This document shows positions 1 to 64,000 of a DNA stretch of 64,000 bases, in pieces. The stretch spans positions 65,456 through 129,455 of the forward strand of contig CALRAJ010000003.1 in the NCBI GenBank assembly GCA_943350765.1, given 5' to 3'. The translations under genes were made by a program, and so were the position numbers. How positions within the stretch are numbered: the first letter of the stretch is position 1; each line of letters opens with the position of its first letter. The notes beneath the pieces were generated by a model that was given only the letters and a program-made list of their open reading frames with translations, did not search any database and had not been told where the DNA came from. The stretch is from Candidatus Tayloriibacteriota bacterium (GTDB lineage: Bacteria > Patescibacteriota > Minisyncoccia > Phycocordibacterales > PALSA-1337).

Positions 1-424
1 TTTACTACAAACTTTTTAAAGTTCTCAAGTATCGCAGTCCAGCCAGCCCTCTGCATATCCTCGCTGTTTATTTCTTCAGGATAAAATGCTTCTTCTATTT
101 TTGTCGTACCATTTCCCAGATCAGTGAAAATGATTTCACATTCTCTGTGCTGATTTTCACCATCAGCCTTGTCCATAATGTATTTTATTTTATTAAACTC
201 TAAGATCTCAGTATATGTACCAGTAAAATCAAAAGAGACACTGCCATCTTTTGCGGACATTCTAGTCACAAATCTACCACCAACCTTTAAATCATTTTCA
301 GCATACGGACACTCCCAAGTGTCGCTAGCAAATGCCCAGCCTTTGATACTCTCGGTGTCATTCCAATGTTTCCAAACTTTTTTGATGTCAGCGTTTATTG
401 TGGTTTCTATGGTGATGATTTTCA
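1..424 (-). CDS. SRPBCC/AHSA1-like (Bet v1 fold) protein, partial (runs off window start)
   Basis: Not in the ORF track because there is no stop codon inside the window. Minus-strand ATG at 424-422. The reverse complement translates to MKIITIETTINADIKKVWKHWNDTESIKGWAFASDTWECPYAENDLKVGGRFVTRMSAKDGSVSFDFTGTYTEI..., which resembles activator-of-Hsp90-ATPase-homolog/SRPBCC proteins. The plus-strand ORF 169-441 looks spurious. Confidence 0.5.
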
Positions 425-626
425 TTTTATTTTTTACTTGAGTAGTTTACTATCTACTAGGTGATTGATTTTGCCATTTGGTTTAAAATTAACTATAAGT
501 AGTGACAGGGTATCACCCTTCAGATATTTTTCATCATCAGATCATTCTGCCTATGAAAAACAGGCAGTCACTATGACCTTGAATATTATTTAATAATATT
601 ATACCATAATAGAATAATATAAATAT

Positions 627-989
627 ATGAAAAAATATAAAATAATTTTTTGCATTACGACTAGTCTCATCTTTCTATTTGAAGGTGTGGTGCCAGCCCT
701 TACTTCTCAAAGCGAAATGTCCATTCAGGGGATAACACACCTAGGGTATCCTGTGTATTTTGTTACTTTACTTACACTTTTTAAAGTTTTGGGTGCATTT
801 GCTCTGATACTTCCACAAGTTTCAAAGTGTATAAAAGAGTGGGCATACGCGGGATTTGGTTTTGATTTTATTTTTGCTTTTATAAGTATTTGGATTGTCG
901 ATGGTTTTAGTGGTATCTTGCTAATACCCATCATAGCTATGATCACACTTGTACTTTCTTATAGGTCTTACCACGAATTAAATTCTTAG
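627..989 (+). CDS. DoxX-family small membrane protein
   Basis: 120 aa with 3-4 TM helices; the KEWAYAGFGFDF motif is typical of DoxX-like proteins. Confidence 0.5.
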   Translation: MKKYKIIFCITTSLIFLFEGVVPALTSQSEMSIQGITHLGYPVYFVTLLTLFKVLGAFALILPQVSKCIKEWAYAGFGFDFIFAFISIWIVDGFSGILLIPIIAMITLVLSYRSYHELNS

Positions 990-1051
990 TAGACAAGGGT
1001 ACTAGTATGGGCATTCTCATCAGAATATTTTGGTGATATAGTATAGTTTAT

Positions 1052-1378
1052 ATGAATACTATTATTTTACTGATTGTGGGAATCTTGATTGGGGTAGGCA
1101 TTTCGCGGTGGTGTCTTGCCAAGAAAAAAGGCGAAGAAAAAGATGGGTGTGGCACTCTGGTAAATACCAAACAAACCGATGAAAAAGAAAGGCGGAAAGC
1201 TGAGATTATGAAGCTGTTTGAGACACAGGAGGAGGTGCGAAACAGAGATGTCGAGACACTTTTTCAAGTGTCCGATGCGACCGCGACCAACTATTTGACC
1301 GAGCTTGAGACAGAAGGGAAAGTACGGCAAGTGGGGGTTTTTGGACCATTGGTATCGTATAAAAAAGTCATCGGCTAA
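1052..1378 (+). CDS. hypothetical protein, N-terminal TM helix plus C-terminal winged-helix-like segment
   Basis: 108 aa. N-terminal hydrophobic helix. The C-terminus DVETLFQVSDATATNYLTELETEGKVRQ looks like an HTH. Confidence 0.4.
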   Translation: MNTIILLIVGILIGVGISRWCLAKKKGEEKDGCGTLVNTKQTDEKERRKAEIMKLFETQEEVRNRDVETLFQVSDATATNYLTELETEGKVRQVGVFGPLVSYKKVIG

Positions 1379-1397
1379 ACCCCGTGTTTAGCCGATG
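1369..1397 (+). terminator. perfect hairpin catcggctaaac-cccgt-gtttagccgatg immediately after the stop codon
   Basis: Inverted repeat read directly. Member of the aaacggctaaacac...gtgtttagccgttt palindrome family (see also 21227, 34873). Confidence 0.5.
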
Positions 1398-1504
1398 AAA
1401 ATGGCTCTGTTGAGCCGTTTGTGTTTTTGGTCAGTTTTCTAATTTTAGCCATACTTATGAACCTTTACCAAAAACATATTTTACCAAAATTATTGAATTT
1501 TACG

Positions 1505-2068
1505 ATGCAGAGGTCGGAAATGGAGAAGCATCGACCTGATATTGTAGGGCAAGCCTCTGGGGTGGTGCTTGAAGTGGGTTTTGGCTCAGGGCTAAATCTG
1601 CCTTATTATAAAAATGTTAGTAAATTGTATGCTTTAGATCCATCACGGGAATTATACGACATAGCTAAGGATAGGGTAGAAAAGGCTTTATTTACGACAG
1701 AACATTTAGAAGCATCGGCAGAAAATATTCCACTTGCGAGCGGAACTATTGATTGTGTCGTTTCTACATGGAGTCTATGTAGTATTCCAAATCCAGAAAT
1801 AGCTCTCGGGGAGATTTTTAGGGTTTTGAAATCTGGTGGCAGGTTTATGTTTATTGAGCATGGTAAGTCACCGATAATCTTTGTTGGAAAAATACAGAAA
1901 TTATTTACACCTATTTCAAAATGTGTCGCTGGCGGTTGCCATATGGATAGGGATATAGAAAAAATGATAAAAAATGCTGGTTTTGAGATCCAAAAGCTTG
2001 AAAAGTTTCAGCAAAAGTTTAAACCTTTGGCTTTTATGTACAAAGGTGTGGCTGCGGTAAAAAAGTAG
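1505..2068 (+). CDS. class I SAM-dependent methyltransferase
   Basis: VLEVGFGSGLN is a glycine-rich motif I. The first in-frame ATG downstream of the terminator hairpin, at 1505, is chosen over the track start at 1421. Confidence 0.7.
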   Translation: MQRSEMEKHRPDIVGQASGVVLEVGFGSGLNLPYYKNVSKLYALDPSRELYDIAKDRVEKALFTTEHLEASAENIPLASGTIDCVVSTWSLCSIPNPEIALGEIFRVLKSGGRFMFIEHGKSPIIFVGKIQKLFTPISKCVAGGCHMDRDIEKMIKNAGFEIQKLEKFQQKFKPLAFMYKGVAAVKK

Positions 2069-2099
2069 CTATTTTATTGTAAACTATTTTAATTTTCTT

Positions 2100-2507
2100 A
2101 TGTTACAGTGGATAAAAACCAGAATAAGGGTAAGGCGAAGGAGATTAAAACCGACTAAAAGTGCTAGGAAAGCTGGGTTACTGAAACACGGGGAGGAAGC
2201 AAGAAATCTGGTACATGAAAAGCTGGTCTATTGGAATAAGTTTTATGGATACAAGTACAATCGTGTTTTTATAAGATTTCAGACTACTAGGTGGGGGAGT
2301 TGCTCGAGTAAAGGTAATTTAAATTTTAATTGCAAAATCGTGTTGCTTTCGCCAGCTCAGGCTGACTACCTTATTGTTCATGAACTTTGCCATTTGGGCG
2401 AGTTCAATCATTCATCTAAGTTCTGGGATTTGGTTGGAAAAACTATTCCAAACTACAAAGAGTTACGAGGGGAAATTAGGAAAGTTGACTTAAGACTTTT
2501 GGGTTGA
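2100..2507 (+). CDS. YgjP-like (DUF45/M48-family) metal-dependent hydrolase
   Basis: WGSCS...HELCHL..NHS..FW motif block. Confidence 0.65.
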   Translation: MLQWIKTRIRVRRRRLKPTKSARKAGLLKHGEEARNLVHEKLVYWNKFYGYKYNRVFIRFQTTRWGSCSSKGNLNFNCKIVLLSPAQADYLIVHELCHLGEFNHSSKFWDLVGKTIPNYKELRGEIRKVDLRLLG

Positions 2508-2580
2508 TGGGGGAGGGCTATGGGTGTACACAAAAGTTAGATCAGTAGTATACTAAGGATATTAGCTAAAATTACAAATA

Positions 2581-2692
2581 CCTTTCTTAGCATATCTTTT
2601 TGAAAGCACGAGTATTTCTTTGCTAAGAAATCTCTCAAGTCTCAGCTACCCGCTTCCGAAGTCTTTCAAAAAGATACGCCTGCGACGGTATT
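2581..2692 (+). repeat. MITE-like structured repeat, family F1 copy A
   Basis: Shares the core agcatatctttttgaaagcacgagtatttc...tctcaagtctcagctacccgcttccgaagtc...aaaagatacgcc with 27990-28112, 40420-40557(-), 47851-47991 and 53969-54050(-). Confidence 0.6.
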
Positions 2693-2730
2693 TTGTAATT
2701 TTGGGTATATTATTAATTATAAATACAATC

Positions 2731-3333
2731 ATGTCTAAAAAATATATTGCAGAATTTATTGGAACATTTACACTTTCGTTTATTGTTTTGGTTGCGGTGG
2801 CTCACAAAGGTGGTTTGCCTATGGCGATACCACTTATTGCTGGACTCACCCTGGCACTTTTTGTATATTCGATCGGGTCTATTTCCGGATGTCATATCAA
2901 TCCGTCAGTTACTATTGGACAGCTGTCGGTCGGCAAGATTTCTGGTAAAAATGCTTTAAATTATATTATCGCTCAGATTTTGGGTGCGGTAGGTGCTATA
3001 TTTGTGGCTAAAATGCTTTCGATTGCTAGTCCAATGTCAGCGAGTGATTTCAGTAGCAAGGCATTTTTGGCTGAGGCCCTTGGCGCCTTTTTCTTTAACT
3101 TTGGGATTGCCTCTGTGGTATATGGAAAAGCCAAGGAGCAGATGTCGGGTCTAGTGGTGGGAGGGTCATTACTTTTAGGAGTGCTTATTGCATCGCTTTC
3201 AGGCGCTTCGGGAATACTCAATCCTGCTGTAGCACTGGCACTAAACTCACTTTCAGTTGTATATATCCTTGCACCTATTGTTGGTGCGATACTTGGTTTT
3301 CAGGTGTACAGATTTGTGGCTGAGGAAAAATAA
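2731..3333 (+). CDS. MIP-family channel (aquaporin / glycerol facilitator)
   Basis: SGCHINPSVT and LNPAVALA are the two NPA-type boxes; 6 TM helices. ATG at 2731 follows the F1 repeat; the track start at 2620 lies inside the repeat. Confidence 0.8.
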   Translation: MSKKYIAEFIGTFTLSFIVLVAVAHKGGLPMAIPLIAGLTLALFVYSIGSISGCHINPSVTIGQLSVGKISGKNALNYIIAQILGAVGAIFVAKMLSIASPMSASDFSSKAFLAEALGAFFFNFGIASVVYGKAKEQMSGLVVGGSLLLGVLIASLSGASGILNPAVALALNSLSVVYILAPIVGAILGFQVYRFVAEEK

Positions 3334-3341
3334 AATAAAAA

Positions 3342-3366
3342 GCAGGCGGTCTTGTGGACGGCCTGC
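3342..3366. terminator. bidirectional hairpin between convergent genes
   Basis: gcaggcggtc ttgt ggacggcctgc inverted repeat. Confidence 0.4.
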
Positions 3367-3371
3367 GGGAG

Positions 3372-3689
3372 CTACTTAACCTGTTTTGGCTTTTGACCTG
3401 TGGATTTGGGACTCTTCCTTCGGACGAAGCGATACTTGAAGATTCCGTCTTCGTTGACTAGCAACTCTGCCGTCAAACCAAACAGCTCGGCGAACATACA
3501 GGACAGGTCGTTTATTTGACCGATAGTCGCCACCAAGTAGAATTTATCATCCCCGTCTACCTTGACGATTTTTCTACCAGCTCTGAAAAACGCAACTGTG
3601 TTTGCACCTGCATCCCATGTACAAGTATCCCCGTGTTTCAGACGAGTTCGGGTCAGCTTACCATTACCATTATTGCTTTCAAGATACAT
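3372..3689 (-). CDS. hypothetical protein with Lys-rich C-terminus
   Basis: 105 aa ORF flanked by terminators on both sides. No recognisable motif. Confidence 0.3.
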   Translation of the reverse strand: MYLESNNGNGKLTRTRLKHGDTCTWDAGANTVAFFRAGRKIVKVDGDDKFYLVATIGQINDLSCMFAELFGLTAELLVNEDGIFKYRFVRRKSPKSTGQKPKQVK

Positions 3690-3790
3690 TCCATACCCTT
3701 TCCTTTTGGTTGTTTCTTCTCAAAGACCTCACTGCTTAGTATAGCATTAAACACCATGGCTTGTCAAGTCTTTTGTTTGTAAAATAAAAA

Positions 3791-3812
3791 TCCCCACATA
3801 AAAAATAGGGGA
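3791..3812 (-). terminator. hairpin tccccacataaaaaatagggga plus T-tract on the minus strand
   Basis: Lies downstream of the minus-strand desaturase gene. Confidence 0.4.
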
Positions 3813-3833
3813 TATGTGTCACTTATGAAGGTT

Positions 3834-4766
3834 TTATACCGCATGTTTTTCTACCCTTACTCCTGCCATAACCTTGGCTATTTCTTCTCTGGTTGGGGCT
3901 TTTACATCCCATACTAGACCGAGTTTTTTAAGTAAGCAAATAAACCACCAGCTCGGGTCAATCTGCCACCAAAATAGACCTTGTTTTGCAGACCATTGCC
4001 ATTTGTGATGATTATTGTGCCAGCCTTCACCAAAAGCAAATATCGCACAAAGGAGATTGTTACGACTGTGGTCGCCCGTAGCAAAGGGTCGCGTTCCCCA
4101 GAGATGGCAAATGGAGTTGATGCTCCATGTGATATGGTGTACTAGGCATACCCTTACAAAAAACCCCCACAGAAGTCCGAGTACTGCCCCTTCCCACGAA
4201 AAGCTGGTGAGTACCCAGCCAAAGAGTGTTGGAAGTAATGCACTCAAGATAATCCAAGAGACAAAATGACGATCTAGAAAAACAGAAATAGGGTCATTTC
4301 GAAGTCGTTGTATGGCGTATCTTTCTTCAGGCTTACCGACACTAAATATCCAGCCAGTGTGAGAATGCCAAAGTCCTCGTAGACTATTCCAAAAACCTTT
4401 TCCCTGTAGATGGGGAGAATGGTCATCACCCTCCGTATCACTGTGTACATGGTGCTTTCGATGCCGAAAACACCACTCAAACAAGCTACCATTTAATGCC
4501 ATTCCACCTGCGATTCCGAGCAAAAGTCGTATAGTGGGGTAGGTTTTAAATGAGTTGTGTGTAAAGAGACGATGGTAACCCACCGTGATTCCACCTAGTC
4601 CTGTGATAATATAAAACAGGATAAGGTTGCTGAGTTCTACTCTAGTAATACCCCAGCCCCACATTCTGATCATTGCCACAAGTACTCCTAAGAGAGGTAG
4701 AAATACCGCAACAAAAACCATTATTTTTTCAAGCGAAACTGGCCGAGTTTTATTCAAGGTTTTCAT
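3834..4766 (-). CDS. acyl-CoA (stearoyl) delta-9 fatty-acid desaturase
   Basis: Three His boxes (HRLFTH, HRKHH, HNNHH) and four TM segments. Confidence 0.85.
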   Translation of the reverse strand: MKTLNKTRPVSLEKIMVFVAVFLPLLGVLVAMIRMWGWGITRVELSNLILFYIITGLGGITVGYHRLFTHNSFKTYPTIRLLLGIAGGMALNGSLFEWCFRHRKHHVHSDTEGDDHSPHLQGKGFWNSLRGLWHSHTGWIFSVGKPEERYAIQRLRNDPISVFLDRHFVSWIILSALLPTLFGWVLTSFSWEGAVLGLLWGFFVRVCLVHHITWSINSICHLWGTRPFATGDHSRNNLLCAIFAFGEGWHNNHHKWQWSAKQGLFWWQIDPSWWFICLLKKLGLVWDVKAPTREEIAKVMAGVRVEKHAV

Positions 4767-4844
4767 AGTCAGGTTTAGGTTTTGTCGATGAGCCGTCCGT
4801 CATAAGTATATCAAAGTTAGTGCGTATATACGATTATTATAAAT

Positions 4845-6155
4845 GTGTTGTATACTAAACATACAGTGGAAAAAAGTAAAAAAGATTTCAATGGACTAAT
4901 TGTCGCTAGTATTGTTGGAGGTGTTTTTGTGATTGCACTTGGAGTTTTTTATATTTTTCCAAACCAGATACTGTACGCATTAGTGGCAATCAAAGGGGCG
5001 GGTATTCAGCTGGCGTCTGTTGTCCTGAGGCATGATTTTAGGTCTGTGGCAGAAATTAAATCTAATTATGCTGATGCAATAAATACCAATAGCTCCCTAC
5101 AAACCCAAAAGAAGGTCCGTATACTTATAGTTCCTGGACATGAGCCAGGCTATGGTGGCTCAGAGTACGCCTCCCTAAAAGAGAGGGATATGACCGTAGA
5201 GCTGGGCATGTATTTGCGAAAGTTTTTGGAAAATGATTCTCATTACGAAGTCTTTATTACTCGTGATACAGAAGTCTGGCATCCAGACTTTACAATGTAT
5301 TTTAAAAATAATTGGACTGATATTGCGGAATGGACAAAGGCGTCTCGAGAGGAATTTTCTAGTTTGGTGTCATTGGGATCGGTGGCGAGAACAGTTTCGA
5401 CGGTCGTACATAACAACGCTCCTAAATCCGTCGCACTTCGTCTCTATGGTATTACCAAGTGGGCAAATGAGAATGCAATCGACATCACTATCCATATCCA
5501 TTTTAATGACAACCCTAGACGCAATACAAGTATAGCTGGTAAGTACTCTGGTTTTTCAATATATGTGCCAGCAAGCCAGTACGGCAATAGTTCGACCACA
5601 AGGGTTATTGCAAGTACGATTTTTAATCGTTTGGGAAAGTACAATTCAGTCAGCAATCTCAAGGGGGAATCAGTTGGAATTATCGATGAGCCAGATTTGA
5701 TCGCTATAGGGGCAAATAACACAGCCGATTCAGCGAGTATGTTGATTGAGTATAGTTATATTTATGAGCCACAATTTCAGGATTCACAAGTGAGTAGTTT
5801 GGCAATAAAAGATTTAGCATTTCAGACATACTTAGGTCTGCAGGACTTTTTTGACCCGAGTACTTCTGCTACACGGAGTCTACCTGACACATCTATTTTG
5901 CCTTATGAGTGGAGTGGTACTTTGTTGGATTATAATTCCTCAGGTCAAGAAGTGTATGCTTTGCAGACAGCAATGATGGGTGATGGCGTCTATCCTCCTC
6001 TCGGTAAAGATAAAAACGATTGTTCTCGAAGTGGTGGTTTTGGTCCTTGTACGCGAGCCTCGCTTGAAGCTTTTCAAAATAAGTACAAAATCACTGGTGA
6101 AACAGGGGTGGTAGGGAAGAAGACCTTGGTGGTGTTGAAGGGGTTGGATTTATAG
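4845..6155 (+). CDS. cell-wall amidase (N-acetylmuramoyl-L-alanine amidase-like) with C-terminal peptidoglycan-binding domain
   Basis: N-terminal TM anchor. Amidase_3-like IHIHFND motif. The C-terminal GQEVYALQTAMMGDG...LEAFQNKYKITGETGVVGKKTL resembles PG_binding_1. Confidence 0.55.
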   Translation: MLYTKHTVEKSKKDFNGLIVASIVGGVFVIALGVFYIFPNQILYALVAIKGAGIQLASVVLRHDFRSVAEIKSNYADAINTNSSLQTQKKVRILIVPGHEPGYGGSEYASLKERDMTVELGMYLRKFLENDSHYEVFITRDTEVWHPDFTMYFKNNWTDIAEWTKASREEFSSLVSLGSVARTVSTVVHNNAPKSVALRLYGITKWANENAIDITIHIHFNDNPRRNTSIAGKYSGFSIYVPASQYGNSSTTRVIASTIFNRLGKYNSVSNLKGESVGIIDEPDLIAIGANNTADSASMLIEYSYIYEPQFQDSQVSSLAIKDLAFQTYLGLQDFFDPSTSATRSLPDTSILPYEWSGTLLDYNSSGQEVYALQTAMMGDGVYPPLGKDKNDCSRSGGFGPCTRASLEAFQNKYKITGETGVVGKKTLVVLKGLDL

Positions 6156-6204
6156 GCATTTTTTTGTAGTTGCACTTTATTAATCAGAGTACTATAATAT
6201 CAGT

Positions 6205-6795
6205 ATGAAAGAATTCTTAAAGAAAAACTTTGCGATACTTCTAGCTTTTATACTGCCTATATTACTTATAATAATCGTGGCTTTGACAGCATATCTTCCG
6301 TCACTTTTTCTTTCCACAAATTATAATTTTGTCTATACCTCATGTACAGACGGTAGGGGCTACTACCCATATCCATGCGCCAACTATCTTCAGAAACGCT
6401 ATTCTGTAGTAGATAATAAATTAGTCACAAATCCTGTCGATACCACTCAAGATTCTGATAAAAATGGTGTGCCAGACTTTAGTGAAAAGTACTCTGACAG
6501 AATCTTTTTGCACGATACAAAAAAGAATGAAAGCAGAGAGATAACCCTAAAAGAGGCACAGCTACTCACCCTAAATGATCTTTTGACCTCAGCTGATGGA
6601 GTTACTGTTTCTAGTGCGTATGATAGGAGGGGTAATGACTTTTCATTTATTTTTGGTGGAGGATCCTCTACCTATGGTTACTATCTTACAAAAGGGAATA
6701 GCCGTAGTAAAATAAACCTCATAAACAGTAGTGATCAGTATTATTACCAAAACAATTTCCAATTTATGGGCTGGGTATTACCAGGTAGAAATTAA
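6205..6795 (+). CDS. hypothetical membrane-anchored protein
   Basis: N-terminal TM helix only. Confidence 0.35.
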   Translation: MKEFLKKNFAILLAFILPILLIIIVALTAYLPSLFLSTNYNFVYTSCTDGRGYYPYPCANYLQKRYSVVDNKLVTNPVDTTQDSDKNGVPDFSEKYSDRIFLHDTKKNESREITLKEAQLLTLNDLLTSADGVTVSSAYDRRGNDFSFIFGGGSSTYGYYLTKGNSRSKINLINSSDQYYYQNNFQFMGWVLPGRN

Positions 6796-6818
6796 TAGTA
6801 GTAAGCACTAAATTTATT

Positions 6819-7799
6819 ATGAATAAAGAAGAATTATTTCAAGAGCTTTCGAGTAAAATAAGTACAGGTGAGATACAGCGTGATGAGCTGGTTAGCCGTT
6901 TTGGATTTTCGTCAGTAATGCAAGGGGGGAGTAAAGCGGAAGTTTCTAGTAACTCCGCAACATTCTCCGTAACAAAAATGCTTTATTTTTTGGGTGCAGC
7001 TATTGCAGTTGTCGGTATTATTATTTTTGTTTCCCAAATCTGGTCTGACATAGGATCTTTTGGACGCATATCGGTTACATTAGGTCTCGGTTTTGTTATC
7101 ACAGCTGTAGGATCATTGCTTTTAAATCAAAAGCCAAATGACAATATTGGGTCAGTTTTTCATTTTATTGGTGGAATGTTGGTCCCTGGGGGCGCGATGG
7201 TTACTCTTACTGAGTTGAGTACAGGACAGGATACTTTGTGGCCGGTTGCCTTTACATTTGGAGTAGTATTTGTATTTTATTTGTTATTAAACTTTGTCCA
7301 CAAAACTGCTATTCTAACTTTCTTTGCTATAGCAAACGGCACCGCCTTTGTGTACTTGCTCGTGGGCGCTATTACTGATGGTTCAATTTATATGAATGGT
7401 GATTTGTACGCCTATCTTACTATGGTAATAGGTGTGAGTTATATCTTACTAGCATACGCTTTTCGTGAAGGTTGGAATAATAAGCTTGTTTGGATTCTTT
7501 ATAATTTTGGTATCACGGGTTTCCTGGGAGCAGCTTTTACCCAAGTATTTGATTCTGTTATATGGCAAATGCTCTATTTCCTCCTTATAATCCTAGGCTT
7601 TTTTATAGCCGTGTCTATGAAAAGTCGTGGTATTTTAACTATCAGCACACTTTTTCTTATTGGTCATGTTTCGTATATTACTAGCGAATATTTTGCTGAT
7701 TCTATTGGCTGGCCTATTTCCCTTGTTATACTGGGCTTTGTTTTTATAGCTCTCGGATACGCTTCTATCTCTATCAATAAAAATTATATTGCAAAATAG
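6819..7799 (+). CDS. hypothetical polytopic membrane protein
   Basis: 326 aa with about 8 hydrophobic helices. Confidence 0.4.
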   Translation: MNKEELFQELSSKISTGEIQRDELVSRFGFSSVMQGGSKAEVSSNSATFSVTKMLYFLGAAIAVVGIIIFVSQIWSDIGSFGRISVTLGLGFVITAVGSLLLNQKPNDNIGSVFHFIGGMLVPGGAMVTLTELSTGQDTLWPVAFTFGVVFVFYLLLNFVHKTAILTFFAIANGTAFVYLLVGAITDGSIYMNGDLYAYLTMVIGVSYILLAYAFREGWNNKLVWILYNFGITGFLGAAFTQVFDSVIWQMLYFLLIILGFFIAVSMKSRGILTISTLFLIGHVSYITSEYFADSIGWPISLVILGFVFIALGYASISINKNYIAK

Positions 7800-7837
7800 G
7801 TGCAAAAACTGTTTTTGCTTGTTTTTCCATTACAATT

Positions 7838-7873
7838 TGAACGGCTCAACAGCCCTGTTGAGCCGTTCAAATG
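7838..7873 (+). terminator. palindromic hairpin tttgaacggctcaacag-ccc-tgttgagccgttcaaa
   Basis: Perfect inverted repeat. Same family as 29885-29925. Confidence 0.5.
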
Positions 7874-7984
7874 GCTCCATATAGCCACTTTCTAGGAACC
7901 ACTGATCCATTAGACGCGAGTGACCTTTTTTCAGGTTGCGTTAGGTATTTTGTGTCATATTGACCGATGTGCTATAGTTTATGT

Positions 7985-8740
7985 ATGTTAGAAAAATACC
8001 TTCAAGAAATAGGGCTTAATGAAAAAGAGGCGAGCGTGTACCTAGCCTTACTCCAATACGAAAATGCTTCAGCGATTGATATTTCTGAAAAAACTAAGAT
8101 CAACCGTTCGACCACATACACAGTTTTGGAATCACTGGCAAAAAAGGGTCTAGTAAGTGAGACGACCGTAGGTGTAAAAACTCGATATCACGCAGAATCA
8201 CCAGAGCGTTTGGAGTCTTTTGTTGAAAGACAAAAAGTTATTCTAGAGGAACACTCAAAGCGCTTAAAGGACATTATTCCACAGATCAAGAGTGTGCAGA
8301 GAGAGAGCGGAGAAAAACCGATCGTTCAGTATTATGATGGAAGGGAGGGTATTATTACCTCAGCAGAAAGACTCTATGAGAAAAATGATGAGGGCGGGGA
8401 AGTCTATTTGATGTACTCACGCGACCTGATTACAGATATTTTTTCAGAAACTGAAAATAAAAAATATAGAAAAATAAGACTTGATAAGGGTATTAAGTCC
8501 AAGGTTCTGTACACATACAAAACAGGTGAGCTAAAATCCGATGAAATGGGCGACAGAGTAAAGATTGATGGCGAAAAGTACCCAATAAAATGTGATATTG
8601 CAATATATAAGGATAGAGTACGAATAAACACTCTCACAAAATCTTTATCTAGCGTTTTTATTAAGAGTCAGGATTTGGCGGATACTCTGCGAAGCCTATT
8701 CGACCTAGCACATGATTATATAAAAAAAAGTCGGCCATAG
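7985..8740 (+). CDS. TrmB-family transcriptional regulator
   Basis: N-terminal wHTH LNEKEASVYLALLQYENASAIDISEKTKINRSTTYTVLESLAKKGLV. Start taken at MLEKY. Confidence 0.7.
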   Translation: MLEKYLQEIGLNEKEASVYLALLQYENASAIDISEKTKINRSTTYTVLESLAKKGLVSETTVGVKTRYHAESPERLESFVERQKVILEEHSKRLKDIIPQIKSVQRESGEKPIVQYYDGREGIITSAERLYEKNDEGGEVYLMYSRDLITDIFSETENKKYRKIRLDKGIKSKVLYTYKTGELKSDEMGDRVKIDGEKYPIKCDIAIYKDRVRINTLTKSLSSVFIKSQDLADTLRSLFDLAHDYIKKSRP

Positions 8741-10220
8741 TTACCTATGACCGACTCGCGTACTAGCTTTTAGTATAAATCTATTTCCGATGCCCTTTTC
8801 GTGCTAATCAGAATGATTTTACTAACCAATGAGGTGATTTTTCCCCTAATCAGACTTCACCATAGACTTTACCTTGCCTGCTGGGGTTTTCCCCTTAATC
8901 GGACTCGCCGCTGTGCTGCATAATAGGCCTTTTGGCTTGTTGTTTGTGGTGTGCCTGAGAGAACTCGACTGGAGTGGGCTTCCAATACCGTGTTCTAGTG
9001 CCAATGAGGTCCACTAGAACACGGTACTTTCTGCCTAGCTTAGTCGCTCATTGTGTCCTCCTTTGGCTACAGGTGGCTAGTATTGCCGGCGTCTCATGAC
9101 ACCACCACCCTACATCCAAAAGACAGTATATACTATCTGCGGTACATTTGTCAAGTATTACTAACATTTTTCATGACTAAGGCTATATTACTAGCCATAT
9201 TTTCATATAAATCAACGATTAATAGCCATTTTAAGTGTTTTTAATAAATGACAGAATTATTTTATTAAGAATTATAAAAATAATATGTCAAAGAAATACT
9301 AATAATGTTATATCTCAATAACACTTATATATGTATAAATAGCTTTAAATAAGGATATCATGGTATTTAAAAACGAGAAGTGTCAAAAAGGCTTGACAAA
9401 AATACTGTATCGTGTATACTCATGCACAGATTGATTTTTGATTGCGTTGGGTACTTCTTTGTGTTTCTTTAAAAAACTTCTCGGCCTCCCAGTAATACAG
9501 TGGGGTTTTAAAGAGAACATTTTTGAGAAGCACAAAGAAGTATCCAATTTTATACCAAAATGCACATCATGAGTGATGGCACAACCATGACCCACGCTGA
9601 GTGGCTCGCATGGTTGCGCGGGGAGTAGAAGTACTTCCTATGCTGCGATTGCAGAAATGTGATACGCGGGGTTTGGGTGTCTACCTGGCAAAATAAGGAC
9701 ACAGCAGATCAGAAACAATCAACGGAGAATTTTAAGATTCTCCACTTCATTGGGTTTACAACATTGTGTTGCAAATCCATAGAGTTTAGCTCTTTGAATA
9801 AAAACATTAGGTGTCTGCACTAAATTGTGTTTATGAGAAATGAGAAAGTATAAACATAGCTTAGTGCAGATACTTTGCATGTATCCGAGCACCAGTATCA
9901 CTGATGTGGTGATACGAAGGAAAGTAGGTATATCGTTTGTCGATCCAACAAACTCGCAGGGGGAAATCCTCGGAGTATTGATGGTTGATAAACGAGCCTG
10001 ACGGTACAGAGAACGGCTCTGATTACCGGACTTACTGAGCCCTAAACAGTTATTAGGCTGTTATGGGGGAGGGTAATAACTCCCGCTGACGAAAAGCTAT
10101 CGTCAGTACTTGGTGGATGAATGATCCCAGTGGATCGTTCGGAGGTTGTAGATAGGTCGCGACCTGTCTAGCCTCCACTGCATATAGTTTATTTCGATGC
10201 CCCCAGACACATGGTCTGGG

Positions 10221-10296
10221 TTCTGTCCGAGAGTATTTGCTCTCGCTGATGAGTCCGACCTATAGCGTAAAACGCTTGGCCATGAGGACGAAACAG
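10221..10296 (+). ncRNA. hammerhead ribozyme motif HHR1 (type-III-like topology)
   Basis: cuGUC | stem I cgagaguauuugcucucg | CUGAUGA | stem II gucc...ggac | GAAAC | ag. Predicted cleavage after C10227. Confidence 0.6.
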
Positions 10297-10621
10297 AATG
10301 TTCTTTAAAATAAGTACATCTACGCAAATAGTGTTTGAAATATCGATCACTGCTTGCGCAGATGTACATAGAAGACATCAAAGCGCCCACGGGCGACCGT
10401 GAGCACTTGATATTTGGAGCAAAATAAGGGCGTTGACCTTTATTTTGGAACCATGCAACTTCCGATTCATTTCGGAAGGCTTTTTTCAAGTTAAATCAGC
10501 TTCATTGCTGGATGTTGGATGATCACCGACAGGTAACCACTCGAATATTATTTGAGTGAACCACTTCTAGACTTCCTCCTTCGTAAATCCTGCCTAACTT
10601 CGGGTATAGGTTGAAGGGGGT

Positions 10622-10696
10622 TTCTGTCCACGAATATCATTCGTGCTGATGAGCTAGTCTAATACCGCATGGAGGTTGATGACAATAGCGAAACAG
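10622..10696 (+). ncRNA. hammerhead ribozyme motif HHR2
   Basis: cuGUC | stem I cacgaauaucauucgug | CUGAUGA | stem II cuag..uag with large loop | CGAAAC | ag. Cleavage after C10628. Confidence 0.5.
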
Positions 10697-10847
10697 AATG
10701 TTCTTTGAATAATTCGTCATAGCAGAAAGTGGCTCAAGTCTTGGGCTATTCTCCGCTATGACGAAACCTGTCGGTTACGTATAGCAAACGCACCCAAACC
10801 TTTTAAATAAGGGTTGTTTAGCGATAACGTTACCGCCTTGTAATATT

Positions 10848-11465
10848 ATGAATAACAATAAATTCAGCCTCGGTCGTAGTTCAGAAAATCTGGTGGTTCT
10901 CAAGAACGGTCAACCGTTCTTCACCAGTCCCATTGCAAACGCTTGCATGGGTTCCCTGGAAGTTGGACTTCAACTTCCTAATCTCCCTGTGACCAAGAAA
11001 GACGACAGCGTCTGCACTGGTTACATGGAGCCTTACTGGGGTAATGCCCATACCGAAATTCTCGTTGCTGGAGGGAGTTGCTGTGATGGTTACTTGATGG
11101 GCGTAAGTCCTGACGGTAAACTCACAAAAATTCTTGCCATCGACTTCAACATTCGATGCATCGCACCATTTATCTACACCATTCCTGCAAAGGAAGCTGG
11201 GAAAGATGAGCATGTGATGCTCGGGTTGTTGGTTTCGGGATCAGGCTGTTCGGGTTGCGGTGTCAGGTTTGTGGATTTCAATAGGCCAACACCTATTTCC
11301 ATGCCTGTCATTTCAACCGAGGAAGCGGCGAAGCGTTCCAACTTCTGGCTTAACGGCGGTGACCCATTCAGCGTTGCTGATATTTGGGACCGTTTGGCTA
11401 AACTCGGCATCACTGCTGACAAGGAGAGGACCGCAATGGCTTCAAAAGCCTTCGTCGCCTTCTAA
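10848..11465 (+). CDS. hypothetical protein (cassette ORF A)
   Basis: 205 aa, Cys/Gly-rich. No recognisable domain. Confidence 0.45.
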   Translation: MNNNKFSLGRSSENLVVLKNGQPFFTSPIANACMGSLEVGLQLPNLPVTKKDDSVCTGYMEPYWGNAHTEILVAGGSCCDGYLMGVSPDGKLTKILAIDFNIRCIAPFIYTIPAKEAGKDEHVMLGLLVSGSGCSGCGVRFVDFNRPTPISMPVISTEEAAKRSNFWLNGGDPFSVADIWDRLAKLGITADKERTAMASKAFVAF

Positions 11466-11556
11466 CGAACAGAGGGACTGCGGCATCGGCACGCGGGCTA
11501 TGCATACTAGCTGGCAACAGAATAGTATGAACCGGGATTAGTAATTTACTAATCAA

Positions 11557-11607
11557 TACTGTCCGAGAGTGCGTACTCTCGCTGAAGAGCTCAAAAGAGC
11601 GAAACAG
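11557..11607 (+). ncRNA. hammerhead ribozyme motif HHR3 (minimal)
   Basis: cuGUC | cgagagugcguacucucg | CUGAAGA | g cuc aaaa gag c | GAAAC | ag. Cleavage after C11563. Confidence 0.6.
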
Positions 11608-11924
11608 AATGTTCTTAAAACCAAAAATCTTTAACCTCCGCTTTATTTATTTTATTCCGAAATAGAATGCATAAAGCGGAGGTGTAAAGAACGCCACTCC
11701 GACTTCACCGAAGGGAAGGGCGGTGGTCGTAACCACTGTCAGCAACTAAACCGCACTCAAACATTGGCAGGTTGAAAACTGTCTTGGGTAATTCCAGATA
11801 ATGAGCAGTCATTATTATTTGAGAGGTGTAGTTGCAAGCTATAAATCATAAGCCAAGGGTGGCAAATTACCACCCTGTTGATTTATAGAAGGAGAATGCT
11901 CAGTAATTCAATACCCAGCCTTCT

Positions 11925-11982
11925 CCACTTTATTGAGTTCATAAAGAAATTTGTGGATTCATAGAGTTCTTTGAATTTTATG
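11925..11982 (+). promoter_or_regulatory. conserved leader hairpin motif, copy 1
   Basis: ctttattgagttcata...tgtggattcatagagttctttgaattttATG. Stem tgagttcata/tgtggattca holds only if GU wobbles are allowed. Homologous to 13051-13124 and 15818-15886. Confidence 0.5.
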
Positions 11983-12228
11983 TGGTATGACTGGGAATGG
12001 ATACAGTGGGCCAAGGAAGAGTGGTGGTATCTGGAAGTTAAACCTGAGAGTCCTCTCGGGAGGAAAATCAGATGGAAACTTCTGGTGAAAGCCGCTCTTG
12101 CTTATCTGCGTTCCGGAAAAGTCCAAGAAGAAAACTCAACCATCAGGGATGCCGTCAGGCTGGCACACGGGTGGGTGCAGAGTAATTTTCAGGGAATCGG
12201 AGTGTGGTTGGGCACTGGTCAACACTAA
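11980..12228 (+). CDS. hypothetical small Trp-rich protein (cassette ORF B)
   Basis: ATG at 11980 (MWYDWEW...), directly after the leader motif. Short, so low confidence. Confidence 0.3.
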   Translation: MWYDWEWIQWAKEEWWYLEVKPESPLGRKIRWKLLVKAALAYLRSGKVQEENSTIRDAVRLAHGWVQSNFQGIGVWLGTGQH

Positions 12229-12314
12229 CCATTTAAAACTGCCATATAAGTATGGCGGAGCACGGGTCACGGCTTGGCAACAGAATTGTGACAAATAAAT
12301 CTTGGTGTGCAGAA

Positions 12315-12397
12315 ACATGTGATGATACAGCATTATAAATGTATCCGTAATTCCTCGGTGAAGTTCCGAGGCGCCTGACGAGCGGAAATTGTTGGGG
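12315..12397 (+). repeat. composite intergenic repeat, blocks X plus Y, copy 1, continuous with HHR4
   Basis: acatgtgatgatacagcattataaatgtatccgtaat followed by hairpin ccucggugaaguuccgagg and cgccugacgagcggaaauuguugg. The same blocks recur at 16278-16384 and partly at 12854-12907. Confidence 0.55.
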
Positions 12398-12411
12398 ATC
12401 GCAAGATTCTC

Positions 12412-12466
12412 CTCTGTCTCGGAATGTGTTATTCCGACTGATGATGACTCAAAAGAGTCGAAACAG
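12412..12466 (+). ncRNA. hammerhead ribozyme motif HHR4 (minimal)
   Basis: cuGUC | ucggaauguguuauuccga | CUGAUGA | ug acuc aaaa gagu c | GAAAC | ag. Cleavage after C12418. Confidence 0.6.
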
Positions 12467-12538
12467 AGTGTTCTTTAAAATATATTTCATAGCACAGTCT
12501 CATTAAAGGGTCGATTTTCGATTTGATGGGAGTGTGCT

Positions 12539-12769
12539 ATGAAATATAAAACAAATTGGAAGCCGATTGTAGGAAGTCTCGATGAGTTACCTGTGCTAAG
12601 GAGCGCAACAACCCTAAGTGGGGTTGTTGAGTCAGCTTCTCGGACAGGGTCACTCGTTGTCCTTCTCGACGATGGAAGCAAGGTTGGAGTTTCAGGTGGA
12701 AAATATGCCCAAAAAGGACAAAGGGTCATACTCACTGATGGGGCTGATGGAGGTTATGTTGTGGCCTAA
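12539..12769 (+). CDS. hypothetical small protein (cassette ORF C)
   Basis: 76 aa, Gly/Val-rich. Confidence 0.35.
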   Translation: MKYKTNWKPIVGSLDELPVLRSATTLSGVVESASRTGSLVVLLDDGSKVGVSGGKYAQKGQRVILTDGADGGYVVA

Positions 12770-12853
12770 AAATCCAAGGTAATCCTAGCGGAGGCTAGTA
12801 CAACACTCACCACTCCCGCACATTCTCGGTGGGACAAAAAGTGGTCAAATCAT

Positions 12854-12907
12854 GGGACGTAATTCTTCGGGGAAGCTCCGAAGCGCCTAGCGAGCGGAAA
12901 TTGTTGG
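12854..12907 (+). repeat. partial X'-Y repeat without hammerhead
   Basis: gacgtaattcttcggggaagctccgaagcgcctagcgagcggaaattgttgg, homologous to 12340-12397. Confidence 0.5.
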
Positions 12908-13050
12908 TTTGGTAGTTGCTCCACAGCATACTTTATGGCACTTGCGTGTTAACTACTCAAGTGCAAAGGATCTACTCGTAGGCTTGATGGGTGAACCCGT
13001 CGGCATAAGAAAGAGTTGGCAAAAGATCCTGCTTGAGAACCACCTATTCT

Positions 13051-13124
13051 CGAGCACTTTATTGAGTCCATACAGTGAAATATTCTTATGGACTCATTGA
13101 GTGATTGTTTTTTGTGAATAAAAT
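13051..13124 (+). promoter_or_regulatory. conserved leader hairpin motif, copy 2
   Basis: gagcactttattgagtccata cagtgaaatattct tatggactcaa, a perfect 11-bp stem. The ATG of ORF D lies 27 nt downstream. Track ORF 12909-13100 overlaps it and is probably non-coding. Confidence 0.55.
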
Positions 13125-13574
13125 ATGAAAAAAAGAGGCGACACGGTTAGGTTCAACGACGTACACTTCGTTGTGTATCAGATTGTCAGGCCGATAGCCA
13201 TTGAGGGGGTCTTTGTGCTTCCTCTGGTGTTTGCTACGATGCCACTCACAACATCTGAACTTTTGGTAACCACCCCGAGAGGTCAGATGATAGCTCAGTG
13301 TTGGAATATGCGGAATGTCTCTGAAAAAGCTTTTGGACGGCTTGGAGATTCTGAGATAGGCATACTTTCCTTGGGGGAGATGGATCGCGTCCGGTTCGTT
13401 GTAAGGAATTTTTGGTCTGGATCCGATATTCCTCCTCATGTCGCGGAGTACTACGGGATTCATCCGATTGGCGATGACCACCCCGATCTTGAGCAGTACC
13501 TCAGAAGCTGGACTCGGAAAGTTGATCCGATTCAGGTGGATATCCGTGCCGAACTTTTTGGAAGGGGCATGTGA
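13125..13574 (+). CDS. hypothetical protein (cassette ORF D)
   Basis: 149 aa; GC noticeably higher than the flanking housekeeping genes. Confidence 0.4.
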   Translation: MKKRGDTVRFNDVHFVVYQIVRPIAIEGVFVLPLVFATMPLTTSELLVTTPRGQMIAQCWNMRNVSEKAFGRLGDSEIGILSLGEMDRVRFVVRNFWSGSDIPPHVAEYYGIHPIGDDHPDLEQYLRSWTRKVDPIQVDIRAELFGRGM

Positions 13575-13592
13575 GTTTTTCGGAATCAATAA

Positions 13593-14021
13593 GTGGACGA
13601 TGTAACGTTCACTTTCTTATCAAGTCCATCAACGATGGTGGGCTTGTTGGAAAAACGACAGAATTTCGAATTATCTATGAGCACAAATTTTCAGTCGGCA
13701 ATGGTCGAATGGGTTCTGACGGGAAACAATACGGAGGAAGACCCTTTTGAGTTTGAGTTCCATGCGATAACCAGCGATGAGGAGAGTAAGTTTCTTAGGC
13801 CGTTTGTCGTCGCTACAGTGTGGGTGGCCGGTGACGATTATGGTTTAATCGGGCCGTGCCTAGATAGATTGTTTGAAGAGAGTCGGTTTGCAGGCATGGC
13901 CCGTTACGGAAATGTTCGGCTGTCAACCATCGGTCTCGTTGTTTTTGATGGTATTGGAAAACTAACCTTCGCTTTGACTGATGAAGGTCAGTATGTGTGT
14001 TGTTTCGATAGTTTCACTTGA
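13593..14021 (+). CDS. hypothetical protein (cassette ORF E)
   Basis: 142 aa. Its first 25 codons are duplicated at 15250-15318. Confidence 0.4.
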   Translation: MDDVTFTFLSSPSTMVGLLEKRQNFELSMSTNFQSAMVEWVLTGNNTEEDPFEFEFHAITSDEESKFLRPFVVATVWVAGDDYGLIGPCLDRLFEESRFAGMARYGNVRLSTIGLVVFDGIGKLTFALTDEGQYVCCFDSFT

Positions 14022-14281
14022 TGGACCGCCGATCTCCATGGTACATGATCGGCAATTTATCAAGCTCGGCATTTTCCACACTGTAAAGTTGGAAAAATGA
14101 TGAGCTTGTAGATTTGATTTCAGTTCTTTGAAATCTCGTAACACATTTCATGTTCGACAGGTGAATGGGGACAGTCTAGACCCCCGTTCACTTGTTGAAA
14201 AATCCAAATAGGCATATCTGGAAGTTGCAAAAAAGCGACAGGATATGAGGGGTAGAGATTGCATCAATATTTCTATTTTTT

Positions 14282-15187
14282 GTGATGAGTGAACTTGTTA
14301 TGAAAATCACAATCTTGGTGAAGTGTGTCCAACTCGACCCCCGCCCTCAAGGCGCGGGAGGCAACGAGGAGTTTTTCCGCGGTAACCGCGTTCTCGGCAT
14401 CGAAGTCACGATTCCGAGCCTTGCGGCCCGCTGTATCGCTAACCTCGACCACCATGGCGAACATGACACAGCGGAAACGCCAAGTGCCTGTGAGCAAGCT
14501 CTCACCAAGAGCCTCGGCAATACTGGCGTAATCATGGCGACGGTTCGGCCTGATGCTGACTCGGTGACCGCCATGGCGGTTTTGGCACGGCAGCTCGAAG
14601 GCCTGTCAGTGGATGAAGACCTCATCCGCGCGGTCGGAGCCTTCGACCGGCTGGGGCCAGCTGCCGGGCGTCCGGAAGATCGCGTCATTGCGATCGCTCG
14701 GAAGGCGATGGACTTCAAGATCCTCCTGTGTGATCGGGTGATCTGGGTGGCTGACCTTATCGGGGGTGAGGACAAGTCGGCCGAGGTCGCGACTTTGGTG
14801 GCGTCTCACGATGCCGACATCGCCGCGGCTCGGCAGGCATCGCAAATCAGCACCCGCTCTTCCAAAGGGGTGATGATCGCATCGGTCACCTCTACTCACC
14901 GCAACGCCACCCTGCTCGGCTACGAGGCTGGACAGGTGGTGGTGGCGTTTAACCCCACCATGGCGGTGGACCCGAAGTCGCCCTCTGCCGGTACCTACGA
15001 GAAGTTCACGGTCTGCAGGTACGACTCCCATGTCAGGTGCGATTTGCCCTCAGCTCTCAAAGAACTTCAAGCTCTCGAAGTTGGGTGGGGTGGTCGCGGC
15101 GACATCTTCGGGTCCCCTCAGGGTGTCAGTTCGACCTTAGTGACGGCACAGGTGTTGGAAGTGGTTGCTCGCCACTGCTACGAATAA
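14282..15187 (+). CDS. hypothetical protein, markedly GC-rich (cassette ORF F)
   Basis: 301 aa, Ala/Arg/Gly-rich. Several antisense ORFs overlap it, as expected for high GC. Composition differs from the host genes. Confidence 0.4.
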   Translation: MMSELVMKITILVKCVQLDPRPQGAGGNEEFFRGNRVLGIEVTIPSLAARCIANLDHHGEHDTAETPSACEQALTKSLGNTGVIMATVRPDADSVTAMAVLARQLEGLSVDEDLIRAVGAFDRLGPAAGRPEDRVIAIARKAMDFKILLCDRVIWVADLIGGEDKSAEVATLVASHDADIAAARQASQISTRSSKGVMIASVTSTHRNATLLGYEAGQVVVAFNPTMAVDPKSPSAGTYEKFTVCRYDSHVRCDLPSALKELQALEVGWGGRGDIFGSPQGVSSTLVTAQVLEVVARHCYE

Positions 15188-15249
15188 GTTTTGACGGCGT
15201 TTGAGCAACGCCATCACATACCGCAATATGTGATTTCGAATCAACATGT

Positions 15250-15318
15250 AAATCAACAAGTGGACGATGCGGCGTTCACTTTCTTATCAAGTCCATCAAC
15301 GATGGTGGGCTTGTTGGA
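15250..15318 (+). repeat. direct repeat of the 5' end of ORF E
   Basis: caacaagtggacgatgcggcgttcactttcttatcaagtccatcaacgatggtgggcttgttggaaag is near-identical to 13585-13655. It encodes MDDAAFTFLSSPSTMVGLLERRGYQ and then a stop. Confidence 0.6.
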
Positions 15319-15406
15319 AAGAAGGGGATATCAATGATCCCGAAGTGGTTATTGAGAGGGCTAGACGGCAGATGGCCGAGAATTATGAAGGATTAGATTG
15401 AAAATT

Positions 15407-15570
15407 ATGGGAAAAGGTACGAAGTCCTTCAAGGTGTCAGGCGGTTCGGGAGGAAAGCGTGGTCACTCTAACATGTGCCATTGGACAGTTACTGCTGAAA
15501 TCAAGGCAGTTTCCAAGAGGGCGCGTCGTCTGGAAACCAAGCGTCTCATCGCTACTGAACGCCAAGACTA
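15407..15570 (+). CDS. possible small basic protein (54 aa)
   Basis: MGKGTKSFKVSGGSGGKRGHSNMCHWTVTAEIKAVSKRARRLETKRLIATERQD. Below the ORF-track size cutoff and speculative. Confidence 0.2.
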
Positions 15571-15817
15571 GAAGGCAATAACACCTTGCAAAAGGTTGCC
15601 ACAAAATCCGGTGGTGTAAATCAAGGTAAACAGTTTTGTCCCCGTTTTTTCTGAAAAAAATGGATGAGCCTAGAGGAAGCAGAGCCTCAAATGTTTTGTT
15701 CTTAAGGGGATCAATTTTTGCTAGCAAGAATTGATAAAGGATCTATCCCATAGCGTGATGAGAAATCATCGGCGTAAGGGGTGGCACAGATCCATGCTCA
15801 AAGAAAGGACCTAATCT

Positions 15818-15886
15818 TGAGCACTTTATTGAGTCCGTGCAGTGAAATACATTCGCGGATTCATAGAGTTCTTTACAAATTATGTT
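15818..15886 (+). promoter_or_regulatory. conserved leader hairpin motif, copy 3
   Basis: cttgagcactttattgagtccgtg cagtgaaatacatt cgcggattca tagagttctttacaaattatg. The stem is kept by compensatory and wobble changes relative to copies 1 and 2. Confidence 0.55.
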
Positions 15887-16219
15887 ATGAGTATGAAAAC
15901 CAACTCAGTTATCGGGGCTGTCATTTTGGTAGTCGTAATCTTCCTAACCACTGGTTGTGAGGAGGCTGACAAGAGTCAGTTCAACCTCACATCGTTTCCG
16001 ACTAACCACTGGAAAGTGGTCGGTCAGGGAACGAATGGGCAAGTCGTCGTCGAGACGACATCCACTAACCTGTTGCAGTACTTTCGGGTACACCTAGCGA
16101 CAGCTGTGGTTCCCTTGACTAACGGGCAATCGGCCCGACTCGAGGTAACCACAAGGTGGAATCCCAGGAAAGGGGTGCGGGAGATTATCTCCTCCATGGC
16201 TTATCCAGCGATGGAGTGA
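15887..16219 (+). CDS. hypothetical lipoprotein (cassette ORF G)
   Basis: MSMKTNSVIGAVILVVVIFLTTGCEE is a signal peptide plus lipobox Cys. First in-frame ATG after the leader motif. Confidence 0.4.
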   Translation: MSMKTNSVIGAVILVVVIFLTTGCEEADKSQFNLTSFPTNHWKVVGQGTNGQVVVETTSTNLLQYFRVHLATAVVPLTNGQSARLEVTTRWNPRKGVREIISSMAYPAME

Positions 16220-16277
16220 TGAAGTAAGGTTGAAATTGAACCTCTAAAATTCTCCTCTCCTGCAGAGTGCGCAGGGA

Positions 16278-16384
16278 ACATGTGATGGTACAGCATTATA
16301 AATGTATCCGTAATGTGATTTGGCTAATACCAAATCCGACTCTGGGGAAGCTCCGGGGCGCTTGACGAGCGGAAACTGTTGGGG
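16278..16384 (+). repeat. composite intergenic repeat, blocks X plus Y, copy 2, continuous with HHR5
   Basis: acatgtgatggtacagcattataaatgtatccgtaat, then a 30-nt insert, then ctctggggaagctccggggcgcttgacgagcggaaactgttgggg. Confidence 0.55.
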
Positions 16385-16398
16385 ATCATAAGATCCTC

Positions 16399-16453
16399 CC
16401 CTGTCTCGGAATGTGTTATTCCGACTGATGATGGCTCAAAAGAGCCGAAACAG
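16399..16453 (+). ncRNA. hammerhead ribozyme motif HHR5 (minimal)
   Basis: cuGUC | ucggaauguguuauuccga | CUGAUGA | ug gcuc aaaa gagc c | GAAAC | ag. Cleavage after C16405. The stem II changes a-u to g-c relative to HHR4 and so are compensatory. Confidence 0.6.
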
Positions 16454-16499
16454 AATGCTGGTGTGCTTGTTGGAAAAATTACGGTATTCGTATTTCCCT

Positions 16500-16835
16500 A
16501 TGAAGACATTTCAAGACGAAGTCTGTGGCGATCTGGTGGCCTCGGTGATATCTGGCTACACATCCCTGAATCATTCGGATGTTAAGGCGTGGATTATGAA
16601 GTGGGGGTTGATGCCCGTTGAATTCCCTCAAGACCTCTGTCTTTCGTTGATTGAGATAGACGAGGATCATGAGACTGATGGCGGCTTGGTTATAAACCTC
16701 GGAAAGATTGATGGTACCAGGAAATGGTATGCAAACAAACCCAAAGATGTCATCGAAAAAGTTCGACGGGATATTGCCGACGCACTACGGGATCTAGGAG
16801 CTGTTACCAAAGAATCTTCTCGGGCGACGGACTGA
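16500..16835 (+). CDS. hypothetical protein (cassette ORF H)
   Basis: Track ORF 16413 overlaps HHR5, so start is moved to ATG 16500 (MKTFQDE...). Confidence 0.35.
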   Translation: MKTFQDEVCGDLVASVISGYTSLNHSDVKAWIMKWGLMPVEFPQDLCLSLIEIDEDHETDGGLVINLGKIDGTRKWYANKPKDVIEKVRRDIADALRDLGAVTKESSRATD

Positions 16836-16938
16836 TCCATGCGATAGGCGGTCATAAAAGTTTTCAAAGTGCCTGACCAGCACTTTTTTATTTTGTAATA
16901 CATCTCTTAAAATGCTAGTATGAGGGCTATATAATAAT

Positions 16939-19900
16939 ATGACAGATGAAACTAAAAATAAGCTGATACAGCCTTTAATTCCAGTACAGAAAAGCTTGGT
17001 TGCTCAAAAAGAGGAGGAAATTCTCGCTTTTTGGCAGAAAAATAATATTTTCAAAAAGACTATCGAAAAGCCTGCACCAAAAGGTGATTTTGTGTTTTAT
17101 GATGGACCACCTTTTGCTACGGGTCTGCCACATTTTGGGCATCTTTTGCCAACCTCGATCAAAGACGCTATTCCTCGTTATAAAACCATGCAGGGCTTTC
17201 GGGTAGCTCGTCGCTGGGGCTGGGACTGTCACGGTTTACCTATAGAAAATCTGGTGGAAAAAGAGCTTGGACTGAAAACCAAGCAGGACATTGAAAGCTT
17301 CGGTGTAGGAAATTTTAATAAGGCCGCACGGGATACTGTATTGCGATACGCCTCGCAATGGAAAGAAATCATTCCCCGCATCGGGCGTTTTGTGGATATG
17401 GAGGACGATTATCGTACTATGGATGCTTCCTATACCGAGTCCGTCTGGTGGGTATTTAAAACACTTCATGAAAAGGGCCTCGTACATCAGGGCTTCAAGT
17501 CCATGCAACTCTGTCCGAGATGTGAGACCACACTATCAAACTTCGAAGTCAATCTAGGGTATAAAGACATTACTGATATTTCAGTATTTGTAACCTTTCC
17601 ACTTCTAGAGGATCCTAGTATTTCACTTATTGCATGGACCACAACACCATGGACTTTGCCCGGTAATGTAGCTCTCGCGGTGGGGGCGGATATTGTGTAT
17701 GTACAGATTGCGCTTGAAGGTAAAAAGTATATTGTAGCAAAGGAGCGAGTGGGGCAGGTGGCAAAGGATAAGGCGTATACGATCGAGAAGGAATTTAATG
17801 GCACTGATTTGGTAGGTAAAAAATATGTACCGATTTTTGATTATTATATAAATGATACGGCACTCGCAAATAGAGAAAATGGCTGGAAAATAGTAGTAGG
17901 AGATTTTGTGACTACGACTGATGGCTCAGGTATTGTGCATATTGCTCCAGCTTTCGGGGAAGACGATTATGAGCTCTCAAAGCGAGAAAAATTGCCTTTT
18001 GTGCAACATGTTACAACAGGTGGATTATTTAAAAAAGAGGTTACGGATTTTGCTGGACAGTCAGTAAAGCCAAAAGAAGACCCTACTCAGACCAAGTCTG
18101 ACGGGCAAGTCCATCAGAAGGCTGATATCGAAATTATCAAACATCTCGCTCACGCGGGACGACTTTTTGGTAAAGAAAAAATTATTCACTCGTACCCGCA
18201 CTGTTGGCGTTGTGAGACCCCACTTTTAAATTACGCTTCTTCGTCGTGGTTTGTAAATGTACCAAAGATCAAAGACCGACTGGTAGCAGAAAATAAAAAG
18301 ATTGGCTGGACGCCAGAGTTTGTGGGAGAGGGAAGGTTTGGCAACTGGCTGTCTGGAGCGAGGGAGTGGGCGATTTCTCGCTCGAGATACTGGGGTGCAC
18401 CACTGCCAGTCTGGAAATGTAGTGAATGTGACAAAAAAGAATTCATAGGCTCAGTAGAAGAGCTCAAAAAGCATCTCAAGCCGAGAAACACCTATTATGT
18501 GATGAGACATGGTCAGTATCCGGGGAACGCAGAAGGTTTCTTGTGTTCAGGGCTCGACTGCGCAGGATTGACAGATGTTGGTCGTGGTGAAGCGATTAAA
18601 GCTACTAAAACTCTTTCTGACACAAAGATTGATTTGATCATAACCTCACCTCTTGCGAGAACAAAGGAGACCGCATATATCGTTGCAGAAAATTTGGGTA
18701 TTACAAAAGAAAAGATTGTTGAGGATGAGCGACTTCAGGAAATAAAGTTTGGTATTTTTAACGGTAAGCCTGCTGGGGAATACCATAAACAATTTGAAGG
18801 TGGAGGTGATGGCTGGTTCACAAAAGGTCCTGTGGATGCAGAAAGTCATTTGCAAGTAAAACACCGAATGGGGGATGCTCTTTATGACCTAGAACAGAAA
18901 TATCAAGGTAAAAAGATTTTGATTGTGACACACGATACTCCAGCGTGGCTTTTGATAGCCGCTTCTTTGGGGCTTAATCAAAAAGATACTATCGATCTTC
19001 ATCCTGGTGGGGATTTTATGAAAAATGCTGAAGTCAAAGAAATGCCTTTTGTAACAATTCCACATAATGCTGACTACGAGCTCGACCTCCACCGGCCGTA
19101 TATCGACGAGGTGACTTTTACCTGCTCATGTGGAGGAATAATGAAGCGAGTGCCAGAGGTTTTTGATTGTTGGTTTGAGTCTGGCGCAATGCCTTATGGT
19201 CAAAATAAGTATCAAGGTACAGCACTTTCTGGATTTGATCCAAAAAGTGCTATGGGTTTCCCTGCTGACTTTATTGCAGAAGGACTAGATCAAACTCGTG
19301 GCTGGTTTTACTCGATGCTCGTCCTAGGTGTAGCTTTGTTTGATAAAACTCCTTATAAAAATGTTATCGTAAACGGAGTGATTTTGGCAGAGGACGGACG
19401 AAAGATGTCAAAATCACTTAAAAATTATCCAGACCTGATGCTCACGGTAGATAAATACGGTGCAGACGCTTTGAGGTACTATTTGCTCGCATCACCATCG
19501 GTGCGAGCCGAAGACGCTTGTTTTTTTGAAAAAGGTGTAGATGAAGTAGTAAAAAAGCACATCGGTCGTCTGAACAATGTCTACACATTCTATGCTCTAT
19601 ATTCCCAAGGCGAAAACGCACTATCTGCGAGTGCGGACTCTAAAAACATTCTCGATATATGGATACTTGCGAGACTAGCCGAGCTGGTAGAGACGGTAGA
19701 AGCCTCGATGGAAAAATACGAGCTAGACCGAGCATCTCGACCGATTGCCGATTTTATAGACGATCTTTCCACTTGGTATATTCGTCGTTCAAGAGACCGT
19801 TTCAAATCAGAAGATATTGCGGATAAAAAATCTGCACTACAAACTACGAGGTTTGTGCTGGAACATTTATCAAAAGTGATCGCACCTTTTATGCCGTTTT

Positions 19901-20499
19901 TGGCAGAAGATATATATCAAAAAGTGAAAGGTTCAAACGGGTTTGAAAGTGTCCATTTGGCAGAGTGGCCTCAGGTGGATTTTGTAGATAAAGCACAACA
20001 GCTAAAAGTAATCACCAGCATGCAAGAAGTTCGAAAGATCGTAACACTAGGTCTTGAAGCTAGGATGCGAACAAAAATAAATGTGAGGCAGCCACTTTCG
20101 GTACTAAAAATAAAGCTACCCGTATCAATATCTATTGCTGAAAAAGAAATGATTGCTTTGATAGCTGATGAGGTAAATGTTAAGCGGATTGTATCAGATG
20201 AAACAATAAATACTGAAGTGGAACTGGATACCCTGATCACCCTAGAGCTAAAAGCCGAAGGGCAGGTCAGAGAGCTTATTCGAGCTATTCAGGATTTACG
20301 AAAGAAACAAGGTCTGACCGTTACGGATAGACCTGTGCTTTCTGTGGCGACAAGTGATATTGGTAAAAAACTCTTGACCGATTTTAAAAAAGAAATCAGT
20401 AGAGCGACTCAGCTAAGAGAACTTTTGATTTTAGATACTGGGGTGGGGGAAAGGGTGGTTTTGGACGAAGTTATTTTCGAGCTTGTTCTCGTTATGTAG
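16939..20499 (+). CDS. ileS: isoleucyl-tRNA synthetase with an inserted histidine-phosphatase (PGAM-like) domain
   Basis: HIGH-type motif PHFGHLL, WTTTPWTLPGN in the editing domain, KMSKS, and anticodon-binding C-terminus. At 1186 aa it is over-long because of a domain at about 18487-19010 (YYVMRHGQ...IVTHDT). Confidence 0.9.
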   Translation: MTDETKNKLIQPLIPVQKSLVAQKEEEILAFWQKNNIFKKTIEKPAPKGDFVFYDGPPFATGLPHFGHLLPTSIKDAIPRYKTMQGFRVARRWGWDCHGLPIENLVEKELGLKTKQDIESFGVGNFNKAARDTVLRYASQWKEIIPRIGRFVDMEDDYRTMDASYTESVWWVFKTLHEKGLVHQGFKSMQLCPRCETTLSNFEVNLGYKDITDISVFVTFPLLEDPSISLIAWTTTPWTLPGNVALAVGADIVYVQIALEGKKYIVAKERVGQVAKDKAYTIEKEFNGTDLVGKKYVPIFDYYINDTALANRENGWKIVVGDFVTTTDGSGIVHIAPAFGEDDYELSKREKLPFVQHVTTGGLFKKEVTDFAGQSVKPKEDPTQTKSDGQVHQKADIEIIKHLAHAGRLFGKEKIIHSYPHCWRCETPLLNYASSSWFVNVPKIKDRLVAENKKIGWTPEFVGEGRFGNWLSGAREWAISRSRYWGAPLPVWKCSECDKKEFIGSVEELKKHLKPRNTYYVMRHGQYPGNAEGFLCSGLDCAGLTDVGRGEAIKATKTLSDTKIDLIITSPLARTKETAYIVAENLGITKEKIVEDERLQEIKFGIFNGKPAGEYHKQFEGGGDGWFTKGPVDAESHLQVKHRMGDALYDLEQKYQGKKILIVTHDTPAWLLIAASLGLNQKDTIDLHPGGDFMKNAEVKEMPFVTIPHNADYELDLHRPYIDEVTFTCSCGGIMKRVPEVFDCWFESGAMPYGQNKYQGTALSGFDPKSAMGFPADFIAEGLDQTRGWFYSMLVLGVALFDKTPYKNVIVNGVILAEDGRKMSKSLKNYPDLMLTVDKYGADALRYYLLASPSVRAEDACFFEKGVDEVVKKHIGRLNNVYTFYALYSQGENALSASADSKNILDIWILARLAELVETVEASMEKYELDRASRPIADFIDDLSTWYIRRSRDRFKSEDIADKKSALQTTRFVLEHLSKVIAPFMPFLAEDIYQKVKGSNGFESVHLAEWPQVDFVDKAQQLKVITSMQEVRKIVTLGLEARMRTKINVRQPLSVLKIKLPVSISIAEKEMIALIADEVNVKRIVSDETINTEVELDTLITLELKAEGQVRELIRAIQDLRKKQGLTVTDRPVLSVATSDIGKKLLTDFKKEISRATQLRELLILDTGVGERVVLDEVIFELVLVM

Positions 20500-20535
20500 C
20501 GAAGAGAGTTGTGGCGGTGTGATGTTTTATTAGAT

Positions 20536-20565
20536 TTGACATAAGGTATGGTTGTATGCTATGTT
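20536..20565 (+). promoter_or_regulatory. candidate sigma70-like promoter
   Basis: TTGACA, an 18-nt spacer, then TATGTT; upstream of 20620. Confidence 0.25.
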
Positions 20566-20619
20566 TTGTCTTGGGAATTTGGTAGCAATTTAGCGTGCGG
20601 ACAAAACGAAAGGAAAATT

Positions 20620-21030
20620 ATGAGCAAGTCAGTTTTGGAGGTTTTGACGCCTGTTTTGGCGTCCAGTAATTTCGATGATTTATTTGAGCAAGTAGCGGAA
20701 GTGCAGGTTCCTGAAGTTGGGATCGTGGCACTTTTCCGTTCGAGGATAGACGCGTTTGCTGACCTCATTGGTTATCAAATTGTTGATTTTCTCCACGTTC
20801 TATTTTCAGAATATACCTTGGTGTCAGGACAGGATTCTCTGAGTAGGGTTTGTTATCTGATTCCAGAGCATTTCTCGGAGATGCCACTGTTGCCACTCGG
20901 AGATATGGAAAAAGGAGCATCTTTTCATCAGGGTAGCTTCAAGTTTGTTTACTATGGTGGACACCTCATTTCTTCTACTGTGGATGATATTGCCAATGGC
21001 TCTTTCCTGGTGGCGGTGCTTTTGAAATAA
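20620..21030 (+). CDS. hypothetical protein
   Basis: ATG preceded by aaaggaaaatt (RBS-like). No recognisable motif. Confidence 0.35.
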   Translation: MSKSVLEVLTPVLASSNFDDLFEQVAEVQVPEVGIVALFRSRIDAFADLIGYQIVDFLHVLFSEYTLVSGQDSLSRVCYLIPEHFSEMPLLPLGDMEKGASFHQGSFKFVYYGGHLISSTVDDIANGSFLVAVLLK

Positions 21031-21048
21031 GATTTGACTTTTACCAAT

Positions 21049-21082
21049 GCTGACACAGGATTTTCTCCTGAGTCAGCTTTTT
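21049..21082 (+). terminator. rho-independent terminator
   Basis: gctgacacagga ttttc tcctgagtcagc followed by ttttt. Confidence 0.55.
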
Positions 21083-21226
21083 AATTTACACAAAGATACA
21101 AAATACGACTGTGACGGTCGATCGTTTGTGATCGATCGTCCACAGATGTCTATCCCTAATCGATAGACCAACTGTAGACGGCATTTCGTAATTTGGGGTA
21201 TTTATCACCTTAGCATATCCCATATC

Positions 21227-21263
21227 TAAACGGCTAAACACTAGTGTTTAGCCGTTTAGCCTT
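21227..21263. repeat. palindromic REP-like element taaacggctaaacactagtgtttagccgtttag
   Basis: Same family as 1369-1397 and 34873-34908. Confidence 0.5.
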
Positions 21264-21385
21264 TGGTTTATATATGGCTCGGCTGTAGGCTACATTGGTG
21301 TTTTTGGGTAGATTTAGCTCAAAAGTGCTTTCTGTCTAAAACCTGTGTTAAAATAGGGTTAAATACTAGAGTACTAGACCCCAAA

Positions 21386-21979
21386 ATGTCTCATCATATC
21401 TACAATACCGAAGGTTTTGTTTTATCAAGTAATGCATCTCAAGAGGCCAGTAAGGTGTTGTGTGTTTTTACCAAAGAGCTCGGGGTGGTAAATGCTATTG
21501 CTCAGGGTGTGAGATTACTAAAATCTAAACTTCGCTATTCCTTGCAGGACTTTTCGTATACCAATATCTCTTTGATCAGAGGTAAAGAGATCTGGAGAGT
21601 TACCAGTGCCTCGCCAGTCGCTACGCGTTTCCCTTTAATACAAAGCCACTCAGAATACTACATAGTTTATATTAAAATCCTCAGTCTACTAAAGCGACTT
21701 TTAAACGGTGAAGAAAAGAACGAATCTCTGTTTATATCTGTCACCGAAGCTTTTGATTTCTTGGAAAATACCACACTGAGCAGTTCAGAGCTACTTTCTT
21801 TTGAATGTATTTTGGTTTTAAAAATACTGCATAACCTCGGCTATGGGGCAAAAAACCAAGTTCTGGATAAGTACGCATCACCCCTGACTTGGGACAAGGA
21901 TAAGTTGGGGGATTTTGATCAGTATCGTGTTCAGGCACTGACCACAATCAACACAGCTTTGAGAGAGAGTCAGTTGTAA
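21386..21979 (+). CDS. recO: DNA repair protein RecO
   Basis: N-terminal YNTEGFVLSSNASQEASKVLCVFTKELGVVNAIAQG matches the RecO OB-fold region. Start taken at MSHHIY. Confidence 0.6.
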   Translation: MSHHIYNTEGFVLSSNASQEASKVLCVFTKELGVVNAIAQGVRLLKSKLRYSLQDFSYTNISLIRGKEIWRVTSASPVATRFPLIQSHSEYYIVYIKILSLLKRLLNGEEKNESLFISVTEAFDFLENTTLSSSELLSFECILVLKILHNLGYGAKNQVLDKYASPLTWDKDKLGDFDQYRVQALTTINTALRESQL

Positions 21980-22007
21980 AATAATTTTGGGCAGGATATA
22001 GAGCTTT

Positions 22008-23972
22008 GTGCTACAATATACCCATATGAACCCAAATGGTAATAGTGGTCTCAAGGACAGTAGAATAGAAGAGTTGAAAAAAGGCTTATATTCTAGAACA
22101 GCTTCCGTGAGCGGTATGATTCGTCGAGCTAGGCTTTCTAGGGACGGTGAGCAGGTTCAGGTTGATTGGGGCAGTCAGGACAATCTAGGTGTAAAAGACG
22201 AGGTGGTTTTATTAAAAGATATGTCTTCTAAAAAAACATCAATTGTAGGAAAGATATTTTGGAGCTCGTTTGTCTTCTTTGTTCTGGCTATCGGTACGGC
22301 TGTGTTTATATTTTATGGTGGTAACAACCTGATTTCAGCAAACAATGTTGATATTTTAGTAGATGGACCAATATCAGTAGCTGGAGGGGAGCCACTTACG
22401 CTAGACATATCTGTAGTTAATAAAAATGATGTAAAGCTCGAGCTGGTAGACCTGGTAGTAGAATACCCAAAAGGCACAGCGAGTGCAGATGATACTACAA
22501 AAGAGTTAAACAGATTCCGAGAGCTCATCGGTGATATCGAATCTCAAAAAGATGGCCATAAAAATGTCACAGCAGTATTTTTTGGCGAGGCGAACGAAAA
22601 AAAGGATTTAAAAATAACCGCCGAATACCGAGTCCAAGGATCAAACGCCACTTTTTATAAAGAAAAGATATACTCGATTTTTATAAGCTCAGCACCTATC
22701 TCGATTACCACCAGCTCTTTCAAAGAGGTAAACGCAGGTCAGGAATTTACCATGGCTTTTACGGTTACTTCAAATTCGTCCAAATTACTAAAGAACATTG
22801 TTTTCCAAGTCGAATATCCTTTTGGTTTTAACTTTAAAAAGGCGGTTCCAGTTGCGAGTTTCGATAATATGTTATGGAAAATCGGTGATTTGGCTCCTGG
22901 TGTAAAAAGGGTGATTTCGGTGACAGGGACTATCGACGGGCAAAATGATGATGAGAGGGTGTTTCGGCTGAACGTCGGGGTACAGAGTACAAAAGACAAT
23001 AAAAAGATTGGTATTGCACTCCTCAGTACCCAGCAGTCTATTATGGTTAAAAAACCATTTATCACATCCTCGCTCGCGCTTGATGGCAATATCTCAAACG
23101 GCGATTATGCTGGAGAGGCTGGACGAAGTATCCGCGCGGATGTTACTTGGACCAACAATCTACCCACCAATATCATCGACGCTGAGATATTTGTCAAGAT
23201 AAACGGCACCGCATTAGATAAGTCATCGGTTTTGGTGGATCAGGGCTTTTATGATTCAGCAAACGGGGTGATTCGTTGGGATAAAAGCAATACCTCTGAG
23301 CTAGGTCTTTTAAACCCTGGTGGTAGTGGAAGTGTTAGTTTTAGTTTTACTCCGACTAGTCAAAATACATCCTCAGGTCAGAAAAATCCCGGTGTAACTC
23401 TCGAGGTAAGTGTGCGTGGCAAGAGAGTTTCCGAAAATCAGGTGCCAGAGCAAATTATTTCTTCAGTACTCCGAACCGTCCGTGTTGCCTCGAGGATCAG
23501 ATTGCTTCCTAGGCTTATTTATTCTATTGGACCATTTGTAAATACTGGTCCTATCCCACCAAAGGCCGAAAAAGAAACAAAATACACTGTGGTCTGGACA
23601 GTCACCAATACCACCAATGCTATTTCAAATGCTCAAGTTCGAGCAAGCCTACCGTCCTACATAAAATGGCTGGGTGTGACTACTGATAATTCCAAAATAT
23701 CCTACAACCCTGTGGGTGGTGAGCTGGTCTGGGATATTGGTTCGATTGCCGCTAATACAGACGGCAACGCTTCAAAGGAAATTGCTTTTCAGGTTGCTTT
23801 TATACCGAGTGTAAGTCAGGTCGGCAGTGTTCCTATAGTAGTCAACGAAGCAGTGCTTTCTGGGGAGGACGACTTTACCGGGTTGACCTTGCGTGATAGC
23901 CGTAGTAGTCTAAATATTCGACTTAGCACCGATCCAAACTTCAGTAACATTGAGGACAAAGTAGCCCCTTAG
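22008..23972 (+). CDS. hypothetical membrane-anchored protein with large extracytoplasmic beta-rich region
   Basis: One TM helix near residue 85, then about 550 aa that are Thr/Ser/Val-rich. Possibly CARDB/DUF11-like repeats (weak). Confidence 0.45.
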   Translation: MLQYTHMNPNGNSGLKDSRIEELKKGLYSRTASVSGMIRRARLSRDGEQVQVDWGSQDNLGVKDEVVLLKDMSSKKTSIVGKIFWSSFVFFVLAIGTAVFIFYGGNNLISANNVDILVDGPISVAGGEPLTLDISVVNKNDVKLELVDLVVEYPKGTASADDTTKELNRFRELIGDIESQKDGHKNVTAVFFGEANEKKDLKITAEYRVQGSNATFYKEKIYSIFISSAPISITTSSFKEVNAGQEFTMAFTVTSNSSKLLKNIVFQVEYPFGFNFKKAVPVASFDNMLWKIGDLAPGVKRVISVTGTIDGQNDDERVFRLNVGVQSTKDNKKIGIALLSTQQSIMVKKPFITSSLALDGNISNGDYAGEAGRSIRADVTWTNNLPTNIIDAEIFVKINGTALDKSSVLVDQGFYDSANGVIRWDKSNTSELGLLNPGGSGSVSFSFTPTSQNTSSGQKNPGVTLEVSVRGKRVSENQVPEQIISSVLRTVRVASRIRLLPRLIYSIGPFVNTGPIPPKAEKETKYTVVWTVTNTTNAISNAQVRASLPSYIKWLGVTTDNSKISYNPVGGELVWDIGSIAANTDGNASKEIAFQVAFIPSVSQVGSVPIVVNEAVLSGEDDFTGLTLRDSRSSLNIRLSTDPNFSNIEDKVAP

Positions 23973-24023
23973 TCTGAGAAGCTAATTTATTTAAATAGTA
24001 TGAAAAGAAAAGAAGAAGATGTA

Positions 24024-25394
24024 ATGGAAAAGATAATTTCTCTCTGTAAAAGACGCGGTTTTATATTTCAGGGCTCAGAGATTTACGGTGGATTGGCTGG
24101 TACTTGGGACTACGGTCCATACGGTGTAGCACTACGCAATACCATCAAGCATCTTTGGTGGAAGCGTTTTGTAGATGATAGAAATGATATTTTTGGCGTA
24201 GATGCTGCGATTTTGATGAATCAAAATGTGTGGAAAGCCAGTGGTCATGTGGGAGGTTTTTCTGACCCATTGGTGGAGGATTTAAAGACAAAAAAGAGAT
24301 TCCGTGCAGACCATCTCCTCGAAGAACAGGGTATTGACCCAAAAGGTATGACTCTCGCTCAGATGGACGCGCTTATCAAAGAAAAGAAGCTCAAGAGCCC
24401 AGACGGTAACGCGCTCGGCGAAGTACGCCAGTTCAACATGATGTTTAAGACGCATGTCGGCGCTATCCAAGACGACACTTCTATTTCATATCTCCGACCG
24501 GAGACTGCACAGGGGATGTTTGTGAATTTTAAAAATATTATAGATACTTTTCATCCAAAATTACCATTTGGTCTCGCACAGATAGGGAAGGCATTTCGTA
24601 ATGAGATCGCCCCACGGGATTTTATTTTTCGTCTTCGTGAAATGGAACAAATGGAGGTTGAGTACTTTGTCGATCCTCGTGATGAGAAGTCTATAATGGC
24701 AGAGTTTGATAAGCTTTTTGATGAACAGATGAATTTTCTTGCAGATCTAGGGTTAACGAAGTCAAAAATCCACAAGGTGGAAATTGCCCCAGCCGATCGC
24801 GCGCATTACTCAAAGCGAAGTGTCGATACTGAGTTTGATTTCCCTTTTGGACAGAAAGAGCTCGGAGGACTTGCATACCGCACCGATTACGATTTAAAAG
24901 CACATACCGAAAAGAGTGGTGTTGACCTTTCGTACTTCGATGAAGAGACCAAGACCCGTTTTATTCCACATTGTATCGAGCCAACCTTCGGTGTCGATCG
25001 TCTCACACTCGCGATACTTGCTGACGCATATAGAGAGGATGAGCTTGGCGGAGAGAAGCGTGAGTATTTGAAGTTGTCTCCAAAGGTAGCACCAATACTC
25101 GTGGCTGTATTTCCACTTTTGAAAAATAAGCCGATTTTGGTGGAAAAAGCCAAAGAGGTGTACTCTGAACTAAAGAAGGTTTTTGGTGCCAGAGTAACTT
25201 TTGATGATAATGGCAATATCGGCAAAAGGTACCGTAGACAAGATGAGATAGGTACCCCATACTGTGTTACTGTCGATTTTGATACTGTAGAAAAGGAGGC
25301 TGGAGTGACTGTGCGAAATAGGGATACGGGTGAACAGGAGAGGATGCCGATAAGTGACCTGGCGAGTTATTTGCTGGGCAAAATAAGCTCATAA
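24024..25394 (+). CDS. glyQS: glycyl-tRNA synthetase (dimeric alpha2 type)
   Basis: N-terminus MEKIISLCKRRGFIFQGSEIYGGLAGTWDYGPYG; class II motifs; length about 457 aa. Confidence 0.85.
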   Translation: MEKIISLCKRRGFIFQGSEIYGGLAGTWDYGPYGVALRNTIKHLWWKRFVDDRNDIFGVDAAILMNQNVWKASGHVGGFSDPLVEDLKTKKRFRADHLLEEQGIDPKGMTLAQMDALIKEKKLKSPDGNALGEVRQFNMMFKTHVGAIQDDTSISYLRPETAQGMFVNFKNIIDTFHPKLPFGLAQIGKAFRNEIAPRDFIFRLREMEQMEVEYFVDPRDEKSIMAEFDKLFDEQMNFLADLGLTKSKIHKVEIAPADRAHYSKRSVDTEFDFPFGQKELGGLAYRTDYDLKAHTEKSGVDLSYFDEETKTRFIPHCIEPTFGVDRLTLAILADAYREDELGGEKREYLKLSPKVAPILVAVFPLLKNKPILVEKAKEVYSELKKVFGARVTFDDNGNIGKRYRRQDEIGTPYCVTVDFDTVEKEAGVTVRNRDTGEQERMPISDLASYLLGKISS

Positions 25395-25553
25395 TTTCAA
25401 CGGCCGCGAGGAGCGGAGGCGACCAAGATACAGGAGTCATACTGGTGGCGGGAGTACTGAGCTCACCAGAGCGAATGTGCCGGTTTAGCAAAACTCGTTA
25501 CGAACAAAGTAGTGAGCCGTTAAAACCTCTCTGTAGAGCCATATACTAAAAAC

Positions 25554-26822
25554 ATGAAATACTACAGAAAAGTGCTAAAAAATGGTCTAAGGATCATCAC
25601 AATACCGATGAAGGACAACCCGACCGTTACTGTACTGGTCATGGTTTCGGCTGGTTCAAAATATGAGCAAAAAGCACAGGCAGGCATCTCGCATTTTCTC
25701 GAACATATGTGTTTCAAAGGTACCGAAAAGAGACCTCAGGCGATCAATATTAGTGAGGAGCTAGATAGTATTGGCGCGGAGCACAATGCATTTACTGGTC
25801 AGGAGTACACAGGCTATTATGCCAAGTCACATCCAAAACATTTAGACAGTATTCTCGATGTTGTTTCTGATATTTATCTCAATCCAAAACTTGATGTAAC
25901 AGAAATCAATAAAGAAAAGGGTGTGATCATTGAGGAGATAAATATGTATCTAGACATGCCACAGCATCATGTGCATAGTCTTATGATGCGATTACTTTAC
26001 GGAGAACAGCCAGCTGGGCGAGATATTGCAGGGACAAAAGAAAGTGTTTCTAAAATGAGCAGGGAAGACTTTTTAAAATACAGAGCGGAACATTATGTTG
26101 CAACAGCTACTACGGTGATAGTGAGTGGAAACATCCAAAATACTCAAGCTATAAAATCAATCGAACGGGCGTTCAAAAATATCTCAGATCATAAAAAAGC
26201 AGACAAGGAAAAAGTGTTAGAAAATCAGACCGCACCACAAGTACTGGTTCATAATAAAAAAGGTGAGCAAACCCATTTGGTGCTGGCTTGTAGGGGTTAC
26301 AATGCCTATGACAAAAGATTGCCAGCACTCAAGGTTTTGCGTACCGTTTTGGGTGGAGGAATGAGTTCTCGACTTTTTCATAAACTCCGAAATGAAATGG
26401 GTGTTTGCTACTATGTTTCGGCACATCAAAACTCTTTTACTGACCACGGATTTTTTGATATCTCAATCGGTGTTGATAATGCTAGGGTTCACGAAGTGAT
26501 CAAGGTGGTTTTGGAAGAATGTAAAAAGCTAACCGAGATTTTGGTGGGTAAGGTGGAATTACAAAAAGCCAAAGAGTGTATTGCTGGCGGGCTGTATCTC
26601 GGACTCGAGTCTTCAGATTCGCTCGCGGAATACTACGGATTTCAGGAAATAATGAAAAAGGAACTAAAAAGGCCAGAGGATATTTTGGATGCTATGAAAA
26701 AGGTTACCGCAAAAGATGTACAAAGAGTAGCAAGGGAGATTTTTCAAGATAAAAATCTCAACCTGGCTATTATTGGAGACTTTCAGACAGATGAGACCTT
26801 CAGGGACATTTTGAAATTTTAG
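25554..26822 (+). CDS. M16-family (insulinase/pitrilysin-like) zinc peptidase
   Basis: Inverted zinc motif HFLEHMCFKGT (HxxEH). Confidence 0.75.
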   Translation: MKYYRKVLKNGLRIITIPMKDNPTVTVLVMVSAGSKYEQKAQAGISHFLEHMCFKGTEKRPQAINISEELDSIGAEHNAFTGQEYTGYYAKSHPKHLDSILDVVSDIYLNPKLDVTEINKEKGVIIEEINMYLDMPQHHVHSLMMRLLYGEQPAGRDIAGTKESVSKMSREDFLKYRAEHYVATATTVIVSGNIQNTQAIKSIERAFKNISDHKKADKEKVLENQTAPQVLVHNKKGEQTHLVLACRGYNAYDKRLPALKVLRTVLGGGMSSRLFHKLRNEMGVCYYVSAHQNSFTDHGFFDISIGVDNARVHEVIKVVLEECKKLTEILVGKVELQKAKECIAGGLYLGLESSDSLAEYYGFQEIMKKELKRPEDILDAMKKVTAKDVQRVAREIFQDKNLNLAIIGDFQTDETFRDILKF

Positions 26823-26878
26823 TTCTGATAAATCAAAAAGTACTTTCTCTGGATAAACTTTTGTGGTATTATTATTGT

Positions 26879-27964
26879 ATGAATATTTCAGGTGGAATAG
26901 AGACTACGAGTATAAGTACGGGGACGATCATTCGGGTATTTCTCGTAGCATTATTTTTTGTAGTGCTGTATGTGGTGCGGGATCTTGTGTTGGTAGTGCT
27001 TACTGCAATAGTTTTGGCTTCCTCTATAGAGCCAGTGATAAAATGGTGTCGCAAGTTTCGTATCCCCAGATTGATGACTGTGATTGGAGTCTATATAGGG
27101 CTAGTGCTTACGATACTTGGCCTTTTTTACTATTTTGTCCCCATCTTGCTATCAGATGTGCTTTTATATCTGAAAGATTTGCCACACAGCGTCAGTATTT
27201 CTGATTTGCTAGGTCCTCTAAAGGATAGTAATTTTTTCAGTGCTTCTCAGTCAGTAGGTATTCCGCAGGAGTTTTCTATCAAAGAGCTTGCCGACAGTAC
27301 TCAAAAAGTTCTCGCCAGCTCGTCTCAAGGTTTCGTAAAGGTCGCGGGGACATTTTTCGGCGGTTTGATAAACTTTATCCTTATTATGGTCATCTCTTTT
27401 TACTTGGCAGCTCAGGAAGATGGGGTGGTCGATTTTCTAAGGATTATTGTACCAGTCAAAAATCAAAAATATGTCCTAGATCTTTGGAAGAGGTCTCAGC
27501 TCAAGATCGGATATTGGATGCAGGGGCAGTTTTTCCTAGCATTTTTCATCGGACTTTTAGTGTGGCTTTTTCTGGCTATATTTGTGGGTGTTAAATATGC
27601 GTTTACCCTCGCTGTTTTGGCGGCGGTGTGTGAGCTGATCCCTATTTTTGGACCACTTATCGCTGCTATACCAGGAGTGCTTGTGGTGGGAGGGGAAGGT
27701 GGAACACAAATGGGGGTCATTGTGGCACTTATATATTTACTCATACAGCAGTTTGAAAACCACCTTATTTATCCTATGGTGGTGAGGAAAATCGTGGGTG
27801 TGTCGCCGATACTGGTCATTGTGTCTCTTGTTATCGGGCTCAAGCTGGCGGGCTTTCTCGGCGTAATCCTCTCAGTACCACTCGCGGCGGTGTTTATGGA
27901 GTATGTCCATGATGTGGAGCTGGATAAGAGAGCGGAGCACGAGCGTTTGGCTCAGATTGGGTAG
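26879..27964 (+). CDS. AI-2E family transporter (PerM/UPF0118)
   Basis: 8 TM helices with IPIFGPLIAAIPGVLV. Confidence 0.7.
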   Translation: MNISGGIETTSISTGTIIRVFLVALFFVVLYVVRDLVLVVLTAIVLASSIEPVIKWCRKFRIPRLMTVIGVYIGLVLTILGLFYYFVPILLSDVLLYLKDLPHSVSISDLLGPLKDSNFFSASQSVGIPQEFSIKELADSTQKVLASSSQGFVKVAGTFFGGLINFILIMVISFYLAAQEDGVVDFLRIIVPVKNQKYVLDLWKRSQLKIGYWMQGQFFLAFFIGLLVWLFLAIFVGVKYAFTLAVLAAVCELIPIFGPLIAAIPGVLVVGGEGGTQMGVIVALIYLLIQQFENHLIYPMVVRKIVGVSPILVIVSLVIGLKLAGFLGVILSVPLAAVFMEYVHDVELDKRAEHERLAQIG

Positions 27965-27989
27965 ATGGGGGTATTACTTATACTGAGAG

Positions 27990-28112
27990 CCATAAAATTC
28001 TTTCTCGGCATATCTTTTAAAAGGCACGAATATTTTCTTGGTAGAAAATTTCTCAGTCTCGGCTACCCGCCTTGCGAAGTCCTTTTAAAAGATACGCCTT
28101 CAACGAATTTTA
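27990..28112 (+). repeat. MITE-like structured repeat, family F1 copy B
   Basis: Terminal inverted repeats ccataaaattc...gaattttatgg flank the conserved core. Sits in the metG leader. Confidence 0.6.
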
Positions 28113-28137
28113 TGGCATGGCGAAAGATTTGCTTTAT

Positions 28138-29574
28138 ATGAAAAAACAAAATACATTTTACATTACGACCCCGATTTTTTACCCTAATGCTGAGTTGCAT
28201 ATGGGCAATGTGTACCCAGTGATACTCTGTGATATTTTAGCTCGATATCATAGGCTTATTGGCGATACCACATACTTTTTGACTGGTTCAGATGAACATT
28301 CGACCAAGGTAGTAAAAATGGCTGAAAAAGCTGGTAAAACTACAGAAGACTTTTTAAAGGTTACTGTTGGAGGTTTTAAAACTCTTTTTGCTTCGCTTGA
28401 TATTTCCCATGATCAGTTTATTCGTACTTCGGATCGTGAGATACATTGGCCTGGAGCTATTTTGATGTGGAATAAGCTAGTGGAGGCGGGGGACATTTAT
28501 AAGAAAAGCTACAAAGGTCTGTACTGTATTGGTTGTGAAGCTTTTGTGACCGAAAAGGATTTGGTGGGTGGTAAATGTCAGTACCATGACACTGTACCAG
28601 AGCTTCTTGAGGAGGAAAACTACTTCTTTAGACTTTCAAAGTATACCGAAAAGGTAAAGGAAAAGATTGTCTCGGGCGAGCTCAATGTTATGCCAGATTC
28701 TCGCAAGGCGGAAATCCTCGCACTACTAGATCGTGGGCTAGAGGATGTCAGCTTTTCCCGTCCAGCAAGCAAGAATCCATGGGCGATACCAGTACCAAAC
28801 GATCCCACTCAGACTATGTATGTCTGGTGTGATGCACTTGTAAACTATATCTCGGCTATTGGCTACGGACGGGACGATAAAATGTTCGAGATTTACTGGC
28901 CGGTAGATTTTCATGTTATCGGCAAGGATATTTTGCGTTTCCATACGGCTTTTTGGCCAGCGATGCTTATGTCTGCGGGTCTTCCTTTACCAAAAAATAT
29001 CCTCGTGCACGGTATGATTCTCTCTGGCGGACGAAAAATGTCAAAAACTCTTGGTAATGTGATAGATCCACAAGTGCACATCGCAGAATATGGCAAGGAC
29101 GCTTTTCGATATTTTATCGCTCGACACCTTTCTACATTTGAGGACAGTGAAATAACCCCTGAGTCGTACAAAGATGCCTACAATGCCAACCTCGCCAACG
29201 GCATTGGAAACCTCGTCTCTCGAGTAATGAAAATGGTGGTCTCATACGATATATCGTACGAAATAGTAATGGGGGAGAATAAGCTGATTAAAGAATATTC
29301 AGCACATCTCGACCGTTTTGAAATAAATAAAGCGATTGATATTGTCTTTGCAAAAGTTGGTGAGCTAGATGCATTTATCCAGACCAGTCAGCCGTTTAAG
29401 ACTATCAAAACTGATTCTAAAAAGGCCCATGCGGATATCGCGTATCTCGCACAGGAGCTGTATGTGGTAGGAGAGGCTCTTGCACCATTTATGCCAGAAA
29501 CTTCAGCGACGATCATGTCACTCGTGGCTTCAAAGAAGTCCCCAGAGAAACCTTTGTTTGAGAGGAGGATGTAA
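28138..29574 (+). CDS. metG: methionyl-tRNA synthetase
   Basis: TPIFYPNAELHMGNVY (HIGH-type) and KMSKTLGN. Start taken at MKKQNTFYITTPIFY, after the repeat. Confidence 0.85.
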   Translation: MKKQNTFYITTPIFYPNAELHMGNVYPVILCDILARYHRLIGDTTYFLTGSDEHSTKVVKMAEKAGKTTEDFLKVTVGGFKTLFASLDISHDQFIRTSDREIHWPGAILMWNKLVEAGDIYKKSYKGLYCIGCEAFVTEKDLVGGKCQYHDTVPELLEEENYFFRLSKYTEKVKEKIVSGELNVMPDSRKAEILALLDRGLEDVSFSRPASKNPWAIPVPNDPTQTMYVWCDALVNYISAIGYGRDDKMFEIYWPVDFHVIGKDILRFHTAFWPAMLMSAGLPLPKNILVHGMILSGGRKMSKTLGNVIDPQVHIAEYGKDAFRYFIARHLSTFEDSEITPESYKDAYNANLANGIGNLVSRVMKMVVSYDISYEIVMGENKLIKEYSAHLDRFEINKAIDIVFAKVGELDAFIQTSQPFKTIKTDSKKAHADIAYLAQELYVVGEALAPFMPETSATIMSLVASKKSPEKPLFERRM

Positions 29575-29588
29575 TAAACGAAAAGATA

Positions 29589-29870
29589 ATGGATGTTAAA
29601 AAAATTAAGGAACAATTAGAAAGAGAAAGTTTCAAGCATGTTTTTGAGTGGGAAGATGCACCTGATATTGAGTATCAAAAGCACTCTCATAAAGACAAGG
29701 TGGTTTTCTATATAGTTTATGGCGGTGTGACTATGTATTTCGGAGACAAGACACTTGAGTTTAAAAAAGGCGATCGTTTTGATGTTCCGGTTGGGATTGA
29801 ACATACAGCAAAAGTAGGGAATCAGGGTTGTAAATGGGTGGTAGGAGAGATGATTGAGGGTGACGCTTAG
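29589..29870 (+). CDS. cupin-domain protein
   Basis: 93 aa with GDKTLEFKKGDRFDVPVGIEHTAK, a cupin_2-like beta-barrel signature. Confidence 0.5.
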   Translation: MDVKKIKEQLERESFKHVFEWEDAPDIEYQKHSHKDKVVFYIVYGGVTMYFGDKTLEFKKGDRFDVPVGIEHTAKVGNQGCKWVVGEMIEGDA

Positions 29871-29884
29871 TCGCTCAACCAAGC

Positions 29885-29925
29885 CATTTGAACGGCTCAA
29901 CAGGCGTGTTGAGCCGTTCAAATTC
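29885..29925 (+). terminator. palindromic hairpin catttgaacggctcaacag-gcg-tgttgagccgttcaaattc
   Basis: Perfect inverted repeat. Same family as 7838-7873. Confidence 0.5.
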
Positions 29926-30172
29926 AGATAAATTCTAAAATAAGAGCTTCTATCCTATTGACAGATAGTTAAGACTGGTATATAATGTATATAGAATTTT
30001 GAGTCATTGAAAATATGCAAATTCGCCACAGCTTTGGCCTCGAAAGGGCTTTTGAGTCGAAAGCTGTGGCGAAACATCATCTTTTTCGGAACACTCTTCT
30101 TGGTGGGTTTGGTAGTAAACCAAGGCACGCGAAGACTCCAGAAAAAATGGTGCAATAGCCGGCAAAAACACA

Positions 30173-30823
30173 ATGAGCAATCAAAACAATCAGACCGCAG
30201 CTGCTATCGGGGCTATCACAAACGCGGTGGACTGGGAAGCCCAAGGTCTCAACCTCCAGGCTATCGTCGAGGCTGGAAACCAAGGCAAGCTTGGTGGCCC
30301 GCTCACGAAGTGGTTCATCGAGTATGGCTGGCTTACCCCGGCGCAAGCGATGAAAGTCGAAGTCCTGCCGAAAGACGCAGAGCTTCCCAATGGCATCATC
30401 TCCATCAACCGCACCACTCCGCTTCGGCATCCCGAATGGGTGAAAGAACCTCTCTACGACGAGAGCATGGGTCCGGCCGAGATCGACCCATCGAAAGCCG
30501 AGCAGTGGCTCCACGACAGCCAGAAAACTGGTGTCGTCACCGGCACGGTAATCCACGATTATCTTGTCGAGAAAAAGATGATCGAGAGTTGCTATGGCCT
30601 CCGCGAATTGCTCGCCATCCAGGCCAAAGGCATCGCCTACTTCCGCAAGCATTTCAAAGGCATGGCCGTCTTCGGCTGGAAGGGCACGGTGCGGCATCGC
30701 GACGACAACCTTCACGTCCCGTATCTCGTCGATGACGGCGGCAAGGTCATCCTGCACTGGTACTGGCTCGACAACGACTGGAGTTCCCGCAACCCCGCCC
30801 TTCGCGTCGCAAGTGGCTCTTGA
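30173..30823 (+). CDS. hypothetical protein in GC-rich islet
   Basis: 216 aa. The GC-rich segment starts abruptly near 30000. Overlapping antisense ORFs are probably artefacts. The 3' end is duplicated at 31204-31331. Confidence 0.4.
   Translation: MSNQNNQTAAAIGAITNAVDWEAQGLNLQAIVEAGNQGKLGGPLTKWFIEYGWLTPAQAMKVEVLPKDAELPNGIISINRTTPLRHPEWVKEPLYDESMGPAEIDPSKAEQWLHDSQKTGVVTGTVIHDYLVEKKMIESCYGLRELLAIQAKGIAYFRKHFKGMAVFGWKGTVRHRDDNLHVPYLVDDGGKVILHWYWLDNDWSSRNPALRVASGS
30686..30812 (+). repeat. direct repeat DR1 (3' end of ORF 30173-30823)
   Basis: About 127 bp, near-identical to 31204-31331. Confidence 0.6.
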
Positions 30824-30872
30824 GCCCTTGGATACTCGGGCACTTCGGGTCCTTGGACCCTTTGTGCTTTGA

Positions 30873-30910
30873 CCCTCCGCACTGAAAAGTGTGTGAGGGT
30901 TTTCTTTTTA
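30873..30910 (+). terminator. rho-independent terminator
   Basis: ccctccgcac tgaaaa gtgtgtgaggg followed by ttttcttttt. Confidence 0.45.
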
Positions 30911-31203
30911 TACTGAAGACAATATGCTAAAATTCTTAGTGGTAGTAGGTGAATATGCGGGCGGTCAAGGCTTCCCGCTACCGAACCCAGTATCCATGAG
31001 CTGAGAGCGTCTGCGGTCACGGCTTCAGACGGAGGGCTCATGCCGTCTACAGGTGCCTATCATGGACTTGTAGGCTAGACACTTCAAAAAAAGAAGTTAC
31101 TTGGTGAAGAGGACTGGTGCATTATGATGCAAAATACGATTCAACTCTGAGATCGCTACGGGGCTTCGAGGGGTGGTGTTACAGATGGTCTTCTTCACAA
31201 TAC

Positions 31204-31331
31204 GACGGTGCGGCATCGCGACGACAACCTTCACGTCCCGTATCTCTACGATGACGGCGACAAGGTCATCCTGAACTGGAACTGGCTCGACAACGACTGG
31301 AGTTCCCGCAACCCCGCCCTTCGCGTCGCAA
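31204..31331 (+). repeat. direct repeat DR2 (truncated second copy of the ORF 3' end)
   Basis: Encodes TVRHRDDNLHVPYLYDDGDKVILNWNWLDNDWSSRNPALRVA. There are 4 nonsynonymous differences from DR1. Confidence 0.6.
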
Positions 31332-31392
31332 CTCACTTCATTTCCCAGTGCCACAAAATGTGGCGCTGGGTTTTTTATGTTATTATTTTATT

Positions 31393-32193
31393 ATGTCTTT
31401 TAAATACCTCGATATTCACTCCCACCTCCAAATGTCAGAGTATGATGCTGATCGGGAAGCCGTACTTGCACGGATGAAAGAGGCTGGGGTGGGGACTATT
31501 GTAGTGGGAGTAGACTACGAGAGTTCTAAACGGGCGGTGGAGCTCGCAGAAAAACATGCTGAAATATACTCTTGTATTGGCTTACACCCAAAAGATAATC
31601 TAGCGGAGGTATTTGATGTTGAAGCATATAGAAAACTCACTCAAAATCCAAAGGTCGTAGCGATAGGGGAATGCGGGCTCGACTTTTTCCGCATGGAGGG
31701 CGACTCAGGAAAAGTCGAAGAAACAAAGTCTCGTCAGAAGCAACTTTTTATACAACAAATCGAGCTGGCGATAGCGGTAGGTATACCCCTCATGCTTCAC
31801 TGTCGTGACGCCTACCGAGAAGTGCTGGATATACTTATTCCTTATAAAAAAGAGGCGGGGGAGAGACTGTATGGCGATGTACACTTTTTCGCTGGCGATA
31901 CAGAGACAGCGCGAGAGTTTATCGAGCTTGGTTTTTCTTTGTCTTTTACTGGGGTAATCACTTTTGCTCGCAATTATGACGAGGTTATTCGTTCTATACC
32001 ACTCGAAAGCATTCTTTCCGAGACAGACGCACCTTTTGTGGCACCAATACCATATCGAGGCAAGCGGAATGAGCCTGCCTATGTGGTTGAGGTGGTAAGA
32101 AAGCTTGCCGAGATACGCGGGGAAGATTTTGAGAAAGTCCGTACTCAGCTCCTTGAGAACACAAGACGAGTGTTTGGTCTATCACTCCTATAG
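31393..32193 (+). CDS. tatD: TatD-family metal-dependent deoxyribonuclease/hydrolase
   Basis: YLDIHSHL and AIGECGLDF motifs. Start taken at MSFKYLD. Confidence 0.75.
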   Translation: MSFKYLDIHSHLQMSEYDADREAVLARMKEAGVGTIVVGVDYESSKRAVELAEKHAEIYSCIGLHPKDNLAEVFDVEAYRKLTQNPKVVAIGECGLDFFRMEGDSGKVEETKSRQKQLFIQQIELAIAVGIPLMLHCRDAYREVLDILIPYKKEAGERLYGDVHFFAGDTETAREFIELGFSLSFTGVITFARNYDEVIRSIPLESILSETDAPFVAPIPYRGKRNEPAYVVEVVRKLAEIRGEDFEKVRTQLLENTRRVFGLSLL

Positions 32194-32252
32194 TCTTATC
32201 TATCGCCAAGGAGCTCTTGTATTTATGAACTCACTGTGTTAGTCTATATTCT

Positions 32253-32744
32253 ATGCAAAACAAAGAGAATATCGTGAGCGAAACAGAAATATACGAAGTC
32301 GGCTACCATATTATGCCATCTGTACTAGAGGAAAAGCTTCCGCTAGAGGTGTCTGCTATTGAGTCAGCTATTGTAGAAAAGAATGGCGGAGTAATCATCT
32401 CTAGTGAAACTCCATCAAAAATCGAGCTTGCCTACACCATGGCAAAGAAAGTTGGATCTACCCGATACAAGTGTGATGAGGCTTATTTTGGCTGGATCAA
32501 GTTTGAGATGCCGGCTTCAAATGTAAACACGCTCAAGACATTTCTCGATGCACAGGACAATATCCTTCGTTTTATTCTCATTAAAACTGTACGAGAAAAC
32601 ACTCTTGTGGGTGCAAAGTTGCTTGCAGATGAAAAGTCTGCACTTATTCCAAAGGAGGATGTAAAATCCGAGCTCAAGGTAGCTAAAACATCTGCAACTG
32701 AGGCTGAGATTGATAAAACTATCGATGAATTAGTAAAAGCATAA
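32253..32744 (+). CDS. rpsF: 30S ribosomal protein S6 with C-terminal extension
   Basis: YEVGYHIMPS...LAYTMAKK pattern, and position directly upstream of ssb and rpsR. Confidence 0.6.
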   Translation: MQNKENIVSETEIYEVGYHIMPSVLEEKLPLEVSAIESAIVEKNGGVIISSETPSKIELAYTMAKKVGSTRYKCDEAYFGWIKFEMPASNVNTLKTFLDAQDNILRFILIKTVRENTLVGAKLLADEKSALIPKEDVKSELKVAKTSATEAEIDKTIDELVKA

Positions 32745-32757
32745 CCATTATTTTATT

Positions 32758-33246
32758 ATGTTTCTAAATCACGCTATCGTTATAGGTAATTTGACAAGAG
32801 ACCCTGAGGTCAAGTCTTTACCATCTGGGATCAAGGTTACTACATTTTCTGTTGCCACAAACCGTGTCTGGAAAGATAAGGCTGGGGTCAAGCAGGAGAG
32901 TGCCGACTATCACAATGTTGTGGTGTTTGGACGATCGGCCGAGACCGCAGGGCAGTATTTAAAAAAGGGTCAGACGGCGATGGTGGAGGGACGCATGCAG
33001 ACTAGGAGCTGGGACGATGCTTCTGGGGTCAAGAAATACCGCACTGAGATTGTTGCTGACCGAGTGCAGTTTGGTCCAAAGGCTGTGGCAGGAGGAGGGA
33101 CGGGAGGAGGCTTTGCTCCACAGTCAGGCTCAGGTACTACTAGTAGTAGTGCAAAGGGTACCCCAGCAGATGATCAGAAAGCACCACCCTTGGACGCGAT
33201 CGAGTATCCAGAAGAAGAGATAAACCCAGACGACATTCCATTTTAA
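32758..33246 (+). CDS. ssb: single-stranded DNA-binding protein
   Basis: OB-fold NHAIVIGNLTRDPEV...; Gly-rich linker; acidic C-terminal tail DDIPF. Confidence 0.85.
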   Translation: MFLNHAIVIGNLTRDPEVKSLPSGIKVTTFSVATNRVWKDKAGVKQESADYHNVVVFGRSAETAGQYLKKGQTAMVEGRMQTRSWDDASGVKKYRTEIVADRVQFGPKAVAGGGTGGGFAPQSGSGTTSSSAKGTPADDQKAPPLDAIEYPEEEINPDDIPF

Positions 33247-33443
33247 GTGAATTGACCCAGATTTTGGAATGTAGCCGTGAACAAAAGATGGTAGTCAAAC
33301 CTTAACCCAGCACCATTTATCGGACTTTACTTTTAATCATAATCTTGCTATACTGCAGAAACAAATAATAAATAGAGTGAGGTCTACGAAAATGGTGCTG
33401 GGTCATTATTTTCAAAAACTCGCTCTACTCGTTAAGAAAATAT

Positions 33444-33644
33444 ATGAAACAGTGCTTTTTTTCTAAAAACAACATTAAACATATTGACTACAAGGACACC
33501 GAGATCTTGAAAAAGTTCTTGAATCCTCATGCTCGTATGCTAGCTCGAAAGAAGACAAGTGTGAGTGCAAAGAGCCAGAGACAGCTATCTGAGGCGGTAA
33601 AGAGAGCACGATTTATGGGACTTATTCCCTTCATCGCTAGATAA
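33444..33644 (+). CDS. rpsR: 30S ribosomal protein S18
   Basis: DYKDTEILKKFLNPHARMLARKKTSVSAKSQRQLSEAVKRARFMGLIPF. Confidence 0.8.
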   Translation: MKQCFFSKNNIKHIDYKDTEILKKFLNPHARMLARKKTSVSAKSQRQLSEAVKRARFMGLIPFIAR

Positions 33645-33686
33645 CAGACGAGACGGTAGACAGTAGTAGTCAGACATTAGACAAAC

Positions 33687-33716
33687 AAAAAACCGCCAAA
33701 TGGCGGTTTTTTGTTT
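33687..33716. terminator. bidirectional terminator aaaaaaccgccaaatggcggtttttt
   Basis: Hairpin with A-tract before and T-tract after. Confidence 0.6.
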
Positions 33717-33772
33717 TGACAAACCATATCATGGGTGTGGTATACTTAGGTAGTATTAGTTATAATTAAAAT

Positions 33773-34048
33773 ATGTATAATAACCAAGAAAGACCTGAGA
33801 AAAGTTTTGTTTTGAGTCGACAAACTGCAAAAACGGGAGAATTCGTAGTATCAGATGAGGTAGTTATATCAGGAACTCATCAAGATGGGGGAAAGTCAAT
33901 TGGTGTTTCCTTTCACAAAGATGAGGTTGTCACTATTGTGCATGAAGATGAGGCTGGGGTCGTAATCTCAGCTCCAAGATTTATGTTAAATGTATTGTTG
34001 AAATGGGAAGATCTTGAAGAATCCAATCTAAGTTTAAGGGAACAGTAA
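33773..34048 (+). CDS. hypothetical small protein
   Basis: 91 aa, isolated between two strong terminators. Confidence 0.3.
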   Translation: MYNNQERPEKSFVLSRQTAKTGEFVVSDEVVISGTHQDGGKSIGVSFHKDEVVTIVHEDEAGVVISAPRFMLNVLLKWEDLEESNLSLREQ

Positions 34049-34053
34049 TAACA

Positions 34054-34083
34054 AAAAAACCGCCTATGGCGGTTTTTTTTGTT
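34054..34083. terminator. bidirectional terminator aaaaaaaccgcctatggcgguuuuuuuu
   Basis: Hairpin flanked by A- and T-tracts. Serves the convergent efp gene as well. Confidence 0.6.
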
Positions 34084-34122
34084 TGTCTAATGTCTAATTA
34101 CTAAAATCTAGTGTCTATTTTG

Positions 34123-34695
34123 CTACTTCCCAACTCGTTCACTATACTCCTCGGTTTCAGTATTTATTTTAATCACATCGCCCTGGTTTACAAACATCGG
34201 TACATTGATTTCAGCACCAGTTTCTAGGGTAACTCGCTTACTGCCTCCTGAGATGGTATTGCCTTTGACTGCGTCTACTGCTTCGGTTACTTTGAGCTCG
34301 ACTGAAATAGGGAACTTGAAGCCAATAATCTTTTCCTCAAAAGTCATCAGGTCGATGACACTATTAGCCTTGAGAAACTTGGCTCGAGTGCCAGCCACCT
34401 CCTCTGTCACAGAAAATCTCTTGCTAGCATCTCTTTCTTCACAGAACCAATATTCGCCACGGTTTTTGTAGAGAAACTTTACCTGTCGCGTATCTATTTC
34501 GGCTTCCGCAATCTTTTCAGATACATGGAAAGAATGCTCTGTTACCTTACCTGTCAGAAGGTTTCTGATTTTCGTTGCATTGACAGGTTTTCGTTGTTGT
34601 TTGCGAAAAACATGCGAGGTGATTACTTCGTAGGGAGCACCTTCAAAAACAATGTATTTCTTTTCTACTACTTCGCTATAATCGAGCATTGCCAT
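34123..34695 (-). CDS. efp: translation elongation factor P
   Basis: MAMLDYSEV...RKQQRKPVNATKIRNLLTGKV is the KOW-like N-domain carrying the modified-Lys loop region. Length about 190 aa. Confidence 0.85.
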   Translation of the reverse strand: MAMLDYSEVVEKKYIVFEGAPYEVITSHVFRKQQRKPVNATKIRNLLTGKVTEHSFHVSEKIAEAEIDTRQVKFLYKNRGEYWFCEERDASKRFSVTEEVAGTRAKFLKANSVIDLMTFEEKIIGFKFPISVELKVTEAVDAVKGNTISGGSKRVTLETGAEINVPMFVNQGDVIKINTETEEYSERVGK

Positions 34696-34872
34696 AGGGA
34701 TCTTGGATAATTGAGTAATGAGGCTTCATTCTATAGGAGTAAATGAAAAAAGTCCAATCTTTGGAAGTAAAATACCCCCCACGGCGTACTCGCCGTGGGG
34801 GGTATTTTAGCTTTTTAACCTCCCAAAAACACGAAAATCGTTAAAAAACCAAAACGGCTCTGTAGAGCCACA

Positions 34873-34908
34873 CTAAACGGCTAAACACTCGTGTTTAGCC
34901 GTTTAAAT
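34873..34908. repeat. palindromic REP-like element ctaaacggctaaacactcgtgtttagccgtttaaa
   Basis: Same family as 1369 and 21227. Lies downstream of recA, so it is a likely terminator. Confidence 0.5.
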
Positions 34909-34917
34909 TTAACCTTT

Positions 34918-35967
34918 TTATTCCTCACTAGCCCCTGGAATCGGCAAACCACCGTCCTTGAGCTTTTCGCGTATTTTACTCAAGATTTCTTCTGCCACTT
35001 CCTTATTTTCTTTTAGGAACTGTCGAGTGGCATCATAGCCTCGGCCTAGCTTGACCTCGCCATAGCTGTAGCTGTTACCAGTTTTGTTTACAAGCTCCAT
35101 TTTTTCACCCAGAGCAATAATTTCACCCTCCCTAGATATACCCTCGTTGTACATGAGGTCAAATTCAGTTTGCTTAAAAGGTGCCGCTACTTTATTTTTT
35201 ACTACCTTCACTCTGATACGACCTCCCATTATCTCCTCACCTTTTTTGATTTGGGCAATACGACGAATGTCGAGACGGATAGAAGTATAAAACTTGAGGG
35301 CTTTGCCACCTGGGGTAGTTTCTGGATTGCCAAACATAACACCGATTTGCATACGGATTTGGTTGATAAAAATCACCAAGGTTTTACTCTTTGCGACTAT
35401 GGCAGTGAGTTTTCGGAGTGCCTGTGACATGAGACGAGCTTGTTTACCGACATGATGCGCTCCCATATCTCCCTCAATTTCATCTTTTGGAGTGAGGGCA
35501 GCGACTGAGTCGATCACGATCACATCCATTTTACCTGATCGGACGAGACTTTCCACTATTTCTAGTGCTTGCTCGCCGTTGTCTGGCTGGGATATTAGTA
35601 ATTCGTTTATTTTTACACCAAGTCGTCCAGCATAGTCAGGGTCCATAGCATGTTCAGCATCTATGAAAGCACAGATACCACCTGTCTTTTGGGCTTCTGC
35701 TATTATGTGGAGCGATAGGGTAGTCTTGCCGGATGACTCTGGTCCAAATATCTCGGCTATTCTACCGCGAGGCATTCCACCGACCCCGAGCGCTGCGTCT
35801 AGTCCGATAGATCCAGTAGGTATTGCATTCACATCTACTTTTGGCTTTGCACCGAGCATCATTATGGAGTCATCTCCAAATTTACTTCGTATCGCGTCAA
35901 GTGTATCATCGATATTGGCGGTGGTTGCTTTTAATTCTTTTTCTTTTTTAGGTTTACTGAAGGCCAT
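34918..35967 (-). CDS. recA: recombinase RecA
   Basis: [10 protein letters not shown] Walker A, and L1/L2 loop regions. Confidence 0.92.
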
Positions 35968-35991
35968 TTTTATATGTATTAGTTTATAAAC

Positions 35992-36594
35992 TTATTTATT
36001 TTTTACCACAACCTCATCTTCAAAGCGAAGATTTAGACTTCTAATCTCATTTTCCATAGTCTCGGACATTGACACAATAGATGGTAATGTTTTTTCAATT
36101 TTATCTAATCTGATATTTGTTTCTCGTGCGTGATTATCCATATTGAAAAGTGTGGTATCAGTTCTTTTTTTAAAGTCGGTCATTTCCTCTTTAAACTCAA
36201 TCATTTCATCTTTGAATTCAGTGAATTCTTTTTTTGAAACTGTATTATCAAAGCCTTTCTTGGTAGATATAGCAAGATTATCGACTATTTCTGATAAATC
36301 ACTAATCGATTTAGTTACTTTTACCAAATCAGCTTTCGTCGCCATATTTTCAAGTACTTTGGCTAGATCAACCTTTGTCGCCATGCCACTAAGATCAGCT
36401 TTCGTCGCCATATTTTCAAGTACTTTGGCTAGATAAACCTTTGTTGCCATACCACTAAGGTCTGCTTTACTTGCCATACCCTTGATGTCAGCTTTTGTTG
36501 CCATACCCTTGATGTCAGCTTTTGTTGCCATACCTTTAAGAGATTTGGCGATTGTCTCAAGCGTTATTTTTTTCTTTTCCATTTTTTTATTCAT
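35992..36594 (-). CDS. hypothetical coiled-coil protein with tandem (K/S)GMATKADL repeats
   Basis: KGMATKADI appears six or more times, alternating with AKVLENMATKADL. Confidence 0.5.
   Translation of the reverse strand: MNKKMEKKKITLETIAKSLKGMATKADIKGMATKADIKGMASKADLSGMATKVYLAKVLENMATKADLSGMATKVDLAKVLENMATKADLVKVTKSISDLSEIVDNLAISTKKGFDNTVSKKEFTEFKDEMIEFKEEMTDFKKRTDTTLFNMDNHARETNIRLDKIEKTLPSIVSMSETMENEIRSLNLRFEDEVVVKNK
36300..36560. repeat. in-frame tandem DNA repeats (about 27-bp and 57-bp units)
   Basis: gccataccctt gatgtcagcttttgtt occurs twice; gtcgccatattttcaagtactttggctagat.aacctttgt.gccat.ccactaag.tc.gctttc occurs twice. Confidence 0.6.
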
Positions 36595-36606
36595 ACGGAT
36601 AGTATA

Positions 36607-36990
36607 TCACACACTTGGTGATGTAGAACTCGCCACACCTTCTTTCCTTACCAGCTCTAGTCTCTTGACCACCTCCCGTCCAAATCGATCTTTTGCCCGT
36701 ATTGTAAGTACGGTATAGCCTGGAGCAAGGAGTAATTTTTCCGAAAAACGCCCAGACTGATCTATAAAAATAGGGCGGTCATTGAAGCTGATAGAGTTTA
36801 TCTTTTTTGTTGTACCCTGAATAAGTACCAAGGAACCTACTACGACAGAGCCGTTTTCAGGAGATTCGATGTTTACTTGTGGTCCTAAAATTAGGTCGCG
36901 AGAGGCAAAAAAAGCGTAAGTAACAATAGTTATCACTGCTATACTGATAATAAACCACTTAAGAATAAATTTTGTTGCTCTTCTTTCCAT
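36607..36990 (-). CDS. hypothetical membrane-anchored protein
   Basis: N-terminal TM helix. Confidence 0.35.
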   Translation of the reverse strand: MERRATKFILKWFIISIAVITIVTYAFFASRDLILGPQVNIESPENGSVVVGSLVLIQGTTKKINSISFNDRPIFIDQSGRFSEKLLLAPGYTVLTIRAKDRFGREVVKRLELVRKEGVASSTSPSV

Positions 36991-37002
36991 ACATAGTGGT
37001 TA

Positions 37003-39267
37003 TTATTTTGAAAGTATGTCTTCTGTTGCGACATGGTCCCCTTGGGGTGCAGGGTCGCCCGACATAGCTGATGGATCACCTATCGCTTGCAGTACCTCCC
37101 TAGGCTTTGCCCCATCTCCTGGTCCTATTACACCTCTTTCCTCCAGCATATCGACAAGTCTGGCGGCTCTAGCATATCCCACCCTCAGTTTCCTTTGGAT
37201 ATATGAAGTCGAGGCCTTGCCCGCCTCTAGTACTACTCTGCGAGCCTCGTCATACATATCATCATCGTCATCTAGACTTTCACTATCTAGATTACTATCA
37301 AAAAGCACATTTTTATCGTTTTCTGCTGTGGCGAGATTTATTTCGTGAGGGATCTCGTTCTCGTATGTCTCGGCTAGGTACTTTACCACGCGTTTTAGCT
37401 CTACTTCAGAGATATAAGAGGACTGGATTCTTTGTGGTTTGGACATTTCCCCACCGAGATAGAGCATATCTCCAGCACCTAGAAGCTTTTCCGCTCCACC
37501 AGTATCTAGGATAGTCCGAGAGTCTATCTGAGATGATACCTGTAGAGCTAGCCGAGACGGCACATTGGCTTTGATTAGTCCTGTGATGACATTTACCGAT
37601 GGTCGTTGGGTAGATAACATGAGGTGAATACCGATAGCACGACTCATTTGGGCTAGTCGGACGATAGCACTTTCGAGTTCCCTGGGAAAAGTTTGCATAA
37701 TATCCGCCAGCTCGTCTATGACTACTACTATATACGGCATAGTTTCTGGTATTTCGGCTGCTGTAGGGGGTGTATCCGTCTGGTTTTCAGAAAGTTTTTT
37801 CAGGGCAGGGGTGAGTATGTTTTTATGGTACGACTCAATATCTCGTACAGAGTGGGACTCTAGGATGTCGTATCGGCGATCCATCTCTTTTGCTGCCCAT
37901 TTTAAAGCCAGGATGGCTTTTTTAGCATCGGTTATGACGGGTGTGAGTAGATGGGGTATTTTATTGTACAAAGTGAGCTCGACGCGTTTTGGGTCGATCA
38001 TGATAAATTTGAGATTGGCTGGGGAGTTTCTAAAGAGTAGGGAAGTGATGATCGAGTGAATAGTCACAGATTTACCCGAGCCAGTGGCACCTGCGATAAG
38101 GAGGTGTGGCATCTTGGCTAGGTTTGCAAAGTGTGATTTTCCAGAAATGCCTTTACCTAGGGAAATGAGTAGTGGCTTTTCAGACTGCTGGTATTCTTCT
38201 GAGGCGAGAATAGTGCCGAGTCCGACAGTGGTTTTGGTGCTGTTTGGTATTTCGATACCCACAAGTGATTTGCCAGGGATGGGTGCCTCGATACGGATAG
38301 GGTGAGCTGCCAGAGCTAGGGCAAGGTCATTGTTGAGAGATATTATTTTAGAAAGTTTTACACCCTCAGCTGGCTTTAGGGAATAGCGTGTTACCGAAGG
38401 TCCGATAGATATTTCGTCCATCTCCACATCAATGCCAAAGTTCATCAGTGTTCGCTTTATAATGTTTGCGTTTGCTTTTATGTCTCCTACTTCTGGTTTA
38501 CCTCTGTCTCGTTCGAGTAGGGAAAGTGGTGGGGGAGTGAAAGTGGTGTTTGAATACGACAGTCTGGAGCCAATAGAAAACTCACTCTCGTCCTTACCCA
38601 GATTGACCAGCTCCTTTGCACGAGTTGGTTTTTTGTCTTCCTTTTTTTCTGCGAGAGCGGGTTCCTCTTTCGGTAGGATTATTTTTGTTTCGGTTACTGG
38701 TTCATACTCCTTTTTCCCATCAGTTTCTTTTGACAGAGTCTTTTTATCCTCCGAAGCTTTGTTTTTGGAGAGCTTTCTCCAGAAAAAAAGATACTCTATA
38801 TTGAGCCGAGTATCGAGTGTTACTAGTACCGATATGATAAGGAGTGCTACTAGGAAAATCCCACTCGCAGGCTTTTCAAAAAGACTGATCAGTGGGGCAG
38901 AGATATAATGACCAATAGACCCTCCTTTACCAGCACTCGCGAGGTCGATAAGACCGAGCCCAGAGATTAAAAATAGAATGGATCCAATGATGCGTAGTAG
39001 ATCAAACTTTCTTTCTAGGCTTTCAAAAAATGAAACACCAAGCATGGTAAAAAGAGCCGGGAAAAGATAGTAGCCTAGACCAAATAATCTTGAGAGATGT
39101 GTGTATACATAGTTTCCAACATGACCTGATTTTCCAAAAGCCGCTAGTATAAAAAGAATAGCAAATACAAAAAATATAATTGCGTAAATCCCTTGCAGCG
39201 TTTCATCTTTTAATTTTTTAAAAACACTCACTCCATCAGAATCTTTTTTATTCTTTTTTGTACCCAT
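37003..39267 (-). CDS. ftsK: DNA translocase FtsK/SpoIIIE
   Basis: N-terminal TM segments, IAGATGSGKSV Walker A, C-terminal gamma winged helix YDEARRVVLEAGKASTSYIQRKLRVGYARAARLVD. Confidence 0.85.
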   Translation of the reverse strand: MGTKKNKKDSDGVSVFKKLKDETLQGIYAIIFFVFAILFILAAFGKSGHVGNYVYTHLSRLFGLGYYLFPALFTMLGVSFFESLERKFDLLRIIGSILFLISGLGLIDLASAGKGGSIGHYISAPLISLFEKPASGIFLVALLIISVLVTLDTRLNIEYLFFWRKLSKNKASEDKKTLSKETDGKKEYEPVTETKIILPKEEPALAEKKEDKKPTRAKELVNLGKDESEFSIGSRLSYSNTTFTPPPLSLLERDRGKPEVGDIKANANIIKRTLMNFGIDVEMDEISIGPSVTRYSLKPAEGVKLSKIISLNNDLALALAAHPIRIEAPIPGKSLVGIEIPNSTKTTVGLGTILASEEYQQSEKPLLISLGKGISGKSHFANLAKMPHLLIAGATGSGKSVTIHSIITSLLFRNSPANLKFIMIDPKRVELTLYNKIPHLLTPVITDAKKAILALKWAAKEMDRRYDILESHSVRDIESYHKNILTPALKKLSENQTDTPPTAAEIPETMPYIVVVIDELADIMQTFPRELESAIVRLAQMSRAIGIHLMLSTQRPSVNVITGLIKANVPSRLALQVSSQIDSRTILDTGGAEKLLGAGDMLYLGGEMSKPQRIQSSYISEVELKRVVKYLAETYENEIPHEINLATAENDKNVLFDSNLDSESLDDDDDMYDEARRVVLEAGKASTSYIQRKLRVGYARAARLVDMLEERGVIGPGDGAKPREVLQAIGDPSAMSGDPAPQGDHVATEDILSK

Positions 39268-39559
39268 AAAATTATTATTTTGTTTCTATAGTATACCGTA
39301 TATTTGGAATAATGTATCTGTGTAAATTGTTTACTTTGTCCTTCGACACGCCACAGTCTATTTAGAAAGGCTGTACTCTACTCGCAGACTTGCTTTTTAC
39401 TTATGTCCGATATATCATGGACATAAAGTAAGTTCTAAAAGATTTAGTTTATAAGAGACAAATAAGTATAGGACTATACGCTGGCTGTATCAGACATAAG
39501 TACTGTGGTACCATACATACCCCATACATTTATAGCTAGATCAATAAAGCTTTAAAACA

Positions 39560-40414
39560 ATGATATTATCAAACAATACAGAACAAAATAATCAAACTAG
39601 TGAGATAAAAGACATAGCAATCTTTAAGGATAAAAGATTCTGTCTTTTTGTTTACAAAAAGACAGGCAGACTGTCTGCTGGTGTGTATGTAGTAACCAAT
39701 CTCCTATCGGACAGTGAGCCATTAAAATGGGAACTCAGAAAGTGTACACAAAAGCTCGTTACTAGCTCGACAGACGAAAGACTTTTTCACACATCATCTT
39801 TGCATACAGTGGTTACTACTTTACATACTCATTCGCTCGCGATACTTTCTCTTCTTGAGGTGGCATTCTACGCAGGACTGATAACTGAGATGAACTATTC
39901 AATACTTAGGCAAGAATTTATGATTTTTATTTCCTCAATCGAAGAAAAGCTCGATGGCTTTTATGGGACTGTTGATGTACTCGATTCTCGTTTCTTTGAA
40001 CTTGGAAAAGAGTATCGACTTTCAAGGAATGATTTTGATCGAGAGAATAAGTCCAGAAGCAATGAGCGGTTACAATATGCGTCTAAAGGACAGCATATAG
40101 GACAGAAGAAAGATAAGGATTTTAATATTACATCAAATCAAAATAGTGACCCCAAAGCCCTATCTATATCTAAAGGACAGACTAACACGGCTGAACAAAA
40201 GAAATATCTAAAAAACTCAAGAAAGGAAAGTATTTTGAATCTTTTAAAAAACAAAGAATCATTGACCATTAGAGACTTTTCAAACAACATAAAGGACTGT
40301 AGTGAAAAGACTATCCAGAGAGAGTTACTCAGTCTGGTTACTTTGGGTGTCCTAAAGAAGGAGGGTGAAAGGCGTTGGAGCAGGTATGCAGTGGCGACAA
40401 ATATTATAGAGTAA
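39560..40414 (+). CDS. hypothetical protein with C-terminal winged-helix-like domain
   Basis: C-terminus TIRDFSNNIKDCSEKTIQRELLSLVTLGVLKKEGERRWSRYAV. Confidence 0.4.
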   Translation: MILSNNTEQNNQTSEIKDIAIFKDKRFCLFVYKKTGRLSAGVYVVTNLLSDSEPLKWELRKCTQKLVTSSTDERLFHTSSLHTVVTTLHTHSLAILSLLEVAFYAGLITEMNYSILRQEFMIFISSIEEKLDGFYGTVDVLDSRFFELGKEYRLSRNDFDRENKSRSNERLQYASKGQHIGQKKDKDFNITSNQNSDPKALSISKGQTNTAEQKKYLKNSRKESILNLLKNKESLTIRDFSNNIKDCSEKTIQRELLSLVTLGVLKKEGERRWSRYAVATNIIE

Positions 40415-40419
40415 GTGCT

Positions 40420-40557
40420 CAAATTACGAAATGCGTTGAAGGCGTATCTTTTTGAAAGACTTCGGAGACGGGCAGTCGAGACTTGAGAGATTTTCTACCA
40501 AGAAAATACTCGTGCTTTCAAAAAGATATGCCGAGAAAGCATTTCGTAATTTGGGGA
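40420..40557 (-). repeat. MITE-like structured repeat, family F1 copy C (inverted orientation)
   Basis: Terminal inverted repeats caaattacgaaatgc...gcatttcgtaatttg flank the conserved core. Confidence 0.6.
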
Positions 40558-40636
40558 ATATACCACCTATAGACGCTATTTCGTAATAGGGTGTACCTAC
40601 CTAAACATGCTTTACTCAGCCTCCCCACTTTTTTCC

Positions 40637-40665
40637 TTGACTTTTGCATTTGTAGGGTATACTAT
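40637..40665 (+). promoter_or_regulatory. candidate sigma70-like promoter
   Basis: TTGACT, a 17-nt spacer, then TACTAT. It sits about 450 nt upstream of 41113, which implies a long leader. Confidence 0.3.
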
Positions 40666-41112
40666 TGTCTAGTGGCTAATTTTAGCCCTATACCATATTT
40701 AGTATGGTAGCCAGCATCCTTTTTATTACGCTAAAAGTGCGTATGTTTAGGTGTTCAGGCTTAGTTATCCACATATGCCGTTTTGCAGTAGTTTGGGTAA
40801 GGATATATAATATCCTGAGGTCAGCTAAATAGCTTTTTTGCTACGCTGATTTATTACCGAGAAGCTACTGAAAAGAATCAGAACTTTGACAACAAAATAG
40901 CTCGCATTTAAAAGTTTTCCGAAACTCCTTTTTCAGTTATGTCTGCACGGCTTTTTCAGACACCATTTATCAACTACCTTCAGAGGCTTGAGTCGATACT
41001 ATAAGTCCTGAGGGATAGTAGTGTAGAAGTTTACGATAGTTTCTGTTCCCATTATTAGATTATTAGTAACCACGAAGCAGAGACTGTTTACATTATTAGA
41101 AATAAAAAAATT

Positions 41113-44100
41113 ATGAATTCATCAATATCTAAAACAAAGAAATTTGTTGCAGGATTTGTTGGAGGTGTGATTGCACTTAGCTTGGTTCTTGGAGCAGCTG
41201 CTCCAGCTCAGGCTTATACGATCGCAGAGCTCACAGCACTTATTGCACAATTACAAGCACAGCTAAACACAGCAGGTACTACATCAGTACCAGGAAATTA
41301 CACTTTTGCTCGAAGCCTCACAGTAGGTGCTACGGGTACAGATGTAAAGAACCTTCAGATCTTGCTCAACTCAAACCCAGCTACACGAGTGTCGGTTTCA
41401 GGAGCAGGTTCTCCAGGTAACGAAACTTCATACTTCGGTCCTGCAACACGGGCTGCAGTTATCAAGTTCCAAGTATTAAATAGTATTACACCAGCAGTTG
41501 GATATTTTGGTCCAAAGACTCGAGCAGCCGCTGAGCTCATTTCTACAGGTCCAGTAGTAGTTGTTCCACCAGGAACAGTTATTCCTCCAGTTATTGTTCC
41601 AACAGGTTCAGGACTACGAGTTAGTCTTGCAGCCGATTCTGCTAACACAGCATTGGTAGCAGGTCAGGCTATTGGTGAGCTTGGTAAGTTTACTTTTGTA
41701 AACCCAACAGCTTCTTCAATCACAATCACCAACCTCGCTTTCAAGCGAACAGGTGCTTCGTCTGACTCTACTCTTTCAAACATTTACCTCTATCAGGGTG
41801 CAAATCGTTTGACTGATGCAGCAGGTCTTAGTAACAGTGCTTTCAACTTCAATAGTAGTGCAGGTCTCGTAACTATCCCAGCAGGTTCATCAGTTTCAGT
41901 ATCAGTTCGTGCTGATATTGCAGCGGGTACCTCAGGACAGTTGGTAGGTGTACAGCTTGTATCAGTAGGCTCAAACGGCTCACTAGAATCAAGTGTAGTA
42001 TTCCCAATCAATAGTTATCAGCAGACAATCTCATCTGCTACTATCGGAACAGCAGCGTTCACATACACTGGTCCAACAAGCGCAAGTGAGAATCCAACAA
42101 GTGATGTTCGAGTGTTCGAATCATCTGTTGTTATATCAACACACGCAGCTAGACTTGAGTCTATCGCGTTTGAGAACCGAGGTTCATCAAATGACGCTGA
42201 CTTCACCAACTTCCGACTCTTTGTAGACGGAGTACAAGTAGGTAACACAGTTGCATCTCTCGTAAATGATCGAGCAACATTTGACCTTTCTGCAAACCCA
42301 CTTCGACTTGAGACAGGTACACGAATCTTCAAGGTACTTGCAAACATCATCGGTGGATCTGGTGAGACATACGATATCCAAGTTCGACGAACAGCAGATG
42401 TACGAATCGTTGATGCAGAAATCGGACAGCCTATCCTAGCGACAGACGCTGGTGGTAGCTTCCCAGTATCTGCTGCAGCAGCAAACACAGTTTCTGCTGC
42501 TAGTCTTTCAGTTACTCGAGCTGCAAACTCACCTTCAACAAACATTTCAGTGGGTGCAACAAATGTTAAGCTCGCTTCATTCGAATTCCGAGCATCTGGT
42601 GAGAATGTAAAGATCGAAACTATCACAGTTGATGCTGATTCATCACTTCAGACAACAGGTGGTTTTGACAACGGTAAAGTATTCCTAAACGGAGTACAGG
42701 TAGGTTCTACTCTTGATATCTCTTCTTCAGGTACAGACTTTGACTTTGGCTCATCTTTCATCCTCCAGCAGGGTCAGGTGGCTGTTGTTGATATCTATGC
42801 AGATGCAAAGACTTCAACTAGTACAAACTACGCAGACAGTACTACACTTGATGTAGGTGTTTCAGTAGTAGCTGCCGACACCGAAGGTGTTGATTCAGGA
42901 GACTCTGTATCAGATATCTCAGAAGTTGAAGGCTTTACTCGAACAGTTAGTGCGGCGTCAGTAACACTCACAAAGTTCTCTGGTTACGGTAACCAGACTA
43001 TGATTGCTGGTACTAACAATGCAAAGCTTGGTGCATTTACACTTTCAGCAGGTTCTACCGAAGGTGTCAACATCAACACATTGACAGTTACTCTTTCTTC
43101 AGACGAATCAGCATCTATCACTGACCTTGTACTCAAGGATAGTGTTACTGGTACTGTACTCGCTACAGCAAAGCCAACCCCTTCAACAAGTAACTCATAC
43201 TCTGTAAACTTTGTTGTTCCTATGAGTTCAACAAAGACCATTGACCTATTTGGTAATATCAAATCAGGTGCAAACTCAGGTGCATGGATTGCTGCTGTTG
43301 ACGGATCAGGTACAGGTGCTAGTACTGCCACTTCAGTAACATTGTCTAGTGCAAACCTCCAGACTATCACAGTTGGATCAGGCACACTCACTGTTGCCGT
43401 AAATACTGGTAGTACTCCAGACACAAAGACAGTGGTGGCAGGTTCTACAATGCAGAAAGTTGGTTCATTCCGATTTACTGCACAGAACTCACCTTTCACT
43501 GTTCAGGAAGTAAAGGTTAAGGTTCCTGCAAACGCAGCGACATCAGTTTCAAATGTTGTACTCAAGTACAAGGATGCTTCTGGTGCAGAACAGACTGCTT
43601 CTCAGGCACTTACACTTTCTTCAGGTGCTCAGACTTATGCAACAGCTACATACACAGGTCTATCAGCTTTTGTTCCACAGAACACTGATCGAGATATCGA
43701 TGTATATGTAGATGTTTCTACTATCGAGTCTGGTGCAAGTACAGGTGCCGCTGTGACAGTTACTCTTGACGCTAACGAAGGCTTCAAGGCTATTGACTCA
43801 GCTGGTACTTCAGATACCTCACTTAATGCTTCTGATCTAGGATCAGCAGACACAAGTGGAAAAGGTACTCTATATGTACGAAAGTCAGTTCCTACACTTG
43901 AGGCAGTTGCTCTTGACTCAACCACACTTTTGGCTGGTTCAAACGTAGCTATTGGCCGAGTAAAGATAACTGCAAATAGCTCAGGAGACATTGGTTGGAA
44001 GAAACTTTCTTTCACTGTAAACAAGACAGCGGCTATCACTCTTGGTGCAACCACCACGATGAAGCTTTACAACCTTGCTTCAAACACTGAAATTGCTGGT

Positions 44101-44493
44101 ACATTTGGAACAACTACAGGCGCACTTCTTGGAGGTCTTGATTCACTTCAAAACTCTACAAGTGGTAACCTAACATTCGTTGCTACAAGTGAAGAGCAGA
44201 TCGCTATGGGTTCATCTATCACTTACGAACTTCGAACAACTGTTGGAGGTCTCGCATCTGGTAGTAACTCAGTGAGTGTAAGTATTGCTAACCCATCGAC
44301 ATCAATCTCAACTGACACAGCGTCAGCAGTTGGTATCACGGTAGCATCTACTCCATCATTCACATGGACAGATCGATCAGCTTCAGCAGTTTCAGGAGGC
44401 ACTGTACACAGCGAGTCTACGTCTGATTGGACAAATGACTATCTTGTGAAGACTCTCCCTCTAACAGTAGGAAGCAAGTCAAACAACTTCTAA
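41113..44493 (+). CDS. large secreted surface protein: signal peptide, peptidoglycan-binding-like domain, long Ser/Thr/Ala-rich repetitive region
   Basis: Signal peptide VAGFVGGVIALSLVLGAAAPAQA. PG_binding_1-like segment YFGPATRAAVIKFQ. About 950 aa of low complexity follow. Confidence 0.55.
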   Translation: MNSSISKTKKFVAGFVGGVIALSLVLGAAAPAQAYTIAELTALIAQLQAQLNTAGTTSVPGNYTFARSLTVGATGTDVKNLQILLNSNPATRVSVSGAGSPGNETSYFGPATRAAVIKFQVLNSITPAVGYFGPKTRAAAELISTGPVVVVPPGTVIPPVIVPTGSGLRVSLAADSANTALVAGQAIGELGKFTFVNPTASSITITNLAFKRTGASSDSTLSNIYLYQGANRLTDAAGLSNSAFNFNSSAGLVTIPAGSSVSVSVRADIAAGTSGQLVGVQLVSVGSNGSLESSVVFPINSYQQTISSATIGTAAFTYTGPTSASENPTSDVRVFESSVVISTHAARLESIAFENRGSSNDADFTNFRLFVDGVQVGNTVASLVNDRATFDLSANPLRLETGTRIFKVLANIIGGSGETYDIQVRRTADVRIVDAEIGQPILATDAGGSFPVSAAAANTVSAASLSVTRAANSPSTNISVGATNVKLASFEFRASGENVKIETITVDADSSLQTTGGFDNGKVFLNGVQVGSTLDISSSGTDFDFGSSFILQQGQVAVVDIYADAKTSTSTNYADSTTLDVGVSVVAADTEGVDSGDSVSDISEVEGFTRTVSAASVTLTKFSGYGNQTMIAGTNNAKLGAFTLSAGSTEGVNINTLTVTLSSDESASITDLVLKDSVTGTVLATAKPTPSTSNSYSVNFVVPMSSTKTIDLFGNIKSGANSGAWIAAVDGSGTGASTATSVTLSSANLQTITVGSGTLTVAVNTGSTPDTKTVVAGSTMQKVGSFRFTAQNSPFTVQEVKVKVPANAATSVSNVVLKYKDASGAEQTASQALTLSSGAQTYATATYTGLSAFVPQNTDRDIDVYVDVSTIESGASTGAAVTVTLDANEGFKAIDSAGTSDTSLNASDLGSADTSGKGTLYVRKSVPTLEAVALDSTTLLAGSNVAIGRVKITANSSGDIGWKKLSFTVNKTAAITLGATTTMKLYNLASNTEIAGTFGTTTGALLGGLDSLQNSTSGNLTFVATSEEQIAMGSSITYELRTTVGGLASGSNSVSVSIANPSTSISTDTASAVGITVASTPSFTWTDRSASAVSGGTVHSESTSDWTNDYLVKTLPLTVGSKSNNF

Positions 44494-44603
44494 CTCTCGC
44501 GAGTTTTGAAGACAGGTTTACGAAGCATCGCTTCGCATACCTCTAGTCGAGAATTTAGCTCGACATGAGCGAACGCTTTGGGTAACCAAAGTCTAGCTCA
44601 GCA

Positions 44604-44634
44604 AAAAAACCACCCACCCGGGTGGTTTTTTTGC
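44604..44634 (+). terminator. rho-independent terminator aaaaaaccacccacccggguggttttttt
   Basis: Hairpin followed by a T-tract. Confidence 0.6.
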
Positions 44635-44682
44635 GTCTCTGTGTTACACTTTCATGCATGATGGGATATATGTACTCGGCCC

Positions 44683-44733
44683 CATTCTCCCTTTGTAAAG
44701 GGAGCAGGCTCCAGGCCGAGGGATTTTAAATAC
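44683..44733 (+). repeat. about 50-nt module shared with a 23S rRNA insertion (60978-61030)
   Basis: ttctccctttgtaaagggagcaggctccaggccgagggatttt compared with ttctccctttttaaagggagcaggctccatgccgagggattt. Confidence 0.5.
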
Positions 44734-44808
44734 TCCGTCTGTAGTACCAGCAACCTCCTTTAGAAAAGGAGGAATAAATGCTAGTGACTTGACCAAAAAC
44801 CTTCATAT

Positions 44809-47031
44809 ATGAAAACATTCAACGACAGTCTCGCTAAGATTTTCAAATGGCTACTACTTTTGCCCGCCTTTATACCACTTCTCTATATAGACGGCATGCT
44901 TTATCCGTACCTTGCTCCAAAGACCTTTATCTTTCGGGCAGTAGGGATTCTGGCAACAGCACTATTTGTATATCTCAGTGCCTCTGGTTACCCATTTTAT
45001 TTTAAAAGGCTAAAGAATAAACTTTCATGGCTTCCTGCCGGATTGCTCGTAGTAGCGTATGCCACATCTCTTGCCGGAGTGAATTTCTATCATAGTTTTT
45101 GGTCTACTTTTGACCGTGGGGATGGTCTTCTAACCATATCGATTGTCGTTATTTTTTTCTACCTTATTTTACTTTACGCGGGAAAAGATTTTTTGAATAG
45201 GTTTTTAAAACTTACTGCTTTTGTTGGAAGCTTGGTCGCGGTACATGCATTTTTGCAATGGATCGAGATTGTTTCGGGGGTCAATCTCCCGTTTATCGAC
45301 TTGACTCGAGGTCGTCTAGGAGGAACTCTCGGTAACGCAGCTTTTCTCGCTTCATATCTCGGTATGACCGCTTTCGCCACTCTTGCTGTCACAAGGACCG
45401 TCCTTGCGAGCATGAAGTGGAAAAAGATTGCCTATGCCTCAACTACTCTGCAGCTCATTATTATTTTTCTGACCGCTACTCGAGGAAGTATTATTTCTCT
45501 CATTGTTATTGGATTTATTTTTCTAGTACATCAATCATGGAAGGGGGGTGGAAGAGTAAAAAATCTATCCAGAACTGCTCTTGCGGGTGTGATTTTGCTA
45601 GGCATTATTTTTATTATATTTCGAGTCCAGCTTTCGCAAAGCTCATTTGAGCCGATACGCCGTGTCGCTTCTATTTCTTTGCAAGACGAAACCGTTTCGA
45701 GTCGACTATTTCTAGCCAAACATCTCGGTGGAGCGGTATTAGATCATCCGCTTGCTGGCTACGGTGCTGAGCATGTTGTCACTGTTTTCAATAGGGAATA
45801 TGACCCGAGTGCTATACTCGAACAGTGGTTTGACCGTTCACACAATGCTTTTATAGATTATTTTTTACAGTATGGCCTCGTCGGTGGATTGCTCTATATT
45901 TTGATCATACTTTCAGGACTGATGTACGCACGACGAATGCATAAAAATGGAGATTCTCGAGGTATATATATCGGTGCTATCGTACTCATCTATGCACTAC
46001 AAAATCTTTTTGTGTTTGATACTGCAGTGACTCTTTGGCTTCTGTTTGTGCTAATTGCTTTGACTATCGCGACGGATGATGACACCTCATCCATTTCATT
46101 TCCGACAAATTCTACAAAAAGTTCTTTGGCAGGCGTGCTGGCAATAGGCATTCTATACCTCATTATTCCTGTTTCTATCCAACCGCTGCGGGCCAATCTT
46201 TTGTTGGCTGACGGCTACCTCTATCACATTGCTGATGTAAAAAGAGCCAATATTTCTATGGAAAAGGGTCTTGCTCTCGGTACATATGCCGACCTAGAAT
46301 ATGGCTATCAGGCATATAGTATGTACACCGACAGGCAGGTAAGTATGCTAAAGGGAGATGAGCGAGTACAAGCGTATCGCTACACGGAAAATTTACTTGA
46401 AAAAAACTTTGCGAAATACCCCTACGATGCTCGCACGGCAGTATATTTTGCCCATGTACTCGAGATCGCTCCACCTGAGATTACACCCAATGAAGATTTG
46501 ATAAATAAAGTGCTTGACCGAGCGATTGAGCTATCCCCACATCGTATTCAGCCGTGGTATTTGCGTGCCAATATTTTCCTGCGAAAGGGTGATACTGCTA
46601 AAAAGCTGTTGGATAAAAAAGCTTGGTATTTGCAAGGGGTAACTGTGATTGAGCAGTATGCAAAACAAGAACCGCGTCTCTCAGAGCCAAGATATATTCT
46701 CGCAAACCTCTATCTGTCTATAGGAGATCGCCTAATAGCTGAGAAGTGGGCGAGTGAAGGGTTGAGCCTATACAAAAACAACGAGGATACAGCTAGGCGA
46801 GCCATGAGATACTATCTGGCGGTAGAGGACTGGATAAACACTGCTCGTTTTATGGAGGATGTGATCTCGGCAAAGCCTGATGACCTCGATACTACCTACG
46901 ACCTTGCCAAGGTGAGCTTTATGGCTGGCAACAAGGCTCGTACTATGGAGCTTGTAGAGTATCTACGGCGTGTCAAACCAGGGCTAGTGGAGACAGACCA
47001 GGCTTTTGTGGAGGCGATATCAAAGCCGTAG
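44809..47031 (+). CDS. O-antigen ligase (Wzy_C)-like polytopic membrane protein with C-terminal TPR repeats
   Basis: About 12 TM helices. SHNAFIDYFLQYGLVGGLLYI matches the Wzy_C signature region. The C-terminal 300 aa look TPR-like. Confidence 0.55.
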   Translation: MKTFNDSLAKIFKWLLLLPAFIPLLYIDGMLYPYLAPKTFIFRAVGILATALFVYLSASGYPFYFKRLKNKLSWLPAGLLVVAYATSLAGVNFYHSFWSTFDRGDGLLTISIVVIFFYLILLYAGKDFLNRFLKLTAFVGSLVAVHAFLQWIEIVSGVNLPFIDLTRGRLGGTLGNAAFLASYLGMTAFATLAVTRTVLASMKWKKIAYASTTLQLIIIFLTATRGSIISLIVIGFIFLVHQSWKGGGRVKNLSRTALAGVILLGIIFIIFRVQLSQSSFEPIRRVASISLQDETVSSRLFLAKHLGGAVLDHPLAGYGAEHVVTVFNREYDPSAILEQWFDRSHNAFIDYFLQYGLVGGLLYILIILSGLMYARRMHKNGDSRGIYIGAIVLIYALQNLFVFDTAVTLWLLFVLIALTIATDDDTSSISFPTNSTKSSLAGVLAIGILYLIIPVSIQPLRANLLLADGYLYHIADVKRANISMEKGLALGTYADLEYGYQAYSMYTDRQVSMLKGDERVQAYRYTENLLEKNFAKYPYDARTAVYFAHVLEIAPPEITPNEDLINKVLDRAIELSPHRIQPWYLRANIFLRKGDTAKKLLDKKAWYLQGVTVIEQYAKQEPRLSEPRYILANLYLSIGDRLIAEKWASEGLSLYKNNEDTARRAMRYYLAVEDWINTARFMEDVISAKPDDLDTTYDLAKVSFMAGNKARTMELVEYLRRVKPGLVETDQAFVEAISKP

Positions 47032-47080
47032 GAAATAAATGATGTATTGACAATGTCATTACATCGTATATACTTGTAGT

Positions 47081-47347
47081 ATGACCACATTACAAATCCG
47101 TATAGACGAGAAGACAAAGAGAAAAGCAAAGAAGACCCTCGAAAGCCTTGGGCTAGACATATCCTCTGGGGTCAAGCTTTTTCTGGAACAAGTGATCACC
47201 ACCCAGTCGATCCCTTTTTCCCCAGTCACGCCTAGTGGGTATAAGCTTCGGCGCGGAAGGGAATATTTAAAGGAGCTTGATGAAATAAAGAAAAATGGTA
47301 AAAGCTTTTCTTCTGTCGATGAAATGTTTGTGGATATTTTAAAGTAA
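47081..47347 (+). CDS. dinJ: DinJ/RelB-family antitoxin
   Basis: IRIDEKTKRKAKKTLESLGLDISSGVKLFLEQV is a RHH fold. Its stop overlaps the start of the toxin gene. Confidence 0.7.
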   Translation: MTTLQIRIDEKTKRKAKKTLESLGLDISSGVKLFLEQVITTQSIPFSPVTPSGYKLRRGREYLKELDEIKKNGKSFSSVDEMFVDILK

Positions 47348-47348
47348 G

Positions 47349-47627
47349 ATGAGATCACTTTCTTACTCAAAAAGATTTAAAAAGTCTCTTAAAAGATATA
47401 TTAGATCAGGAAACTTTAATCTCAATGAGCTTCAAGTTTTAATTCAGAAGGTTTGGCGTGGAGAACGGTTAGAGGAAAGGTATCAAAATCATAAGTTGTC
47501 AGGTGTATTCGAAGGCTACAGCGAGTGTCATATTAGGCCTGATTTGCTTTTAATCTATCATATCGATATGCAAGCGAGCCGATTAACCATTTTTGATATC
47601 GGTAGTCACTCCGAGCTATTTGGGTAG
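47349..47627 (+). CDS. yafQ: YafQ-type (RelE/ParE superfamily) mRNA-interferase toxin
   Basis: YQNHKLSGVFEGYSECHIRPDLLLIYH...GSHSELFG parallels E. coli YafQ (YKDHPLQGSWKGYRDAHVEPDWILIYK...GTHAALFG). Confidence 0.7.
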   Translation: MRSLSYSKRFKKSLKRYIRSGNFNLNELQVLIQKVWRGERLEERYQNHKLSGVFEGYSECHIRPDLLLIYHIDMQASRLTIFDIGSHSELFG

Positions 47628-47850
47628 GAATGTACTTGCGAAAATAGTACAAAAAAAGTTATACACAGCACAGGAAAATAATGGGCATGCTATACTCTTT
47701 GGGTAATGAATTTTTACAAAAAAGAATATTTCTTTACCGTTGTCTGTGTTTATTAATAATTAACTTTTAAAAAAGTAGCTTTTTGTAAGCTACTTTTTTG
47801 TTTTAATCTATGAAAAAGTCTGTATATTTATCTACTTTCGTGTCTAAGGT

Positions 47851-47991
47851 ACCCCAAATTACTAAATGCTTTCTCGGCACATCTTTTAAATGGCACGAGT
47901 ATTTTTCTACTGAAAAATTTCTCAAGTCTCAGCTACCCGCTTCCGAAGTCCATTTAAAAGATATGCCTTCAACGCATTTCGTAATTTGGGG
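47851..47991 (+). repeat. MITE-like structured repeat, family F1 copy D
   Basis: 18-bp terminal inverted repeats ccccaaattactaaatgc...gcatttcgtaatttgggg. Confidence 0.6.
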
Positions 47992-49555
47992 TAAGGTAGT
48001 ATGTCTGGTATTTTTATTTACCTCCTGTTTTGCTTTTCAAAGCACTCTGGTGTCTGCATCAGTCGCAAACATCACTCAAACCGCTTTTACGACTTCGGCA
48101 CAGACAGTCGCTACGAGTGCGGTCTCAGAAAAGCTCACCATACAAACTCAAAATACCGGTGGTACCGAGGAACAGCTCGATGAGACAGCCGACCTCACTC
48201 TCGGTTCCTCCTCTGCGACAGGGGAGTTTTCCTCGAGTGCCACTACTTGGAATCCAGATACTGTAATCACAATGAGTAAAAATTCTGCCAATCGTTCATT
48301 TTATTATAAAGATTCTGTAGACGGCACATACACCATTACAGCTACGCTTTTGACGCGTACTACTCAAAAAAGTTGGACGACTACTCAGACTATTATTGTG
48401 GGTACCGGGGGATCGGGAGGAGGTACTACTAGCACAACTACCGACACGACCACAGCGACGACCACCGATAGCACTATAGCTACTTCCACAGCATCTATTG
48501 TTGGCAGTACATCGTCTCATTCTAGTGGTAGCTCTATAGCTAGAGATCCTGAGCCGATAGAATTTGAGATTTTTGGAGGGAGGGACAGACTAGCTATGGT
48601 TGGTGCACCTGTTACTTTTCAGGCCAAAATCGTGATTATTAAAAATGTTTCAAGTCCATCGAGGTATCTATGGTCGTTTGGTGACGGCTCAGCTCATGAT
48701 GGAGCAAAAGTTGATCATACCTACCTAATTCCTGGTGAGTATGCAGTGGTACTCAATGCAGACGCTTATGAAAGCAATGCTGTGTGGCGAGGTAGGGTTA
48801 CGGTAGTATCTCCAGATTTTTCTATTAGTACCTCAACCCCAGAATATATAGAGGTGTGGAACAAATCAGCATTTGAAAGCAATTTAAACGGCTGGAAAAT
48901 ACAAAACGGCAAAGAATCTTTTACTTTTCCTCTAGATACTATTATTCCCGCTCATAAAAAAGTGGCTTTTCCATATCAGGTTACCAAAGTGTCTTCCGGA
49001 CCAGATTTTTCACTAGAATTGTATAATCCGTCCTTAAGAGTGGTTACAAGCTGGAAAGCCCCAGTGTTGGCGAATGTTCCCGTCGCAATATCCACTAATC
49101 TTGCTTTAACAAACATCATATCTGGCTCAGCTTTGCTCACCAGTGCATCATCTGCTGAGGACATTGATATCCTATACAAAAAAGCTATTGCTATGAGAGA
49201 TGAGTGGGAAGCTGTGAATAGTCCTGATGTTAAGGTAAGTGAAAATGAGAATGAAGTCGTTTTGCCGAGACAAGCTTCACTAGCACTAGTTGAGTCAAGT
49301 GTCCAAAAACAAGCAAAAACGGTAGTCGAGATTGAGCCAGAAGAAGTAAAGACCGAAAAGCTAGCAAAGGTCTTGGTGGAGGAGGCTATCCCAGAAAAAG
49401 TTAAAAATATCGAGCCTGTCTCAAAAGGTAAAGGCCAAACTGCTTCAGCGATCACTATTTTGCCAGAAAGTAGTGAGACGACACGGGGATTTTTTGGTAC
49501 AATTATGTCATGGCCAGGTCGAAGCTTTCGTTTTGTGAGAGATTTAGTATTTTAA
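47961..49555 (+). CDS. secreted Ser/Thr-rich surface protein with PKD domain
   Basis: Candidate signal peptide VVCLVFLFTSCFAFQSTLVSASVA; PKD motif WSFGDGS...HTY. Start is uncertain: the track start 47810 reads through the repeat, and ATG 47961 lies in its last 30 nt. Confidence 0.5.
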
Positions 49556-49736
49556 TTAAATAATATGAGCATATTGCAACTATTCGATAAGAAGTTTTTC
49601 AAGACTGCGATAGGTTTTGGGGCTATTTTGGCTGTAGCAGGTATTGTTTTGAGTGTGGCTGGATACTACTACGAAAGTAATCTAAATATAGACAAAGCCA
49701 CAGAAGCCAATGTAATAAGTAGCACCAAATAATATA

Positions 49737-50324
49737 ATGAAAAAAGATATTTTACGCGTCATTGTGGGAGTTTTTATTTTTGCAACTTTGGTGGTAGTCG
49801 GACTGTATTTTTATGGTTTGTATTTACCTGATATAAATAGCTATTTTGCAAAGAGGGAGGAAGCGATAATTTTACAGAGAATGGAGGCAGAAAAGCAGGC
49901 TTTCAACGAGCTACATAAAAAAGATATTGAGGGTGGGGTAACACCTGAGGAAACATTTGACCTACTTATCACTGCTCTAAAGGCTGGTAATGTCGAGCTT
50001 GCGAGCAAGTATTATGTACCGATTTATCAAGAGGAGGCTAGGAAGGGGTTTGAGGAGGAGATTAAAAAGAATGGTGGGTTGGGGAGGAGTATCGAATCTT
50101 TTGTTGGAGTTAGGATGAATGCAAAAAAAGAGTGTGCAAATAGTGCAGGTGAATTGGGTGGATGTACTTTTGAATATATTTATACTGTAGATAAAGATGA
50201 AGTCGCTGATGTTGCAGGGAGACCAGAAAAGCTATTTTTTCCTAAAGGAAGTAAAGCATCACAAACTGTAAGTTTCTGGCTAAATCCATATACTAAAAAA
50301 TGGAAAATAAAAGATCAACCATAG
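49737..50324 (+). CDS. hypothetical membrane-anchored protein
   Basis: N-terminal TM helix and charged coiled segment. Confidence 0.35.
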   Translation: MKKDILRVIVGVFIFATLVVVGLYFYGLYLPDINSYFAKREEAIILQRMEAEKQAFNELHKKDIEGGVTPEETFDLLITALKAGNVELASKYYVPIYQEEARKGFEEEIKKNGGLGRSIESFVGVRMNAKKECANSAGELGGCTFEYIYTVDKDEVADVAGRPEKLFFPKGSKASQTVSFWLNPYTKKWKIKDQP

Positions 50325-50325
50325 A

Positions 50326-53300
50326 ATGAAGTTTTTTCAAATACTTTTGGTTTTTTGTATTTCATTCCTCACACCTTTTGTCGCATCTGCTTATCAGCCA
50401 CGCACTACTCATGCAGGACTCACTGAGCAGATGATAGAGTTTTATAACTCTTCCAACTCAAAACCTATTGGTACCCCAGATATGGAGCTAATAGTGCAAG
50501 CATCTGTCGACGAGGATTTCCTCACTCGTCCACTCAATCATTTTTATGATCCTATTCGCAATATCGGTATCAACAACGCTCGTTCGTCAAAAGTCTGGGC
50601 AATAGATGGAAGTATTGTCGAGAATGACTATTCGTGGCCAAAGGCAATCCGTGCCTATGCCGAGGGTAAGGACAGGCAGGCTCTGATCGGTCTCGGGCAT
50701 ATTTTACACCTCATCGAGGATTTATCTGTCCCTGATCATACTCGTAATGATCCCCACAAGGGTGATGGGCTAGAAAACGGCTTTACAGGAGAAAGTCCGT
50801 ATGAAAAGTGGACAAATGATACAAAAAATAGGGAGACTCTCAAGGGGCTTGCTCGTTGGTACCTGGTAGATGGGAGTAAGGCCTACCATTTCAATGATCT
50901 AGCTCAGGCTTTTGACTTTCTTGCTGGCTACTCTAACTATAACTTTTTTAGTCGGGATACTATTGTTAATAAGATTTATCAGTATTCCAACCCACTATTA
51001 AATGACGGAGATGGACTGTATCTGTATTCATTTGATAGTATAAATAAAGATAGACATAAACTACTAAAAATAAATAGAGACAAGGTTACAGGAAAGATAG
51101 AATATGTACTAGTAACAGACAACGACAAATCCGTCCTCTCCTCCTATTTCGATCGTCTTGCTAAACAAGCAATACTCACTGGTGTAGGAGTTATTGAGCT
51201 TTTCTTTAGAGAGGGCGAAAAAGCTCGTGCCGAGTACAAAATCGAGCAAGTAAAAGCAGAACAGGAGAAGATTGCCAAAGACGAGGCTATAGCAAAGGCT
51301 CAAGCAGATAAAAGCTACCTAGGAAAAGTAGTAGCTAGTATCGGCACTACTTTTAGTAACTACATTACAGAGCCTATAGTAAACACATCCAGACAGCTTG
51401 CCACGACTGTGTCGGGTGGAGCGACAGGTATCAGCCAAGCTTCCGGACACTACAGTGCTTTTTTGTTTTCAAGCAGTGCTTTGGCTGTACAAGAGGGTAA
51501 AGAGGCGGTAGTAGTAGAAGCCAATAAAGTCAAAGCTACCATAGCTCTCGCGACCGCTCAGGTAGCTACGATTATTCGACAAACCATAAATCAAAATATC
51601 GATACTAGTTCCCAAGTCGCTTCAGCATCTGAAATTGTCTCCCCACCAGCTAAAAATATAGCTTTGGCGACACCTACTTCCGAGATAAAATCCGTAACTA
51701 TTCCAACACCGCCTATTGTTGAAAAAGTTATCAAGGAAATTTCCACCATTATCCCGTCATTTTTTTATAACGGCGGTGGGGGAGGTGGTTCAAGTCAGAC
51801 TGCCAGAGTCATACAGCCCGAAGTAGTCATCGAGGATACTGCTACCAGTACCGCCACGACCAGCACACCTACTTTACCAGCTTCATCACTACTCTCATTT
51901 AATGTTACCGAATGCTCGCATTCATTAGTCGTGGGTATCTGTGCTGTAGCTACTAGTACCATCAGACTTTCTTGGCAGGCAAGCACCACTCCAGACTATT
52001 TCCAGGTCGCTATGAGTGGCACTCAAGATGAAATAGCCACAACCACAGAAAATCAAGCTGAAGTACTACTTTCTGGGGCGGGAACATATACTTTTTTGGT
52101 GGAGGCTTATGCTAGCACAACCTCATCTACCGCCTACGCCTCATCTACACAAACCGTAGTTGTTCTGGAAAATCCAGTAGTGATAAACGAAATAGCATGG
52201 TCAGGCACTAGTGCTACGACGACTGATCAGTGGCTCGAGCTTTATAATAATTCTACCTATAGTATCGACCTTTCAGCCTTAAAAATCACCTCACTAGATT
52301 CAAACTTTTCTATAAACCTTGGTGGAGTTATTTCCTCACACGGATACGCTTTGCTCGAGCGGGGAAGTGATCAGGTGGTGCAAAATATCTCCGCCGATAT
52401 GGTCTACGAAGTCATAGAAACCTCCCTACTTCCTGATACAGGTACCGCGCTTTCGCTACTTTGGAGCGACACAATCATAGACCAAATTCCCGACAGCACT
52501 TTCTTTGGTTGGACAGCAGGAAATGAAAATGTTTCGATGGAACGCTTCAGTACTACAGTTTCCGGTAAAGATGCTGACAATTGGAGTTCAAACCTCGTCT
52601 ATGTTTCTACAGGAAATGATTCTTTGGATAGTCCAATCTTCGGTACACCTCGGCAGAAAAATAGTATTTCCTATTTGATTAACAAAGGGCAGATCATTGA
52701 AAGCCCTGTCACGCTTACGATTGAAGATAGTCCATATATTATAGAGGGTGATTACGATATGTCAGTGATAGCTTCGACAGGTAGTCTTGTTGTAGATCCT
52801 GGAGTGGTTATCAAAGTATATAATTCATACCCTGTATATTCCAATGGGCAATTAAATATTCACGGTACAGTTTCAAATCCAGTCATTTTTACAAGTGTAT
52901 TAGATACAAGTGTGGGAGCTGGTATTCCAATACGCACAGAACAGGTCGTGGGTGGAAATACTTTTGCTGGCATCACACTTTATGATGGTTCCGAGGGGTC
53001 GGTTATCAATAATTTACAAATAAAGTCAGTAAAGAAAGGTATTACTTTTAATAAAACCAATGCAAAAGTGGACGGTCTCTCTATTTCAAATTCAGACAAT
53101 GGTATTACTATAAAAGACGGATATATTACTCTAAACAATATACAGCTCGAGAATATCCAAGAAGATGCGATAAGTGTGTATGGGGGTGAAATGATTATAT
53201 CGAGCAGTACTATTTCGGGGGTGTATGATGGAGATGCTATTGCTCTATACACCGCATCGTCATCTATCACTGGCGTTTCGATTTCTGGATTGGATGATGG

Positions 53301-53787
53301 TGACGCCTTCGGTCTTTATGATTCATTTGCAACACTCGACAATGTATCTACTTTAGATAGTATGGGTGGCTCCGCACTTGGTATGTACAGTAGTTTTGCA
53401 ACCACCACTAGAAGTGTCTTTAAAAATGGTTTGTTTGGTATCGAGCTGTATTCATCTGCTCTACATATATCGACCAGCACTGTATCTGGATTTGAGCGTA
53501 CGGGGATTTCTGGGTATTCAAGTAATCTAGTTATATCAGGAGTAACTGTTTCGAGTAATGCTACGGGTATCGATGCTTATGGAGATTTTATGTCCATTGA
53601 CTACAGTAATATTTTTGGCAATACCGACTACGGTCTTTATTATGCTGGGTCGGGCATACTACAGGTTATGCATAGCTGGTGGGGTGATATGACAGGACCA
53701 TATCATGAGACGGATAACCCAGCGGGTCTAGGAAATGGAGTTTATGGGTCGGCGGACTTCTCAGGGTGGCTTTTGGAAGCTATCTAA
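50326..53787 (+). CDS. large secreted multidomain protein: lamin-tail domain plus right-handed beta-helix repeats
   Basis: Signal peptide. VVINEIAWSGTSATTTDQWLELYN...ALLERGSD matches the LTD fold. C-terminal repeated G-rich beta-helix units (NSDNGITIKDG...). Confidence 0.55.
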   Translation: MKFFQILLVFCISFLTPFVASAYQPRTTHAGLTEQMIEFYNSSNSKPIGTPDMELIVQASVDEDFLTRPLNHFYDPIRNIGINNARSSKVWAIDGSIVENDYSWPKAIRAYAEGKDRQALIGLGHILHLIEDLSVPDHTRNDPHKGDGLENGFTGESPYEKWTNDTKNRETLKGLARWYLVDGSKAYHFNDLAQAFDFLAGYSNYNFFSRDTIVNKIYQYSNPLLNDGDGLYLYSFDSINKDRHKLLKINRDKVTGKIEYVLVTDNDKSVLSSYFDRLAKQAILTGVGVIELFFREGEKARAEYKIEQVKAEQEKIAKDEAIAKAQADKSYLGKVVASIGTTFSNYITEPIVNTSRQLATTVSGGATGISQASGHYSAFLFSSSALAVQEGKEAVVVEANKVKATIALATAQVATIIRQTINQNIDTSSQVASASEIVSPPAKNIALATPTSEIKSVTIPTPPIVEKVIKEISTIIPSFFYNGGGGGGSSQTARVIQPEVVIEDTATSTATTSTPTLPASSLLSFNVTECSHSLVVGICAVATSTIRLSWQASTTPDYFQVAMSGTQDEIATTTENQAEVLLSGAGTYTFLVEAYASTTSSTAYASSTQTVVVLENPVVINEIAWSGTSATTTDQWLELYNNSTYSIDLSALKITSLDSNFSINLGGVISSHGYALLERGSDQVVQNISADMVYEVIETSLLPDTGTALSLLWSDTIIDQIPDSTFFGWTAGNENVSMERFSTTVSGKDADNWSSNLVYVSTGNDSLDSPIFGTPRQKNSISYLINKGQIIESPVTLTIEDSPYIIEGDYDMSVIASTGSLVVDPGVVIKVYNSYPVYSNGQLNIHGTVSNPVIFTSVLDTSVGAGIPIRTEQVVGGNTFAGITLYDGSEGSVINNLQIKSVKKGITFNKTNAKVDGLSISNSDNGITIKDGYITLNNIQLENIQEDAISVYGGEMIISSSTISGVYDGDAIALYTASSSITGVSISGLDDGDAFGLYDSFATLDNVSTLDSMGGSALGMYSSFATTTRSVFKNGLFGIELYSSALHISTSTVSGFERTGISGYSSNLVISGVTVSSNATGIDAYGDFMSIDYSNIFGNTDYGLYYAGSGILQVMHSWWGDMTGPYHETDNPAGLGNGVYGSADFSGWLLEAI

Positions 53788-53862
53788 AAATCATCTATGA
53801 GCAGAGGTGTTTTATGAGAGCTTATTTGCACAATCCACGAAATTTTTTACTAAAAATTTCGT

Positions 53863-53968
53863 GGTCGCGTAGCGATTAGTCCTAAAAAGGTGGTTCGGAA
53901 CGCGTCGGCTGAGACTTCAGGTTTTGACGGGCTAGCCCGTCCGTACCCTTCCGGGGCGGAGTAGTAAT
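53863..53968 (+). repeat. repeat family F2 copy 1 (upstream of the r-protein operon)
   Basis: aaaaatttcgtggtcgcgtagcgattagtcctaaaaaggtggttcgga...gagacttcaggt...ccgtaccc, homologous to 59611-59740. Confidence 0.5.
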
Positions 53969-54050
53969 AGCAAAAAAGAGACTTCGGAAGCGGGTAGCTG
54001 AGACTTGAGAGATTTCTTACCAAAGAAATACTCGTGCTCTTTTTTGGTAT
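53969..54050 (-). repeat. family F1 copy E (core only, inverted), inside or adjacent to F2 copy 1
   Basis: aaaaaagagacttcggaagcgggtagctgagacttgagagatttcttaccaaagaaatactcgtgctctttttt is the reverse complement of the F1 core. Confidence 0.5.
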
Positions 54051-54128
54051 TACTGCGAAGCCGTTGACTTTATTTTCCTATCTGCTATGATAGTACGCAC
54101 TGGCTCATAGAGCTTGTTTTATTTCATA

Positions 54129-54470
54129 ATGACACGGTCACTTAAAAAGGGTCCATATGTTGATGAGAAACTGCTAAAGAAAATAGCAGGTAAGAAACCT
54201 ATTGAAACTGGGGTTATTAAAACATGGGCACGCCGAAGTCAGATCGCTCCAGAAATGGTTGGCTTTGCCTTTGGTGTACACAACGGCAAGCAACATCTCG
54301 AGGTACTTGTTACCGAAGATATGGTGGGTCATAGACTAGGTGAATTTTCACACACAAAGAAATTCTTCCGACACGGAGGTAAAATGCAGAAAGAGCTCGA
54401 GCTCAAAAAGAAAGAGGCTGAAATCACCGCAGCCAAGTCCGCAAAGGCTGAAACTCCAGCTAAAAAGTAA
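54129..54470 (+). CDS. rpsS: 30S ribosomal protein S19
   Basis: [18 protein letters not shown]...GHRLGEF. Confidence 0.9.
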
Positions 54471-54479
54471 TATATTCCC

Positions 54480-54908
54480 ATGGTTACAGCATCACTCAAC
54501 AACTATCGTCAGTCTCCTAGAAAAGTTCGCCTCGTGGCGACACTGCTTTGTGGTAAGACAGTTACCGATGCACTCGTTGCACTTCAGTTTGTAGGCAAGC
54601 GGGCTTCTGGTCCTATCGCCACCCTTATTCAGTCTGCGGTGGCAAATGCCAAGAACAACTTCAGTCTCGATGTGCAAAACCTTTTTATAAAAGAATTACG
54701 AGTAGATTCTGGTCCGGTACTAAAACGACGAATGCCTAGAGCACGAGGCAGAGCTTTTCCTATCCACAAGCGTACCAGCCATGTGAGACTTGTGTTGGCT
54801 GAGAAAATTGGAGGAGACAAAAAGTCTATGAAAGCTTTAAAATCACCGGTAAAAAGTTTACAGGCCCCAAAAGTAGTAAAAGCCAAAAAAGTCACAACTA
54901 AAAAATAA
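54480..54908 (+). CDS. rplV: 50S ribosomal protein L22
   Basis: SPRKVRLVATLLCGKTVTDALVALQF...; lysine-rich C-terminal extension. Confidence 0.9.
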   Translation: MVTASLNNYRQSPRKVRLVATLLCGKTVTDALVALQFVGKRASGPIATLIQSAVANAKNNFSLDVQNLFIKELRVDSGPVLKRRMPRARGRAFPIHKRTSHVRLVLAEKIGGDKKSMKALKSPVKSLQAPKVVKAKKVTTKK

Positions 54909-54913
54909 CCACC

Positions 54914-55576
54914 ATGTCACATTCAGTACATCCATACGCACATAGATTGGGTATTATCAGAGACTGGAAGTCTCGCTGGTTTGGTGTAAAAGGTCAGTAC
55001 AAAAATTTCCTACTCTGCGATATCACTATTCGAGAATACTTGGAAAAGAAGCTAAGAGGGTACTATGTTGCTGGTATTGATATTGAACGAAGTCAAAAGT
55101 CCCTCCGTGTTATTATAAAAACCTCACGACCGGGTATGATTATTGGACGAGCTGGTGATGGTGTTGCAAAGCTCCGAGATGCGGTAGTAAAACACCTTGA
55201 GAAAAAAGGTCTACCTCAGACACAAGAAATCAAAATGGACATAGAGGAGGTGCGAAGTCCAGAGTCTAGCGCTGCGATTGTAAGCTTTATGATTGCCGAA
55301 GGTCTCGAAAAACGACTACCTTTTCGCCGAGTAATGAAGCAGACTGTGGAAAAGGTAATGGCAAACCGTGATGTTCAGGGTGTTAAAATCCGCCTCGGAG
55401 GTCGCCTCGGAGGTGCTGATATGGCTCGGGTAGAAGACCTAAAAAAGGGTCGTATTCCACTGCAGACATTCCGTGCCAATATTGATTTTCACCGAGAAAA
55501 GGCACACATGACCTACGGTGATATCGGTATCAAGGTCTGGATATATAAAGGCAATATTTTTGCCAAAACCAAATAA
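54914..55576 (+). CDS. rpsC: 30S ribosomal protein S3
   Basis: HPYAHRLGII..WKSRWF, then KH domain. Confidence 0.9.
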   Translation: MSHSVHPYAHRLGIIRDWKSRWFGVKGQYKNFLLCDITIREYLEKKLRGYYVAGIDIERSQKSLRVIIKTSRPGMIIGRAGDGVAKLRDAVVKHLEKKGLPQTQEIKMDIEEVRSPESSAAIVSFMIAEGLEKRLPFRRVMKQTVEKVMANRDVQGVKIRLGGRLGGADMARVEDLKKGRIPLQTFRANIDFHREKAHMTYGDIGIKVWIYKGNIFAKTK

Positions 55577-55584
55577 ATACTTCC

Positions 55585-56013
55585 ATGTTATTCCCTAAAA
55601 AAGTAAAATTTAGAAAGTGGCATACCGGCCGAGAGAATCCAAAAAAGGTAACCCCTGAAACAAGAGGTATTACTTTGTCTTTTGGATCATTTGGTCTAAA
55701 GTCACTCGGTTATGCTCGAATGACCTCTAATCAGATCGAGTCAGCTCGAAAGGTGATGGCGAGATATGCTACAAAGTCTGGAAAAGTCTGGGTACGGATT
55801 TTCCCAGACCGACCATTTACGGTAAAGCCTGCCGAAGTAAAGATGGGTAAGGGAAAGGGAGACCCGGTCGGTTTCGTTTTCCCAGTATACGCTGGCAGAG
55901 TACTCTTTGAGATCGATGGCGTTGATGAAAAAGTAGCAAAAGAGGCACTTCGCAAGGCGGGTACAAAGTTGCCAGTCAAAACACGCATCATAAGTCGAGC
56001 TATTCTCGGATAA
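55585..56013 (+). CDS. rplP: 50S ribosomal protein L16
   Basis: MLFPKKVKFRKWHTGRE... Confidence 0.9.
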   Translation: MLFPKKVKFRKWHTGRENPKKVTPETRGITLSFGSFGLKSLGYARMTSNQIESARKVMARYATKSGKVWVRIFPDRPFTVKPAEVKMGKGKGDPVGFVFPVYAGRVLFEIDGVDEKVAKEALRKAGTKLPVKTRIISRAILG

Positions 56014-56033
56014 CTTGCAATAATATCAAAAAT

Positions 56034-56219
56034 ATGTCAGATTTTAAGAAAATGAATGATGTAGACCTAGTAAAGACCCTCAAAGATAAGAGGGAGGCAC
56101 TTCGGGTATTTCGTTTTGGGGTTGCGGGGAGCAAGACTCGGAATGTAAAAGAAGCCAGTGTGCTTAGACGAGATATTGCTCGAGTGATGACCGAAATAGG
56201 TAGCAAGAAAAATAAATAG
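56034..56219 (+). CDS. rpmC: 50S ribosomal protein L29
   Basis: LVKTLKDKREALRVFRF. Confidence 0.8.
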   Translation: MSDFKKMNDVDLVKTLKDKREALRVFRFGVAGSKTRNVKEASVLRRDIARVMTEIGSKKNK

Positions 56220-56221
56220 CC

Positions 56222-56485
56222 ATGAATACACAAACAACACAAAATAATACAGAATTAGTAGGAAAGAAAAAAGTTCTTTCTGGTGTTGTGGTGTCTGATA
56301 AGATGAAGGATACTATTGTGGTACTCGTGGAACGATATGTAAAGCACCCAAAATACCAAAAGTTTTTGAACCTTAGAAAGAAGTACAAGGTACACGATGC
56401 TGGTAACATAAAGAAGATAGGGGATAAGGTAGATATCGAGGAGACTCGACCTATTTCAAAGACAAAGCATTTTCGAGTACTCTAA
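56222..56485 (+). CDS. rpsQ: 30S ribosomal protein S17
   Basis: VLSGVVVSDKMKDTIVVLVERYVKHPKYQKF. Confidence 0.85.
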   Translation: MNTQTTQNNTELVGKKKVLSGVVVSDKMKDTIVVLVERYVKHPKYQKFLNLRKKYKVHDAGNIKKIGDKVDIEETRPISKTKHFRVL

Positions 56486-56500
56486 TTTTTATATACTTAT

Positions 56501-56872
56501 ATGATTCAACCAAGATCAATTGTACGAATAACAGACAACTCAGGCGCAAAAGTCGGCCGAATTTTCAAGGTACTTGGTAGTGCTGGTAAGCGTTGGGCAT
56601 GTATTGGTGAGACTGTAGTGCTTTCAGTACAGCGCGCAGAGCCTAGAAAAGCTATCAAAAAGAAAGATGTTCTTCAGGCAGTGGTGGTACGACAAACCAA
56701 GCCATTTAGACGCTCTGATGGCTCATATATTCGATTTGATGAAAACGCAGTGGTGATTATTGAAAAGGGCAAGAAAGATCCTGTAGCTGGTCGCGTATTC
56801 GGTCCTATTCCACGAGAGTTGGCAGAAAAGGGGTATCAGAAAATCGCCTCATTAGCTCCAGAAATAGTATAA
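56501..56872 (+). CDS. rplN: 50S ribosomal protein L14
   Basis: MIQPRSIVRITDNSGAK. Confidence 0.9.
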   Translation: MIQPRSIVRITDNSGAKVGRIFKVLGSAGKRWACIGETVVLSVQRAEPRKAIKKKDVLQAVVVRQTKPFRRSDGSYIRFDENAVVIIEKGKKDPVAGRVFGPIPRELAEKGYQKIASLAPEIV

Positions 56873-56877
56873 ATACC

Positions 56878-57147
56878 ATGAAGATACATAAAAATGACAA
56901 TGTAATAGTGATTGCTGGAAAGGATAAGGGTAAAACCGGAAAAGTGGTAAAGGCAATACCAAAAGAAAACAAGATTATTGTCGAAGGTGTTGGTATGGTT
57001 AAAAAGCATCAGCGACCCACCAAAGGTGGTCAAAAGGGACAGGTAATTCAAAAGGCTATGCCGATAGATGTTTCAAATGTGAGGATAGCGGGTGTACAAA
57101 AGCCAAAGAAGGAGAAGGTGGTAAAAAAGGTGATTAAAAAAGCATAA
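56878..57147 (+). CDS. rplX: 50S ribosomal protein L24
   Basis: MKIHKNDNVIVIAGKDKGKTGKV (KOW). Confidence 0.85.
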   Translation: MKIHKNDNVIVIAGKDKGKTGKVVKAIPKENKIIVEGVGMVKKHQRPTKGGQKGQVIQKAMPIDVSNVRIAGVQKPKKEKVVKKVIKKA

Positions 57148-57165
57148 AGACAGAATATTACTACT

Positions 57166-57714
57166 ATGAAAACACTAAGAGAAAAAGAAGCTGGCGCGTT
57201 TGAGGCACTAAAGGTAGCTTTTGCATATAAAAATAAAATGCAGGCACCTCGCCTTGTAAAGGTGGCTATTTCGAGTGGTATCGGATCAATAAAAGATAAG
57301 AAAAAAGCAGAGCTTGTGGGTGATAGACTTGGAAAGATAACTGGTCAAAAGCCAGCTAAAAAAGGCTCAAAGAAATCAATCGCCGCTTTCAAGATTCGCG
57401 AGGGTGACCTTGTGGGTTATCAGATTACCTTGAGAGGTCAGAGAATGTATGATTTTCTCGAGAAGTTGGTAAATGTGGCATTGCCAAGAACTCGAGACTT
57501 TCGAGGTATTTCACCAAAGGCGGTGGACGAGATGGGTAACTACACTGTAGGTATGCGAGAACACACTATTTTTCCTGAGACAGCGGACGAAGATTTAAAG
57601 GATGTGTTTGGACTTTCGGCTACTATTGTGACTACCTCAAATAACAAAAAGGAAACACTAGCTTTCTTGGAGCTTTTAGGTTTTCCATTTAAAAAAGAGG
57701 TTGCGGTAAAGTAA
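57166..57714 (+). CDS. rplE: 50S ribosomal protein L5
   Basis: PRLVKVAISSGIG...; position after rplX. Confidence 0.9.
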   Translation: MKTLREKEAGAFEALKVAFAYKNKMQAPRLVKVAISSGIGSIKDKKKAELVGDRLGKITGQKPAKKGSKKSIAAFKIREGDLVGYQITLRGQRMYDFLEKLVNVALPRTRDFRGISPKAVDEMGNYTVGMREHTIFPETADEDLKDVFGLSATIVTTSNNKKETLAFLELLGFPFKKEVAVK

Positions 57715-57730
57715 ATATAAATAATCTAAC

Positions 57731-57772
57731 ACAAAATTCGCCGTTCACCCGAAGTGAACGGCGAATTTTGTG
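57731..57772 (+). terminator. perfect hairpin acaaaattcgccgttcac-ccgaa-gtgaacggcgaattttgt ending the r-protein block
   Basis: 19-bp inverted repeat immediately after the rplE stop. Confidence 0.6.
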
Positions 57773-57854
57773 TTTAAGAATGCTATATCTGACAACATAT
57801 TTTGATTTTGGTAAGTTGTTGGTAGCGATTGGTTTGATGTATAATTGTATAATT

Positions 57855-58478
57855 ATGGAAATACTGGAAAAACTATTCGGTTCACAGTCAAGGGTCAAAA
57901 TGATGCGTCTTTTCTTGTTTAATCCTGAGCAGGCATACGGTGTTGATGATATTGTTTTGCGTGCAAAAGTTATAGCCAAAGAGGTCAAAGAACAAATCGC
58001 TGTTTTTGAAAAAATCGGGTTGGTTAAGAGTAGGCAACTCACTCAGGAAATTTCAAAGAAAAAAGGTAAAAAGATAGTGATCAAAAAGCTTCGGGTTCAG
58101 GGTTGGTTTCTTGATGATAGTTTCCTTTATATGGTGGCACTAAAAAATCTTTTGATTACTGTCAGTATGAAGACACACGAAGATATTGCAAAGCATTTTG
58201 GTCCAGTGGGTAAAATCAGGGCGTTGATAGTGTCCGGTATTTTTATTCAGGACTGGGAGAGTCGGGTAGATTTGTTGATTGTTGCAGATAATCTAAAACC
58301 TGCATCGCTTGAGCGTGCTGTAAAGTCCCTCGAAGCAGAAATAGGTAGGGAGATACGATATGCGGCATTTGAAACTTCTGATTTTCAGTACAGACTTGAT
58401 ATATATGACAAATTGATAAGAGATATCCTAGATTTTCCTCATAAAAAGGTTGTGGATAAGATAGGTATTGTGCACTAG
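57855..58478 (+). CDS. hypothetical protein
   Basis: Start taken at MEILEKLFG. No recognisable motif. Confidence 0.4.
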   Translation: MEILEKLFGSQSRVKMMRLFLFNPEQAYGVDDIVLRAKVIAKEVKEQIAVFEKIGLVKSRQLTQEISKKKGKKIVIKKLRVQGWFLDDSFLYMVALKNLLITVSMKTHEDIAKHFGPVGKIRALIVSGIFIQDWESRVDLLIVADNLKPASLERAVKSLEAEIGREIRYAAFETSDFQYRLDIYDKLIRDILDFPHKKVVDKIGIVH

Positions 58479-58507
58479 GGATTGATTTATTTTTGTGGTA
58501 TTATTTA

Positions 58508-58702
58508 TGTGTATTTAGAGCCTGTTCAAAATCTAATGCCTAGGTCAAACCCTCAAATTTTGAGCGAAAATCAAACAGTTCGAGGAAACATATCGAGATA
58601 CGCTGACGAGAAATGGATGATTTGTAGCCAAAATTTGAGGGTTTGGGCAGGCAAGCCATCTTTTACAAGAGATTAGTGCGGTTAGATTTTGAACAGGCTC
58701 TT
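58508..58702. repeat. about 195-nt element with nested inverted repeats (MITE-like or structured RNA)
   Basis: Outer 20-bp TIR gagcctgttcaaaatctaa...ttagattttgaacaggctc. Inner IR gtcaaaccctcaaattttg...caaaatttgagggtttggg. Track ORF 58482-58676 is probably not coding. Confidence 0.5.
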
Positions 58703-58802
58703 AATGGTCGAATTTGTGCCTATTTTTTCATTATTACCATCAGTCTCTTGCACTTAAACTGATTGCAGTAGACTTAATAACAGATAATTTTATAATATTA
58801 CT

Positions 58803-59492
58803 ATGTTTCAAAATCAAGTAGGTGACTTGTTTGCTGGTCCTTTAACAGGTATTTGGAGCGGGGTTTCGGAATTTATTCCACGATTTGTGTTTGCGTTGGT
58901 TATTTTTATAGTTGGTTGTATTGTTGCATCATTTATTAAAAAACTGATAGTTCATATCATAAGAATGATAAAGCTTGATCAGCTTTTGGCTACAGCTGGG
59001 GTGGATGTGGTTTTAAGACGAGCGGATATGAATTTGGATTCTGGTAAGTTTCTCGGTACTCTGGTGCAGTGGTTTGTGGTTATCGTTTTTTTGGTGGCTT
59101 CACTCAATGTTCTCGGGCTTGCACAGGTGAATGAGTTTTTCCTTGCAGTGGTTGTAAATTACCTACCGCGTGTGATAGTAGCTGTACTCATGCTCATTGT
59201 CGGAGTACTTGTTGCCGATTTTATGGGTAAGGTAGTGGTGGGAGGTGCAAAGGCAACCAATGTAATGCAAGCCAATCTTCTGGGTAGTATTACACGATGG
59301 GCTATTTGGATTTTTGCTCTTCTTGTAGCTCTACAGCAAGTAGGCATCGCAGGTCAGCTTATACAGACTATTTTCCTCGGCTTGGTGGTGGCAGTATCTC
59401 TCGCTGTAGGTCTAGCTTTTGGTCTTGGTGGACAAGAAGCAGCATCAAGGGCGATCGAGCGTATTCGACAGGAGATTGCATCTCGAAAGTAG
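58803..59492 (+). CDS. membrane protein with conserved-TM-helix repeats (MscS-related N-terminal type)
   Basis: Repeated hydrophobic helices with conserved G/A spacing. No cytoplasmic MscS beta domain. Confidence 0.45.
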   Translation: MFQNQVGDLFAGPLTGIWSGVSEFIPRFVFALVIFIVGCIVASFIKKLIVHIIRMIKLDQLLATAGVDVVLRRADMNLDSGKFLGTLVQWFVVIVFLVASLNVLGLAQVNEFFLAVVVNYLPRVIVAVLMLIVGVLVADFMGKVVVGGAKATNVMQANLLGSITRWAIWIFALLVALQQVGIAGQLIQTIFLGLVVAVSLAVGLAFGLGGQEAASRAIERIRQEIASRK

Positions 59493-59525
59493 TTTTCTTT
59501 CTAGAAAAACTTAAGTTTTCTAAAC

Positions 59526-59560
59526 AAAAAATCTTGCCATTAAAACGGCAAGATTTTTTG
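59526..59560 (+). terminator. rho-independent terminator aaaaaatcttgccattaaaacggcaagattttttg
   Basis: Hairpin plus T-tract. Confidence 0.6.
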
Positions 59561-59610
59561 TTTGGAAAAGTAACATTTTATTTACTTAAATCACAGGAAA
59601 TTTTTTGCCA

Positions 59611-59740
59611 AAAATTTCCTGGTGTCGTGTAGCAACTAGTCCTAAAAAGGGGGTTCGGAGGCTGACGAGCCGAGACTTCAGGTCTTGGCGAGCCAGCCAA
59701 AGGCCGTACCCTTTTTAGGACTAGTTGCGAAACCGTTGAC
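59611..59740 (+). repeat. repeat family F2 copy 2 (upstream of the 23S rRNA gene)
   Basis: gtgtagcaactagtcctaaaaaggg...ccctttttaggactagttgcgaaaccgttgac forms a long hairpin. Homologous to 53863-53968. Confidence 0.5.
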
Positions 59741-60836
59741 AATAAAAACGCCCTAGTATATACTATCCGTTACCTGAATATGTTGAAGAATCACTTTAAA
59801 AAGCGCTAAAGATAACGGATATTTTTCTGTTGTTTTTAGAACCGCTTAAAAAAGCGGATTTTTGTTTCCAAAAAGGAAACACCCAACCGAATGGTGCGAG
59901 GTTTAGGGCTAAATCATTCACGAAGGCGAATGATCGCCCGACTCCACGAAATGGAGTTTAGGGTCCAGAAACGACCGTCACTTTGAAAAATAAATCCTAT
60001 CGTCGTATCAACTTGCGGTGTACTCTTTTGGGTATACGCGTGGGTCTTTTCGGTACGATAGATAGCTGTACTGCGGAAACGCAGTACAAAACCTTTATCA
60101 GGTTTTCAATCAGGATCTGGTAAAGCGAATTGGTAAGTCTGTGGGGAGAAATCTTCACAGACAATTGTAAGTAAATAATTGTGGTTTTTAAATTTCCTAA
60201 TAGGAAATTAAGAGCATATGGTGGATGCCTTGACTTGAAGAGGCGATGAAGGACGCGGTCTGGCTGCGATAAGCTTCGGGGAGGTGCCTAGCAACCTTTG
60301 ATCCGAAGATTTCCGAATGGGGAAACCCCTCGTGCTTGACACGAGACTCTGTAGCAATACAGAGAGCATACCCAGGGAAGTAAAACATTTCATTACCTGG
60401 TGGAAAAGAAAACAATGTCCGCAAGGACAATATTTCCTAAGTAGCGGCGAGCGAAAAGGAAAGAGCCCAAACCGAAGCATCACGGTGAGTGTGATAGATG
60501 AGGCGAAAGTCGAAAGTACGAAGTCTAAGGTCGATTCAAAATGCAAACACTATGCATTTGAGTTCACTTTTGACTTTTAGGCTTAGGACTTTCGACTTGT
60601 GCATCGTACCCAGCGTGATGCTTCGGGGTTGTAAGGTGAGAGCGTTCTATTTATAGAAGTAGAGTTAAAAAATAGTGTATTAGCTTAAATATCTGAAAAG
60701 ATATACCCTAGAAGGTTATAGTCCCGTAAGCGAAAATATACTATCTCTATTGTTCTCATTCTTGAGTACCTCGAGACACGAATGGCTCGGGGGAATCTGC
60801 CGGAACTAACCGGTAAGGCTAAATACTCTTCAAGAT

Positions 60837-60875
<39 letters not shown>

Positions 60876-61630
60876 GCCCGTCAAGGGCGGTGAAATAGAC
60901 CTGAAACCATATGCTTACAAGGAGTAGAAGCGGTGTCTCGCTTGTGCGAGGAAAAATAAAGAATGTATGTATTGAATTATTCTCCCTTTTTTAAAGGGAG
61001 CAGGCTCCATGCCGAGGGATTTAAATTTCAAATCCCTCCGCGCCAGAGTACTGTCGGTGCTCCCTTTAAAAAAGGGAGAATTTAATACAACAGCTTTTGA
61101 TTTTTATTCGTAAAAGTGAGACACCGTGACTGCGTGCCTATTGAAGAATGAGCCAACGAGTTAATGTATGCTGCAAGCTAAGTCCTTTACCGGATGGAGC
61201 TTCAGGGAAACCGAGTGTTAATAGCGCGTCTGTAGTATACATTAGACCCGAAGCCAGGTGAGCTTGTCATGCGCAGGGTGAACTCTCGAGAAATCGAGAG
61301 GGAGGCCCGAACCGGTGAGCCGTTCAATACTCTCGGATGACGTGTGATAAGGAGTGATAAGCTAATCGAACCTGGTAATAGCTGGTTCTCTCCGAAATAG
61401 CTTTTGGGCTAGCGTCGGAATTACCTTTGAGGGGTAGAGCACTGGAAGGTCTTGACAGGTCGAAAGATCCCGAGACCTATCAAACTCCGAATACTCAGAG
61501 TAAATTTTCCGGCAGTTAGACTGTGGGGGCTAAGCTCCATTGGTCAAAAGGGAAACAGCCCGGATCTCCATTTAAGGTCCCTAAATCTATGTTAAGTACG
61601 CTTAAGGTGGTAAGTTTTCTCAAACAATGA

Positions 61631-61662
<32 letters not shown>

Positions 61663-62610
61663 GAAAGCGTAACAGCTCACTCATCGAGAGAATTTGCGCC
61701 GCAGATAATCGGGGTTAAACATAGTACCGAAACTGAGGATTGCATATGTCTTCGGACGTATGCACTGGTAGGAGAGTATTCGCAACTGCACTGAAGGTAA
61801 AGGGGTGACCCATACTGGAGCGTTGCGAAGTAAGAATGTTGGCACAAGTAACCACAATGCAGGTGAGATACCTGCACGCCGAAAGACCAAGGATTCCTTG
61901 GCTATGTAAATCAGCCAAGGGTTAGTCGGGCCTAAGGGAATGGCGAAAGCCGTACTCGATGGACACATGGTTAATATTCCATGACGTATTTTGTGTGCGA
62001 CGGGATGACGAAGAGTAGTATGTATAGCGCATTATTGGATTTGCGTTTGTGTCGTCAGGGTGATTTCCAGGAAAATCCGGAAGTCTGTGTTTAATCACGC
62101 TCCAAGCGATATGAAGATGCTCGGGTTCGCTCGGGTAAATTGTACAAAGCACACTTTCAAGAAAAATCTCTAAGCATAACGCAAAGTACACCGTACCGCA
62201 AACCGACACAGGTGGTCAGCTCGAGTAGAGTAAGGCGAACGAGTGATTTTTCTCCAAGGAACTCGGCAAAAAAGCAGCCGTAACTTCGGAATATGGCTTG
62301 CCCGAGCATCACATGGGGTGTGATGCAGGCAAAAGTCGAAAGGTCGTAAGTCTGAAAGTCGGGATCCCGACTTTATGGACTCTATACTTTTAACTTTTGA
62401 CTCGTGCATCGCGCTTCGCGCGATGCTCGGGCCGCAGCGAAAGTATCCCTGGCAACTGTTTATCAAAAACACAGCTCCCTGCGAACTCGTAAGAGGATGT
62501 ATAGGGGGTGACACTTGACCAATGCCAGAAGGTCAAACGACGGCGGTGCTATGGTCGCAAGATTGTAGTGCTGGATGTTGTAAGCCCTGGTGAATGTCGG
62601 CCGTAACTAT

Positions 62611-63438
62611 AGACATGACCGTTGTAGTTACGCAAATAAATCTTGCCATATGCTGGAAACTCTGGCTTCACCTTCAATTTGGAGATGAAGAAAAAAGTGT
62701 TTATTACTACTCGCTTTGTCGAAAAGCAGTGACAATGTAATAACGCAGACAATCAGCAGGAAAGACTTCTTCTGTAATCAAAAATAAAATGGATTGGCTA
62801 CGCCAAATCAAACCGGATATGGGAAACTATATCGCAGGGTTCACGGATGGTGAAGGAAGTTTCAACATTTCAGTGAAAAAGAGAATTGATTACAAAGATC
62901 ATTGGAAGTTGACAGCCTCATTTAATATCTCTCAAAAAGACCGTGTTATCCTTGCTCTCATAAAAAAGGAGCTTGGGTGCGGGACTCTGCGAGAGAGAAA
63001 AGACGGAGTTGTTTACTACGAAGTGACTAACATCACTTCATTGAAAGAAAGAATTATTCCGTTTTTTAAACGGTTTGGTTTTCTTTCAGCACGGAAAAAA
63101 ACAAATTTCTCCATCTTTTCGACAATTGTCGAAAAGATGGAGAAAGGAGAACATCTGACAGATGAAGGTTTTCTGAAAATTCTAGAATTGAGAGAAACTC
63201 TCAATGAAGGAAGGGGAAGAAAACGTAAGTATAATTTATCAGATTGTATATCAAAAGAAGAATCCTCAGAGACTATACGCAAGACGGTTTCAAATCAATT
63301 GGAAGTCGACGATTTGAGAACGATGATATAGTCCGACCTTTGTGGCGACACAAAGATTAACAAAAAAGCAGAATCTTTGATAAACAGAGACTAGTTAAAT
63401 AAGTCGAAATAGTATGAGTGCATTGCTACTACATTATG
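62611..63438 (+). mobile_element. group I intron in 23S rRNA (domain IV, near E. coli positions 1915-1917)
   Basis: Exon junction ccgtaactat|...|aacggtcctaaggtagcgaaattcc reconstitutes the conserved AACUAUAACGGUCC. The exon ends in U, the intron ends in G, and the intron carries a LAGLIDADG ORF. Confidence 0.75.
62789..63331 (+). CDS. LAGLIDADG homing endonuclease (single-motif type)
   Basis: IAGFTDGEGSFNISV motif; 180 aa; sits inside the intron. Confidence 0.8.
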   Translation: MDWLRQIKPDMGNYIAGFTDGEGSFNISVKKRIDYKDHWKLTASFNISQKDRVILALIKKELGCGTLRERKDGVVYYEVTNITSLKERIIPFFKRFGFLSARKKTNFSIFSTIVEKMEKGEHLTDEGFLKILELRETLNEGRGRKRKYNLSDCISKEESSETIRKTVSNQLEVDDLRTMI

Positions 63439-64000
63439 AACGGTCCTAAGGTAGCGAAATTCCTTGTCAGGTAAGTTCTGACGTGCACGAATAGTGTAAT
63501 GACTGGGGAACTGTCTCGGAGAATAGCTCGGTGAAAATACAGTACCGGTGAAGATGCCGGTTACCTGCAGTTAGACGAAAAGACCCTAGAAGCTTTACTG
63601 CAGCTTGATATTGAGCATATGTTTTTGATGCGTAGCGTAGATGGGAGGATTTGAAGTGTATCTCTCGGGGTGCATGGATCCGCAAGTGAAATACCATTCT
63701 TTAAAAATATATGTTCTAACCTGTACGGCAAAAACGCACAGGGACATTATCTGGTGGGCAGTTTTAGTGGGGCGCTATCCTCCTAAAGAGTAACGGAGGA
63801 GTTTATTAAGGTCAGCTAGGCGCGAATGGAAACCGTGCCGATAGTGTAATGGCATAAGCTGGCTTAACTGTGAGGCGTACTTGCCAAGCAGATGCGAAAG
63901 CAGAACATAGTGAACCGACCATTCGCATTAGACGCGGTGGAAGATTATCGGATAAAAGCTACTCTAGGGATAACAGGCTGGTTGTGCCTAAGAGTTCATA

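Follow-up and report, generated by a model that had tools for sequence, protein, structure and literature searches.

The repeated intergenic hairpin of the cassette array in the 64-kb window (the whole 64,000-nucleotide stretch analysed) is a real, widely conserved two-hairpin RNA of the CPR/Patescibacteria, the ultra-small bacteria; the best model, held tentatively, is that it acts on the sense strand as a punctuation element which processes or stabilises a polycistronic cassette transcript. In all four window copies a variable hairpin, P1, is joined directly to a long hairpin:

9724–9785, + strand: motif copy 0, absent from the preliminary description; P1 (9724–9743) adjoins the long hairpin (9744–9785, ACUU..GAGU); covariance model (CM R1) 61.1 bits, E 2.9e-12; fold −21.9 kcal/mol, z −5.07
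11891–11967, + strand: motif copy 1; P1 11891–11926, long hairpin 11927–11967; covariance model 66.7 bits, E 1.2e-13; fold −29.5 kcal/mol, z −5.74
13030–13102, + strand: motif copy 2; P1 13030–13056, long hairpin 13058–13102; covariance model 50.3 bits, E 1.4e-9; fold z −5.71
15796–15869, + strand: motif copy 3; P1 15796–15822, long hairpin 15823–15869; covariance model 61.0 bits, E 3.1e-12; fold −28.4 kcal/mol, z −5.16

With E-values of 1e-9 to 1e-13, fold z-scores of −5.1 to −5.7 and 0 of 200 shuffles folding equally well, the repeated hairpin is far above chance, and the covariance model finds its copies in the window only within the array. The long hairpin, of 17–23 bp, comprises a closing helix ACUU/GAGU, a conserved YAU/UA internal loop, a helix UGRGUY/RAYYCA and a variable top, the lower 13 bp and the internal loop being conserved in sequence; since ACUU pairs with GAGU, the helix extends outward and the conserved 'flanks' belong to the stem. 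Exact matches to CACTTTATTGAGTYC at 11926, 13055 and 15822, all on the + strand, place three copies where the preliminary description had put them, but its count missed copy 0, which reads ccacttcattgggtttacaa..ttgcaaatccatagagt and adds further compensatory changes. The stems quoted there are correct, including the G–U pairs of copies 1 and 3; the 14-nt loop starting cagtgaaata, in contrast, holds for copies 2 and 3 and not for copy 1, where the loop is of about 4–8 nt (aaagaaattt region). Copies 1 and 3 do continue through AGAGTTCTTT to an ATG, as described; for copy 1 it lies at 11980, and for copy 3 the in-frame ATG is at 15887 and not at 15882.

With the covariance model about 170 copies are found between small ORFs, in co-oriented arrays that hold at most 5 copies each and are spread over some 100 contigs from CPR genomes and metagenomes; no matching family was found in Rfam 15, and no matches in IMG/VR. 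In the alignment of copies pairing is kept in 95.9% of cells, against only 30–58% in slid control alignments, and double-sided changes occur in 12 of 15 pairs; the closing helix alternates between C–G and U–A or A–U, and between A–U and U–A or G–C, and the compensatory changes preserve pairing across Saccharibacteria and Paceibacteria lineages. This strong covariation bears out the earlier view that a structure kept over a changing sequence points to a function as single-stranded nucleic acid. Moreover, G–U pairs (327) far exceed A–C pairs (34), so only the gene-sense strand folds; the antisense of copy 1 reaches only −21.2 without forming the long hairpin, and that of copy 3, at −17.2 (z −1.2), also loses it. 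Every copy is on one strand in 46 of 46 multi-copy loci. The view that the element is functionless in itself, a selfish or neutral repeat that is either REP/MITE-like or a remnant of duplicated 5′ UTRs, is scarcely credible: the element is repeated and palindromic, and modules are shuffled among arrays, but the pairing-preserving changes across both lineages contradict this explanation, and the G–U over A–C strand bias, the confinement to the array within the window and the fixed position relative to ORFs and leader box count against it. The narrower version raised in the preliminary description, in which one 5′ UTR was duplicated and further copies are absent, fails on the covarying copies elsewhere.

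The copies begin about 30–80 nt past the upstream stop codon and finish about 10–80 nt ahead of the next start, between small, unrelated and mostly unannotated ORFs; the 140 downstream ORFs fall into 114 clusters, about 80% without a Pfam family, and the element is not gene-specific. In the window, the ORFs concerned are:

11980–12228, + strand: cassette ORF after copy 1, 82 aa, no family
13125–13574, + strand: cassette ORF after copy 2, 149 aa, no family
15887–16219, + strand: cassette ORF after copy 3, 110 aa

About half of the copies are followed by a leader box, A-GUUCUUU-R, found within 25 nt of 80 of 148 motif copies and, with a 70-nt window, after 71 of 152 copies compared with 3.5% at random positions; the GUUCUUU box was not found downstream of copy 2, and the other window copies have it as follows:

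9789–9797, + strand: box GCTCTTTGA after copy 0
11966–11974, + strand: box GTTCTTTGA, overlapping the 3′ end of copy 1, 6 nt ahead of ATG 11980
15868–15876, + strand: box GTTCTTTAC, overlapping the 3′ end of copy 3

On the upstream side, no linker separates P1 from the helix in about 146 of 150 copies, and P1 moves together with the upstream flank in one related pair (L085, L102). In a subclass of copies a GCGG loop of P1 is associated with a CCGC loop of a hairpin further upstream (Fisher p = 7e-8), which suggests an RNA tertiary fold. Two window copies are preceded by an accessory module, type D, that also precedes the motif in L010, L016, L018 and L034:

12939–13029, + strand: type D upstream accessory module of copy 2 (repeat D13), a hairpin followed by AAAGGAUCU..GAUG-hairpin-CGUCGGCAUAAG..AGAUCC
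15708–15795, + strand: type D upstream accessory module of copy 3 (repeat D13)

Equivalent slots in the same array are held by hammerhead ribozymes:

10221–10298, + strand: type III hammerhead, canonical core and stems by pattern scan, then box GTTCTTTAA at 10300; Rfam Hammerhead_3 41 bits, E 3.9e-6, under the gathering score of 48.5
10622–10698, + strand: type III hammerhead by canonical-core scan, then box at 10700
11557–11609, + strand: type III hammerhead by canonical-core scan, CUGAAGAG core, then GTTCTTAAA at 11611
12405–12470, + strand: hammerhead-like by pattern match, one extra U after CUGAUGA, then box at 12470
16392–16458, + strand: hammerhead-like, the same extra-U variant, by pattern match; Rfam Hammerhead_3 30.2 bits, E 0.0043

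The last two are twins, 89% identical (repeat D1). Across motif-carrying loci there are 47 canonical type III hammerheads, 34 of 35 co-oriented with the motif arrays, and the same GYUCYU box that follows the motif comes after 33 of the 47 (about 70%). Homologous ORFs of about 10 families have a hammerhead ahead of them in one genome and the motif in another, as with the ORF at 15887–16219, whose 65%-identical homologue in L006 has a hammerhead upstream; hammerheads and motif occupy the same slots and are interchangeable. One ORF of L027 has both elements ahead of it in series, and motif and hammerhead are therefore not strictly alternatives. This interchange, the common box, about 20 near-invariant nucleotides and the possible loop–loop tertiary contact would fit a new class of self-cleaving ribozyme, with P0/P1 and the conserved internal-loop hairpin as the catalytic fold, which would achieve unaided what the hammerheads nearby achieve. 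This explanation is quite improbable: the conserved nucleotides are mostly paired, and the few unpaired ones (about 5, below known small ribozymes) argue against self-cleavage and suit a pure barrier or binding role as well; a 261-nt query matched no Rfam ribozyme family even at E ≤ 10. In addition, the main text of a 2017 paper (PMC5737381) places what is probably the same motif under 'integrons' and not under ribozymes; the laboratory concerned routinely assays candidates, and an absence of cleavage may be surmised from this, although that text does not state it.

The array is headed by a conserved gene and a single strong promoter:

7967–8740, + strand: TrmB-family winged-helix 'platform' gene upstream of the array (Pfam TrmB 2e-18)
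9393–9420, + strand: strong sigma-70-like promoter, TTGACA-16-TATACT, 11/12 matches

A TrmB-like gene precedes the first motif copy in 25 of 25 loci holding both, usually divergent relative to the array, and loci picked via TrmB homologues have the motif downstream in 3 of 3. The promoter, judged by sequence, is the likely start of the array transcript; region 9377–9441 is conserved in L005, L111 and L146–L148, and in an 8.3-kb scan around it promoter-like sites are about as many as in shuffled sequence. DUF1874 (STIV_B116-like) genes occur in 18 related loci, usually as the array's first gene and often after the TrmB-like gene. The gene classes associated with ribozymes reportedly include DUF1874. 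A DUF1874/STIV_B116-like or TrmB-like protein encoded at the locus, or a housekeeping RNA-binding protein, might use the element as a 5′ UTR operator controlling translation or mRNA fate without cleavage. The 5′ UTR position, the tight linkage to these genes and a sequence-conserved duplex whose internal loop or bulge is small and conserved, as is typical of hairpins recognised by proteins, speak for such an operator; nevertheless it is unlikely, since the distance from motif to start codon varies from about 3 to >150 nt with other modules intervening, and direct occlusion of the ribosome-binding site is thus not general, TrmB proteins bind DNA, the window array has no DUF1874 gene, and replacement by hammerheads would be left unexplained.

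The preliminary description had offered two candidates, a transcript stability or translation element and an attC-like recombination site, and both stand, given the intergenic leader position and the cassette-like arrays. As a single-stranded DNA site resembling integron attC, the element would allow cassettes (ORF plus element) to be captured, excised and shuffled by a recombinase other than IntI, with exchange at the folded site or the adjacent GTTCTTT box. Array structure, cassette diversity and motif-bounded indels fit this DNA-level role equally: ORFs in co-oriented arrays are short and unrelated, each with its element, GNAT genes are present among them, a conserved, usually divergent gene at the 5′ end recalls an integron platform, the conserved hairpin base and internal loop below a variable top are attC-like, kb-scale indels between related contigs have motif copies at their borders, and the same possibility was brought up by the authors of the DUF1874 motif (PMC5737381). 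A recombination site is nevertheless doubtful. Breakpoint mapping did not resolve a sharp point of crossover; the scan of window ORFs turned up no integrase, in line with the reported absence of intI, nor is one consistently present at arrays, where tyrosine recombinases are few, Xer-like and mostly downstream; the platform gene represents a wHTH regulator family that is highly conserved and most similar to TrmBL2, and in which no nuclease or recombinase domain was detected; the element does not match the RYYYAAC and GTTRRRY boxes, in agreement with the reported mismatch to the attC consensus; the last window cassette (16413–16835) has no copy after it; attC uses the bottom strand, whereas this element folds on the mRNA-sense, top strand; and hammerheads, which act only as RNA, replace it before homologous genes. 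Because of the sense-only folding, the hammerhead interchange and the loop–loop partner in a subclass, the balance between RNA and DNA roles shifts towards RNA.

In the punctuation model, the promoter at 9393–9420, downstream of the TrmB-like gene, would drive the whole array, and between cistrons the transcript would fold as P1 stacked directly on the 17–23 bp hairpin, the conserved duplex serving as a cut site or at least as an exonuclease block. The cut would most likely be made by a host endonuclease specific for double strands, of the RNase III or Mini-III kind; self-cutting is less likely. It would leave the P1 hairpin as a stabiliser at the 3′ end of the upstream cistron, and the start of the downstream cistron would lie just ahead of the leader box. 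In neighbouring slots, type III hammerheads would play this part by cleaving themselves. Counting against this model, such strong sequence conservation is not known to be required of RNase III substrates, and might instead point to a specific binding protein or to alternative pairings.

Among known systems, the early and late intercistronic RNase III hairpins of phage T7 are likewise repeated and sequence-related, have about 20 bp interrupted by an internal loop or bulge, and are placed between cistrons of a polycistronic RNA, as would be the case here; after processing in T7 the upstream mRNA carries a hairpin at its 3′ end. They differ in that cleavage is only proposed for the element, which lies in CPR chromosomes with no viral (IMG/VR) matches and whose conserved part is the lower stem beside a second hairpin. 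Like an attC site, the element is a hairpin folded from a single strand, conserved at its base, unpaired in its central region and variable at its top; each cassette has one, and the cassettes, diverse ORFs without promoters of their own, share one orientation in arrays behind a conserved 5′ gene. The element differs in lacking IntI and the R″/R′ consensus, in its sense-strand fold, in its much higher sequence conservation, in its place as a 5′ leader missing after the last cassette, and in its replacement by hammerheads in equivalent slots. Hammerheads and other structured RNAs also form clusters near 'ribozyme-associated' genes, lying no more than a few kb from one another and from certain gene classes (Roth 2014, Weinberg 2015, via PMC5737381); unlike the ribozymes of these clusters, the motif itself matches no known ribozyme class. 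The element is probably the published DUF1874 RNA motif (Weinberg et al. 2017, Nucleic Acids Res 45:10811, PMC5737381), compared here by its description, which the main text reports from consecutive intergenic regions (RNA-ORF-RNA-ORF) in an attC-like layout, with no integrase seen at the 5′ end and a function still unassigned; the present family agrees in all these respects, and 18 of its related loci hold DUF1874 genes. As far as can be told from that main text, the restriction to CPR/Patescibacteria, the abutting P1, the GUUCUUU box, the hammerhead interchange and the TrmB-like platform go beyond it.

The hairpins of the preliminary description belong to a repeated leader (the motif), a structured element that is genuine, with strong support, rather than an artefact. 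The three copies noted there (copies 1, 2, and 3) had been placed correctly, CACTTTATTGAGTYC having exact + strand matches at 11926, 13055, and 15822, and the stem sequences quoted for them are correct; the 14-nt loop starting with cagtgaaata is present in copies 2 and 3, while copy 1 has a short loop. An additional fourth copy (copy 0), at 9743–9785 (ccacttcattgggtttacaa..ttgcaaatccatagagt), shows further compensatory changes in the stem. The conserved flanks of the noted copies are base-paired too, ACUU with GAGU, and a variable hairpin, P1, lies directly 5′ of every window copy with no linker; the four + strand regions fold as P1 plus the long hairpin (closing helix, YAU/UA loop, and helix P2) at −22 to −30 kcal/mol, with z-scores of −5.1 to −5.7 and 0 of 200 shuffles as stable.

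The proposal that structure is kept over a changing sequence is borne out by 110 distinct metagenome copies, in which 95.9% of cells hold standard pairs and double-sided changes occur at 12 of the 15 pairs; when the 3′ partners were slid by 1–3 columns as a control, pairing reached only 30–58%. The closing helix is nearly invariant yet compensated (C-G to U-A or A-U; A-U to U-A or G-C), U17-A switches to C-G, and A19-U changes to G-C in 25 sequences. Around the internal loop there are about 20 near-invariant positions. A continuous helix with a single bulged U, which adds the pairs Y14-A and A15-U, was rejected, and YAU/UA is regarded as a genuine internal loop because the Y-A pair is unpaired in 39/109 sequences without compensation; a kink-turn or loop-E arrangement was also discarded, since the required G-A pairs are absent as read from the sequence. 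Including the closing helix, the duplex, which holds the internal loop, spans 17–23 bp, about two helical turns, and is intergenic, and an alternative 3′ mini-hairpin (GGAUUC-AUA-GAGUUC) can be formed in only some copies. P1 itself is a hairpin of 6–14 bp; in about 146 of 150 copies the last nucleotide of its 3′ strand is the C or A adjoining CUU. Accessory modules of several kinds occur upstream. In one subclass, a GCGG loop of P1 is associated with a CCGC loop in the preceding hairpin (24/32 versus 26/116, p = 7e-8), which suggests a kissing-loop contact.

The window comes from a bacterial chromosome and carries IleRS, GlyRS, MetRS, RecA, FtsK, RecO, and a 23S rRNA gene. The isoleucyl-tRNA synthetase (16939–20499, +) contains an inserted histidine-phosphatase domain (His_Phos_1, residues 520–687), and the 23S gene (60345–64000, +) contains several large insertions when compared with the bacterial model, with no 16S gene upstream of it and no tRNA gene across the whole 64 kb. 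At about 9.4–16.9 kb lies an array of higher GC than the rest of the window, in which ORFs are interleaved with repeated structured elements, namely four motif copies, three hammerheads, two hammerhead-like elements, and the repeats D2, D3, and D10; the motif copies occupy potential 5′ UTRs in consecutive intergenic regions (RNA-ORF-RNA-ORF). The main features are as follows.

7967–8740 (+): TrmB-family wHTH gene, upstream of the array
9393–9420 (+): near-consensus promoter TTGACA-16-TATACT, the one strong promoter upstream of the array
9724–9785, 11891–11967, 13030–13102, 15796–15869 (+): motif copies 0, 1, 2, and 3, each with its P1
10221–10298, 10622–10698, 11557–11609 (+): canonical type III hammerheads, below the Rfam gathering threshold
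12405–12470, 16392–16458 (+): hammerhead-like variants with an extra U after CUGAUGA, below the Rfam gathering threshold

Directly downstream of the array promoter there is a near-perfect long hairpin of about 115 nt (9440–9554, +), followed by a 22-codon ORF (9560–9628) that is 92.5% conserved in one related locus, L005. On the minus strand, a near-consensus promoter (TTGACA-18-TATACT, 9154–9125) and an intrinsic terminator (8757–8728) enclose about 370 nt without an ORF; 8728–9154 (−) is a candidate unannotated small RNA gene, with no match in Rfam even with a 481-nt query. Repeat D2 (12346–12395, 12858–12907, and 16333–16382, +) consists of a hairpin CCUCGG..CCGAGG followed by GCGCCUGACGAGCGGAAAUUG and resembles a hammerhead core but lacks stem II, its core GACGAGCGG being present in 15 related loci. 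Repeat D3 (13584–13653 and 15251–15320, +; 70 nt, copies 94% identical) lies upstream of two other cassette ORFs, with predicted hairpins GUGGAC/GUCCAU and CCAUC-AAC-GAUGG, and was found in the window only among the sequences searched. The small array ORFs match no Pfam, NCBIfam, or PHROG family; one cassette ORF without a family match (14282–15187, +; 301 aa) lies 3′ of another hairpin module and of a GTTCTTTGA box at 14123; it has a GC of 0.55 against about 0.42 and is probably foreign in origin.

The motif and the hammerheads share both a downstream box and a place in front of homologous genes. The box A-GUUCUUU-R-n-A-A occurs within 25 nt 3′ of 80/148 motif copies, usually at an offset of +3 or +4 or overlapping the motif as AGAGUUCUUU; with a 70-nt search window it follows 71/152 copies, against 3.5% at random positions, and exact + strand boxes in the stretch studied here are confined to the array. 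A structural scan for canonical type III hammerheads in related CPR loci identified 47, several of them independently scored by Rfam; 34/35 are co-oriented with the motif arrays, and GYUCYU stands within a few nt 3′ of 33/47 (about 70%). Within the window, GTTCTT(T/A)AA follows four of the five hammerhead elements, the exception being the variant at 16392–16458. In about ten families of homologous cassette ORFs, a hammerhead lies in front in one genome and the motif in another; thus, the window ORF 15887–16219 follows copy 3, and its 65%-identical homologue in locus L006 follows a hammerhead. The motif is not itself a hammerhead variant or three-way junction, as no consistent pairing was found between the P1 5′ flank and the 3′ tail or the box; it has neither the CUGANGA and GAAA core strands nor a third helix between the flanks, features that the neighboring elements do possess. 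A literature search found no paper tying hammerheads or other ribozymes to Patescibacteria arrays. Two further structures accompany some leaders. An H-type pseudoknot module (GGGCUUUAAAUAGGUGCGCCCAAACAAUGCACCAG), without a match in Rfam, lies downstream of the motif and just 5′ of the SD and start codon of some cassettes (loci L001, L008, L014, L021, L022, L024, L028, and others), with a related pattern in 19 loci; and a long leader hairpin (..UAUUCAUGC...GCAUGAAUAC..) downstream of the box, for example in L036, L092, L025, and L009, has in its 3′ arm the start codon of ORFs from an MNTK... family, GNATs among them, and may be a translation-sequestering structure.

Among 1621 cells of the motif alignment, G-U pairs outnumber A-C by 327 to 34, and antisense folds are weaker or miss the hairpin, with copies 1 and 3 losing the long hairpin on that strand. 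Folding is thus restricted to the gene-sense strand. A single-stranded DNA structure of the top strand is compatible with the strand bias alone; taken together with the equivalence of the motif and hammerhead positions, RNA is the more economical reading.

Searching related genomes, as the preliminary description had advised, located the motif in many CPR loci, between ORFs of co-oriented arrays. Scanning one genome per species (596 Gb) with a degenerate pattern yielded 39 loci, about 27 of them from Patescibacteria (Wolfe-, Taylor-, and Nomurabacteria, Paceibacterota, and Saccharibacteria), while the other 12 have no stem and look like chance matches. A covariance model built from 33 copies detected 53 copies in genome loci, many outside the original search pattern, and 121 copies in 80 metagenome contigs. 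All copies lie on one strand in 46/46 multi-copy loci, with at most five per locus. Dispersal of the REP/BIME type was not seen within the 64-kb window, where copies are confined to the array, and the motif sequence is conserved across distant CPR lineages, unlike species-specific REP/BIME palindromes. A phage origin was discarded in view of the absence of the motif from IMG/VR viral contigs and of almost no PHROG matches among cassette ORFs. In Rfam 15, no family matched the motif, at the gathering threshold or in E-value mode, in the window, the related loci, or a 261-nt query; the twister, twister-sister, pistol, hatchet, HDV-like, and hairpin ribozymes gave no match at E ≤ 10 on 14 kb and on the 261-nt query, or at E ≤ 2 on 66 kb of related loci.

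Clustering by BLASTP divides the 140 ORFs that follow motif copies into 114 groups, and about 80% of these ORFs have no Pfam family, the remainder including GNATs, MoxR ATPases, response regulators, and permeases, among others; because these genes are unrelated, a gene-specific riboswitch or leader is excluded. A sigma-70 promoter within the motif (TTGAGT ... TAGAGT) was likewise rejected, its spacer varying from 23 to 40 nt. What is constant is the upstream neighbor: a TrmB-family gene precedes the first motif copy in 25/25 loci with both (19 divergent and 6 co-oriented), loci selected solely through TrmB homologues had motif copies downstream in 3/3 cases, and this platform protein is 60–80% conserved across hundreds of Patescibacteria, TrmBL2 being its closest solved relative. 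Eighteen loci, the window array not among them, contain DUF1874 (STIV_B116-like) ORFs, which typically come first in the array. Arrays carry DUF1874/STIV_B116-like genes, of a ring-nuclease family, and a SAVED-domain gene, as in L034 (69–386 and 677–1222), which may connect them with cyclic-oligonucleotide signalling or defence.

The best-supported reading is that of an RNA punctuation element in a polycistronic cassette transcript, of which we infer all cleavage steps; the promoter scan points to a single array transcript. The upstream cistron would keep P1 as its 3′ hairpin, the conserved duplex would serve as a cleavage site or a barrier, and the downstream cistron would start at the GUUCUUU leader, an outcome that hammerheads would reach by self-cleavage. 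Self-cleavage of the motif is less likely because most of the nucleotides it conserves lie in base pairs and few do not, and the preferred cutting agent would be a host double-strand-specific nuclease. An attC-like DNA recombination site retains some support from the array architecture and from indels in related contigs that are bounded by motif copies, but it fails on four tests: box consensus, folding strand, integrase, and hammerhead interchange. The lack of intI was upheld, a Phage_integrase domain being absent from the scanned window ORFs; tyrosine recombinases near the arrays are rare, Xer-like, and mostly downstream; and comparison of the contig pairs L085/L102, L039/L113, and L097/L131, with a histogram of HSP ends, showed mosaic module shuffling without a sharp cassette junction. 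A CPR-specific, integrase-less cassette system with a TrmB-like and DUF1874 platform, its element being either a new class of self-cleaving or RNA-processing ribozyme that can stand in for hammerheads, or else the crossover site in a new, possibly RNA-mediated mechanism of cassette capture, is improbable.

Orphan structured RNAs this conserved usually have a biochemically specific role, and the accessory-gene dynamics and RNA biology of CPR/Patescibacteria, with their tiny genomes, are poorly known. The motif marks a variable, cassette-like array beside a conserved regulator in many of these genomes; as a processing site, it would explain the clustering of self-cleaving ribozymes near such genes, and if it serves recombination, the arrays would amount to a new cassette system. 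The sense-strand specificity, the hammerhead interchange upstream of orthologous genes, and the shared box sharpen the question, dating from 2017, of an attC-like or RNA function. The context that is new here, namely the CPR restriction, the P1 hairpin, the box, the hammerhead interchange, and the TrmB-like platform, makes the function experimentally tractable.

Compared with known systems, the motif fits the intercistronic hairpins of the RNase III type, in which a duplex of about two turns with a loop or bulge lies between cistrons of one transcript; cleavage of the motif by RNase III is putative. The layout is integron-like in its co-oriented, diverse, promoterless cassettes (140 ORFs in 114 clusters, with one strong promoter upstream in the window), although the 5′ end occupied by intI in integrons has instead a TrmB-like, regulator-type gene upstream (25/25 loci). 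The attC mismatch noted earlier stands: R″ (RYYYAAC) and R′ (GTTRRRY) form the base of the attC hairpin, whereas the motif has ACTT../..GAGT, and the nearby GTTCTTT box has pyrimidines where R′ needs purines and lies outside the helix; integron attC sites, moreover, adopt the recombinogenic fold on the bottom (antisense) strand, and the motif folds on the opposite, gene-sense strand. Besides Weinberg et al. 2017, the literature search found no paper treating the motif. [quoted passage not shown] This account agrees with P1, the closing helix, the YAU/UA loop, and P2, with the co-oriented RNA-ORF-RNA-ORF layout (four copies in the window, at most five per contig elsewhere), and with the association with DUF1874-domain genes, found here in 18 related loci and not in the window. 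It is likely, from a comparison by description, that the two are the same motif, and the window and related copies are most probably new members of this already reported orphan motif.

Follow-up and report, generated by a model that had tools for sequence, protein, structure and literature searches.

A conserved RNA domain with two predicted pseudoknots accompanies type III hammerheads in small-ORF arrays of Paceibacteria

What is the RNA that stands immediately 5' of some of the hammerheads in a small-ORF array of a Paceibacteria genome, and what could it do there? The question is raised by a stretch of "Candidatus Tayloriibacteriota" DNA of 64,000 nucleotides, referred to below as the window, which carries a composite repeat unit made up of block X, a hairpin, block Y, a second hairpin, and a hammerhead. 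[quoted passage not shown] 2011; PMC3088659), and such clustered, gene-flanking hammerheads have been proposed to divide the long RNA into pieces of gene length (PMC3088659). At the locus described here, the hammerhead-punctuated operon is the known part, and the conserved RNA domain attached to it is previously undescribed.

Genomic context of the hammerhead array

The window comes from a CPR-type bacterium and includes a 23S rRNA with large insertions and a group I intron. The region that contains the repeat unit is flanked by housekeeping genes, namely, those for IleRS, RecO, a class II aminoacyl-tRNA synthetase, and MetRS. A 7.5-kb stretch of small ORFs, all on one strand, separates the gene for a TrmB-family regulator (7967-8740) from that for IleRS (16939). 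None of these small ORFs has a Pfam match, and the sole match in PHROGs, a weak one (E = 0.0035), is to a family without a known function; a phage origin of the array genes was rejected, given the lack of Pfam hits and of any meaningful PHROGs hits.

The array looks like a single transcription unit, with a sigma-70-like promoter at its head (9393-9420, + strand; TTGACA-16-TATACT, 11/12 matches) and a terminator-like hairpin followed by a T run (16866-16886, + strand) that closes it just 5' of the IleRS promoter and gene; both sites are consensus matches and do not constitute functional evidence. A promoter nearly identical to the one at 9393-9420 is present in a homologous locus, L021, and similar hammerhead arrays adjoin a TrmB-family regulator in many members of Paceibacteria. 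According to the repeat finder, the intergenic spaces of the array are composed of recurring RNA modules. Among them are further type III hammerheads that lack X-Y, located on the + strand at 10220-10299, 10622-10698, and 11559-11607. The hammerheads HHR1 and HHR3 have a hairpin 0 to 3 nt 5' of stem III, and HHR2 has a weaker hairpin nearby.

Copies of the repeat unit in the window

The window contains two full copies of the unit (12317-12468 and 16280-16453) and one partial copy (12858-12905), all on the + strand. The repeat finder matched block X at 12314-12351 to 16277-16314 (97% identity) and a 114-nt stretch that covers the hairpin, Y, and the hammerhead at 12357-12470 to 16344-16457 (89% identity), and it detected the hairpin and Y for the third time at 12858-12907 (88% identity). 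The first-pass annotation of this DNA is thereby borne out on the two full copies and the partial one, as well as on the shared order of blocks (X, hairpin, Y, type III hammerhead), which is seen in both full copies. The Y core GACGAGCGGAAAYTGTTGG, with up to three mismatches allowed, occurs three times in the window, each time on the + strand, and is absent from 100 dinucleotide shuffles.

In copy 1, with all features on the + strand, X (12317-12348) was assigned as an H-type pseudoknot by analogy with the homologues, with putative stems S1 (AUGU 12317-20/GCAU 12330-33) and S2 (AUGAUACA 12322-29/UGUAU-C-CGU 12340-48) and loop L3 (UAUAAA 12334-39). The joiner AAU(U) (12349-52) leads into hairpin P1 (CCUCGG 12353-58, loop UGAAGUU, CCGAGG 12366-71); in the copies examined, a UAAU joiner precedes P1, either directly or with an inserted hairpin in between. 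Next comes Y (12372-12393), a predicted small pseudoknot with stems S1 (CGC 12372-74/GCG 12382-84) and S2 (GAC 12377-79/GUU 12391-93) and loops L1 (CU), L2 (GA), and L3 (GAAAUU 12385-90). Hairpin P2 (12394-12411; GGGGAUC, loop GCAA, GAUUCUC) abuts stem III of the hammerhead. The hammerhead is followed by a conserved 3' tail, (U)GUUCUUUAAAAUA (12469-12482, + strand), which is found 3' of hammerheads and of long-hairpin modules; this tail constitutes repeat family D4, represented by four copies in the window and found in other genomes as well.

The 5' half of copy 2 (16280-16358, + strand) consists of the putative X pseudoknot (16280-16311), AAU (16312-14), and P1 (16340-16358) and, compared with copy 1, contains a net 24 nt more, an extra hairpin (16315-16339; AUUUGG/CCAAAU) between X and P1. 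A hairpin is inserted at the same X/P1 junction in the Liptonbacteria copy (L006). Y (16359-16380; CGC/GCG, GAC/GUU, and L3 GAAACU) and P2 (16381-16398; GGGGAUC, loop AUAA, GAUCCUC) follow on the same strand. The partial copy is, as had been noted at first pass, the end of X plus Y without a ribozyme: it comprises CGUAAU, P1 (CUUCGG/CCGAAG), and a Y block with AGC in place of GAC, and has neither a hammerhead nor a convincing second hairpin (P2). It scores 58.3 bits against the covariance model described below. Its 5' side (about 12790-12857) is occupied by a different domain, which is common to locus L016.

Occurrence in other genomes and metagenomes

Pattern and covariance-model searches identified 19 distinct copies of the domain in Paceibacteria (CPR) genomes and metagenomes. 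All of them reside, on the coding strand, in small-ORF arrays punctuated by hammerheads. A scan of one genome per species with the exact pattern produced eight hits. Three of these are CPR genomes, with Taylorbacteria, Liptonbacteria, and Paceibacterota in the titles of their records, and the other five equal the number expected by chance. The metagenome pattern scan yielded 16 hits, all 16 with the flanking hairpins, and the Y pattern had no hits in viral contigs. A covariance model built from 14 sequences retrieved five more divergent copies that were out of reach of the exact patterns.

Seven additional arrays were fetched blind, through homologues of the TrmB-family regulator. The domain is present in two of these (L031 and L046) and absent from the other five; a search with the filters off in four of the domain-free arrays found nothing above noise, and the fifth (L052) was searched with default filters. 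Hammerheads were confirmed in both domain-free arrays that were scanned for them (L033 and L036). The domain is thus found in some arrays without leaving a degenerate version in others, which makes it a discrete, optional module.

Predicted structure of the X-Y domain

Comparison of the homologues shows X, the first hairpin, Y, and the second hairpin to be parts of one conserved RNA domain of ∼95 to 120 nt, encoded on the coding strand and predicted to fold, from 5' to 3', into an H-type pseudoknot (X), an AAU joiner, P1, a second pseudoknot (Y), and P2. P1 is paired in all 18 sequences, with compensatory changes at 3 of its 6 pairs, and P2 shows such changes at 6 of 8 pairs. For the whole structure, the covariation measure is 0.354 compared to 0.206 in shuffles, with none of 500 shuffles reaching the observed value, and 96% of cells are paired, as against 42 to 53% in the controls with slid partners. 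The G·U pairs assign the RNA to the + strand.

Y reads as a small H-type pseudoknot with S1 CGC/GCG, S2 GAC/GUU, and an A-rich third loop, GAAAYU, an assignment for which the support comes from three variant lineages. S2 is paired in 100% of cells (54 of 54), and all changes seen in it keep the pairing. In L031, GAC/GUU has been replaced by GGU/ACU through two compensatory pairs (A-U to G-C and C-G to U-A) whose strands stand 11 bases apart; in window copy 3, a swap of GA to AG keeps both S2 pairs (A-U and G·U); and a G-to-A change in L022b retains the pairing as well. S1 is invariant across the homologues and hence shows no covariation, and the conservation of Y is in part imposed by the searches, as the sample was partly selected with the exact Y pattern. 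The 3' strand of the Y pseudoknot continues directly into P2. A simpler fold of Y, a 5-bp hairpin with a triloop (CGCYU/RAGCG), was rejected: it is only 86% paired, has a C·A mismatch in 13 of 18 sequences, and shows no compensation. The pseudoknot model was adopted on the strength of this failure and of the variants. The first-pass view of the unit as a modular, repeated element is supported at the level of RNA, and the unit recurs in related genomes.

In the commonest subfamily, the two stems of X are AGAC/GUCU and AUGGA/UCC-C-GU, interleaved in pseudoknot order; each shows 100% pairing across 13 sequences and has a single compensatory pair. The upper part of X S2 has an entirely different sequence in different subfamilies, with complementarity kept. 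By analogy, X in the window copies would also form an H-type pseudoknot (AUGU/GCAU and AUGAUACA/UGUAU-C-CGU). Further pairings were considered and dropped, since inspection by eye revealed no consistent complementarity of the 3' tail, or of the loops of P1 and P2, to either the UAAU joiner or the linker.

The attached hammerhead and its uncoupling from the domain

The 3' block of the unit is a type III hammerhead, predicted from its sequence to be self-cleaving. A sensitive scan with the Rfam model RF00008 placed it at 12411-12469 in copy 1 (35.0 bits; E = 2.6e-6) and at 16398-16456 in copy 2 (30.2 bits; E = 6.9e-5). The gathering score of RF00008, which is applied by the default Rfam scan, is 48.5 bits, so both hammerheads are missed by default, and the gathering-score scan of the whole window found only the 23S rRNA. 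Hammerheads in the homologues score 24.6 to 46.3 bits, also below the gathering threshold, with E-values that are significant in short scans.

In copy 1, the hammerhead extends over 12412-12468 (+ strand), with stem III CUCUGU/ACAGAG, predicted cleavage after C12418, stem I at 12419-37, the core CUGAUGA at 12438-44, stem II at 12445-59, and GAAA at 12460-63. In copy 2, it spans 16401-16453 (+ strand), with stem III CUGU/ACAG, predicted cleavage after C16405, and CUGAUGA at 16425-31. Both copies have the full hammerhead core (CUGAUGA...GAAA, U16.1, and C17) and three helices, of which stems I and II are capped and stem III is open; A9 is separated from stem II by an additional U. The CUGAUGA core is found in 14 of the 15 hammerheads attached to the domain, the remaining one (L046) having UUGAUGA. 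Stem sequences vary with complementarity kept, as in stem I (UCGAGAU/AUCUCGA, UCGGAAU/AUUCCGA, GUGAAGU/ACUUCAC, and UCAGCC/GGCUGA) and stem III (CUGUU/AACAG versus CUGCU/AGCAG).

An intact type III hammerhead, with covarying stems and with stem III beginning 0 to 2 nt past P2, follows the domain in 15 of the 19 copies. The domain stands without a hammerhead in the other four (copy b of L022, L013, L006, and window copy 3), and the reverse case is L021, in which the 5' flank is shared and P2 and a hammerhead are present but the domain is absent. Since the domain occurs without hammerheads and hammerheads occur without the domain, it appears to be an autonomous module. Type III hammerheads are cut in the 5' strand of stem III; this topology puts the predicted cut 3' of X-Y, so that the domain would stay on the upstream RNA.

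An ORF of ∼125 amino acids with a CxxC motif is located immediately upstream of the domain in nine arrays, in which the domain starts a few nucleotides past the stop codon of this ORF; the downstream ORFs all differ. This combination of a fixed upstream ORF with varying downstream ones is the strongest hint of a functional tie to the upstream cistron. In the analysis of gene co-occurrence, the CxxC ORF alone stands out. It is absent from the window, where the ORFs upstream of the three copies are mutually unrelated. The first-pass description of the unit as a modular element that precedes cassette ORFs therefore stands as far as modularity is concerned, but "precedes" is misleading, because the predicted cut would leave the domain on the upstream RNA, and in the nine arrays it is the upstream ORF that is constant.

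Comparison of X-Y with known motifs

The X-Y domain belongs to no Rfam family. The sensitive Rfam scan of the whole window matched it to no ribozyme or riboswitch model, and permissive-filter scans of ∼200 nt around copy 1, copy 2, and the L018 copy produced no match of X-Y to ribozyme families at E-values of up to 10. The other small self-cleaving motifs that had been suggested at first pass (twister, twister-sister, pistol, hatchet, HDV-like, and others) are thus not represented. The Rfam hammerhead models aligned to the downstream ribozyme only, and not to Y, in copies 1 and 2.

The suggestion of a second, degenerate hammerhead core in Y, one without stem II, was prompted by the resemblance of CUGACGAG-CG-GAAAC to CUGANGA...GAAA, and it proved to be at odds with the homologues. 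The UGACGAG segment of Y is replaced by UAACAAG in L022, UGGUAAG in L031, UGACAAG in L046, and UAGCGAG in window copy 3, and the GAAA is replaced by GUAA in L034, in copies that are otherwise intact. These variants hit positions that are invariable in a hammerhead core, so Y is not a second hammerhead, and the variable bases keep pairing with GUU as a pseudoknot helix. Furthermore, stem II is missing, as the two putative core strands are separated by GCG alone; CGC sits between P1 and CUGA; and Y has neither partners for stems I and III nor a cleavable triplet in register. Such a reading can be given hardly any credence.

The only riboswitch model to align to Y was guanidine-III (ykkC-III; RF01763). 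The alignment, seen in copy 1 but not in copy 2 or L018, scores 10.0 bits (E = 7.2), whereas the gathering score is 36. What this riboswitch has in common with X-Y is a small H-type pseudoknot that includes GACGAG and stands 3' of a hairpin. However, GACGAG is not kept in the X-Y variants and there are no guanidine-related genes nearby; the assignment was rejected as a chance-level alignment in one copy. Two DNA-level identities were dropped as well. A consensus scan called no promoter-like site in X of either copy, which disposes of X as a sigma-70 promoter. For integron attC-like sites, there is no integrase gene adjoining the array in the window, and the stems covary with G·U pairs on one strand only, which indicates RNA.

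Possible roles of the domain

The reading that is tentatively favored here, and that falls somewhat short of being probable, sees the unit as an intercistronic processing cassette in which the upstream RNA would owe its recognition, or the protection of its end, to the pseudoknot domain; it agrees with the processing role proposed for clustered bacterial hammerheads (PMC3088659). Cleavage by the hammerhead would fall 4 to 7 nt 3' of P2 (in the window, after C12418 and C16405) and would make the double-pseudoknot domain the 3'-terminal structure of the upstream RNA, bearing a 2',3'-cyclic phosphate, and the downstream cistron would begin with the body of the ribozyme. Most likely, the conserved loops would then be recognized specifically by a protein, or possibly by a small ligand, and/or the domain would hold up exonucleases and so decide what becomes of the upstream cistron. 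This role is deduced from the anatomy and context of the domain. Several observations run against the cassette: plain protection of a 3' end needs no such strict conservation of loops, the window copies follow unrelated ORFs and have no CxxC gene, and the four copies without a hammerhead mean that the domain is not always 3'-terminal.

That the domain is itself catalytic or regulatory, either as a new class of small self-cleaving ribozymes or as the sensor of a ligand- or protein-controlled hammerhead, is unlikely, though it deserves consideration. A new ribozyme, working in tandem with the hammerhead or replacing it, is a rather doubtful option; cleavage would be likely to take place at the Y junction or in GUAAU, the conserved single-stranded joiner. 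The domain does have the appearance of one, being small and pseudoknotted, with the conserved nucleotides in loops and junctions and the stems covarying freely; it is found in a neighborhood like that of twister-sister, pistol, and hatchet, which occur near other self-cleaving ribozymes (PMC5737381), it remains intact in four intergenic regions without a hammerhead, and it has no fixed downstream gene. Yet a second ribozyme a few nucleotides away from an intact hammerhead seems redundant, and none of the known ribozyme models matched. About equally doubtful is an aptamer or protein-binding sensor that would switch the adjacent hammerhead on and off, including the specific scheme, no better placed, in which an unstabilized Y pseudoknot would let Y nucleotides 37 to 43 (GAGCGGA) pair with the substrate strand UCUGUUC and so block stem III in an OFF state. 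P2 indeed abuts stem III, and in 13 of 15 copies GAGCGGA can form 5 to 7 contiguous pairs with the 5' strand of stem III plus N17, a pairing that is mutually exclusive with both Y S1 and hammerhead stem III and that is picked in the RNAfold MFE structures of four loci (L018, L015, L007, and L021) among the nine folds listed. The window copies, however, reach only 4 of 7 pairs, and these are not contiguous; moreover, the putative helix has terminal changes (N17 C to A, G37 to A, and A43 to U) for which there is no compensation. The linker CUGUU pairs instead with the 3' strand of the hammerhead in L005, L022, and L014 (among the nine MFE folds listed) and in window copy 2, but such a decoy was rejected, as it is broken in L031, which retains the pseudoknot. 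Full conservation of the domain in the four copies without a hammerhead, the presence of hammerheads without the domain in the same arrays, and gene associations that suggest no ligand also speak against a sensor.

The remaining explanations are weaker still. A short leader ORF starting at the AUG in X is quite improbable; here regulation would be coupled to translation, the RNA being remodeled by translation or by termination at either of two stops (UAA in GUAAU and UGA in Y). Most copies do contain an AUG-started frame of 7 to 26 codons that ends at one of these two stops, AGGAGG is found 6 to 7 nt 5' of the AUG in L015, L018, and L034, copy 2 stays in frame across its 24-nt insertion, and the UGA is replaced by an in-frame UAG in copy 3. 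The peptide, on the other hand, is unconserved and has two classes of stop position, L019 has ACG for AUG with the base pair retained, the compensatory changes in P1 are those predicted by RNA structure and not by coding, and it is nothing out of the ordinary for 80 nt to have stops in all three frames; the ORF is probably a by-product. A recently duplicated sequence repeat without a function of its own could account for the 89 to 97% identity of copies 1 and 2 and for the duplication of adjacent intergenic modules in the same array, but presence in several CPR lineages and the many compensatory changes in four helices, with the loops fixed, make it very improbable, and only the second hammerhead core discussed above is more so.

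Relationship to known systems

Full-text literature searches found no paper on hammerheads or the X-Y motif in CPR/Patescibacteria and no description of a double-pseudoknot domain fused 5' to a hammerhead. The array resembles the clustered bacterial hammerheads (PMC3088659) in having several same-strand ribozymes between genes of unknown function. Unlike those, its host is a CPR bacterium (Paceibacteria), its genes bear no phage signature, its ribozymes all belong to type III, with scores that do not reach the Rfam gathering threshold, and some of them carry the conserved domain with its two predicted pseudoknots fused to the 5' side. With twister-sister, pistol, and hatchet, X-Y shares a small pseudoknotted fold, conserved junction nucleotides, a position next to a hammerhead, and the absence of a fixed gene partner; it differs from them in having no Rfam match and in its predicted succession of two H-type pseudoknots and two hairpins. 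Compared to allosteric ribozymes, such as the c-di-GMP-II aptamer combined with a group I intron or the engineered aptamer-hammerhead fusions, the likeness consists in a conserved domain that adjoins a ribozyme and in the possibility of mutually exclusive pairings. Unlike them, X-Y has no shared communication helix, lacks the alternative pairing in the window copies, persists without a ribozyme, and has no ligand indicated.

Because the domain has no Rfam match and the hammerheads fall below the gathering score, standard annotation overlooks the whole system. The domain is a candidate for the missing partner in ribozyme-mediated processing, one that could bear on the fate of the upstream fragment and on the regulation of natural hammerheads; should it turn out to be catalytic or ligand responsive, it would add a class to the known ribozymes or provide the first example of a switchable hammerhead in nature. 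The arrays, which in many CPR bacteria adjoin a regulator of one and the same type, offer a compact test system in which the interchangeable RNA modules include the hammerhead, the double-pseudoknot domain, a conserved 18-bp hairpin, and the common tail.

TrmB-linked arrays in Paceibacteria

In all Paceibacteria contigs examined, the gene for a TrmB-family regulator precedes ∼1 to 2 kb of gene-poor leader, after which comes an array of small ORFs. This unit, which occupies positions 7967-16938 of the window, is also represented by the loci L031, L033, L034, L036, L038, L044, L046, and L052. The regulators are 60 to 80% identical across genomes, and the unit is found in varied genomic contexts, because the genes at its flanks differ. 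The small ORFs of the TrmB-linked arrays in these contigs had no matches in Pfam. Scans of arrays confirmed type III hammerheads in those covered, and every hammerhead of the TrmB-linked arrays scores below the Rfam gathering threshold.

At the head of the array, a conserved micro-ORF of ∼20 codons (M-S-D-G-T-x-M-T-H-A-E-W-L-A-W-L-R...) is found at 9570-9629 in the window, at ∼2915-2850 on the minus strand of L021, and at ∼1580-1651 in L007. Just 5′ of it lies a conserved array promoter (TTGACA-16/17-TATACT), which is almost the same in the window and in L021.

Hammerheads and other intergenic RNA modules

All five hammerheads of the window array share the stem III CUGUC/GAAACAG, with the 5′ strands at 10222-10228, 10622-10628, 11559-11563, 12412-12418, and 16401-16405 and the partners at the matching GAAACAG sites. 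Since this stem is common to all five, the 3′ end produced by one cleavage could form base pairs with the 5′ ribozyme body that resulted from the preceding cleavage, a geometry that would allow ligation or circularization of each cassette RNA. In the hammerhead attached to the double-pseudoknot motif in L046 (7271-7330), C3 is replaced by U3 (UUGAUGA) and stem III is compensated (CUGCU/AGCAG); this hammerhead may represent either natural variation in the core or attenuation of the ribozyme.

The second conserved RNA module of the array is an 18-bp hairpin (ACUUUAUUGAGUYC ... GGAUUCAUAGAGU), found at 9738-9800, 9813-9880, 11921-11983, 13042-13102, and 15809-15869, as well as in L013, L015, L019, and L021. 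It has 9 covarying pairs and no match in Rfam. It occupies intergenic sites that in other arrays contain a hammerhead, and the GUUCUUU tail on its 3′ side is the one also seen after hammerheads.

Each hammerhead and tail in the window array is followed by a long hairpin (12483-12560, 10713-10770, and 10310-10380); the one downstream of HHR4, the hammerhead of motif copy 1, has the start codon of the ORF 12539-12769 inside its 3′ arm (UUUCAUAGCACA...UGUGCUAUGAAA). A further repeated intergenic module (94% identity, 70 nt) is seen at 13584-13653, 15251-15320, and 16454-16508. It precedes two ORFs, one starting at 13677 and the other at 16500; the leaders of these ORFs are ∼73% identical across 55 nt (repeat D9).

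Cassette and flanking genes

The cassette ORF 14282-15187 (301 aa), which had no match in Pfam or PHROG, has a G+C content of 55 to 62%, exceeding those of the array (∼45%) and the genome neighborhood (∼38 to 45%), which suggests a foreign origin. Downstream, the isoleucyl-tRNA synthetase-like ORF (16939-20499) carries a His_Phos_1 histidine-phosphatase domain (residues 520 to 687) inserted within its catalytic domain. The 23S rRNA gene (60345-64000) contains several large insertions, with a group I intron-like element at 63111-63355 (45.2 bits, just under the gathering score) that overlaps a LAGLIDADG endonuclease ORF at 62789-63331 (E = 1.6e-19).

Follow-up and report, generated by a model that had tools for sequence, protein, structure and literature searches.

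Why would an otherwise ordinary isoleucyl-tRNA synthetase (IleRS) carry a second enzyme inside its catalytic domain, where did that enzyme come from, and what might it do? The question is raised by a complete gene for a type-2 IleRS with a nested phosphatase (positions 16939..20499, + strand, an ORF of 1186 aa) in the window, that is, the whole 64 kb stretch of DNA analysed here. The synthetase itself is readily recognized: the protein scores 882 bits against TIGR00392 (ileS; cutoff 621), and Pfam finds tRNA-synt_1 in two pieces, His_Phos_1, Anticodon_1 and DUF5915, the last being a C-terminal domain typical of type-2 IleRS. Motif scans place the HIGH signature of the class I active site, here HFGH, at residues 65-68 (17131..17142, + strand) and KMSKS at residues 822-826 (19402..19416, + strand), and Pfam assigns the anticodon-binding domain (residues 906-1055) and DUF5915 (1068-1177) to 19654..20469 (+ strand). 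The CP1 editing domain appears intact, with motif scans locating WTTTPWT at residues 233-239 (17635..17655, + strand) and GSGIVH at residue 329 (same strand). Profile score, HIGH, KMSKS, CP1 motifs and the Anticodon_1 plus DUF5915 pair all agree with a type-2 member of TIGR00392, and the motif and domain searches show every part of the synthetase, as far as it can be read from the protein, to be intact: HIGH, KMSKS, the editing motifs and the anticodon-binding domain.

Structure prediction gives the same picture. The AlphaFold model of the full-length enzyme is confident (pLDDT 90.7, pTM 0.84; blocks of the insert mostly 88-96, one loop excepted), and its best Foldseek matches are type-2 IleRS structures, Priestia megaterium IleRS2 (8c8v; TMt 0.84) and Thermus thermophilus IleRS (1ile; TMt 0.93), which have the same scaffold, motifs, DUF5915 domain and position of the CxxC...CxC cysteines. 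The protein does not belong to the mupirocin-resistance enzymes (762 bits for MupB and 719 for MupA, a range of 718-762 bits against a cutoff of 1900). A curated precedent does exist for an IleRS with an extra enzyme domain (NF040702, ileS_w_GNAT), but that domain is an N-acetyltransferase rather than His_Phos, and the window protein, at 321 bits against 1999, is not a member. Within the 64 kb window there is no second IleRS and no second His_Phos. Because a small ORF without a family match (20548-21030, + strand) and recO (21263-21979, + strand; Pfam RecO_N/RecO_C) follow the gene as conserved downstream neighbours, it can be regarded as the orthologous ileS locus.

The phosphatase sits at a precise point in the catalytic domain, with one cysteine pair of a zinc knuckle on either side of it. 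Read from the sequence, the first pair (C494-S-E-C497; 18418..18429, + strand) directly follows WGAPLPVW, and the second is C729-S-C731 (19123..19131, + strand); the landmarks RYWGAPLPVW, DLHRPYIDE and DCWFESG fall at residues 485-492, 716-724 and 743-749. The first-pass annotation had put the extra sequence within the Rossmann-fold catalytic domain, after CP1, and HMM searches, structure and comparison all bear this out. Its estimate of an ORF about 250 aa longer than usual was too generous: insert-less orthologues are 919-1011 aa long, so the excess is about 200 aa. Orthologues bridge the insertion point with a linker of roughly 20-30 residues, and 8c8v and 1ile with one of roughly 20-40, against an enzyme domain of 199 residues in the window protein. 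This linker is variable, and the zinc cysteines are not kept in every IleRS; the phosphatase is thus nested in a zinc-knuckle hairpin at the surface of the catalytic domain, in what is probably the organism's ordinary type-2 IleRS. At the C-terminal junction (PHNADYELDLHRP; residues 708-720, 19060..19098, + strand) the IleRS core resumes with DLHRP. The PHNxxYE tail at this junction is specific to insert-bearing enzymes (P 98, H 97, N 94, Y 87 and E 95 per cent in the junction logo); A, K or E usually comes after HN, and the N-terminal junction has N, T or Y. Pfam, structure and a clean alignment gap against the insert-less orthologues rule out a divergent version of the native IleRS insertion, lacking phosphatase similarity, which the first-pass annotation had named as the outcome that would overturn its reading.

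The full alpha/beta fold of the nested domain, with terminal helices and strand, covers residues 516-714 (18484..19080, + strand). Pfam His_Phos_1 (PF00300) matches residues 520-687 (E=1.1e-31, 110.4 bits against a cutoff of 21.7), inside the interval first annotated (18487-19010, residues 517-690), and the whole fold reaches on to about residue 714. Modelled alone, the domain is predicted with confidence to fold independently of IleRS (AlphaFold pLDDT 92.4, pTM 0.90), and Foldseek superposes this model on 9mmh, 4qih, 4ij6 and 1h2e with TM 0.76-0.80 and rmsd 2.4-3.1 Å. Given the E-value (1e-31), the TM scores to solved folds and the conserved catalytic residues, the match is not a chance one. 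Profile search, structure prediction and comparative data thus agree with the original proposal of a histidine phosphatase (PGAM-superfamily) domain in IleRS, and the hallmark residues it pointed to are in place: RHG at 523-525, R574 in SPLARTKETA and H665 in IVTH.

The active site can be followed across the related copies of the domain. RHG comes after a strand at 518-523 and supplies R523, H524 (the predicted phospho-accepting nucleophile) and G525 (18505..18513, + strand); its R and H are present in all 268 copies that cover the position. R574, the second arginine of the phosphate pocket (18658..18660, + strand), is R in 288 of 288 covering copies. At E601 in RLQEIKFG, the predicted proton donor (18739..18741, + strand), 277 of 289 copies have E and 11 have D. 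H665 in IVTHDT, the other conserved histidine of the phosphate pocket (18931..18933, + strand), is H in 294 of 295, with a single Tyr. Across some 300 related copies, then, the catalytic set R523/H524, R574, E601 and H665 is essentially invariant by alignment. The profile match, RHG, the second arginine, the histidine and acid, and the fold all place the domain in branch 1 of the histidine phosphatase superfamily, and residues and model together suggest a complete and apparently active enzyme.

Which member of the superfamily is it? By its profile scores it is of the phosphatase branch rather than the mutase branch, because the models for dPGM all stay under their cutoffs: TIGR01258 gives 29 bits against 81.7, dPGM_arch 77 against 225, and all PRK dPGM models are far below. 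dPGMs have ERHYG at the acid, where the window domain has RLQEIKFG. The initial label of a phosphoglycerate-mutase-type domain is therefore right about the superfamily and wrong about the mutase. At the sequence level the best matches are PspA, PhoE and CobC; the insert is of the same size as PhoE, and the alignment spans the PhoE cap region. The insert shares its fold with PhoE (1h2e/1ebb), PspA (4ij5), GpgP Rv2419c (4pz9/4qih), CobC (6nru) and the riboflavin-pathway enzyme HFP (9mmh), and it resembles such small branch-1 phosphatases in its RHG...R...E...H set, its length of about 200 aa and its PhoE-like cap region. Identity to them is only 20-28%, and the known enzymes are free-standing, whereas the insert is nested in a synthetase and has relatives directly upstream of ileS. 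It is neither a CobC alpha-ribazole phosphatase (TIGR03162, 76 bits against 162.9) nor a PspA phosphoserine phosphatase (NF045917, 55 against 350). The top NCBIfam model for the insert is that of the Rv2228c-type RNase H/acid phosphatase (NF005567; 90 bits, cutoff 326), which likewise joins His_Phos to a nucleic-acid enzyme, but as an end-to-end fusion with RNase H and not as a nested domain. Because the insert lies under every curated equivalog cutoff, a substrate cannot be transferred to it from the known phosphatases. The domain is acidic (median pI 5.7), and its charge gives no sign of RNA binding. PADLOC defence models did not match the insert and gave one weak, unrelated match for one of two stand-alone relatives, so a link to defence systems was rejected for lack of a meaningful match.

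The nested design is not confined to this genome. Surveyed with a DNA pattern for the junction, at least 119 GTDB species genomes carry the motif, and in at least 118 of them the match falls in an IleRS-type ORF, both counts being lower bounds. Among the matches listed, the complete IleRS-type ORFs run to 1110-1270 aa, and all titled genomes are Patescibacteria. PF00300 is found in 113 of the 120 closest IleRS clusters, 282 representatives match a profile of the domain at E<=1e-30, and even a UGA-recoded lineage bears the insert; one apparently free-standing protein with an IleRS remnant (P0008) turned out to be a gene-calling fragment of the UGA-recoded IleRS. The design is thus widespread in Patescibacteria (CPR) and is the majority state among the closest relatives of the window enzyme. 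The first-pass annotation had called it unusual and had proposed an alignment with close relatives: compared with textbook enzymes the word is apt, and the insert is indeed absent from the insert-less orthologues, but among the nearest patescibacterial IleRS it is anything but rare. In the searchable literature no description of an IleRS-histidine phosphatase fusion was found. The NCBI pipeline labels these proteins "class I tRNA ligase family protein" and nothing more specific, and for this reason automated metabolic reconstructions may show IleRS as absent in these genomes.

Where the phosphatase came from is suggested by its stand-alone relatives. In 56 of 67 informative metagenome loci a close one directly precedes an ileS that lacks the insert, the median gap being 3.5 bp, and the same was seen in all four of the first loci with usable flanking sequence. 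argS is found no more than 700 bp upstream in 42 of 45 loci; the phosphatase gene is wedged between argS and ileS, with no more than a few bases separating its stop codon from the ileS start, and the order argS-phosphatase-ileS is kept among deeply diverged sequences (39-62% identity). Where the insert is present, argS precedes ileS in 40 of 54 loci and recO follows it in 72 of 75, and a phosphatase gene of its own was not seen at these related loci. The small ORF and recO follow an insert-less ileS in the same order. Since sister lineages have the phosphatase as a separate gene between argS and ileS, and insert-bearing loci have no separate gene, the nested phosphatase is best read, from gene order, as a former operon partner that moved into ileS. 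A recent horizontal insertion was considered and rejected, there being no GC anomaly: the GC content of the insert is that of the rest of the gene. The insert does diverge faster than the core, median identity to the window protein being 42% for the insert and 68% for the catalytic core, and in close relatives with about 90% core identity the insert is only 47-73% identical. A point against a functional tie is that genes in compact CPR genomes may lie side by side for reasons of history alone.

The module has also spread and, in one case, been lost. At least 30 clusters of valyl-tRNA synthetase (ValRS) carry related domains. In some IleRS the copies stand in tandem, or KMSKS is followed by a second one; one ValRS has at least four copies at two sites, and copy number in some enzymes is 2 to 4 or more. 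The inserts of ValRS tentatively group with the extra IleRS copies, a grouping taken from neighbour-joining trees of a short domain, without support values, which are too noisy for counting insertion events and were used for this purpose only. A single clade of seven IleRS without the insert is nested among the enzymes that have it (again in a neighbour-joining tree without support values). These retain a junction scar, P(-8)/N(-6), and in place of residues 516-714 they have the linker "KSGTKPKNKKGE"; in the two loci examined there was no phosphatase gene either. Comparison of these sequences shows one subclade to have later deleted the domain cleanly, leaving the scar behind. Because this subclade persists, aminoacylation does not need the domain, and judged on this comparison the module is accessory and dispensable for the chemistry of aminoacylation.

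The closest parallel is the CAAD domain of cyanobacterial aminoacyl-tRNA synthetases, found in ValRS, IleRS, LeuRS, GluRS, ArgRS, MetRS and CysRS, for which at least one acquisition has been attributed to fusion of a neighbouring gene (PMC4893482). In both cases one phylum has repeatedly taken a domain with stand-alone homologues into its class I synthetases, at different sites, with the synthetase apparently remaining functional; here the stand-alone neighbours, the occurrence in IleRS and ValRS and the several sites all fit this description. The likeness is one of analogy and not of homology, as CAAD is unrelated in sequence to the nested phosphatase. The passenger here differs in being a soluble enzyme with an intact active site, lodged between the zinc-knuckle halves of the catalytic domain and at times present 2 to 4 or more times, and in belonging to Patescibacteria rather than cyanobacteria. 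As far as the searchable literature shows, the pairing of IleRS with a phosphatase is new; the theme of an accessory domain in an aminoacyl-tRNA synthetase is already known.

What, then, could the domain do? The explanation that we lean towards is that an operon partner was built into ileS and works there as a tethered accessory phosphatase. On this reading, the domain would act as an independent phosphomonoesterase on a tether: H524 would attack the phosphate to give a phospho-histidine intermediate, water would hydrolyse this with E601 as the acid/base, and the fusion would enforce 1:1 co-expression and co-localisation with IleRS. With less confidence we infer that its job is tied to the class Ia synthetases and not to an unrelated pathway, because ValRS, too, contains related domains, IleRS has a second site for them, and some enzymes carry several copies. 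The leading, though weakly supported, candidate for the substrate would be a small nucleotide-type phosphomonoester near synthetase chemistry, such as AMP or a related adenosine phosphate; action on the aminoacyl-adenylate, which had been suggested at first, is chemically unlikely for a phosphomonoesterase. Counting against any coupling, the nearest kin in structure and sequence belong to ordinary metabolism (phosphatases of the phosphoserine, 3-phosphoglycerate, ribazole and riboflavin-pathway types), a kinship that fits an unrelated housekeeping role just as well; the domain is acidic and diverges much faster than the synthetase core; and a coupling to IleRS would have to be dispensable because a whole subclade lives without the domain. 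The tethered phosphatase could also be imagined as a quality-control or repair activity embedded in the synthetase, a second "proofreading" enzyme besides CP1 that was first an operon partner and was then built in, although we consider this unlikely. Its task would be to take off a phosphate or pyrophosphate that had inactivated the 3' end of the tRNA or the catalytic loop of the synthetase itself, or else to dispose of a phosphorylated nucleotide formed as a by-product or acting as an inhibitor. Such a role would be compatible with a domain that looks active, is genetically locked to ileS, recurs in ValRS, varies in copy number, evolves fast and is sometimes lost.

The main competitor, possible although clearly short of probable, is that a housekeeping metabolic phosphatase (for example of phosphoserine or 3-phosphoglycerate type) with no role in translation was fused neutrally: as a neighbour of ileS it would have been shifted by local rearrangement into a permissive surface loop, and kept because the cell needs the phosphatase. 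Much of what is described above would be expected of it. Metabolite phosphatases (9mmh, Rv2419c GpgP, PspA, PhoE, CobC) are the nearest relatives of known structure, the insert evolves faster than the IleRS core, like an unconstrained passenger surface, the linker at the insertion point varies and does not always keep its zinc cysteines, one clade lost the domain with no visible change in IleRS, and CAAD shows that class I synthetases tolerate nested passengers (PMC4893482). It has more trouble with nesting that recurs in at least 30 ValRS clusters, in IleRS after KMSKS and at a further site in ValRS, with copies numbering 2 to 4 or more; given several synthetases, sites and copy numbers, accidents of adjacency alone are a poor account. 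Nor does it sit easily with an argS-phosphatase-ileS order held, at a median gap of 3.5 bp, over such deep divergence.

The other accounts ask more of the domain, or less. In one, to which we give a slimmer chance than to quality control in general, the phosphatase would counter an attack, clearing inactivating phosphate or pyrophosphate from the tRNA 3'-CCA end (as left by toxSAS toxins) or from a synthetase serine (as left by HipA/HipT-type kinases), and tethering to IleRS or ValRS would station it at the point to which the blocked substrate is delivered. Attacks of both kinds, on tRNA ends and on class I synthetases, are on record: toxSAS toxins pyrophosphorylate the tRNA 3'-CCA, and HipA/HipT kinases phosphorylate GltX and TrpS (10.1101/2021.04.30.441581, PMC11559606, PMC6581861). 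A fast surface around invariant catalytic residues, copy expansion, several sites around the catalytic domain and sporadic loss make a conflict-like pattern, but the domain is acidic and PhoE-sized, aligns across the cap region and has small-molecule enzymes as its nearest folds. PADLOC gave no meaningful match, and no kinase or toxSAS gene was found among about 28 window ORFs scanned (all but three of those over 150 aa). IleRS and ValRS, moreover, are not known to be targets of toxSAS/HipA-type toxins. Placement within the catalytic domain, rather than at an end, and linkers and a whole model of high confidence (pTM 0.84), compatible with a fixed orientation, would suit a sensor that binds a phosphorylated metabolite or alarmone, signals through the zinc-knuckle hairpin and tunes aminoacylation, with turnover incidental. 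We think this very improbable: the stand-alone form works as a separate protein, a precise allosteric arrangement is hard to square with sites and copy numbers that vary, catalysis is indicated by an acid/base (E601) and two histidines that are fully conserved, and one subclade does without the domain. Next to no weight goes to an intein-like element or a dead passenger without enzyme function, although the first-pass annotation had raised a selfish insertion, the insert evolves quickly and the His-Asn of the C-terminal junction (PHN) looks superficially intein-like. No family of the Hint/intein or endonuclease kind matches, and a single His_Phos fold accounts for the insert in full; neither Cys nor Ser stands at the N-junction, and HN is usually followed by A, K or E, not C, S or T, so intein membership was rejected. 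Catalytic residues unchanged over hundreds of copies, a GC content equal to that of the gene and an origin in an operon partner likewise disfavour it.

Aminoacyl-tRNA synthetases are among the most conserved enzymes, and a second intact enzyme inside the catalytic domain of IleRS (and ValRS) across a large radiation is a clear, testable departure. Its natural history is unusually complete, running from a stand-alone gene near the ileS start, to a nested domain, to duplication and spread into a paralogous synthetase, and to clean deletion with a scar. Even if it is nothing but a passenger, the phosphatase usefully illustrates how essential enzymes can capture neighbour genes in permissive loops. 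If it is true that it serves translation, it would be a new accessory activity for class I synthetases, and it would inform on how ultra-small, host-dependent bacteria keep translation running.

The isoleucyl-tRNA synthetase (IleRS) of the window is a single long ORF (16939-20499, + strand, 1186 aa) that scores 882 bits on the NCBIfam ileS equivalog (cutoff 621), and in which Pfam recognizes a class I synthetase catalytic domain split into two parts, His_Phos_1, Anticodon_1 and DUF5915. The HIGH signature (HFGH, residues 65-68), the KMSKS signature (residues 822-826) and the CP1 editing motifs (WTTTPWT at residue 233, GSGIVH at residue 329) are present, and the anticodon-binding and C-terminal domains are both kept. 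A full-length AlphaFold model made with 48 homologues (pLDDT 90.7, pTM 0.84) matches the type-2 IleRS scaffold of Priestia megaterium IleRS2 (8c8v, TMt 0.84), Thermus (1ile, TMt 0.93) and yeast IleRS. The first-pass annotation had proposed that a histidine-phosphatase domain lies inside the catalytic domain, after CP1, and this structural reading is supported by three lines of evidence: a His_Phos_1 match at residues 520-687 (E=1.1e-31; 110 bits, far above the gathering score of 21.7), a confident predicted fold for the insert modelled alone (pLDDT 92.4, pTM 0.90), and a clean gap at the insert when insert-less orthologues are aligned with the window enzyme. In the full-length model the insert blocks mostly score 88-96, with one loop lower (blocks 81 and 69). 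The span originally assigned, 18487-19010, corresponds to residues 517-690 and includes the whole HMM match, and a motif scan found all the quoted motifs where they had been placed; the complete phosphatase fold runs from nt 18484 to 19080 (+ strand), to about residue 714, taking in the last two helices and a strand. The extra length had been put at about 250 aa and is closer to 200 aa, because orthologues measure 919-1011 aa. In those without the insert, a linker resembling ...GS(I/V)xEL(E/K)K... follows the CxxC pair and leads directly to DLH(R/K). In the window enzyme 199 additional residues lie between C494/C497 and C729/C731; the two cysteine pairs are the halves of a zinc knuckle that belongs to the second half of the Rossmann-fold domain, downstream of CP1.

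The nearest solved folds to the insert are small branch-1 (PF00300) metabolite phosphatases (TM 0.76-0.80, rmsd 2.4-3.1 A): the riboflavin-pathway HFP (9mmh), GpgP Rv2419c (4pz9/4qih), the phosphoserine phosphatase PspA (4ij5/4ij6), PhoE (1h2e/1ebb), Rv3214 and CobC. A profile search of PDB sequences returned the same enzymes. Curated score thresholds ruled out a mutase, CobC or PspA identity. The top-scoring NCBIfam model for the insert is an RNase H-acid phosphatase fusion, and NCBIfam also holds an extra-domain IleRS carrying a GNAT domain; the window protein belongs to neither. In an alignment of 300 related domain copies, drawn from 118 genome loci and 170 database proteins, R523 and H524 are present in 268/268 copies covering the position and R574 in 288/288, residue 601 is E or D in 288 of 289, and H665 is kept in 294 of 295. 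By analogy with the superfamily, we take H524 to be the phospho-acceptor, R523, R574 and H665 to form the phosphate pocket, and E601 to be the proton donor. Because these positions are conserved, the domain looks like a working enzyme and not a relic, and its sequence points to an active-looking, PhoE-like phosphomonoesterase. The domain is acidic (median pI 5.7). In one relative, P0006, Tyr (IVTYEG) replaces the second catalytic His, and the variant may be inactive.

The nested domain is widespread in Patescibacteria. For a genome survey the junction motif PHNxxYELDxHRP was turned into a DNA pattern, for which we calculated about 0.07 chance matches in the collection. It matched the genomes of at least 119 representative species, and because a single junction motif was the seed, the survey undercounts variants. 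Among the matches listed, the match falls inside an IleRS-type ORF in 118 genomes, complete ORFs measure 1110-1270 aa with 219-232 residues from WGxPxPxW to PHN, nearly all ORFs whose sequence extends far enough upstream carry an RH(G/A) motif, and the informative titles are all from Patescibacteria (Nomura-, Adler-, Zambryski-, Taylor- and Lloydbacteria, Paceibacteria and others). When the window IleRS minus its insert was the query, PF00300 was found in 113 of the 120 closest 90%-identity clusters (one of them, P0171, being the window protein itself) and was absent from seven. Among 1.84 billion proteins, an insert-only profile recovered representatives of 282 clusters at E<=1e-30. On a 311 kb contig (L121), argS, ileS and other genes are called in many short fragments under the standard code; with UGA read as sense (code 25), ileS (3480-6932) becomes one 1150-aa ORF with 12 in-frame UGA codons, RHG, KMSKS and the nested phosphatase, and the trait therefore also occurs in a recoded lineage. 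Two apparently free-standing proteins, P0008 and P0033, proved to be fragments of UGA-recoded genes. NCBI names insert-bearing enzymes 'class I tRNA ligase family protein' (P0192, P0213, P0254, P0256, P0271, P0288), so IleRS could score as missing in automated reconstructions; of the seven insert-less relatives, P0219 and P0223 are called 'isoleucine--tRNA ligase' and the other five have no NCBI name.

The window gene occupies the orthologous ileS locus. Among the matches listed, recO lies downstream in 72 of 75 related insert-bearing loci, as it does in the window, and argS lies upstream in 40 of 54. Upstream of the window ileS, ORFs without a family match stand in place of argS: the segment at 14282-16835 has a GC content of 0.45-0.53 (about 0.41 in ileS), its three ORFs have no Pfam match, and it may be inserted or foreign DNA. 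No second IleRS or separate His_Phos gene was found in the 64 kb window; this, positional orthology and the generally small genomes of CPR bacteria suggest that the window IleRS may be the sole copy. Between ileS and recO is a small ORF (20548-21030, + strand, 160 aa) with no Pfam match; unannotated ORFs of 154-178 aa hold the same position in three of five related loci with gene tables (L122, L124, L125), and none appears in that interval in the gene table of L133. Further on are a class II synthetase with an HGTP anticodon domain (24000-25394) and MetRS (28072-29574), neither with an extra domain, and the order ileS-recO-DUF11 protein-class II aaRS-M16 peptidase is kept in L133 and L134. The 23S rRNA gene (60345-64000) matches model positions 1-2504 only, over 3656 nt, so over 1 kb of it is additional sequence, an rRNA intron of the kind common in CPR bacteria; a LAGLIDADG endonuclease ORF lies inside the gene (62789-63331, + strand, Pfam E=1.6e-19).

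The insert profile also found stand-alone proteins of 187-205 aa (E ~1e-39 to 1e-45). The first look-ups with usable flanks, four in all, each place the stand-alone gene immediately before an ileS that lacks the insert, with the gene order argS-(x)-phosphatase-ileS-small ORF-recO; one of the four is a cut-off contig whose downstream gene is probably ileS. When metagenomes were scanned with the stand-alone proteins as the only seeds, 80 loci came back, 10 nested in IleRS and 70 free-standing. Where downstream sequence was available, ileS directly follows the free-standing phosphatase in 56 of 67 loci, with a median of 3.5 bp from stop to start (mostly -10 to +11), and none of the 36 complete ileS among the 56 (919-1011 aa) carries the insert; in 42 of 45 loci argS is found no more than 700 bp upstream. 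Among the matches listed, no separate phosphatase gene was found in the 119 insert-bearing loci. The phosphatase is thus genetically locked to ileS, either immediately upstream or nested inside, and the two arrangements are alternative forms of one association, a Rosetta-stone relationship. At L127 a stand-alone relative (P0111) adjoins recO with no ileS between them, showing that the cluster is occasionally rearranged.

The seven insert-less close relatives (P0188, P0198, P0205, P0211, P0219, P0222, P0223) form one clade within the insert-bearing sequences in an insert-masked neighbour-joining tree without support values (as were all our trees), at distances of 0.36-0.41 to particular insert-bearing enzymes versus 0.66-0.80 to enzymes with the adjacent phosphatase gene. 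Their linker reads ...EKKSGTKPKNKKGELDLHRP (PHNKSGSLDLHRP in P0205) and keeps P at -8, H/K at -7 and N at -6 from the Asp of DLHRP, giving the pattern KSG...P[KH]NKxGELDLHRP. The insert tail PHNxxYELDLHRP has P, H and N at the same positions (98, 97 and 94 per cent in an unbiased set), and the pattern is absent from adjacent-type and canonical enzymes. At L133 and L134, the two loci inspected, ileS comes after argS and a phosphatase gene is missing from the interval, which in L134 holds a 405-bp GC-rich gap. These sequences are most simply read as the scar of a cleanly deleted domain, and aminoacylation would therefore not need the phosphatase module.

Elsewhere the domain has multiplied. Tandem double copies occupy the usual IleRS site in P0045, P0063 and P0163, and P0054 (L130 1932-6191), P0097, P0101 and P0110 have a second copy between KMSKS, about 80 residues beyond it, and the anticodon-binding domain; first copies in two-domain IleRS are shorter, matching profile positions 1 to ~150. 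P0022 (L131 366-3947), a ValRS by NCBIfam, has four or more copies at two sites: a single one directly behind the CP1 editing domain, and at least three beyond the WWGHRIPVW motif. An in-frame TAA closes its ORF, with phosphatase-like sequence going on past the stop, which could reflect recoding, a pseudogene or an error in a low-coverage contig. With P0022 as the seed, a search brought up at least 30 more ValRS clusters (P0291-P0320), mostly fragments, from Gracilibacteria, Doudnabacteria, Parcubacteria and others, with one His_Phos copy each about 90-110 residues before KMSKS. A rough tree tentatively places the ValRS inserts together with the additional IleRS copies and separates them from the main group of IleRS inserts and stand-alone proteins. 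Across 137 insert-bearing IleRS, median identity to the window protein is 42% for the insert, 68.5% for the catalytic core, 63% for CP1 and 52% for the C-terminal part, and in five close relatives (P0172-P0176) the core is about 90% identical versus 47-73% for the insert, with nearly identical flanks. While the active site stays fixed, the insert surface is free or driven to change. Following RHG, the window protein and these five share an unusual loop that contains Cys (GNAEGFLCSGLDCAGL, residues ~528-551, window 18520-18590), and more distant inserts lack it.

No literature on a histidine phosphatase in IleRS or ValRS was found in the papers searchable; the architecture is already recorded in databases, since the sequences are abundant and carry precomputed Pfam labels. 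The closest parallel in kind of nesting event is CAAD, which is homologous to stand-alone Curt1 proteins, is nested repeatedly and at different points in cyanobacterial class I synthetases, and for which gene-neighbour fusion was proposed in GluRS (PMC4893482). Unlike CAAD, the IleRS phosphatase is a soluble enzyme with an intact active site, inside the catalytic domain, in a different phylum.

For aminoacylation the phosphatase is an accessory, and several loops surrounding the catalytic domain tolerate it. That its site and copy number vary, and that it also exists free-standing, argues against a precise allosteric geometry, and the domain would act as an independent tethered enzyme outside the aminoacylation mechanism. 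An aminoacyl-adenylate, suggested as substrate by the first-pass annotation, is unlikely given the family chemistry, being a mixed anhydride and not a phosphomonoester. We lean slightly towards a function tied to class Ia synthetases, with a small nucleotide-type phosphomonoester as a weak guess at the substrate within that reading. A pure hitchhiker with no tie to translation seems less likely. A translation link is favoured by an argS-phosphatase-ileS order kept over deep divergence, by repeated nesting in ValRS, a paralogue of IleRS, and by the increase in copies; against such a link, the nearest relatives are ordinary metabolic phosphatases and one IleRS clade dispenses with the domain. 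A repair or counter-attack role is improbable, although it has precedents in the damage to be undone: toxSAS pyrophosphorylate tRNA CCA ends, and HipA/HipT phosphorylate class I synthetases (10.1101/2021.04.30.441581, PMC11559606, PMC6581861). Regulatory and selfish readings share the little that is left. If true, the translation-linked role would be a real surprise.
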